DNA from: Paraspadella gotoi
Taxonomy: Eukaryota > Animalia > Chaetognatha
Reading direction: 5' to 3'
DNA length: 64,000 nt
NCBI GenBank assembly: GCA_051294375.1
Contig: CM119264.1
Location: 20,426,248-20,490,247, forward strand
The position numbers and the translations under genes were made by a program. The number at the start of each line of letters is the position of its first letter. Within the stretch, counting starts at the first letter, position 1. The notes below the pieces were generated by a model, which was not told where the DNA came from, did no database searches, and worked only from the letters and a program-made list of their open reading frames with translations. Below, one piece after another: positions 1 through 64,000 of the stretch.

Positions 1-53
1 CTTGGCTACGAGTAAACGAGTTCCGCCTATGCAGCGTCTGTTCAGCTCTTTCT

Positions 54-141
<88 letters not shown>

Positions 142-506
142 TTCTCTCTTTACGATCTCTTGCGTGATCGTTCGTTTTTTGAAAAATTCTGATTATTTTT
201 TTCCTTCTAAAAACTTTTATTATCGCCATTTATTCCGCGCTTTTTTTTTTTCAATACAAAATCCCAAATTTATATCTGAGATTTGTCTGGATTTTTTGGA
301 AAATGTGAAGAATAACTTACTTGACCTGAATTTCGTGGCCCTTGCAGGGCAACGAGTAGACAATGTCAAGGAACATGACCTAAAAAACGCGTTTTGATGG
401 CAATGGAAACGTTACGTGTATAATAGGATCAACTTGACGAGATCACGCCGCCGTTGCGAGGCAACGGATAACCGATATAATTGGAAAGAAATACGGTTTT
501 TCTTTT

Positions 507-548
<42 letters not shown>

Positions 549-815
549 TATTTTTTTCCTTCTAAAAACTTTTATTATATCACCATTTATTCGCGCTTTT
601 TCTCTTTACCTGGATTTTCGTGGCCGTTGCGAGGCAACGATAAACAATGTCAAAACATGACCTAATAACGCGATAACGCGATAACGCGATATTATTATTA
701 TTATTTGGAAGTCAAAAATATCATAGTCGTATTTTTCAACTATATATTTTGTTAATAGGGATTATAATTTTTCAATGTACAAAAAATTTCTTATATGGCT
801 TCTTTTTCTCTCTCC

Positions 816-846
<31 letters not shown>

Positions 847-1019
847 TTTTTTCCTTCTAAAAACTTTTATTATCGCCATTTATTCCGCGCTTTTTTTTCA
901 ATACAAATCACAAATTTACATCCGAGATTTTCGTGGATTTTTTTCTAAAAAATCTGATTATTCTTATATAAACGAGAGAGACCTAATAATGCGTTTCGTT
1001 GGCGGGAAAACTGTCCAGC

Positions 1020-1058
<39 letters not shown>

Positions 1059-1340
1059 CTCCTCTCTCTTCACATCATACACGCATTTGTTTGTTTTATT
1101 TACGATGAATATTCAGCGCGTCAATGAATTACTATCATCCGATCAATGAATGACTATCATCGTATCAATGAATGATTATCATCATATCAATGAATGACTA
1201 TCATCGCATCTCAATCATTTGATTATCATCACATCAGTCATTTTTATCATCGCATCAATCTCATTGGTTATCATCGCGTCAATATTTGGTTATCATCGCA
1301 TCAATATTTGGTTATCATCGCATCAATATTTGGTTACTAT
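1..1340. repeat. Inverted copy of the 27.0-28.9 kb repeat family, with (CT)n and 21-22 bp minisatellite
   Basis: 1075-1340 is the reverse complement of ~27012-27245. 180-460 matches the reverse complement of ~28440-28690. Confidence 0.85.
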
Positions 1341-1399
1341 CGAAGCCGTCATCTTATCTTGAAATTTTCACCCAATCTCTGCCAATCTTTCTCCAAATT

Positions 1400-3220
1400 T
1401 TTTTTTTTCATTCTTATGTTGTTCTTCACTGTTGACGTTGAAGCGGCTCTCCTCCGACGCCGATTACCACCGCCTCCCCCATTAATCATCACCCGTCGAC
1501 CGTTGCAGGTCGAGAATGCATTCCTTCCTTTTTCCTTCGATCCTCACTCAACACATAAAGACAAAAATCAAAATTCCCGCGCGAGGACGCCACCTGCAGC
1601 AGAAGAGCGTCTTCTCGTAACTCGATTCACGTACAGATCTAATTCTCGGTTCACGCACGCGAGGGCAAGGACACGGGCACGGACTATTGTTTCTTCCTCG
1701 ACGCAATGCCTCCGCCAGCGCGCTCTGTCCCCCTTGCGACTTCACGCGCACCAGTTGTAGAAAATTTTGCATCTGCTTTTGACGTTGCGCCGCTGACCGG
1801 GAACGCCGCTCGAATTAATTCACCAATCGTCACCCGGCCCTCTCTCTCGAACTCCCTCTCTTCCCAGTCGCTCGCCCACGCCGTTTCGTCGTCGTCGTCG
1901 CTTCCTTCCAGTCAGTTTCATTCGAATGCCGAATTCGCGTCCATCGATCAAACGATTTCGATTTCCAGATTCAACTCGACGATCGTCAATCCCGTCTTTG
2001 CTCCGATATCGTCGCGCTCCGCGTTTCGCCGCTCGTCGTCGGTCAAGACGACGAAATCGCCAGTCTTCTTTGCCAGTGGAATAATTGCCAGTAGAATCGC
2101 CAACGAATTTGCCATTCGGATCGGATTCACGCGTCTCGTCGTCGTTCGTCGCTCGCGATTTCTTCCGTGACGGCCGAGAATGGAAAGATTGCGCCGACAA
2201 ATAATTGCTTCCGAAAAGGGAGATTGAACGATGCTTGTAAATCACCAACGACGGCGTCACGTGACAGTTCGTTGTGTTGCAGAAGGTGAGTACGCTTGAC
2301 ATAGATTTATTGTTTCGGACCTAGCTATTATAGCTATATATAGCTATAAAACGTCATTTGTATATAGTTCTCACTCCATTTTCAGACTTGTACTTCTTGC
2401 AACCTGGAACTGCTTGCTCCACCGACACCCGACAAAGGCCTTCCTACCATCAACGCTTGCCTTTTTTCCTTCTCTCAACGGTCCAAGCTCTACCTTCTTC
2501 AAACACAAAGTCTTGTCGCCGTCGACCTTTCGCCACATGAATACTTCCCAATTGCCAAGCACTATCAAGCACAACCCATAATATTCGATCTCAAAAACCA
2601 AGCGCTCCTCCTTTTTTCGGCTTTCACTTTCCGCAGTCGTCGTCCCTCCCACTTAGCGCCCGACTTCCTCCTCTTTCGCGTTTTCGCTGCTTCCACTCGG
2701 ATCTATTTATAGCCCGTGTAAAAGAGTTAACCCCTTTTGGCAACGACAACTACAATGACAATGAGAAAGACTCAGCTGTAAATAAACGATAGGACAATCC
2801 AAACGATTAATTACAGTTACTAACAATTTACAAGATCGGAATAGAAACGAGAACTACTAAATAATAACTAATCAAAACTACTAAATAATAATTAACCTGT
2901 TCCGAGGACGGCCATCACACTGATATCGTCGTCTTCATTTTCGTCTTCGCATTCGTAGTCGTCTTGAGTTCCGTCATCGTGGCAGGACGGAGAGTAATTT
3001 TTTAAAAGAGTCGAGTATTTATAAACAATATAAAATAATTCTTATGTCAACCCAGAAGATCGGAGTGGTTTCGGTCCTGAGCGGCGCTCGATTTCGGACA
3101 TGGGCGCTGCCGAGAGCAATCAGTACTGGGTTAACAAGGTAGTAAGTGTCGTTATCCAAGCTACGCTTCGTTTTATGTAAATTGTTTTTGTGAGTATGGT
3201 GGATGAGTACAATCATGTGC
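1400..3220 (-). pseudogene. GC-rich coding-like island with interrupted minus-strand frames, unassigned
   Basis: Frame 2130->~1684 reads NPIRMANSLAILLAIIPLAKKTGDFVVLTDDERR..LEIEIV*SMDANSAFE*N*LEGSDDDDETAWASDWEERE... Also ORF 2652-2371 with TATAAATA upstream at ~2703-2710, and an acidic stretch near 2893-3000. Confidence 0.3.
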
Positions 3221-4065
3221 AAAAAAATCGCGCCACTTTATTTCAGACTTTAAAAATCATCCTATATACTTAAATTGTGTAAACAATTTTATAAGTGAAT
3301 TAAAGTTTATTAAAAGATGATAAGATTGGCATAAACTTTATTGAAATTGGGGCATCCATTCACGAACAGTGATTTTTAAAAATGAAGTACTTTACCGCAA
3401 AGCTGAATATAAAAAAATCTGATAGATTTAAGATTAATATTTTTTTTTCTGATAATTAACATTTCTTGTAAAAGACGGAAAACTTACCAATACTTTGCAC
3501 AATGTACGCTGAACAATGAGTATTGGCTCTTATATTGTTAAAAAAATACACGTCTATGACTGCGATAAATCAATATTGTAATACCGAAAGGGCTTCACTT
3601 AACTAAATTTTATAAAATGGATGATTATGGTAGGATGAGAATCGACTGAACTTGTTTATGGAGTTTTATAGATGAGCATTAATCTTTATGAGGTTGGAAA
3701 GGAGATGGAGATGGAGAGAATGTGAGAGAGTGATAGAGACGAATATTGAAAATAACTTGTAAATCACTATCAAACTAAAATTGGGAGGCAAATCCAATGG
3801 CTGCATTTTATCGCCATAAAACGCACCGTTAAATTTAATTCCGAGTAAAAATCGCCCCGGGTTCCAAATACGTACGTAATCGGAAGTTATGAAAGATAAT
3901 AGACAAAAACCCCACAAAAAATACTGAAATCTAAGAGTATCACAGAAAAAATAATACTATAATAATGAACAATCCTTAGAGACTGTCACCTTGATTTATT
4001 CAGCCATTTTATTCCCCCTCCCACGACTCTTTCCCCCCTTCTCTCTCCACGCTCCGCCCTTTCAG

Positions 4066-4123
4066 AAACTTCTCAAGAAACGCGCATCGAAAATCGAGGA
4101 AGGCGGAAAGGATGAAGACGAAA
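4066..4123 (+). CDS. Internal exon, probably STAC-like gene
   Basis: Long pyrimidine tract + TTTCAG acceptor and GTGAGT donor. Read phase 2->0 it gives NFSRNAHRKSRKAERMKTK, in frame with the 19094 exon. Confidence 0.55.
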
Positions 4124-7100
4124 GTGAGTATTTCATTCTTTGTTTACAATTCGTTGGGTTTTTTAACGACGACCAAAACACAAAACACGAAATAAAAAAC
4201 ACTCAATGTTTTTTTTTACTGAAGAAACGCTTTTTATCTTTATCTCTATTTTTCTCTTTATCTCTTTATCTTTTTGATATCGCCTTTCGAAACAGTTTAA
4301 CACTATATGAATCTAAAAAAAATATATAAAAAAATTGACTGACTCTTGAATTATGTTTTTGGGCTTCATCACTTTTCCTGAGGGCCATCCGGGTTATACC
4401 CCCAGTTCATACCACCTGCCCAGCGTGCCGCGTCGGCCGCCGTCGACAGCCCCAAGTTAACGCAAGTGAGGAGCTCTCTGCAAAAAAAAAAATAATAAAT
4501 AAATTAATTAAACACCAAAAACTAAACGCAATCACAGAGGTCACTTTTTAGTTTGTAGCCATCTCCCGACTCGTCAAAACGGCCTTTTTTCCCTTTTTTT
4601 CTCACGTCCCACCCTCATCAATCTTCAACCCTTGCCAGCCGCAGTTTGTCTATGAACTATTGCGTCTCAATTTTTCTCGATCTTCCGGCTTTCGCATTTA
4701 TCCCTCCTGCCACATTCAGAAGTCAGTACTGTTTAAAAATCGAATATTTCCCTTTTCCTCGCCACTATTACCCAATGTCAATTGTAATGTGCGGAAATTG
4801 CCGCAACTCATGAAAGTAGTCGTTGGTGGTGTGAGGGATGTCGGCGAACCGAGTGCCGAGCACCAAGTTTTGCATATCGAGCAAAGTGTTCTCGTGTTCA
4901 GTCCGTCCGTCTCCTCGGTTGATCCAGTCCATACCTCACACAAAAAAGAGATTGTTTTTAAAGACTGAAAAGGCATTTTTTCAACTTTTCTACTTTTCTT
5001 TTTTCGTAAAAGGCTTTATATATATATATCTAGCTATATTTGCAAAGCAGGATGGAAGTTGAGCTAGACTTTGCCAAATATTTACTTACCCCCCGAAATT
5101 GTACATTTTTTTCTTTTTTCTTTTTATTCCTTTTTTTTTCTGGTTACTTAACTTTTCTTCTCTCCTATAGGATTTGTCTTTACTTTCTCTACTATGAGCA
5201 TTTTCCCTTTATTTTCTATAGAAATTTGCTCTTCTGTCTGCACCCACTAGATCTTCACTTGTATTGCTTTACACAAAATAGCAAATTGTTATATGTTTTA
5301 GTCATAATAAATCATAGGGCAGTAAAAACAAAAGATAATTTTTAAAAACAAAATTTTTTTTTTTCTGAAACAAAAGAACAGTCTCATTAATTTTTTTTTA
5401 CCCTATTCTAATAAAGGGGTCTACAAAAAAGAAGCTTTTTGTAAGACAAAGGGACATTCAAAAAAACTTTTTCTGTACCTACTAGATTTTCACTTGCACC
5501 TGCTCTTCAACAAAATAGCAATTTTTAAAAAAAAAGTTTTTTATTTTAAATCTTTTACAAATTTTTAAAAAATATATTTTTAACAAATATTTTTTATTCT
5601 ATTTTATTTTATTATATTTCTTATTCTATATATTGATCAAAGCATTTTAATCATATATAATATATCGAAACAAAAATAATATTATTTTGATTTATAAAAT
5701 ATTTTTGCAAGTACCAAAATATTATTAGTTTAAGCCCTTGAAAGTGATTTACATGTATTTGCGCAGCCACTGGTTTCCTTCTACATTCAATAGAAATTTT
5801 CTCTTCTGTCTACACCCACTAGATCTTCACTTGCATCGCTTTACACAAAATAGAAAATTTTTGCCTGTTTTAGTCTTAATGAATTATATGGCTTCACAAA
5901 CAAAAAAGCATTTGGAAAAACAAAATAGCAAAAGCACTCGCTTTTTGGTCGTTCGGTCGGTCTGTCCATCGGTCTGTCCCACTTACGTTAACAATTCATA
6001 TATGTTGCCTATATTTGGTTGCTCATATGTAGGGTAGCCAGGTACTCTGGGAGTGAATAAACGAGACTGTGAGAGAGTCTTGATTGAAAGCTTGCAGGGA
6101 CCTGCTATGTCATTATCTTGTAAGAGTGATGGGGGCCTTAAACCACCAAAGCCTGTCCAAAGTCAGGGGCAAGATAGCTTATTTATTAAATGAATGGATA
6201 ATTTTTATATTGGTTGTACCAATTTCATGTTAAGACAGGAAAAAAACCCTCAAATCTAAATGACTGCTAGCGCCGCCTTCAGGAAACCCTAAAAAAAAGA
6301 CAAAATTTTGATGCAGTGCATGTCATAAATACAAGGGCTAAAAAGTTTTTTAGTCATGTCATGTGATGTCATACACATGAAAATAAAGTCACTGCGGCGC
6401 AACAAATTGGAATCATCGGTCTTGTTTTCTATATAAAAAAATCAACTATAAATAGCGTCAAAGCCTCGGGGTGGATAGACGCGTGCGTTATCGTTCCTTG
6501 AATAAGCGAAGCGGATAAGACGACGGCTTCTCCTTTTTGGCGTCCGAATCGACCTCCAGTCACCGCCACAATCACTAACCTCACGCCATTCTCCGTCTCT
6601 CATGTTATCGTCTCACCTGCGATGAAAATAGAGGCGTCGTTAACGCCGCTTGCCAACGACTCTCCCAGAAGGATAACTTCTCCGGCCATGGTGTCGGGGT
6701 AGAGAAAGATCCCGCTGGGTAGGATGTGATTTTGCCGATCCTCGCTCTGATGAAAAATGAATCCCAAATATCTGTCCGTAGAATCCTTGATCACTGATGA
6801 GTGATGTTCAATAAGGCGTAGTAAAATTTCTAAATTTAACTTTGATTAAAATTCTAAAAGTGAGTAACGAACAACATTATATTAATGAACATTTATGTAA
6901 TAAAAAAATTTATAATAAATTTTACAATTTATGCAGTAGGCCATATTTATACTAGTACTAAATCAATAAATGTTAAAATTTCAAAACAGTTTTTTCTAAG
7001 ATTTTTTTGCAGATTTGGATTCGTTATAAAAAGTTGATAAAAATAAATATAACTCTTTTTGAAAAATTTGAAAAATTTGAAAAAGTGGGTCAAAAATTAA

Positions 7101-10100
7101 AAAAAACTATATTTTAAGCTATAAATTAACTTTTTATTTATTAAATATAGTTTTTTTAATTTTTAACCCACTTATTGAAAGAATTTTTTAAAATGATTTA
7201 TATTTTCTTTCATCAACTTTTGACAAGGAATTCAAATCTGCAATCAAAATTAAGAAAAGCTTATTTTAAAATTTTCCGATTTTATAAGGATAGTACTATA
7301 TATGATTATAGCCTACTGCAAAAATTTAAAAAAAATAATTAATTTTTTTATATTAATTTTTTTTTATATATTAATTAATTTTTTTACTTTTACTACGCCT
7401 TAATGATCAAAGATTCACAAAATCATAATAATCATACTTTTATATCGTATTTTTCAGATTTTTTACAAAGCCTTTTTAAAAACATACTACGACTAAATGC
7501 ATGCATTTGTATGTACTTTTCGAGAAACCAGACCGGTTTGATTCACAAATATATGAACATGGTATTTACTATTTACAGATATTGAGGACGCAACAATTCA
7601 GATCGATTCACCAATCAATTCAATCAACCGTTTTCATTCACCAGTCGGGTCATAGTGGAGTTTCCTATAAGGGCCTTCAAGAGCAGAATTTCCTCCTCGA
7701 CCGATCTTTCCCGCTCAGTTTTTGCTTCCTCCGGTTTTTCTTCCTCCTTTCCTTCTTCCTCCGTTTTTCCTTCTCTTTGCATGGAGGAGGAGTCTGGTTC
7801 GAATCCTGTCTTAAAAAACATAATAATGGGTAATGGATAATTTTTATATTGGTTGTACCAATTTCATAAATTAACGGTTGACGATTATTTTAATCTAATA
7901 CTTTTCAATCTCTTATGAAAATCAAAAACAACGAGTCATATTTCAATCAGATCTCCATCATATTTCATATATAGTGTTTACCTCTGTTTTACTGGCGTTT
8001 TTGGTAAGCAAAAACATGTGAGCCAGCATTAGCAAATCTTCGTCGCTCAAATTGGCCGCCTCCAACTCTTTAAATCCCTCGATTTCCGATTCCTGTTAAA
8101 ATAACTGTAATATCATTACCCGTTGGATACGACTGTTCGATACGACTGCCATAATAGCGCACTGGGCTAACCCTTCACGTCCGAACCCAATGGTCCCGGG
8201 TTCTATCCCTGGTCGGAACAGCCAAAAGAGTGTCAGGCCGATTAAATATCCGGTAGCAAGCCTACCCTCGGATCTGAAGTTCCGGAAAGCAAGGCAACTG
8301 ACGAAAGATATGTGAAGTTATGTAACATCACTACCCATTGGATACAACTGTTTCTTTTATCAGCTCCATAATAGCACACTGGGCAAATGATTCATCTCCG
8401 AACCCAATGGTCCGGGTTCTAGCCCTAGCAAAAAGAATGACGGGCTGGTTAAACCACCGGTAGCAAGTCTATCGGCGGATCCGAAGTTCCGGAAAGTAAG
8501 GCAACTGACGGAAAAAATCTCCCAGACCCACTGGGCACACTAAGTGTGGGAGCCATCCACATTCACAGAGAGGCATGGCGACCCTCTCTCCTCTCGGTCA
8601 CCTCATTTTCTTGAGATTTACTAGAAATGAAAATTAATTCTGATTTTTATCATTTCGATAAAGAAAAAACTGTTCAGGCAATATACATAGTTGCAGATGT
8701 AGATGGGTTAAGGTTGTATCGTACACAATTCGATTGTAAACGTTACATGTGGTAGCAATAGATAATCACCCCGTCAGATGCTTCACTTTTTGTGGTTTCC
8801 TCCTGAACGTTTTGTTCTGTTGAAAACAAAATAAAATAATTATGACTATAGGTTGTGGCGAACTAACTCTTTTCAAGTTCTATATTTTTGGCACCCGTCA
8901 GGACCGCCCGTGATATACTGTTTGTCATCTCTCCAAGGAAGGAAAACAATGGCGAAAGCACGTTGTTTTGGATGTCATCCAGGTCCTCTTTGAAGCTCTG
9001 AATAGAAAAAAGTTAGCCTTTTGTTTTTTCGTTCACCTCATCCGATTATTGTATCTCAGTAAGTCAGCGTCTTACCCTTACGTCTCGTTTACGCCTCGCT
9101 TTCTCCATAGACTTTCTCGCCATCATCAGTCTCTGTTGCAGAGACACGGGATCGAGCCAATCGAACTCTGAATTTGAGTTTCGGTTTTCTCCGCGACGAC
9201 GCGTCCAAACCAGATGCCCCACGTCGCCGGGCCAGTCGGTGTCTTCGTCCACTCCAAGGCGCCAAATCCGCGCCACGACGAGGAGATTAGAGAGGGTGAC
9301 GATTCTAAAAGGTATAGTGAGGCTCGCTCCATTTCTCAGTACTAACGTCATGTCGAAGTTTCTGTGGTTGAAGCATTGCAATTTCCGATCCTCGGTGGTT
9401 GATGAGACGTTGGGGTCGCGGACGATCGAGTAAAAGCACCCCGCGTTTGTAGAATTCAGTTCGAGATGAAGGTCCTTCTGGATCGTCTCAAATTCGCTCG
9501 CCCGCTTTGATTTGACCGGCGATCGATTCCGCGCGTTTTCGAGCGATTCGGGTGAAGGGTCGGGCGAGTCGTCGATTTCGCCGGTCGACGCGTCACCGCA
9601 TGAGACGCATCGCTGCCAGAGGATCGACACTTGGAGTTTAGAGGAAGGAGAGAAAACTAAAGAAAAGCCTAGGAGGCAGACCAGGAAAAGAAGGGCGATC
9701 GTTGGAGGGGATATGGAAAAATAGGAAGAAGCGACGAGAGAAGAGGGAGGAGGAGGGGCATCCGGGGGACAAAAAGAGGGACACTTCGGCGCCATCTGGT
9801 CTGATTGGCTGGAAAATTAGTCGATCGCCCGGGGAAAAAAGAATGGCTTAGACGAAGAAAAAAAAAGAAATTGAAGGCGGGTCTAGAAAGGAGAATAGGA
9901 GGCGAAAAGATGACCAGAGAGGTAGATCCAATTGTTTGTGAACAACTTGAAATTTGGGTAGTTTTTTCTCTTCTTGTTTATGATTGAGTTAAAATTAAAA
10001 AAAGATAGATTTCCATAAGGTTTTCTAAAAGTCACGAACAGAACTGTTAATGTAAGAAAAGTTTTAAATAATGTGTGTCTTCGCAAGGCCTTGGCGTTAA

Positions 10101-11163
10101 TCGTTAAGGTCGTGTAGTCCCTAATCAAAACTAGTTTGAGCAAACAATGTCGGATCTGCCCACGATCATTAGCGGTAATTAATTAATTAATTAATTAATA
10201 CAAACTATATAAACTAAAATAATAATTTAATTAATAAATTAATTAATTTGATCAAAAATGTTTGTTTTTAGGTCTTTTAAAAGCAACGACGACAATAATG
10301 CCGATAAAGATTGACTTGATTGATTAATTAATTGATTAAATAATTAATTAATTTATAAATAAATTGATTGATTGAATAATTAATTAATAAATAACTAAAT
10401 AAATTTATTGATTGTATAATTAATAAATTGATTAATTAAATGATTAATTATTTGATTAATTAATACATCTTGCATTTACATTTAATATAAAAAAAATAAG
10501 CATAATCAATTAGTGAAACAGGTTTTTTGTTTTTTCCATTTAAACTCATTTCCACTCAGACAATTCCACCGAAACTTGATTTCCAGCTTAATCACACACT
10601 TTCCTACCCACATACAACATTTCAGGTCAATCGTTCAAATAGTGAAATAGATTTTTTTGTTTTTTCCATTTAAACTCATTTCCACTTGCACGATTCCATC
10701 AAAACTTTATATCCAACTCAATCACACACTTCCTTACCCACACACAAAATTTAATTCTGATCCATCCATCCAATCACGAGTAATGGGAGTTTTTTGTTAA
10801 GGTGGGACGGACGGACAGATGGACAGACAGACAGACTTACGGACAGACGGATGGACGGACATCGTTTTTTTTGGGTTTTTTTTTGCATAATTTATCATAA
10901 TTCGATATTCTGACATGATATATGTGAATGCCCGACAAGATTGAGGGAGCGGACCGACGGACCGACAAAGTGAATTATAGACTATAGAGTCGGGATCTGC
11001 TGAAAGCTGAAAGCTGAAATTAAAAAAAAAAGAAAATGTGGAAAGTGAAAAATGTTTTAGCGCGAAGATAAATGGGTTTTTTTTCTTCCTGTCCAAAAAA
11101 GAAAATAAAAAGAAACAAGTTCGCTCGGTTTGTTTTTTCAATCAGATTGAGATTGAGATTGTG

Positions 11164-11261
<98 letters not shown>

Positions 11262-14200
11262 TCTTTACGAAATAGAGGAGATAAATTTTTGAATCTTTCT
11301 AAGGAGATGAAAATGAAAAATGTGGTTGTTGTCGCCTGGACTCCCTGGATCTCACAGTTGTCAATATAAAAAAAATTGGGACTGTATTCTATTGTACACT
11401 GCGGCGCAAAAAAAGAAGACACTTTTTTCACACCGAAAAAACTATATTGGATGGATAAATTTTACTGAGATATAGAAACATAAAACAAAGCTTATTGAAC
11501 GATAAAGCGATTGGTCCAGGTCCCATTAAAATCGATTAAAGCGTTAGAAATTTATAGGACGTCAAAGTTAATTGGTACAAAACATCTGAGGAGAATAAAT
11601 TAATATTAATCTAGAAGAGTCTCTGACTTTTCCTTGTTATAATATATTTATAATATGAAATTAGCTGAACAAATTCAGCATAAAATATCTCTAGGGATAA
11701 GTGTCAACCATTTTTAACCTAAATAAAATTAAAATAAGTAGGGAAATTATATAAAAAAACAATCTTTTAAAAATAAAGAAAAAGCAGTTGAGTGATAACT
11801 TACCCTAGGTTAATTTTAAAGCTTTTTCATATCAAAGTTTTTTTCCTTATGGCATCTTGTGTTAAGGCAGCATAATATAAACTTTTACAATTATATTAAA
11901 ATTATTTTTTAAATTTTTATCATAAAATTATGTTTTAATTTTGAGATAATTTTAAAAATTAATTGTTTTCAATATTTATTATTAAAATGTTATATTTGGC
12001 AGTAATAAAAAAAATATTAAAAAAAAATAATATAAATTTATTGCCAACCCTTTTATATGTTTAATTCCATTATGATTTTTTTAATTCTATATTGTAAACA
12101 TCAGTCAAAAAAAGAAATGTTAGCAATGCTAACCTTTGGAAATCACATTTTCCTAATTCCATTTTGAGACTTTGACTTTAAAGTCTTGCTATATTCCACT
12201 TCCTGAACCAATTCAGATTTTTTCTTGCACCAATCAATAGCTCTTTAAAAAAGCTATACTTTTCATATAAATTTTCTCAAAATTAAAAAAGAAATAGTGG
12301 TGTATTTGAAGCTACCTAGTGTTTTCTTTTTTTTGCGCCGCAGTGTAGGCCGAAAAGTTTACGCAGTAATAGATAAGAAAGAATCGCATTAAAAAAAAAA
12401 ATTGCATTGTATTGATATAGTGTAACTCTGTAAAAAATAGTTAAAGTTAAAGTTAAAGGATAATTTTTGGATAAACATTCTATATCTCGTTCAAATATTT
12501 TTAAAGAAAACAAACGCAAGTGTACCGTAATGGCGATAAATTTGATATATAAAAAGTGAGAGTGAGGAAGGTTCGACATGTGAATAAATAATTGAAAAGA
12601 GATAAAGACTCTACAGAATTTGCGTTTTTAAATAGGAAAGCCCGATGATACATATATATTATATAAGCAACAAAATAAGGAATTATGAATCATATTTTAA
12701 AACTTTATTTTTAGTTTCTTTTTTATATCGTCCTTAATGTCACATAGGTCAATGGTTATTCATGAGAAGCATCGCCAAAGCGTTTTAAAGCAAAACCATT
12801 AGACGAAAGATGGAACAGCAAAAATCCAACGTTCAGCTTAGAAGAATGTCAAGACATAAACGAGAGGAAAAGAAAAGATAAAAAAATGAATGAAAGATGA
12901 AAGAAAGATGTGAGAAAAGGAAGAGAAAAGATAGAAAGAACGAAAAAAATGATACTTATATAAATAATAATATTTTATGTTATAATAATTTAAACAGGTC
13001 ATATATTTTGAAAAAAGATTTAAAATTTTAAATAATTTACTTTTGACACTCTTAATTGAACCAAGGCTGGGCAGCTCACTATTTATATTAGAGCTTTCGT
13101 AAGTATATCATTCTCTTCATATTTTTAAGGGCTTTCTGAAGATATTTATATTGTTAATATTTTAATAAATACTTTGTTTAAAAAAGTGCTAAAAGTAAAA
13201 AAAAAAATTTAATTTAAAAACAGTGAGTTGGAAAATGAAACCCGATTTTACAAGCCAACTTTCTCCACTCATTGTCAAGGCATATCTTAACTGATCAATA
13301 TAAAATTTTAACACATACATAGTTTTAGTATTTTCTACTCAACTAATTTTTAAAATCAATGAAATAACCACTGTTTTGCAAATGACAGCATATTTCTACC
13401 GGCGCTTGTAGAATTGTCACCATGTAACCTATAGAATTTCTCTATGATTACTCACGGTGCAACTAAAAAAAAAAGATAGAAAGATACATAATGTATTACA
13501 TATACCTGAAAGATATATATACCAGCCAGATACTCTAGAAGGGTATAAACGAGACTGTGAGAGAGTTGATTGAAAGATTTCAGTAACCTGCTATGCATAT
13601 TATCTTGTAAGAGTGATAGAGGCCTAAATCTATTAAAGCCTGTTTAAAATCATGAGCAATATAACTTAATTATTAAATGAATATATAATTTCATATTAGT
13701 CGTTCCATTTTTATTTAAAGAGGCAAAGAAAGAAAAAGAAATAAAAAGAGAAAAAGAAAGGTAAAACATAAGATTAGGAAAGAAATAGAGAAAGAGAGGG
13801 AGAAAGATATAGAAAAAAAAGAGAGTGTGGGAGAGAAAAAGAGAAAAAAAGAGCTGGGGGAAAAGAAAAAGAAAAAAAGAAAATTAATTTAATTAAAAAT
13901 AATATAAAAAATAATATTACTTTTAAGTTTATTATCTCATGAGTGAATCATCTTTCAGTGATAAAAATAGGTTCATCTGAAAGCTCTTGAAAAATACACC
14001 ACAATCATGATTAATACTTAATTTTACTTACTTGCTTTAAATACAGATGTAATCATTAATAAAGGTAAAGATATTTAAATTTATTTTATTAGTTTTTCTC
14101 ATTTGTCCTTATTTAGTTTAATTACAAAAAAGGCTTAAACTATTTAATTTTACGTTTTACAAACAGAAGTAGATATGACTTAATTTTAATAAATTATATT

Positions 14201-17200
14201 GAATAATTCTGTACTATTATAAGAATAAATGATTATAAAAGAAATAGATAATAAAAAATATGAAAATTTTACTTGTAAGTCGATTATCTCATGAATGAAT
14301 TATCTTAAAATGATGGGAATGGGTTCATCTGAAAGGTCTTGAAAAATGCATCAGGATAAATACATAATTTTACTTATTTCCCTTAAACGTGCTTTTTCAA
14401 AAACCGCTCTAGTGCATGTACGAAGGTCTCCCCTAAAAGTTTCCTGAATGGGTTTTTTCTGTTAATTAAATCGATCTAAGGTTCATACGTGATAAGTTTT
14501 TATATTTAGTATTTATTTATTTTATATTACGTTTCGCCTCAGTTATTTTCTGTCTTTTTCCCTCTTTTTTTTTGACAGTACTTAAGTTGTCCTCAGCTTC
14601 AGTTCGGCCAAATTATTTACTAGTTATTTCGTCGGTCTTTTGTCATTCTTTTGTCGATCTCCAAGTCGTAATTTGGCGAGACTCATGATCAATCTTTAAT
14701 ACGTTTTATGACTTACTAAAAGTAGCATAGCCCGTCCTAAACATAAGTTTTACAGAATTTTTATGGACATTTTGATAGAAAATACAAGTTTCTAAATCTT
14801 CATCTCTACTTTTCATTCATCATTTACTAAATATTCAGCGGAAAAGATATCCTTGTTTGATCACTCAAATAAAATTTATGTTCCCCAGTGCTCCACTCTA
14901 ATCCACAGTCCTAGGGTAACCGCGCCAGTGACTGGATGCGTCACTGAGGGTCGGAAGCCTCCAAAGCCAACAGTGAGATGCCCCATCCCAATGCCATACT
15001 ATCTTGCCCCTGACTTTGGACAGGCTTTGGTGGTTTAAGGCCTCCATCACTCTTACATATATACTCTTATATAACTTTTAAAGCTCTACCAGAATATATT
15101 AAAAAAAATTAAAAATTAGAAAAAAAGTTTGAGCAAACAATGTCGGATCTGCCCACGATCATTATCGGTAATTAATAATTAAATTATTCAAGTTAATTAA
15201 TTAATTAATTTGATCCTAAATGTTTGTTTTTAGGTCTTTTTGTCACTAATCACGACAAAAGCAATGACAACAATGAGAATAATGCCGATAATGATTGACT
15301 TGATTTATTGACTGATTGATTAATTATTTATTAATTAATTGACTAATGAATTAATTATTTGATTAATTAATACATCCTGCATTTACATTTGATATAAAAG
15401 AAAAAAGAAGCATAATCAATTAGTGAAAAAGGTTTTTTGTTTTTTCCATTTAAACAAATTTCCACTAAGACGAATCCATCGAAACTTTATTTCCAGCTTA
15501 ATCACACACTTTCCTAACCACATAACAAATTCAAGGTCAATCGCCCCATCCACTTATGAGAAATTGGTGTTCAAATAGTGAAATATATTTTTTTTGTTTT
15601 TTCCATTTAAACTCATTTCCACTCGGACGATTCCATCGAAACTTCATATCCAGCTCAATCACACACTTCCCTACCCACACAAAAAATTTCATTCAAATCC
15701 ATCCATCCAATCACGAGTAATTGGTGTTTTTTGCTAAGATGGGATGGACGGACGGACGGATGGACAGATGGACGGATGGACATAATTTTTTTTGCATAAT
15801 TTATAAAAGTTTGATTTTATTTTTGCAACAAATTTTATTCTTACAAGAGCAGACATGTTTCAGCTCACAGTACGAGCCTTCATCAGCGCATATGATATAT
15901 CATAATTCAATGTTCTGACATGATATAAGTGTGTGCCCGACATTATTGAGGGGGCGGACCGACGAACCGACAAAGTTAATTATAGAGTCGGGATCTGCTG
16001 ATAAGCAGATCTGACTAAAAATTTTAAACTTTATATAGTAATAAAATAATCTTTAAATGCTTCCTTGCGCTTAACAATAAGATAAATTTTAAAAATTATT
16101 TTTATTTATATATTCTCTAACAGTCACTTAACCATTATTTATTTGAGAGAACTTCTAGTTTTCTACCTGTTCCAGCCTATTGTATATGTATATTATACAT
16201 TAAGGCGTAGTAAATTTTATAAATTTAACTTTAATTAAAATTCTAAAAGTCAGGAACGAACAATATTATATTATTGAACATTTATGTAATAAAAACATTT
16301 TTAATAAATTTGACAATTTACGCAGTAGGCCATATTTATACTAGTACTAATCCAATAAATGTTAAAATTTCAAAACAGTTTTTTCTAAGATTTTTTTGCA
16401 GATTTGGATTTTTCATAAAAATTTGGTAAAAAGAAATATAACTCTTTTTTAAAAATTCCTTCATTAAGTGGGTCAAAAATTATAAAAAGCTATATTTTAA
16501 GCTGAAAATTAACTTTTTATATATTAAATATAGTTTTTTTTTCATTTTTAACCCACTTAATAAAAAAAATTTTAAAAATGATTAATATTTTCTTTTATCA
16601 AATTTTGACAAGTAATTCAAATCTGTAATCAATTTTATCAATTTTATAAGGATAGTACTATATATAAATATAGTATACTGCAAAAATTAAAAAACATAAG
16701 ATTAATTTTTTTTACAAATTAATATTCACTGAGGTATGTTGTTTATAATTAACTTTTAGAATTTCTGTACATAACTTTCACTACGCTCTATTATACAATA
16801 AACATGGTCGAAGAATCAAAATGATAAGTATAAAAAGTAAAAGGAAAATAAAGAAATAAAGCAAAGAACAAGGGAAAAAAATATTTGGAGTTCATGAGAA
16901 AAAAAATGGAAGAAAGTGAAGAACAGCGTTAACCGGAGAGACTATCTCAAGCTAAATGGCTCTCTTAAACCTCAAAAGAAAGAAAGAATACATTTTTAAA
17001 AAACAGGCTTGCGCTCTCTGTAGAGGGATTGAAGGTTAGGAAAACGAAACTTTATTGTCATGGTAAAAAGTTACAAAACTTAGCTTGTAGTTACTAGAAA
17101 TGAGTGGGAAACGCCAAATGCTGCAAGATATGAATATGTATTTATTATGTATACATTTAAAAAAAAATTCATTGGAAAACAAAATCTTACAGAATTAGGA

Positions 17201-19147
17201 AAACCTGCTTCGTTTTAAAAGTCAATTCCATTTTCTGGTGGCAGATTTTGTCACTGTTGAAGGACATAAAACTTAATATGGAGTATGGAGTATGGAGTTC
17301 GTCTATCTTTACTCAACTCATTGACTACTACAATATAAACTTTCCTTTTTTAGTTGTGCTTTGAGTACTCACGGATCAAGTCAATTTAATTTACTTTTTG
17401 GTTGGTAGATCGGCCGGTTAGTCTGTTTAACTTACGTTTTAAATTTTTATTTGGTAAGAAGGGGAGGTATATACTTATGGAGTATGTTTTATGAAATTTG
17501 TACAACCAATAGAAAAGTTATACATTCATTTAATAAATAAGCTATCTTGCCTCTGACTTTGGACAGTAGAGCGTAGTAAAAGTTACATACAGAAATTCTA
17601 AAAGTTAATTATGAACAATATACCATCAGTGAACATTAATTTGTAAAAAAAATTAATCTTATGTTTTTTAATTTTCGCAGTATGCTATATTTATATATAG
17701 TACTATCCTTATAAAATTGATTACAGATTTGAATTCCTTGTCAAAAGTTGATAAAAGAAAATATAAATCATTTTTAAAATTTTTTCATTAAGTGGGTTAA
17801 AAATAAAAAAAAAATATTTAATATATAAAAAGTTAGTTTTCAGCTTAAAATGTAGCTTTATATAATTTTTGACCCACTTAATGAAGGAATTTTTAAAAAA
17901 GAGTTATATTTCTTTTTACCAACTTTTTATGACAAATCCAAATCTGCAAAAAAATCTTAGAAAAAACTATTTTGAAATTTAAACATTTATTGGATTAGTA
18001 CTAGAATAAATACTGCGTAAATTGTCAAATTTATTAAAAATGTTTTTATTACATAAATGTTCATTAATATAATGTGGTTCGTTCCTCACTTTTAGAATTT
18101 TAATTAAAGTTAAATTTATAAAATTTACTACGCCTCATTGGACACTGGACAGGCCCTTGGTGGTTTAATGCCTCCATCACTCTTACTTTTATATTTGTGC
18201 TGTCTTGTGATCACCAAGCCAGAAATTCAAATTCAAATATAATAATTTATTTTAATTAATATTTGCCAGACTGACAAAGTAAGAATATGCTTCTAGTTTT
18301 ATATAAAGTACTGTCAATTGTTATGCACTGAAATGTACTCTGTTTTATAATATACTTATAAAATCATGTAATTATATAGAGATACAGTCGTATAATCAGA
18401 AAGTCAATGCAAAAAAGTTTGTTTAATACATAATTATTTTAGTCAATACTTAACAAACCATTGATCAAATATTAAATGCTTAGTGCGTATTTGTTTTATA
18501 TTTGTGTAGTCATGTAATTATCAAGATAATTGCTTCCTCAAAAGAAAGTCAGGGCGGCGCAACACCTCCGACTTGACGGTTCTTATCTTGTTCTTCTTTT
18601 TTTATCTTTATTATTTCTCTCGTTTTGTGTTGGTCTCTGACCATTGGGGTGTCAAAAAGGTCGACAGAGTTATGGGTGCTCAGGAAACTGCGGAAAATAT
18701 TTTTTTTCTTGATCAGCAATTTTACGATGTTTGTTGTGAAAACAAAACGAAACAAAAACTTTTGACAGTCGTTAAAAAATAAAGGATGTTTAACTGTTTC
18801 TACGTCCTATAAGTATCTCGACTATTAATCATTATTTTCCTATTTTTTTATCCTATTTTATTTGTTTTTTCTCTACTTTTTTAATCTTTTCTAGTTCAGT
18901 TTAAATGACTAATATTATTAATATTCTAATTACGCTAAAGGCGATATTCCAGAAAATTGGCCTTCAAACAAGCCTTTTCAAAGGTTCCTTATCCCCTAGA
19001 GCTTATTTGCCCTTTCGCTCGTCCGTCTCTGATTCTCTTCTTTATTTTTCTTCTCCCCTTTTTTTAGTTGATCCAGTCTATGCCCTCTTGCAGAGCGCAT
19101 CGGAAACGCGAGATAAAGCCAGGTCGAAACGGTCGGGAGCAATGCCA

Positions 19148-19187
<40 letters not shown>

Positions 19188-22100
19188 CTTAGTGACATGT
19201 TTGACTTGCCCAGGTGATGGATCCTTTGATGACAGCGAGGAAGGGTCTATTTCCGGTCGCCGGTCAGCAACGTCGGAGGAGGCAGCGCTGGCGGCAGAGG
19301 CGACGCCCTACGATTTGGGCGGTGCGACGCCCCGCCTCCCGCCAGGTGCCGACAGCGCCGTCGCGCCTGCAGCGCCGCAAGGTGAGACTAGAAATAAAAA
19401 CGCTGAACGGAGCCGCGATGGTTGTACGAAGCGGTTTTTTGAGGTTCTGAAATTTATGAAGTACTATTAACCTCGTTTGACATTAGCGTACTTTACGTAT
19501 ATATGAGCTGCAAAAGTTCAAATGAACACTGTCTTGGTAGAATTTACTTTAAAATATTATTGGATCAATGTACTTCAGTTTTATTATATAACATTTATAT
19601 TATATAAATTTATATTCATGAGCAACCGTTTTAACCCCCGCCTCGTTTTGTCATAGTCATTCAAAAACAATAAAATTCGCTGGATAATACGTATAATTCT
19701 TTTTATATTTTTACACGGATTTCAAATGGGAGTGAAATGAAAAGAGTTTTTAAAACTATTAACTGACTGACTAAAATTTTTGTTATTTTATTATAATTTT
19801 AGGATAATGTCTTAGGAGCTTTCAAAAACATTCTTATTAGTATCTTTCAAGGTATAGTTGGAATTTTTGAAATTTTTGAATTTTTTATTTTCTATAAATT
19901 TTAACTAGAAAAGCTATAAAAATTAAATGGCTGTCATAATGGTTTTCTGATTGCACATGCTCAGGCACATACTCCAATGCCTATATCATTAAGATAAACC
20001 AAAATTTGTAAACATTTTTTTTTCAAACATTTTTTTTTCGTTTTTTGAAATTCGACCACAGCGTTGATAAGCACATAACTAAGAAAGCAAGCAAGCTAGC
20101 AACGAAGAGAATGGATTATCAAGTGGCTTGTCTCTCTTGGCTTCTCCGTCTTTTCTTTTGATTGACCAATCAGAGAGGAGGCTTCCCTGAGGAACTTACC
20201 TTCAAGAAACAAACATCAAACTCCTTATGGACTATTTGTTATATTGTTTATTGCCTGCCTTTTCTCTGCATAATCTACATATTTTGTATGTTAATTATCA
20301 TCATCCTAACGTGTTCTTATGTCAATAAAACTCCTCCTATTTCTCCCTTAATAAACCACGCCTTCTTCCTTCGTTGTGGTGGCTCACCACGCCTCCTAAG
20401 AAGACCACTCTACCGGAATTACGCTACCCTACTTTAGAAGTAACACCATTTTAGGTCATCCTCCTTAAAATAAAAAACCCCCAAAATATAAAAACTCTTC
20501 TTATTTAAACCAAAAAAAAATAAATGAAATTTAAAAAAAATAATCTCCCATTAAGTTAAAGCGATGAAAAAGAACCCACTCTCCCCCCCCAAAAAAAAGT
20601 TTCGTGAAAAGACAAAAAAAAAAATCAAGTAAAAAAAACCAACTCTAAAAACAATTTTATTTTGCGAATTCAGGAGTGCGTTCAATTGTAGCCTGAGTGC
20701 AAAAAAAAAAAAAAAATCCCTCCCAAAAAATATTTAAAACTACACATTTTCCAAACTTGAAAACCCGATTCCTCAACTTTTAAAGCTTAACAAATAAAAA
20801 AAATATCTCTGATATATTAAACTTCTAATTTTAAAACTCCCCCCTCCTTACGTTGCATAAAAAAAAAAAAAAAACGACGCCAAACTTATCAAAAGATCTT
20901 TTCCCGACGACCGTGTGTTTTCTCTCTGAGCCATGCCGTCACGTGACCCAGCATTGCTCCCAAACACAAAAGAAAAACACGATCTCTCCCTGTTAATCCT
21001 ATCCAGAATAAAAAGAAGCCAAGGCCAAAGTCGCGACATTAAAAACAATAAAATTTCTCTCTCACCCTTTAACAGAAATGCTCCTACACATAAAAAACCA
21101 GTACCAGAAAAGAAACTGCAACGGCCAAACAATGGCCAATCCGTACCAAATGAAAAGTCAATTTGAAAATGCAGCTTCTAAGCTCATTTCTCACCCACCA
21201 CCCTCCTCTATTCTCGCGCCAATAAGCAATGAAGATGAAATAATTTTTAAGAAATGCGATCTCTACTACAAGTACTTTTCAGCCCCCTCAACATTTGATG
21301 GACCACACATAGGAGTAATAAAACTATTTCAAAATAACTTAACTCATGAGGCCCGACTTTCATTTAGAAGCCCAAGCACCTCTTATGATCTTCAAATTGA
21401 ATCACAAACCAAACCTTGGCAAATGGATATCGTACCCATTCAGTCTAAAACGAACTCCACAAATGTGAAACATATTATTTGATCAGGCCAGAAAAAAATT
21501 ATGATTTGTACATTAGGTGCTATGACATTGAAGATGGCATCATTTTTAAAGCTGAATTTGATCGTTTATCCCGAGAAAAGAAAATAAAAGAAGAAAAAGA
21601 AAAGTACCAAACCATTCAAAATCTGAAGGTACTGAGGACAAAGATAAATGTAAAGACGAAGTAAAAAACGATGTAGAAAAGACTACAGAGGAAGGAAAAG
21701 AGCTCGAATCAACTTGCCACAAAACTGGAGAAGAACAAAAACAGGCAATACCACCCAAGAAACTTACCATAGAACAGGTATTTGCCGAAATATTTTCTGG
21801 GCAACCTGAACTAAGGAAAAAGAAAAAGGCCAGCAACTCTCCTGCTACAAACACTCAACTAAACCAAACCATAAGGAATTCAGAAATGCAAACAGATGCC
21901 TTACAATCCAAAACACTTGCATTGACAATTTCAACACAAACAGATAATCCCCCAAATTGTAATATAGCAGAACAAAATATACAAACAGAAGACCTTAAAG
22001 ACCCACAAAGCAAAACATTTAAAAAGACTGTTTCAACACAAAGGATCGCCCAAATAGCATTACAATGGCAACACAAACTGATGAACCCCCAAATAGCATA

Positions 22101-25100
22101 AAATGGCAACACAAACTGATGAACCCCCAAATAGCAATACAATGGCAACACAAACTTAGAAACCCCCAAGCAAAAGTCTACAGGTTCTACCTGACTTCTC
22201 CAATTTGATTAAAACTCTCTCAGATACCCGAGATGAAATATCTAATCTTTACCACACTGACCAAGCTGGCCTTGAACATACAAAAAAATTTGAGATCAAT
22301 CAAAGCAACAAGGAAACTTACAAAGAAGAAAGACTCAACCAAAGTCATATCAATGAATCAGTATTTATTAGACACATTTTTTTCCGCAACAAATGGTCAT
22401 AGAAACTTCGGAAAACCACCATTCGATTCGAAATAAAATTCTCTTTCAAATGATGTGCTATATGATTAACTTATTTAAAGATTTCGCTTGACCCAGCGGC
22501 GTCGAAGTTCCACATGCGTCAGATTCATTGATTTATGTATATTTTGAAACGTTGAAGGGATCTTATGTGATGTTTTTAATCATTATGGATTGAAATGAAT
22601 GTAAAACTCCGATGTAGTTGTAATTTATTAAAATTAATAAAAAGTATTAAGCAAAATATACCGGAAGTGTAATTTTAATATTTTTAAACCAATTTATCTT
22701 CTCTCATGAAAGTGACGGCAAGAGGCAAACAATTCTTGCGTTGTTATTGTTAACTGAATCTTTAAACTTGAAGTTCATAAGACACTTTGTTTGGCTTAGG
22801 GTGAGATCGACGATGTTCTTCAAAGCCCTGAAGCATTGCTTCATGTTGCATTTTATTACGGGTTATTGAACCATTGTAATCACTTGCAAATTTAACCACC
22901 CTCTCCGCAGCATCATTGAGTGGCGAAAATCCATTTACAAGCTTGCAGAATGAGTGGTAGTTGGCGTTATCATTACATTCTTCCACAGGTTTTGACAAAA
23001 AAGATGGCTCAAAGTGACAAAGCTGTGTAATAAATTATAATAGTCATTGAAATTAGATATAATTAATATAAAATTATTGATAAAATATTGCAAATGAACC
23101 TGAAAAAATAACCATGAATCAGCCGAAACGTAATCTTCTAATTTCTGTTTTCATATACGCATGGTATTTCCGGCTTTCCCATTTCTACTTGGACCTTTTC
23201 AGAGCTCAAGAGGGCTTCAGCCATCGACATTCTAGTTGAGTTTGAGACTTTTTTTGAAGCCAAAGCGAGAATAACCGAGTGGCCAGAAAGATATTCGGTA
23301 TGTAAATCAATCTTTCTTAGTCCAGCATGGGCCCCATCGCGATCCCTTGATCGCCACGCCATTAGATCTTCATGAAGGGAGACAGTAAGGAATGGAGCAC
23401 CCGCCATGAATGGACAGCAGAACCAGTAATAAAATTGAATGTACAAGATGAATAAGACATCACCAAGACATCCATTTTCTGCTGGTGACTCAAAACAAAA
23501 GAATCACCAACGATCAGCATTTTGAGAATGTAGAGGCAGCTACCCATCCAACGAGCGTGATGTATCGTGCTTAGCCTTTTTGTCATGTGAAGTTGAGCTT
23601 CTTTGCCGAAGAAAAAGAGACGAGATCAACTGACTTCATATTAATTTTATTATGAGTGTGCTTTTGGCAATATAATGATAATTGATTTCTAAAATCTAAA
23701 TAAATCTGCAAACTACAAAGCATTTTGTGCATAATTATTTATCTAATTTTACTCTATTCATATTCTACTAAAAATATGACATTGTAATCTTTTTCCTTAG
23801 TTCTTCCTTAGTTCTTCCGAATTGTTTTCAGGTGAAGCAAAGGGATTCGCGCGTCACCCAGTTGCCAAAGGTTAATTAATTCTAGAGCTACGACATAAGC
23901 AGTCTCATTTTTATCTCGCTGGTTTTTGGGCTGAGTGTAAAAAATGTCAAAGAACCGTTCCAATACTGCTGCCCCTTTTGGTGGTTCTGCCGGCGGTGGT
24001 CGAAAGTTCGCTAAGCGCTTGCAAATACCAAATTCGGGAAACAGAGGAAACTCGGCCCCTGTAGCAGAACGAGTGTTCATGATTAATGGACTGTCAGTAA
24101 AAAAAGATTATTCTTAATAAATTAAACAAAGAATAACTATCTATCAGTCACAGAAATTTAATAATTAACTAAATTATATCGAAAAATAATAAATATTGTA
24201 ACTGAGAAAGAGTTCCAATTTGGATGTTGTTACCAAGTTGCTTTCAACTCGCCTGGGTCAAGCGAAATATTTTTAGAAAGTAATTAAATTATATACCAAA
24301 CGAAAGAGAATTTTATTTCGAATCGAATGGTGGTTTTCCGAAGTTTCTATGACATTTGTTGCGGAAAAAAATGTGTCTAGTATTTATCATTCAAAATAAC
24401 ATAATGGAACCGTCCCACAGACAGTCATCCAAAAAAAAAATAAAACCGGATAAAAGCCACTTGAACATATGGGCATAAATACCTATTCAGTCTTTCCATA
24501 GTAATGCTACGAAGTCTTAGGTAAGATAACAGTTTCCAAAAATTATTCTTTTTCAAGTTTTAAGCAAATCTCTATTTCGGATGAGTCTTTGTGAGGTTTG
24601 TTTCACCCACATGGGTCGAATAGAAAAATTATTTGACTTTGTTATGGTATCAGCACTTTGTCTAGTTTGTTAACAAACAAAAAAAAGATTTTCATAATAT
24701 GTCACTATGTATGATATAAAAAACATAGTAAAAACTCATCGAATTTCAGCCGATTTCAATCAACCAGATTTAGTTCCTAATGATACATCTTCACACTAAT
24801 CAGTTACTAATTTAATCTCATCCGCATTCGTCCGCCATTTTGAGAAATTTAAAAATGCTTTTCATTCAAAAAATAATAAAAAAGAATTCGATATTCTTCA
24901 GAAATTACCATATTATTCTTTTCTTTGATGGATTTTCCGATCTTAATTTGCTTCGCGCACTTTTAAAGAGATTAAATTAATGATTTTATATTTAGCAAAC
25001 GTACACCTATTACTTATAATATAAATATCAAAAAAATATTAAGTTAGGTCAATTTCTTTGTAAAATCAAAATTATAAATCAAAAGTCGTTCAACTACCAT

Positions 25101-27244
25101 AAATAATTTCTTTAAGAACCAAATTTGTCGGTTAATGAATTTTTTCTCCATATTTTTTCAAATCAATCTTAAACATTTGAAACTTTTCCAACAACCTCAG
25201 AGGGCTTCTATGATAATCAGCATACGAGAAAAAGTTGTTTTTGTCAAAAAAGAGAGGTTTATCCGGAAATTTAGTCCATTTGGATCACTGTGCCACAGCA
25301 AACTTACTACTGAAATGTCAAGCTTGAAAAATCTTAGTGCAAACAAATCTCAAAATTATAAGCAGCATAAACAGGAAAAGGTTGAGAAAAGAAAAACACT
25401 AAGAAACCAAACAGATCCTATCAGAATCATCCCAAAACTGATGGATCTTAAAATCAAACCACCATCAATCCACCAAAACCTAAAAATCAGATACAACCAG
25501 CTAAACCCATTGGCAAAGTCTAGAAGGCACTACATGCTCTAAAACAAATTAACAGATTGAATCCATTACATTACAATGACCCCTGGATGATGGAACAATA
25601 CCTCCCATGGTGGACTTCAACTTCTCCACAGCCCTTCATCCACACCTGAGGAGGACTTATGAGCTCGACAAGGGGCTAATATACAGACATAGGAGATGGA
25701 TGAATAGAGACTTGGGATAAGGAACACGCTCGACCAATTCTCAGATACACGAGAAGGTCTCGCAATGGGAGGGGGGTGACAACGCAGAGAATGGATTATC
25801 AAGTGGCTTGTCTCTCTTGGCTTCTCCGTCTTTTCTTCTGATTGACCAATCAGAGAGGAGGCTTCCCTGAGGAAACCGACGGCAGAGAAACGAGAGAGGG
25901 AACTGGATCACTCTTCAACTTACCTTCAAGAAACAAACATCAAACTCCTTATGGACTATTTGTTATATTGTTTATTGCCTGCCTTTTCTCTGCATAATCT
26001 ACATATTTTGTATGTTAATTATCATCATCCTAACGTGTTCTTATGTCAATAAAACTCCTCCTATTTCTTCCTTAATAAACCACGCCTACTTCCTTCTTTG
26101 CTAGGTATTGAAAAGAAAACAAGTTTGAGCAAACAATGTCGGATCTGCCTACGATAATTAATTAATTAATTATTAAATAATTTTTAATTAATCAATTATT
26201 AATTAATTTTTAATTAATTAATTATTATTTAATTATTAATTAATTATTAATTATTAATAAATAATTATTATTAATTTATTAATTAATTAATTTTAATTAA
26301 TAATAATAATTAATTAATTATATTTTATTTTATGTCTCTTTCTCTCTTCTCTCTCTCTCTCTCTCTTTTATGCAATTGCGACGATTGCTTTTAAGATTTT
26401 TTTAACTTGCATCAATTTTTCAACTTGCATCATTTTTTCATTTGCATCATTTTTCAATTTGCATCATTTTTTCAATTTGCATCATTTTTTCAACTTTCAT
26501 CATTCTTTCAACTTGCATCATTTTTTCAACTTGCATCATTTTTCAACTTGCATAAATTTTTTTAAATTGCATCATTTTTTCACATTAATTAATTAATTAA
26601 TAATTATTTAATTAATTAATTAATTAATAAAACATTTATTAGTAATCATTAATTCCATTTAAACTCATTTCCACCTGCACCATTCCGTCAAAACTTTATA
26701 TCTGGCTTCTTCTCACACTTTCCTACCGGCTCACAAAATTTCATCTCAATCTATCATGGGTTAAAATAAATAAAAAGATTCAAGTAAATGTGACTCATAT
26801 TTTTTCATTTAAACTCATTTCCACTCGCACGATTCCATCGAAACTTTATATCCAGCTTCATCTCACACTGTCCTACCCACACACAAAATTTCATCCAATC
26901 CAACCAGCCAATCACGAGTTATTGGAGCTTTTTGCTAAGGTGGGACGGATGACGGATTAATTGACTGATTAATTAAAAATCTTTAAAGCATAAGGAATCG
27001 AGCCTACTTTTGATGATAACCAAATATTGATGCGATGATAACCAATATTGATGCGATGATAACCAATAATTGATGCGATGATAATAAATAACTGATGTGA
27101 TGTAATCAGAATGATGATATATTCATTGATGTGATGATAATCATTCATTGATATGATGAATCATTCATTGATGCGATGATAGTCATTCATTGACGCGATG
27201 AGTCATTCATCGTAAATAAAACAAACAAATGCGTGTATGAATGA

Positions 27245-27284
<40 letters not shown>

Positions 27285-28301
27285 AAGAGTGAGAGAGGCT
27301 GGTCAGTTTTCACTCTCGTTTATATAAAGTATAATCAGAAGCTGGACCGCCCTGCAGAGCTGAACTCGTTTTTCGACGTATCTGAGTAGGGACGAACTCT
27401 TTTCCTTTCCTTTGAATGAAATTTTAGATTGTTCTTTTTTTAAGAAGAAACCAGACCGAGGTCAAATTTCATATTTGCATATTTAACTATTTATAAATAT
27501 TTATCCCAACTCAAATAATTATTATTTAAAAAAGAATAAAAATGATTAAATATATACACTAAAAAAATTTACAATTTTAAAATTGTAAAAATTATTAGAA
27601 TAACAAAAAAAGTAATGTTTAATTTGACAATATCTCTCTTCTCAACTCCTATTTAGATATAATTTGCCAATAGTGGGCCGACCGGTCCAAAGTTACAGTA
27701 ATAAACAAAAACAAAAAAAATTTTTTTGTTAGAAAGTTATATATGTAATTAAATTAATCCGCGCAATTGCCGGACATATAGCAGCTATATGTACAGCAGC
27801 AAGCTGATGTACATGTGACATTGCCTGCATTATAAGTTATTTTTTCCTTTTTTCTAAAAGGAATCCATGAAAATCTCGGATGTAAATTTGGGTTTTGTAT
27901 AGAGAAAAAAAAATAAATGGCGATAATAAAAGTTTTTAGAAGGAAAAAATAATAAGAATTTTTCAAAACAGAACGGTCGTACATAGAGAGAGAGAGACAG
28001 AGAGAGAGAGAGAGTGAAAAAGTGACTAAAAAATTTTTTTGTAAAAAAAAAAGAGAAGAGAGAGAGAGAGATAGAGAGAGCCGGAACTCGTTTACTCGTC
28101 GCGCAGTGACGGAGGTAAAAAAAAGGTGACTAAAAATTATTTTGTACAAAAAAAAGAGATAGAAAGAGAGAAAGAGAGAGAGAGACAGATAGAGAGAAAG
28201 ATAGATAGAGAGAGAGAAAGAGAGGAGAGAGAGAGACGCGGAACACGTGTTTACTCGTTTACAAGTGAATAAATTTTTTTTTGTAAAAAAAAAAAGAGAG
28301 A

Positions 28302-28366
<65 letters not shown>

Positions 28367-28724
28367 AGAGAGGAGAGGGAGAGAGAAGAGAGAAAGTTTT
28401 CCCGCCAACGATACGCAATATTAGGTCACTCTGTTTATATCGGCGTGATCTCGGTCAAGTTGATTTTTTTTATACACGTAACGCGTTATTAGGTCATGTT
28501 CCTCGACATTGTTACTCGTTGCCCCGCAACGGCCACGAAATCCAGGTGAAGTTAGTTATTCTTCACATTTTCTCAAAAAATCCACGAAAATCTCAGATGT
28601 AAATTTGGGATTTTGTATTGAGAAAGAAGCGCGGAATAAATGGCGATAATAAAGTTTTAGAAGGAAAGAAATAATAAGAATTTTTCAAACGGTGGTAAAA
28701 AAGTGAATAATTTTTTTTTTGTAA

Positions 28725-28770
<46 letters not shown>

Positions 28771-30241
28771 GGAGGAAGACGGAGGAGAGAGAGAGAGAGG
28801 CCTGAACTCGTTTTTTTTAACGATTCAGAAAAGGCAGCGCCTGATCAAATATATATGTTTTTAGAAAAGAAAAAATAATCAGAATTTTTCAAAAAACGAA
28901 GATCACGCAAGAGATCGCACACAAAGAGAGACAGAGAGAAACTGAACTCGTTTTTAAACGATTCAGAAAAGGCAGCGCCTAAAAAAAAATATATATAATT
29001 AAAAAATAAATAAAAGAAGGCAAAATGTTACAATGGTTTACAATTGGAAACTTTTCCAATTTTTTCCAATCGCAGCTTGTAAAGATTTATTTTTTATTTG
29101 TATTAAAATTAAGATATAGCTTCTCATTAAAAAATCTTTGAGTTCCCATTTTTTATTAGAAATTTAAAAAAATTTTTTGAATTTCATCTTCAATATTATA
29201 TACTGCAATATGTAAATTAGCTTAAAGCATTTCTATATACTAATTTGGATATTATAATGAGTACTATAATCTCATTTGCATATTGCAGTAAATCATAATG
29301 AAGTGGAAATTCAAACAAAAAATACTTAAATCCAAATGTAATATGAAAATATCACAGCTATTTCAAGATGAAAAGCCATATCTAAAATTTAACTTACTAT
29401 GATCGCACACTTTTGTAAAACTTTATCATAATTCATAATAATTTTTATTTTAAAAAAAACGGTAAGTCACAGCCAAACCTATAAAAGCGTAGTAGTTTTT
29501 TATATATGAAAACAGCGTGACCACGACGACGACGACGACGACGTCACAAAGAAGCAACCCTAAAACATTATAGAGCCTGACCCGGCTTCGCCCGTCAAGG
29601 CTCGATAATTATTGATTAATTGACTAATTTATTTTAACTGAATAATTATTTGATTTATTAATACATCCTGCATATACATTTAATTAAAAGGAAAAAGAAG
29701 CATAATCAATTTTTTGTTTTTTCCATTTAAACTCATTTCCACTCAAACGATTCCATCGAAACTTGTTTTCCTGTTCAATCACACACTTTCCTACCCACAT
29801 ACAAAATTCTAGGTCAATTGCCCCATCCACTCATGAGCAATTAATTAGGCAATTAGTTAATTAATTTGATTTGAAATGTTTTGTTTTAGGTATTTTCGTC
29901 ACTAACCATGACAAAAGCAATGACGACGATGAGAATAATGCCGATAACGATTGACTTGATTGATTGATTGAATAATCAAATAATAGATAAATGAATTGAT
30001 TGATTAAATAATTAATTAATAGATAAATAAATTGATTGATTGAATAATTAATTGATTGATAAATTGACTGATTAATTAATTATTGATTAATTAACTGATT
30101 TTTCTCTTTTAATTATATGTAGCTATTCTCTCTCCTTTTTCCCAGTGCTGATTCATCTCCTGCTGCTTCTGCTGATGCCTTTTGATTTCTTTCTTTTTTT
30201 CTGCGTTCTCTGCTGCTGCCGCTGCTGATTCGTCCAAAACG

Positions 30242-30308
<67 letters not shown>

Positions 30309-30383
30309 AACATTTTTTTTATTTACTTTTTTTTTTATCATTTTGCTATTGCAACATCAAGTTTTAATTTCCTTTTTTTTTCC

Positions 30384-30445
<62 letters not shown>

Positions 30446-33400
30446 CAATTATGCAATTGCGACGATCCTTATGCTTTTAAGATTTTTTCAACTTGCATCA
30501 TTTTTTCAACTTGCATAATTTTATTAAATTGCAACATTTTTCCACATTAATTAATTAAAACATTTATTAGTAATCATAAATCATAAAGATTCAAGTAAAT
30601 GTGACTTATGTTTTTTCCATTTAAACTCATTTCCACTGGCACAATTCCGTCAAAACTTTATATCTAGCTGATTAATGAATTATTGATTAATTAATTGACT
30701 AATTGATTAATTAACTGATTAATTATTTGATTTATTAATACATCCTGCATATACATTTAATATAAAAGGAAAAAGAAGCATAATCAATTAGTGAAACAGT
30801 TTTTGTTTTTTTCATTTAAACTCATTTCCACTCAAACGATTCCATCGAAACTTGATTTCCTGTTCAATCACACACTTTCCTACCCACATATAAAATTCCA
30901 GGCCAATCGCCCCATCCACTCATGAGCAATTGGTGTTCAAATAGTGAATTATATTTTTTTGTTTTTCCATTTAAACCAATTTCCACTCGCACGATTCCCT
31001 CGAAACTTCATATACATCTCAATCACACACTTCCCTACCCGCACACAAAATTTCATTCCAATCCATCCATGCAATCACGAGTAATTGGTGTTTTTTGCTA
31101 AGGTGGGACGGACGGAGGGACGGACGGACGAACAGACAGACGGACGGACGGACATCAATTTTTTTGCATAATTTATCATAATTCGATGTTCTGACATGAT
31201 ATTAGTTAGTGCCCGACAATATTGAGGGGGCGGACCGACGGACCGACAAAGTGAGTTATAAGAAGCGGGATCTGCTGATAAGCAGATCCGACTAAAAACC
31301 TCAGCAATTTTTTTAGCAGGGTACAAAATCTGTAAAACAAATAATTTAGCCACATTATTTCACTCCCATTTGAAATCCGTGTAGTATTTCACTTTTAACG
31401 TCCCTGCCTTGTTTTGAATTTCGCCACGTTCTGACATCACTGGCTGCCTTTAGTTAAAACTAATCTTTTTCGATGTTTTCGTTCTCACTTTCGGTGACGC
31501 TTTTGGTGGCGCCAAATTCGCCCCCTCTTCTCCCCTCCCGATATTTTTCCCGCGCAAATCACACGTCGTTTCTTCTCACGAACGACGTCGCTCCATATTC
31601 ACACCATCTCACATTTCTTCACACAAACGTTTCCGGGTTTCTCTTGATCTTAAATATTGTGCTCGCGGTCAAACGCATTCATTTGCCAAAAAAATATTTC
31701 TTTATCTGAATTATAATCTTTCACAATCTATATGAACTCATAAACTGCTCTTTTCGGCGACGCGATCTCTCTTCCATCCTTTCGCGTCCGTCTCGCGACG
31801 ACCCTGTTTCACCTCACCAACGTCGTACCCACAGCCCCGCCCCGTCATTCCCGCGCTTTTGCCGGCCCACCCCCGCCGCAGCAACAACTGTCCTCCCAAG
31901 AGCTCCCGGAACCCGAGGCCACTCAATTGGCTCTACCCCACCGCCCCGAAAGAGCACCAGAGCCCTCCACCGCCCTGAACGACGACAGCCCATCGGGGAC
32001 GCCCGACAAGAAGAAAAAATTTGCCTTTACCTTCGGGCGAAACAAGAAGAAGAAATCGGGGCAGGAGGAGGCAGACACTGCGGCCGAGCTGGAGGCCGCC
32101 GCCAACGCCGCCATCGCCGTTCCCGCCACGCCCGTCTCCGCCCCCGCCTCCGCCTCGATGCTGGAAGAATCTCCGGGCCCGCCCGGCACCGAGGATCCCA
32201 TCTTCAAGCTTCTCTCAGAAGGGACGGACAAGAGGAACGTCGACCGACGGCTTTCTCGGCAAAAGACACTCTCCGACGAATGAGGTCGCTCTCTGCTCCA
32301 TATTCGACCAAACCGCGGGAAAAAAAATCAAAACAAAGAAAAACTCTTCGCTGCAGAAAACAACCAAATATAATTTCAAGTAACAAGTGAAATTATACAG
32401 TTGAAATAAAAAATAAGCAGCAATCAATGAAAAAGAATATTTGATCAAACGCGAGAGAGATTTTGATTTTGAAGTGGGAAGCCACGATTACTTTTGTTCA
32501 AACTGTCTTTTCTCTCTGTCGATGACAGTCCATTTACGCAAGTTGTTAGAGGAAAAGACGGTCGTTTTTCTTGAGAGATGTTCACTCCGAGACGATTTTT
32601 TTTCTTAGACTTCTCAAAAACATTTACCTCTTTTAAAATTGGCTGTTGTTTTTAAGTTTTGAATACTTTCCCCTGGGACCATCTTTTTCAAATGTCATTC
32701 AAAAGAAGGCGTTCTATTTAGCACTCCTTTTCTCATTTAAGAAAGACAGACTTCTCCCAGTTCGAAATATAAAATTTACCAAATTCATTCACACAACATC
32801 ACATCCAAATTAATGTCATACTTGAGCAAAGTGGCACATCCGAGAAACAAATAGAAGTTATGTGAAGAGCTTTATGCATTGTCTCTTTACAAGGATTTGG
32901 AGTTGAAAAGTAGACAGCATCCTTGAAATGACGTTGAATCAAAGTTCAATGTTCTCGTTATATTGTTCCGAGTCCCGATGTGAGAATGAGTCGTTTTTAC
33001 CAAAAAAATTACATCCACTCCAAAAGATTCGAAAAGAATGAATTAAAAATTAGTAAATTCAGAATTTGTGCGGACTTTCCTTGGTCTGGACTCCTCGACT
33101 TCATCAAGAATACGAATAGTTAGTCAAGAGCAAAATGTCTCGAATTCACGAGTTGATCCTCATAAAACGAAGAACCTCACAGAGAGTGTGGGCCAGGGGC
33201 AAATATTTGGCGGCGGCGTTTTCAGCGTCTTCGGCGCGGAGGCCAAACGGCCTCGTAAATAAATGTTTTGCCCCTTTGAGGCGCTGGAATTTGCCGAAGG
33301 AATTATTTGGAAGGAATTGTGGGCATATCTCCTTCTAGTTGAGTAAGTTGAGAGGTTTAGGAAAATATTCTGAAGAAATTTTGCTGTAGAAACTAACAGA

Positions 33401-36400
33401 TATATGTTGCTGTGTATTTTTGTATTAATGACGAATATGAATTTAATCTAGTTATTATTAAAATAATCTTATGAGGAGTAATGCATTAAATCCCTTTCTT
33501 ATTCAATGATTTGATGTGGCTAACTCTACCAATATATGTGCTCGAAAGGCTTAAATACTAGGGTGAAGTCAAAGTTTGATATCAAAATTTAGCAATTAAA
33601 TCTTGAACTGTATCTATTTTTCTTTATTTTTATTAATATAGTAACCCGGTCAGCTTACATAGTATTTCCTCTATATATTGTCAAAATTATAAATCGTTTT
33701 CTTCAAATTCTGTTAACAGATTCAGATTCCTGAAAAGAAGAAAAAATAAATCTTTTTTTAAGTAGGTTAAAATTTAAAAAAATTATATTTTTAAACTGAA
33801 AATTAAAAATGGGTAACTTAAATATGATTTTTTACATTTTTGACCAACTTAATGAAAATTTTTTTTAAAAAAATTAAAGGAAAAGGAATAATAATTTATT
33901 TTCAATAACAATAGTTTTTGTTCAATTGGACATATTTCGACTTTAATATTTATTATTACAAGTCTTCAAGTTGTTGAAAATAAATTATGATTCTATGGAC
34001 GGCACAAGTTTCAGATCAAGAATGATTTATTCTTCAACAAGATTATAAACAATAACAGTCAAAATGCTCAGATGCTAAGTCTATTACAATGGTATTTACA
34101 AAAGTCAACGTTTTGACCACAAATAAACTGGGGGAAACGAGCGGGGTCAGGTTGTTAAGGTCAAGTGGTTTGACCGAGGTTGCATGTTCTATATGTTCGT
34201 CCACAATTCCTTTTCCTCTAATCTCATACATAACGAATTGAAAGAAAATTATACAATGTTTAAAAAAGAATTATACTTTCTTTTTTCAACGAATTCAAGT
34301 CCCATCTAAAAATTTAAATATTTTCATTTTTATACATATTATTACTATGTATAAATATAACTTACTGGTGCTTCCATTTATTTTTTTTTTACATCACTCT
34401 AATAAATACAGCCCTGAGCTTGCGGTAAAAACTACACGCGTACTTTTGCATGCAGATCATAGATTCATAGTGTATTGTTTTTACCCCTATTTTTTAACTC
34501 TTTGAAAAATTTGGTTCCTGGAGATTTCTTTTTTTCTTGCGAGTGTAGAAGACGAAGGATTTTCCCATTTCCGAAAATCCATGAAACAAAAAGAATGAAT
34601 TATAGCCTTCCTCTGAATATTGAAAAAGGAAGCCAGAAAAAGAAGAGAAACGAGAGAAAAAATAATCTTTTGAGAAAAAAACTTCTTTATTGATAACCCA
34701 AGGTCAAAAACTTTGTTTTAAATTACAGAAACCAATATTCTATTTGTTTTGCAAGTACTTCTATGTTTTGTTCAAATTTTAAAAAAACTTTCTTTTTCTT
34801 TTTATTTCCCAACCAACACAATGCAATTCTCCACTGGCATTTTACTTTAACTCCAACCAAATCACTCATCCTAAAATATCGATCGGTGAAATTCGATATC
34901 TAATTATGATTCTAACTTCATCCCTTTTTTTTATGATATCTTTTACATTGTTAAATTAATATTGCGAATATTCAACATATCTCTCCTTTTAAACGCCGAA
35001 ATTTGCCTTTAACACGATCTTGTGAAATAAGTGCAATCTCTCAAACGTACATCTCAACAACTTTAACATCGGTGCGTCATTTTTCAAAGCGGATACTTTG
35101 GAGAATCTAAGGATACGTCTATTCAGTTCAGTGCCTCAAAGCAATTTTAATATCACATTTGCAAAGGATATTCGTGGATGCCCAACGCACAAATTTTTCT
35201 CGCTTGTTAAAAAAAAAGGACTTTCTCTCAATATTGTATGACAACAACATTGTGATAATGTACATAAAATGATGATTTTTCTCCGGCTTTATGTTACGCT
35301 GGTCCACTTCTCCCCTCACTCTTTTGCCCCTTTCCGTTTTTTAGTAAATTTTCTTTTTTTTTACAATCAAAAGCCCGATTTAACGAGATTCACGGGTTAT
35401 AATTGTTTATTTTTAAATTTAAAAAAAAATAAATAACTATCATGGAAGATCGGAATTGATAGGTATTTTTATTTTATTTTATTTTTTTTTTTTTTGATTG
35501 CGAAAAAGGAGGAAAGGCAGTTAGTTTACGAAAGACTCTTAGACTTTTACAGACTAACTGAAGTTCCTACTTTCCCTTTTCGTATTTTGGCCAATGCCAC
35601 GACTGATCACACTGTTAATGGGAACTTTTCTAGTCACACTCTGTATCCAGACAACGTATTCCAGGTTTTTTTCATTCTGACGATTATTTTAATTAACTAA
35701 AAAACCTACAAGGCCCGTTGTCTGATCTTTGTTGATATGGACTTGAATTTTAGTTTAGAAAAATACCCAACGACTTTGGTATGTAGTGATTTGTAATTTC
35801 ATGGCATCTATTGATTGTTTTCTGTTTAAAGATTCGAGAATTTTTCATATTTTATAATTTTTTAATCTTTGTAACAAAAATAATAGTGTCATAAACAGAT
35901 CATTTTAGAGTTGACGTATTTGGGTCCTCTAGATCGAATGGCATCAAAACATTGCTCCCTACTTAATGTATTGGTGATTTTTATGTAAAAATGTAAAGAT
36001 GTCGCTTTTCTATTACAGAAATATTTAATCTATAAAATTACTATATTTTATGTAAATAACATTTTTATATACTTCACGTTAATAATCTCTCATAAGAGTA
36101 GGTAGACATTTGTATTTTAAAACCAAATATCACGCGCTTCCCATTTTTAAAAACATGTGAAATTATTTTAATTAATCATCCCTTTAAAGGAGTGTGATTA
36201 ATTTTTCTTACTTTATCGGCACTTTGACGTGTAAACGGTTCTACCTTTAGGTATTTGCAGACAATTAATAACAATAAAGTCGCCTAAGGCTAAGAATTAA
36301 CACATTTTAAAGTCCAAGAAAATAGCAATTACACAAATATTGTCAGACAGATGCTTGGAAAATATAGTTAACTAAGTTAGTGTTGAGAAGTGCAAATCTG

Positions 36401-38553
36401 GTCGCATGATAGGTCCTCGAGGTAACTGAACGCGCGGGTTTTCGTGTAACTAGGTCGGAACGCGGTCGTCGGCGACGCATTCAGGAAACGCAAGTCCCGT
36501 AGTTTCTCGGGATTAGACGGCAGAAACAAGAGCCTCTCCTCACGCGCCGCGAATCTCGACACCAAAAGTTTTAAAAGTCGAGAGCCGAGAGTGCCTCGAC
36601 CCCAAACCCCGCTAAAGCGCGCAAGGTCCCAAACCCCGCTCAAGCGCTCCAGGTCCCAAACTAATCCCCGCGTCTCCGCTCCGGATTTCGCAGGAAGTCA
36701 CGTGACCCGGCGAAAAACCTACGACGATCTTCGAAAGTGAGACGCGGATGAAAACGAGAAGTATAAAAAAATATATTAAAATCGATGGGATATAAAAAGA
36801 GCATACAACAAAGAGGTTATGAAAAAATGACCTACAAAAAATAAAAAATGATACCTTTGAGATGAAATTTATTCTTGTCATTGATTCTCTATCATTTCTC
36901 TTAACTCATTATCATAATCTTTCCTTCAGATTCCTTTCATCTCAGGCCCCAGGATCAGATTTACAAATTACCGACGAATTTGAGCTTATCTCTAATATTA
37001 AATCCGGTAAATAACCCTGCCCTTATTTGATACTCCTTAACTTTACCGAAATGACCCAAACAAGTCCTCGCGCGAAAGTAAGATACTCACCAAAAAGAGG
37101 CTCGCTTACAGATCGAGGCTCGAATCCAGAACAAAGCCTCGTAAATAAACGTGGCGGGAATCCTGAACGAGGTTTCCGAGATAAGAGCCGCAGTCGCAGT
37201 AAATCAATGGAGCGATCCGCGGTGGATCGCGCCAAGGCAAGAAGGCTTTCTTCGTTGCTAAAAATATCAAGCACCACTATTTCTTGTTTTCCCTTTCCAT
37301 TTTTTCTTGTTTATCCCTTTACGGCCGCTAAACCTGCATCGCTTGTTATCTCGATGTGAATGTGTAATCTAAACGGCGATATCTACACACGAATCGGCAC
37401 CGTTACTCACGTTATCTACTCCGATGCACATTTAACAATGGACTTTTTACATATTACTTCGAATAACAGACAAAAAATCACCTCGTTACTTTCAATACAA
37501 GGCAAGTAGCATGCGTGTAATGCTCTTTTTTTATATTTACTTTTCTTTTCCCTTGTATCCTTTTTGTTTGTGAAATTTCCTGTCTTTTTCATCGTATACC
37601 TAATCTATATTGTTTTGACAGTATTCATGATCGTTTCTAAGAATATATGCTATGTGATAACATGAAGTTTATCTAAATATTTAACATGCTTTTATTGTCC
37701 TCGCTTAAGATAAGATTATTTTTTCTTTTTAATGCCAACAAACAGAAGAAAGAAATTGTACCCTGCAACCCTTATGCAGTTCTTTACACCTTTTCCCCTA
37801 AGGATGCGGACGATTTGGGATTAAGGTAAGTATACCAATTTTCATATGTCAAAACTTTCGTTTGCGTTGCACTTTTACCATTTTTAGGGCTGGAACCCAA
37901 GTGAACGTTTTGGATACAAACAACTTAGAATGGTGGAAAGGGCAGTACCAAGGAAAAACTGGGTACTTTCCAGCGTCGTACGTACAAAGGATTTATCCGG
38001 GTATGGTGAAAATTTCTTTTTTTTTAAATTTTTTTTAGAATTTTTATTTCATAATCGAAGTAAAACTGAAGCGGGATTCCATTCCAACTATTTAAAGTTT
38101 ATTAAATTTTGAAATACTAAACAAACAAACAAAAAAACAAAAAAACAGGCGAGCGTATTCTTCAAGTGACGCAGTCCATTCAGATCCAAGATGGCGACAA
38201 AAACGGACTATTACTTCGCAGAGAACAGGTGACGATTTTTAAAACGAATGCGACAATTGAGCTTGAGTTTATTTTTAGTTATTATCGTTAGATAGATGTG
38301 GGATTGTGGGTGCTTTAACCGGAAAGGGAAGCGAGGGCTCAGATGTGTTTTTTAGCTACGAATGAACTTAGTAGTACATTTATAAAGATCGGTTCTCATA
38401 TACGTACGTGGCTCTAATTTTTGCTTCTTACATTTTTTTTTGCAGATTGTCATACAAATGACAGAAGAACGCAACAGTATTGTTTTGATTAGAGCAGGCG
38501 ATAAGAGGGGAATGTGTCCCGTTAAATACCTTCAGGAGGTCGCAACTATTTGA
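4066..38553 (+). CDS. STAC: STAC/Dstac-like SH3 adaptor, 3' part (multi-exon; 5' exons incl. C1 domain not seen in window)
   Basis: Phase-consistent exon chain: 4066-4123, 19094-19148, 19214-19381, (33063-33254), 36454-36736, 36930-37006, ~37112-37198, 37470-37501, 37746-37825, 37888-38000, 38149-38228, 38446-38553(TGA). The last four exons give a STAC-type tandem SH3. Linkage of the upstream low-complexity exons is inferred from phase only. Confidence 0.75.
4369..4964 (-). pseudogene. Decayed or downstream exons of unknown gene
   Basis: MDWINRGDGRTEHENTLLDMQNLVLGTRFADIPHTTNDYFHELRQFPHITIDIG (4932-4772, GTAAT donor) is phase-compatible with exon 4477-4369 (TTTGCAG acceptor; ELLTCVNLGLSTAADAARWAGGMNWGYNPDGPQEK*). 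Intervening and upstream frames carry stops. Confidence 0.4.
6037..6228 (+). repeat. 5'-truncated retroposon-like repeat family (common 3' end ..GGTTGTACCAATTTCAT)
   Basis: Other copies at ~7832-7866, 13520-13710, 15000-15056(-), 17490-18186(-), 41076-41120, 42410-42661, 54253-54520(-), 59455-59513. Confidence 0.75.
6429..9795 (-). CDS. Six-exon gene for uncharacterised, probably secreted/anchored protein with AOC/dirigent-barrel-like C-terminus; in-frame TGA at 6600-6602
   Basis: Exons 9795-9076, 8997-8868, 8816-8770, 8092-7982, 7809-7629, 6793-(6600 TGA / 6429 TAG), all GT-AG and phase-consistent. Hydrophobic N-terminal stretch, several NxS/T sites, RRKR site. Confidence 0.65.
6812..7402. 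mobile_element. hAT-type MITE (~590 bp), copy 1
   Basis: TIR TAAGGCGTAGTAAAA. 8-bp TSD ATGTTCAA/ATGATCAA (7/8). Confidence 0.85.
8110..8590 (+). mobile_element. Tandemly duplicated tRNA-derived SINE-like heads
   Basis: Two ~220 bp units, each with A-box-like TAGC.CACTGG and B-box-like GGTTCTA.CCC, followed by shared body (GGTAGCAAG..GAAGTTCCGGAAAG.AAGGCAACTGACG). Confidence 0.65.
10131..11003 (-). mobile_element. Helentron-associated (HINE/DINE-1-like) element, family 1
   Basis: GTTTG-AG-CAAAC stem-loop + subTIR GTCGGATCTGC, duplicated core, (GGAC/AGAC)n microsatellite, truncated terminal palindrome. Confidence 0.8.
11167..11258. repeat. (AG)n microsatellite
   Basis: Pure dinucleotide run. 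Others at ~19151-19184, 28285-28390, 30245-30301, 43450-43518, 44917-45010, 58845-58875. Confidence 0.98.
11397..12345. mobile_element. Tc1/mariner-type MITE (~950 bp)
   Basis: TA|CACTGCGGCGCAAAAAAA ... TTTTTTTGCGCCGCAGTG|TA. Confidence 0.85.
15126..16016 (-). mobile_element. HINE/DINE-1-like element, family 1, complete
   Basis: Same ends as the 10131 copy. Terminal palindrome GATCTGCTGATAAGCAGATC, A-run flanks, no TSD. Confidence 0.85.
16201..16790. mobile_element. hAT-type MITE, copy 2
   Basis: Same family. TSD TTATACAT/TTATACAA. Confidence 0.85.
17567..18137. mobile_element. hAT-type MITE, copy 3 (inverted relative to copy 2), inserted in a retroposon-like repeat
   Basis: TSD TTGGACAG/TTGGACAC. 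The flanks rejoin into the 6037-6228 repeat family. Confidence 0.85.
19094..19381 (+). CDS. Two exons (19094-19148, 19214-19381) of low-complexity linker, probably STAC-like gene
   Basis: TTGCAG/GTGAG and CCCAG/GTGAG sites. Reads SASETRDKARSKRSGAMPGDGSFDDSEEGSISGRRSATSEEAALAAEATPYDLGG...APQ. GC-rich coding composition. Confidence 0.7.
20100..20376 (+). repeat. 5' LTR
   Basis: Starts CAACG, ends CGTTG. Contains CCAAT and two AATAAA. Confidence 0.9.
20377..20390 (+). promoter_or_regulatory. Primer binding site (tRNA-Ile-like, tentative)
   Basis: TGGTGGCTCACC abuts the LTR end. TGG is complementary to tRNA 3' CCA. The tRNA identity is an inference. Confidence 0.65.
20933..22368 (+). pseudogene. 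Frameshifted ORF of the LTR element: RanBD/PH-like domain, charged linker, basic cluster, TQT-motif array; interrupted by hATm
   Basis: Overlapping ORFs 20933, 21078, 21479, 21886, 22205 join by single-base shifts, mostly at A-runs. The frame resumes after the hATm TSD (24388+). Confidence 0.65.
22050..22170 (+). repeat. ~39 bp coding tandem repeat x3
   Basis: caaatagca.tacaatggcaacacaaactgatgaacccc units, encoding PNSxTMATQTDEP. Confidence 0.85.
22369..24379 (-). mobile_element. Internally deleted hATm-type DNA transposon
   Basis: ~125 bp imperfect TIRs starting TAGACACATTTTTTTCCGCAACAAATG and 8-bp TSD GTATTTAT (22361-22368, 24380-24387). Minus-strand transposase fragments HHARWM..LY.LK, LH.EYLS...ILAL, NDAAER.VK..DY, EEHRR..P are typical of hATm transposases. 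Confidence 0.92.
25767..25776 (+). promoter_or_regulatory. Polypurine tract
   Basis: GGGAGGGGGG, 3 nt upstream of the 3' LTR. Confidence 0.8.
25780..26100 (+). repeat. 3' LTR
   Basis: Starts CAACG, ends CTTTG. Has a ~44 bp segment absent from the 5' LTR. Confidence 0.9.
26400..26580. repeat. 18-19 bp tandem repeat (ttttttcaacttgcatca)
   Basis: About nine degenerate units. Shorter array at ~30483-30540. Confidence 0.85.
26997..29606. mobile_element. Second HINE-like family nested in family 1
   Basis: Inverted ATCGAGCCT...AGGCTCGAT, terminal palindrome GAGCCTGAC..GGCTTCGCC..GTCAAGGCTC, 21-22 bp tandem array and (AG)n. Related copies at 1-1340 (inverted) and ~60200-60730. Confidence 0.55.
31835..32283 (+). 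CDS. Candidate alternative terminal exon (Pro/Ala-rich, basic clusters)
   Basis: CACAG acceptor in phase 1, matching the 19381 donor. Open to TGA at 32281-32283 (..KKKKFAFTFGRNKKKKSG..RRLSRQKTLSDE*). AATAAA near 32405. Confidence 0.65.
33063..33254 (+). CDS. Candidate symmetric (phase 1-1) cassette exon
   Basis: TTCAG acceptor, GTAAAT donor, 192 nt open frame (EFVRTFLGLDSS...AEAKRP). Confidence 0.45.
36454..37501 (+). CDS. STAC: Arg/Ser-rich linker exons of STAC-like gene (36454-36736, 36930-37006, ~37112-37198, 37470-37501)
   Basis: Phase-consistent open frames (RKRKSRSFSG..PQTPLKRARSQTPLKRSRSQT). The last exon ends on an AG|GCAAGT GC donor in phase 0 with the first SH3 exon. Boundaries of the 371xx exon are uncertain. 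Confidence 0.65.
37746..38553 (+). CDS. STAC: Tandem SH3 exons of STAC-like gene
   Basis: Spliced translation: KKEIVPCNPYAVLYTFSPKDADDLGLRAGTQVNVLDTNNLEWWKGQYQGKTGYFPASYVQRIYPGERILQVTQSIQIQDGDKNGLLLRREQIVIQMTEERNSIVLIRAGDKRGMCPVKYLQEVATI*. This has the SH3 motifs (ALY-type start, WW, GYFP) and the STAC-specific second SH3 pattern (GER..QVT, L.R.QIV, CP.KYLQEV). All introns between these exons are GT-AG with matching phase. Confidence 0.93.
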
Positions 38554-39436
38554 CGTTTGTTTTCCTATCCCATTTTTAAAGATTTCTTTATAATCCCAAT
38601 GCTTGACGCAAAAAATTAAAGGTTAATGTCAGATTTGTTTTCAACTATGATAAAAAAATATTTGTTTTAAGCTAACTGGCTGGACGCTGTTTTTTGTCGT
38701 AATCAGTGCAGTAGCTATGCGTCGTAATGTTGTGTGCTGTGAGACCTTTCTACATTTCCGCCCAAAATACAATTACAAAAAAAAAGCAAACAAAGGAAAA
38801 CAAGTCCCTGAAATCGTCCCTCTTTGCTATCCTCTTTATTTGTTGTTGATAACAGTTTTGCTCGTGAATGTAGTCCTTTGAATTTTTATTTCGTTATAGC
38901 ATCAAAGAGATTCTTTAGTTGCCAAAACTTAAGTATGGTATTAGAGATTAAATACATTAATATTCTAATTCATAGAAAAGCTTAGATGACGATGTAACAT
39001 CACAATTCCGAACAAAATTTGTCACTTTTTTCTTACAAATCCACACCGATTTATAGTTTTCCTTGGTTTTGGTGCACAGTTACTATTTAAATCTACAATC
39101 ATTTATAACGAAACAAAGTAATTTCGATTTTACGGACGCGAAAAAGGCCTTATTAAGCTTCTTCTTTTTTATTGAATCTCTTTGGCATTTTTAAATAAGA
39201 AATTGAGTTGCCACAGACAAGGGAATAGATTGAAAAGACGTCATCATCGTTGTCAGAAAGTCGCTGTGACTCTTGTCTGCTTATTATGTAAAAAATTATT
39301 TATGACTGGCGCTCGTCCACCCGACTAACGCAAGTCAAATTGAAATTTACTCGGTTTTAAGTATTATTGGAATGAAACTTGCTGTTTTATCATTTATTTA
39401 TTTATTTGTGACATGTTCGTTTCTCTATTACATGGT

Positions 39437-39442
39437 AATAAA
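39437..39442 (+). terminator. Candidate polyadenylation signal of STAC-like gene
   Basis: AATAAA about 0.9 kb after the stop, followed by GT/T-rich sequence. Confidence 0.4.
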
Positions 39443-42227
39443 AGAAATCAAACAAATCTTGTGTTTATAGCTATATTAATATTGGCTATCTATTGTATTC
39501 GTTGTTGAACTTCATTAGGTAGTTAGCTATGTAAAGTAAATTAGAATCGATGTGACATTTGAGGGTATAAAACAAAACCGAACTCGAGACGGCCAAAGTT
39601 TCAACGCGGATGGCGGAATACGTATGTATTCTTTGGTTATAAAAATTTCATATTTTGCCATAATATAAGAAGCATAAAATAATAAAAATTTAAATAACGA
39701 CTTCCCTATTTTGACTCGTATTCGACGACTTGTGGATTCTATTTGTATATTATGTATAATGAATAATAATTTTGCTAAATTGGGTCAAAGACCCATCAAT
39801 AACTGGCAAAGAAGTAAAAGAAAAAATAACTTAAATAGCGATACGTAACTATATACGATACCTGTTCTATAAGAAAAACGAAAAGAATAAAAAGAAATGA
39901 AATGAAAGAAATAAAAGAAATGAAAAATTTAAAAATAATTTTCTTTTTGTTTAAATAATTTTTTTCTGTCTTTGACAAGCTCTTTTATTTCTCATTTCTT
40001 CGAGGAAAATAACTGAACTTTGTCTTCGGTTGTTCGAAGCAAAAGACGACGGCGTTTTCGATTCACTTGTTCGTCCTCGTGGGATCGATTTGACGCGAAT
40101 ATTAATGAATTCAAAAATGTGGATTCTCCCTCTGCTCTGTCGTGCCCGCTACGCAGAACGCACGACTCGATACGCGGTCAGCCGCTCCGCTCTTCAAAAC
40201 ATTCTTTGCTAATGGAAAACTAACTGTAATTTCGAGAGTCTGGAGTGGAAGCTATCGAAACAAAAAAACTTTTAGTGGCCGAGTGATGGGAGAATTCATT
40301 AAAGTCGTTGATGGAGTTGTTCTTTTTGTGAATGTTGCTTCTTTCTTTCTAAGAAACAACCGAGAAATTTCTTCCTTCACAAAATTTACCACTTTGAGTT
40401 GATTAATGATCGTTTGGACATCAAGAACACATCAACATATTCGATAAGAACGCCGTGGTCGAGCTTTTCCTGTCTAAAAACTTATTTTTGTTTATCTCTC
40501 TCTATCTCTCTCTCTCTCTTTTTCTTTTTCTTTTTCTTTTTCTTTTTCTTTCCCTCTTTCCCTCCCTCCCATCTCTTCCTATCTCTTTTCATTTCTCCCT
40601 GTATAAAGACTATCTTTCCGTCTTTCTAAAATGAGTGATGATGAATTTCTTCAAATCCTTCCCATTTTATCTCGATTTAAAGCGATTTTTTTTTAAATCA
40701 AAATTCGTCTCAAATATTTGGTTTATTTTTGAGCGTTGCGAACATTTTTTTCACCTCATAGTTTATGAATAATATATAAAATTTATAAGGTCCGTACTTC
40801 AAGCTTCACTCATGTACAAAAAAAATCCCCCACTTTATAACTTTAAATTCCAGATGACCAATGAGAATACTTTTAAGAAAAAATTATATTTAAAAAAATG
40901 ATTGATATGTATATATTTTATTAAAATCAGTCAAATAATTTAAGATATATGATTTTTTAAACTGGAGTTTTCCAAAAAAAGATGGGAAAATGTAATTAAT
41001 TCTAAAGCTTTTAGTGCATTTTTTTTCATTTTAAGCAACTACAACTACAAGTACAAGGAATAAAAAATATAAAGCCAGGGGCAAGATACCTTATTTATTA
41101 AATGAATGTATACCAATTTCATACTTAGTGTCAATAAATCTAATAGTACAGATACAAATGTAGATTATTTAGAGAAATAAATTTAAGCAAAAAACTACAA
41201 AGTCAGGGTTATATATTTAAGGACTTAAGAAAAATGGGAAATAAATTTTTCAATAATTATAAGGAACTAATAAAAAAAATATAATGTTATTTTTGTTAAT
41301 CTATTTTCAAAAAAGATTATACATGATAGTTCCTAGAAAAAAGAATAAGGAAAAAATAACAACATTAAACCACTAAATAATAATAATAATAATACTAACA
41401 TCAACCATATTATTTAAATAACTTATTTAACTGATTTCATACTTTGATTTAACTAATTTTTAACTTTTTCTAATTAACTTAATGTTAACTTTACATTAAC
41501 ATACCATTAATTATTTAACTTATTATTTAACCAATATTTAACTTATTTAAATTATTTACAATTTACAAATTATTACAAAACCTTAATAAATTTCTCTTAA
41601 ATTAATAATACTGTGATGCCAGAGCTTTGGTCTGTTAAAGATAAACATTCAAAATTTACCTTTAAAATATAAGATATATACCTGGATATTGGGATTAAAG
41701 AGCCGAAATCCATGAAGGGTATAGGTTCACAACTGATGACCTTCCCATTGTATAAACATAAAAGATAAAAAATATTCAAAAAAGAAATAATTAAAAAGTA
41801 GAATAAAGTATTTAAAGTATTTTAAAATTATATCATGACATAAAGGTGCCCCTATAGACCTTTCCCCAGTATGTATCCCTATCAGAACATACAATTCTAC
41901 ATGGTAGTCTTATCCCTATTGGTAAAAAAATCATATATAACGTTGGTCCCCCCTCAAAAAATTATCCATTCCCACCCCTTTCTGTTCAGCCTCTTAGATA
42001 TTATGATTTTTCATTAATGACTTTCTAAATGATGTGTGATATCTATTAGGACAGATAGTAATCTTACCTTGTGTTGTATAGATGCTCCCTCTATTTCCAG
42101 AAGACAACACTGACTTCCCCTTCCCAAATTGAATTATTAGATAAATAAAACATTTTTAAAAAAGAAAGCAATATTAAATAATATAGATTAAATACTTTGT
42201 GATGTAAACCTTTCTTTTTCGTTGCGT

Positions 42228-42293
42228 TAATTAGAAGAGTTTGAAATTATTGTCAATACATTCGTTGACAATAATTTCAAACTCTTCTAATTA
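42228..42293. repeat. Perfect 29-bp-arm hairpin, 8-nt loop
   Basis: TAATTAGAAGAGTTTGAAATTATTGTCAA-tacattcg-TTGACAATAATTTCAAACTCTTCTAATTA. Confidence 0.95.
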
Positions 42294-42409
42294 GATTAAA
42301 TACTAAATCCTGCATAAAAATATTAAAATATAAAAATAGAAAATAGTGAAACAAGTAATTTGCAAATTTTCATAAAATTCAGCTCCTTGTATTTTGATGC
42401 TGGTGCGAA

Positions 42410-42661
42410 GTACCCGATCTAATACTTAAGGGAGTGGTCTTTTCATACAATTGAAACATTTTTTGAAATATTATACCACTTCATTGATAGAGAAGCCAGG
42501 TACTCTGGGAGTGAATAAACGAGACTGTAAGAGAATATTGATTGAAAGCTTGCTATCTCATTATCTTGTAAGTGTGATGGAGGCCTTAAACCACCAAAGG
42601 GGCAAAATAGCTTACTTATTAAATGAATGGATAATTTTTATATTGGTTGTACCAATTTCAT
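42410..42661 (+). repeat. Long copy of the same retroposon-like family
   Basis: Reverse complement of 54253-54520. Confidence 0.8.
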
Positions 42662-43445
42662 AAGAAAAAAGATCAGAGTTTTTTTATGTTTTGCTTTACT
42701 ATAGAGTACTTAACTTTAAAAAAATACTGCTTTTAAAAGGATAGCCCGATTTGTAAAAAAATTATACCGAATTTTTTTAAAAATAAAAGTATACAGGATG
42801 TTATATAAAGGCTGATATAAAGTTGCGCGGTTTTTTTGCACATGACTCTACTATTACGTGAAAAAAACACCGATTTTGACGTTTGAAATTTTTTTTCCAA
42901 GCGGGATTAAAATCAAATGCTAAGAAGCAAGAATAAATGTTTTAAAAACTATTTTGGGGATTCAAAAACACGAAGCAGGAATATTGATTATAATTTGAAT
43001 TGTATTTTATTATACAATTTAGCTTTTTTTGTAAATATTATTTAAAGTTCAACGGTTCGAAAATAACAACATAATTATTTTTATGTTTTTCGTGAATTAT
43101 TTCGATAAAGTCTCGTTGAACATTTGAAAAATAAGTCAACTCACAGAAAAAATCATAAATCAATGACACATATTCTCTTAGAAAGAATGAAATGAGTTCG
43201 TTGCTCTAATTTTCGGTTTAATTCGGAACTTAAATTCTAGCTCTTGTACATTCAATTAAGTGGGGGTGGATTGGCGGTCACTGTCGCCGTCTCTGCCGAT
43301 CATTGGATGATTCATCTTCTTCAACGACAATAATTTCTGAACAGAATCGCGTTACGATTCCCGTTTCAGCAAAAAAATAATCGTTCACGAATGGAGACAA
43401 TCAAATTAATACCTACTGCCAGCAGAGACAGTGCTTGTGCGCTAG

Positions 43446-43519
<74 letters not shown>

Positions 43520-43647
43520 GAAGAGTCGCATCGTTCACGAACTTCCGTGCTGAGAAACTTTTTTTTTCCCATTTTTTATTAGCCCAACGAGGATTTTTGA
43601 AACAAATTTTTTTAACCGTCGTTTATTCTTTTGCGAGTATAGTTTAA

Positions 43648-64000
<20,353 letters not shown>

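Follow-up and report, generated by a model that had tools for sequence, protein, structure and literature searches.

Structure of the LTR element

The window (the whole 64,000-nt stretch of Paraspadella gotoi DNA that was analysed) contains an LTR element with the following parts outside its main ORF:

20096–20099, left copy of the target site duplication, 4 bp, CTAG
20100–20376, plus strand, 5' LTR, 277 bp, starting with CAACG and ending with CGTTG
20377–20394, plus strand, primer-binding-site-like stretch, its TGG abutting the 5' LTR
20395–21077, plus strand, A-rich leader containing a 78-aa frame (20930–21166)
22369–24379, minus strand, inserted DNA transposon with terminal inverted repeats (TIRs), hAT type, about 2 kb, splitting the main ORF
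24590–24670, plus strand, two CxxC motifs 23 codons apart, possibly a decayed C4 zinc finger
25078–25542, plus strand, second open stretch, 154 codons from stop to stop, lysine-rich and A-rich
25766–25779, plus strand, polypurine-tract-like stretch, G-rich, just before the 3' LTR
25780–26100, plus strand, 3' LTR, 321 bp
26101–26104, right copy of the target site duplication, 4 bp, CTAG

The LTR element proposed in the initial annotation is real, as indicated by the long direct repeats (20100–20376 and 25780–26100, 5 mismatches in 277 aligned columns), the CTAG duplication on both outer sides and the primer-site-like and purine-tract-like ends. The 4-bp duplication, observed for this one insertion, lies within the 4–6 bp of LTR retroelements, and the G-rich purine tract ends 3 nt upstream of 25780. 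The left LTR lacks 44 nt that the right LTR has, visible as a 44-nt gap in the alignment. The LTRs differ by only 1.8%, so the copy is young. Its left edge is supported by contigs of run X6, where loose ends of other copies start at 20100. Canonical 5'-TG...CA-3' termini are absent: the shared sequence begins with CA and ends with TG in both repeats. No tRNA gene was found in the 64-kb window that could be matched to the primer-site-like stretch starting with TGG.

Main open reading frame

The main ORF, on the plus strand, consists of the following parts:

21078–21218, plus strand, likely start, as judged from the in-frame ATGs, and a proline/serine-rich N-terminal arm
21219–21604, plus strand, candidate PH-superfold domain, a remote RanBD relative with the WKERG motif replaced
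21605–21870, plus strand, charged low-complexity linker with a basic, presumably NLS-like, RKKKK patch
21871–22169, plus strand, array of seven QT sites
22170–22368, plus strand, C-terminal part up to the insertion
24388–24478, plus strand, continuation beyond the insertion, up to where this copy has its first stop

The ORF likely starts at one of two in-frame ATGs (21078 or 21132) and extends to at least 24478, so that neither boundary given initially, 20933 and 22368, holds. Contigs spanning 20922–21103 and 21074–21323 are gap-free relative to the window, so that no indel links the 20933 frame with that of the domain; besides, at position 20934, within the ATG at 20933, all contig depth differs from the window in four of four runs, i.e., this ATG is private to the copy. 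Position 22368 is the insertion point of a TIR element and not an end, as about 30 more codons of the frame follow from 24388 onwards. This hAT-type insertion, overlooked previously, has 14-bp perfect TIRs starting with TAG, inverted ends of about 130 bp that are 86% alike, and an 8-bp target duplication (22361–22368 and 24380–24387); short TIRs and an 8-bp duplication are as expected for a hAT element. None of its six (fragmented) frames gave a Pfam match when a hAT transposase was looked for. In contigs of runs X1 and X4, loose ends at 22368 continue straight into 24388, which indicates that the insertion is absent from other copies.

The peptides from which the ORF was originally assembled are present, but spread over separate frame pieces. 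A frameshift near 21467 splits the candidate PH-superfold domain, the frame changes again at about 21575–21630, and the QT array of this copy carries two frame changes and one stop. Contigs are gap-free across 22163–22368. By eye, the start of the 22170–22368 part might form an amphipathic helix.

Other copies and probable coding constraint

The element belongs to a multi-copy family, with 1043, 729, 452 and 177 matching contigs in four runs from three studies; their likeness to the element ranges from below 90% to above 99%, and summed depth is not a copy number. The comparison covered the element left of 24480; in the right third (24480–25779), members of the family may have a longer ORF, a capsid or pol. 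Several of the ORF breaks are private to this copy. The domain frameshift is missing from the contigs of X4, X6 and X9 (three of four runs; the X1 contigs end there), and at the in-frame stop near 22157 all contig depth differs in four of four runs. The number of array units differs among copies.

Relatives 84–88% alike retain the open frame, one of about 84% keeping it across 21159–21388. Among the pieces listed, substitutions number 162 in the 13 contig pieces over the ORF and 213 in the 12 over the upstream region, while gap letters number 6 and 64, respectively (25 of the 32 listed pieces, after dropping 7 that repeat the same stretch; 2424 further pieces exist beyond these). Indels are thus depleted in the ORF relative to an upstream region that is homopolymer-rich and hence indel-prone anyway. 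Third codon positions account for 11 of 26 listed differences (P=0.22, not significant). The family ORF is likely to be under coding constraint.

Probable PH-like head domain

The RanBD family was picked for comparison after the fact. A profile of 51 RanBP1-type domains detects the head locally with P=8e-4 (6 of 2000 shuffles reach the score) and in glocal mode with z=5.2 (0 of 600 shuffles), while unrelated tiles of the window scored 6.7 bits with this narrow profile, above the 5.4 bits of the domain. An independent profile of 43 RanBP2 domains yields P=2.7e-5. With the combined profile, P reaches 6e-6 over profile positions 15–136 of 138, a score that none of 5000 shuffles attained, and the reversed sequence gives P=0.06; corrected over 24,736 Pfam families, the 6e-6 becomes a borderline E of about 0.15. 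An hhalign comparison spans 112 columns, of which 16% are identical, with a probability of only 27%, and none of 300 shuffles did as well. Core columns are hydrophobic in 17 of 22 cases against a background of 38%, and five strands are predicted, at low confidence, at the expected places in the N-terminal half. The structure model (pLDDT 43) gave no fold match; a genuine RanBP1 fragment failed equally in the same tests. Neither domain half matches Pfam Ran_BP1 (PF00638) at E<=1, and the pieces tried found no relative in Pfam, PDB sequences, 1.84 billion representatives, a word-index search or the ESM Atlas; the best BLASTP hit to RanBP2 domains has E=0.02, with 171 proteins in the database.

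The head matches the RanBD domains of RanBP1, RanBP2 and RanBP3 collinearly over about 120 residues; the shared features include acidic residues at the N-terminal end, the G-x-x-K-L of strand 2, an R in strand 3 and the F of the terminal helix. The WKERG motif of these domains, which forms salt bridges to the Ran effector loop (PMC3045386), is replaced in the element at all five residues, and only 4 of 14 highly conserved columns are identical. The head is more diverged than the low-affinity domain of RanBP3, which retains W, E and R (SWVER). On balance, the head would probably be a PH superfold derived from a RanBD-like domain, as its sequence pattern suggests; canonical binding of Ran-GTP seems very unlikely. 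The proposed RanBD/PH-like identity thus finds moderate support in the collinear full-length match and the core columns, the resemblance being statistically sound as a single comparison and borderline as a library search, whereas the proposed engagement of Ran is not supported.

Alternatively, the head could be an unrelated beta-rich domain that resembles RanBD by chance, leaving only the LC8-type array meaningful. The library-corrected E, the low hhalign probability and the few identical conserved columns speak for this reading, which we regard as the less likely one, since the score rises from 5.4 to 12.1 bits as the profile is broadened, each half gives a match of its own (P=5e-5 and 2e-3), correctly ordered and spaced, and the RanBP2-only profile agrees.

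LC8-type motif array

The Q codons of the seven QT sites lie at 21889, 21937, 21982, 22039, 22074, 22112 and 22151, with Q-to-Q spacings of 48, 45, 57, 35, 38 and 39 nt. The last three sites derive from a 39-bp tandem repeat (22049–22169, 3.1 copies) and are recent duplicates, not independent occurrences. Three strict [TIVM]Q[TV][DEP] motifs within one unbroken 158-aa frame piece contrast with a shuffle mean of 0.07 (P of about 1e-5, 200,000 shuffles). Across the six frames of the window, 5 of 20 strict motifs fall within 21886–22112, and 120 RanBP2-like proteins contain 0.14 motifs per 1000 aa, with a maximum of 2 per protein. Order-promoting residues make up 19% of the motif segment versus 32–38% of the domain pieces (by composition only).

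By the LC8 position rules (PMC6607443, section 9), sites 2, 3, 5 and 6 (four of seven) satisfy every stated rule. At site 1 the residue at -3 is small, the TQR of site 4 in this copy makes a poor +1 anchor, and a stop following site 7 cuts it short. The initial count of about seven motifs holds, with these reservations on sites 4 and 7 of this copy. At the sequence level, the segment has the properties of a multivalent LC8 client, namely repeated anchors of the form [T/I/V]-Q-[T/V] that are followed by D/E/P at +2 and preceded by permissive residues at -2 to -4, and both motif statistics and published rules support that designation. The motifs are predicted to bind LC8, and likely do; as a caution, of 19 sequences predicted by PSSM in PMC6607443 (section 9), only 7 proved to bind LC8.

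Search for Gag and pol

No protease, reverse transcriptase, integrase or CCHC motif was found in the element, and none of the nine frames read within its internal region matched a Pfam family at E<=1. This copy therefore lacks the pol matches and catalytic motifs of an autonomous Gypsy, BEL or Copia element and is rightly called pol-less as far as recognisable pol families go. A plain Gag match was likewise not obtained: Pfam and motif searches gave no capsid or CCHC match in this copy, although its frames are broken up and Gag sequences evolve rapidly. Describing the main ORF as the only one is less certain, given the second open stretch (25078–25542), for which no homologue was found. The CxxC pair shares the frame of the ORF continuation and lies behind three stops, 110–190 nt past the first of them.

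Conceivably, the ORF is just the first portion of a longer product, an atypical Gag or a polyprotein, with head and array as matrix-like trafficking modules and a capsid or zinc-finger part further 3', decayed here. The ORF occupies the gag position after the leader, the in-frame CxxC motifs and the A-rich open stretch lie downstream, Gag of a foamy virus binds LC8 for capsid transport (PMC3705263), and Gag-only LTR families exist (Bik-1 and Bik-2, PMC12067270). We nevertheless consider a longer Gag improbable, as capsid, CCHC and pol families are without a match in any frame and the 24500–25100 region (about 70–75% A+T, stops in all three frames) is unlike the A-skewed ORF.

Interpretation

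Our preferred reading, put forward tentatively and at somewhat less than even probability, is that the locus holds one damaged member of a multi-copy, non-autonomous LTR family of an animal, with no recognisable pol or capsid in this copy and a main ORF that combines a likely PH-fold head, a charged linker and a predicted LC8-binding array, probably with a role other than Ran binding. Since the head lacks the Ran-contact motif and the array is predicted to bind LC8, the element likely borrows LC8 rather than Ran. It would be mobilised in trans, quite probably by an autonomous partner. Several LC8 dimers could zip two protein chains into a rigid dimer, which would likely help to localise RNA or particles of the element; a role in trafficking or assembly is conceivable, with chances just short of even. 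An elaborate version, in which a family with reversed CA...TG ends replaced Gag by a captured nucleoporin-type PH domain and a self-expanding seven-site LC8 zipper that hitches the RNP to nuclear-directed transport or sequesters the LC8 needed by host piRNA silencing complexes, appears unlikely; it would make the protein a multivalent LC8 client encoded by a mobile element, of which our literature search found no example.

MaLR is a gag-only, non-autonomous LTR family. The zebrafish BHIKHARI elements Bik-1 and Bik-2 (PMC12067270), also gag-only, resemble the present element in being LTR-bounded, multi-copy and pol-less, with one retained ORF and partner-dependent transposition (presumed here); their ORF is a recognisable Gag, whereas here a PH-like head is combined with a QT array and no capsid match, CA...TG ends and a 4-bp duplication. 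Multiple TQT-type anchors, carrying D/E at +2 and placed 12–19 residues apart within low-complexity sequence, also occur in ASCIZ/ATMIN, FAM83D/Chica and RSP3 (PMC6607443, section 9 and Table S4) and in Panoramix (PMC7861614). Those are host genes; here the predicted array is on a mobile element, has arisen partly by 39-bp tandem duplication and varies in unit number among copies. Prototype foamy virus Gag (PMC3705263) is a retroelement protein that also uses LC8, for transport of the incoming capsid, but through the coiled coil CC3 and as the full capsid protein of an autonomous virus; the available text of that paper describes no TQT array.

Panoramix-type silencing is known from flies, which weighs against the array acting as a highly expressed decoy that draws LC8 from host silencing complexes and so weakens repression of the family. 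Such a decoy would suit the seven sites, the basic patch and the varying unit number, and in Drosophila co-transcriptional transposon silencing needs LC8/Cut-up on two Panoramix TQT motifs, 49 of 69 families rising on its loss (PMC7861614); LC8 is abundant, titration would need high expression, and the head would be left unexplained, making this reading quite unlikely. Equally doubtful is the idea that the ORF was captured as a fragment of a host gene and travels along without a function for the element, its open frame reflecting recent amplification: the nucleoporin-like features (RanBD-like head, LC8 array), the youth of the copy and the non-significant third-position bias agree with it, while the absence of a close host homologue among the representatives searched, the lack of a comparable array in the RanBP2-type proteins and the frame kept by the 84–88% relatives do not.

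Where pol-less LTR families with a single ORF have been described, this ORF usually encodes Gag; a retained ORF with a PH-like head and a multivalent LC8 array would represent a transposon that builds a host-hub-binding scaffold by tandem duplication. The CA...TG termini would suggest that the integrase of the unseen partner recognises ends in an atypical way. LC8 serves both viruses, in trafficking, and the fly piRNA machinery, in silencing; this role on both sides would make it possible to ask directly, at the level of peptides, if elements exploit the LC8 hub or jam it.

Structure and surroundings of the LTR element

The window holds a pol-less copy of a multi-copy LTR element family, in which a motif array is combined with a diverged head domain. 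The element spans 6.0 kb and harbors the main ORF, the frame coding for the head domain, a charged linker and the QT array.

6805-7252 and 33760-33834, pieces related to the foldback element
10127-10979, 15120-15984, 26116-26949 and 29595-31260, both orientations, dispersed repeat family with 130-157-bp subrepeats and ATTA and GGAC microsatellites; one copy begins just past the 3' LTR
16187-18151, foldback element, inverted arms of several hundred bases (80-97%)
19153-19470 and 31744-32283, plus strand, GC-rich frames, other likely exons
20100-20376, direct repeat, left LTR
21219-21604, head domain, candidate PH-superfold, Ran-binding-domain (RanBD)-like region
21871-22169, QT array, seven candidate motifs for LC8 (dynein light chain)
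22369-24379, TIR element inserted in the ORF
24590-24670, two CxxC motifs
25780-26100, direct repeat, right LTR
46930-48427, further element with nested inverted arms of 81-94 bp (84-96%), likely a MITE
51797-52036, plus strand, TRPC/TRP-gamma-like exon (best E=0.004 against these channels), a match that marks the host as an animal

The LTRs align over 277 columns with five mismatches, the left repeat carrying a 44-nt gap. CTAG flanks both outer ends of the element, TGG lies directly 3' of the left LTR, and a G-rich tract is found upstream of the right LTR. Together with the repeats, these features are typical of an LTR retroelement, the termini excepted: the sequence common to both LTRs has the form CA...TG, inverting the usual TG...CA. 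The CA...TG ends and the palindromic CTAG target duplication were observed at this single insertion. In a plant survey, the first T was the only invariant position of TG...CA termini (10.1101/137141). The element probably sits in an intron, in sense orientation.

Within the primer-site-like stretch 20377-20394, contigs of sequencing run X6 show loose ends at 20381: some match the terminal LTR sequence and the bases just past it, then switch to a different primer-site-like sequence. This is a hint of a sister family, which is possibly that of the autonomous partner.

Boundaries and probable retention of the reading frame

The initial annotation placed the ORF at 20933..22368, and neither boundary holds. 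Contigs cover 20922-21103 and 21074-21323 without gaps, and by these the frame opening at 20933 does not connect with the domain frame; within the ATG itself, contigs of all four runs compared (X1, X4, X6 and X9) differ from the window at full depth. The true start is likely the in-frame ATG at 21078 or 21132, giving an ORF of roughly 440-460 codons (in length only). Downstream, position 22368 merely precedes the TIR insertion (2011 bp, perfect 14-bp ends, 8-bp target duplication), after which the same frame resumes at 24388 and stops at 24476-24478. Other copies lack the insertion, since X1 and X4 contigs run from 22368 to 24388 without a break.

The insertion is hAT-type, with TIRs beginning TAG; minus-strand fragments within it (e.g., LNDAAERVVK, 22762-23034) resemble transposase remains, presumably of the hATm kind. 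The two CxxC motifs lie 23 codons apart in a frame continuing the main ORF and are the only ones in the plus frames of the internal region; they possibly represent a decayed C4 zinc finger.

Nine sequencing runs from three studies of one organism contain 27-35% of the sampled words. Contigs matching the window number 1043, 729, 452 and 177 in four runs, with similarity from below 90% to above 99%. This range points to many diverged copies, though a copy number does not follow from depth. X4, X6 and X9 contigs lack the frameshift in the head domain; X1 contigs stop at that point. At the stop codon that follows the final QT site, contigs of 4/4 runs differ from the window at full depth. Copies vary in how many 39-bp units they have (X6 skips 22033-22069; X1 and X4 have loose ends at 22069). 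The window copy shows a frame change at ~21575-21630 and a short second tandem unit.

The 13 contig pieces in the ORF differ from the window by 162 substitutions and 6 gap letters, as against 213 and 64 for 12 upstream pieces. This comparison uses 25 of the 32 pieces among those listed (7 repeating the same stretch were dropped; 2424 further pieces are unlisted). The lower number of gap letters suggests frame constraint, with the homopolymer richness of the upstream region as a caveat. Third codon positions account for 11 of the 26 listed differences, which is not a significant bias (P=0.22). The ORF might instead be a host fragment carried as a passenger. On the contig and indel comparisons, the window copy is decayed or contains assembly errors, and the family frame is likely open, as judged up to the TIR insertion.

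The QT array

The multivalent TQT array noticed initially is borne out as a sequence feature. Its seven QT sites have Q codons spanning 21889-22151, and a single unbroken 158-aa piece free of the tandem repeat holds three strict motifs (shuffle mean 0.07, P about 1e-5). All six frames of the window (127,996 aa) contain 20 strict motifs, five of them inside 230 nt. Scored by the position rules of PMC6607443 (section 9), LTISTQTD, AEQNIQTE, ITMATQTD and HKMATQTD agree with every stated rule; in RNSEMQTD the residue at -3 is small, in KTVSTQRI the +1 position, at a local indel, is a poor anchor, and site seven is truncated at +2. The sites resemble entries of the binder table (Table S4 of PMC6607443) and the consensus of PMC3078936. 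LC8 binding stays predicted, because only 7 of 19 PSSM-predicted sequences bound LC8 in PMC6607443.

Possible relationship of the head domain to RanBD

Library searches with the head domain found no relative. RanBD profiles were therefore of our own making, built from fetched sequences, and the domain was read through its break before scoring. The first profile (119 metagenome loci, 65 long enough frames, 51 retained once 11 intron read-throughs and 3 duplicates were removed) gives 5.4 bits (P=8e-4), with 6/2000 shuffles equally high and two unrelated window tiles scoring higher. The glocal score reaches z=5.2 (0/600 shuffles). An independent RanBP2 profile (120 RanBP2-like proteins, 366 domains, 43 at 70% identity) gives P=2.7e-5, and the combined profile 12.1 bits (P=6e-6, positions 15-136 of 138, 0/5000 shuffles as high). 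In hhalign, 112 columns align at 16% identity with a probability of 27%, beating 300/300 shuffles, and hydrophobic residues occupy 17 of the 22 core columns. As the family was chosen post hoc, a fair correction spans about 25,000 families; at the resulting E of about 0.15 the relationship is suggestive, not proven, and chance likeness is the competing explanation.

The RanBD/PH-like head proposed initially survives as a borderline profile likeness; a Pfam RanBD match was not obtained and WKERG is fully replaced, so the domain does not belong under RanBD in a classification. Fold prediction gave no usable outcome, since a true RanBP1 fragment failed alike in the same procedure. WKERG forms salt bridges with the effector loop of Ran, and in RanBP3 a less altered motif accompanies a Kd of 14 uM (PMC3045386); PMC7229160 also names the motif. 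Of the 14 highly conserved columns, just 4 are identical, and the proposed link to Ran is not supported.

Possible function of the element

An open-access literature search found no LTR element of such architecture. The element works similarly to the non-autonomous families Bik-1 and Bik-2 (PMC12067270, PMC9341512); those families are gag-only, whereas no recognizable Gag is present here. The ORF could nevertheless be a longer, atypical Gag. Alternatively, its product could act as an LC8 decoy against silencing (PMC7861614).

In the mechanism we propose, the enzymes of a partner would reverse-transcribe and integrate the element, and in the ORF protein a charged linker, containing a basic patch, would connect the PH-like head to a disordered tail. 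As known from other multivalent clients, LC8 dimers would hold two chains together in register at their tail sites; the resulting dimer would be stiff and its heads paired. The partner of the head domain is probably something other than Ran. Foamy Gag requires LC8 for capsid transport (PMC3705263); by analogy, the LC8-dimerized protein would most likely serve the localization or assembly of the element RNP or of borrowed particles.
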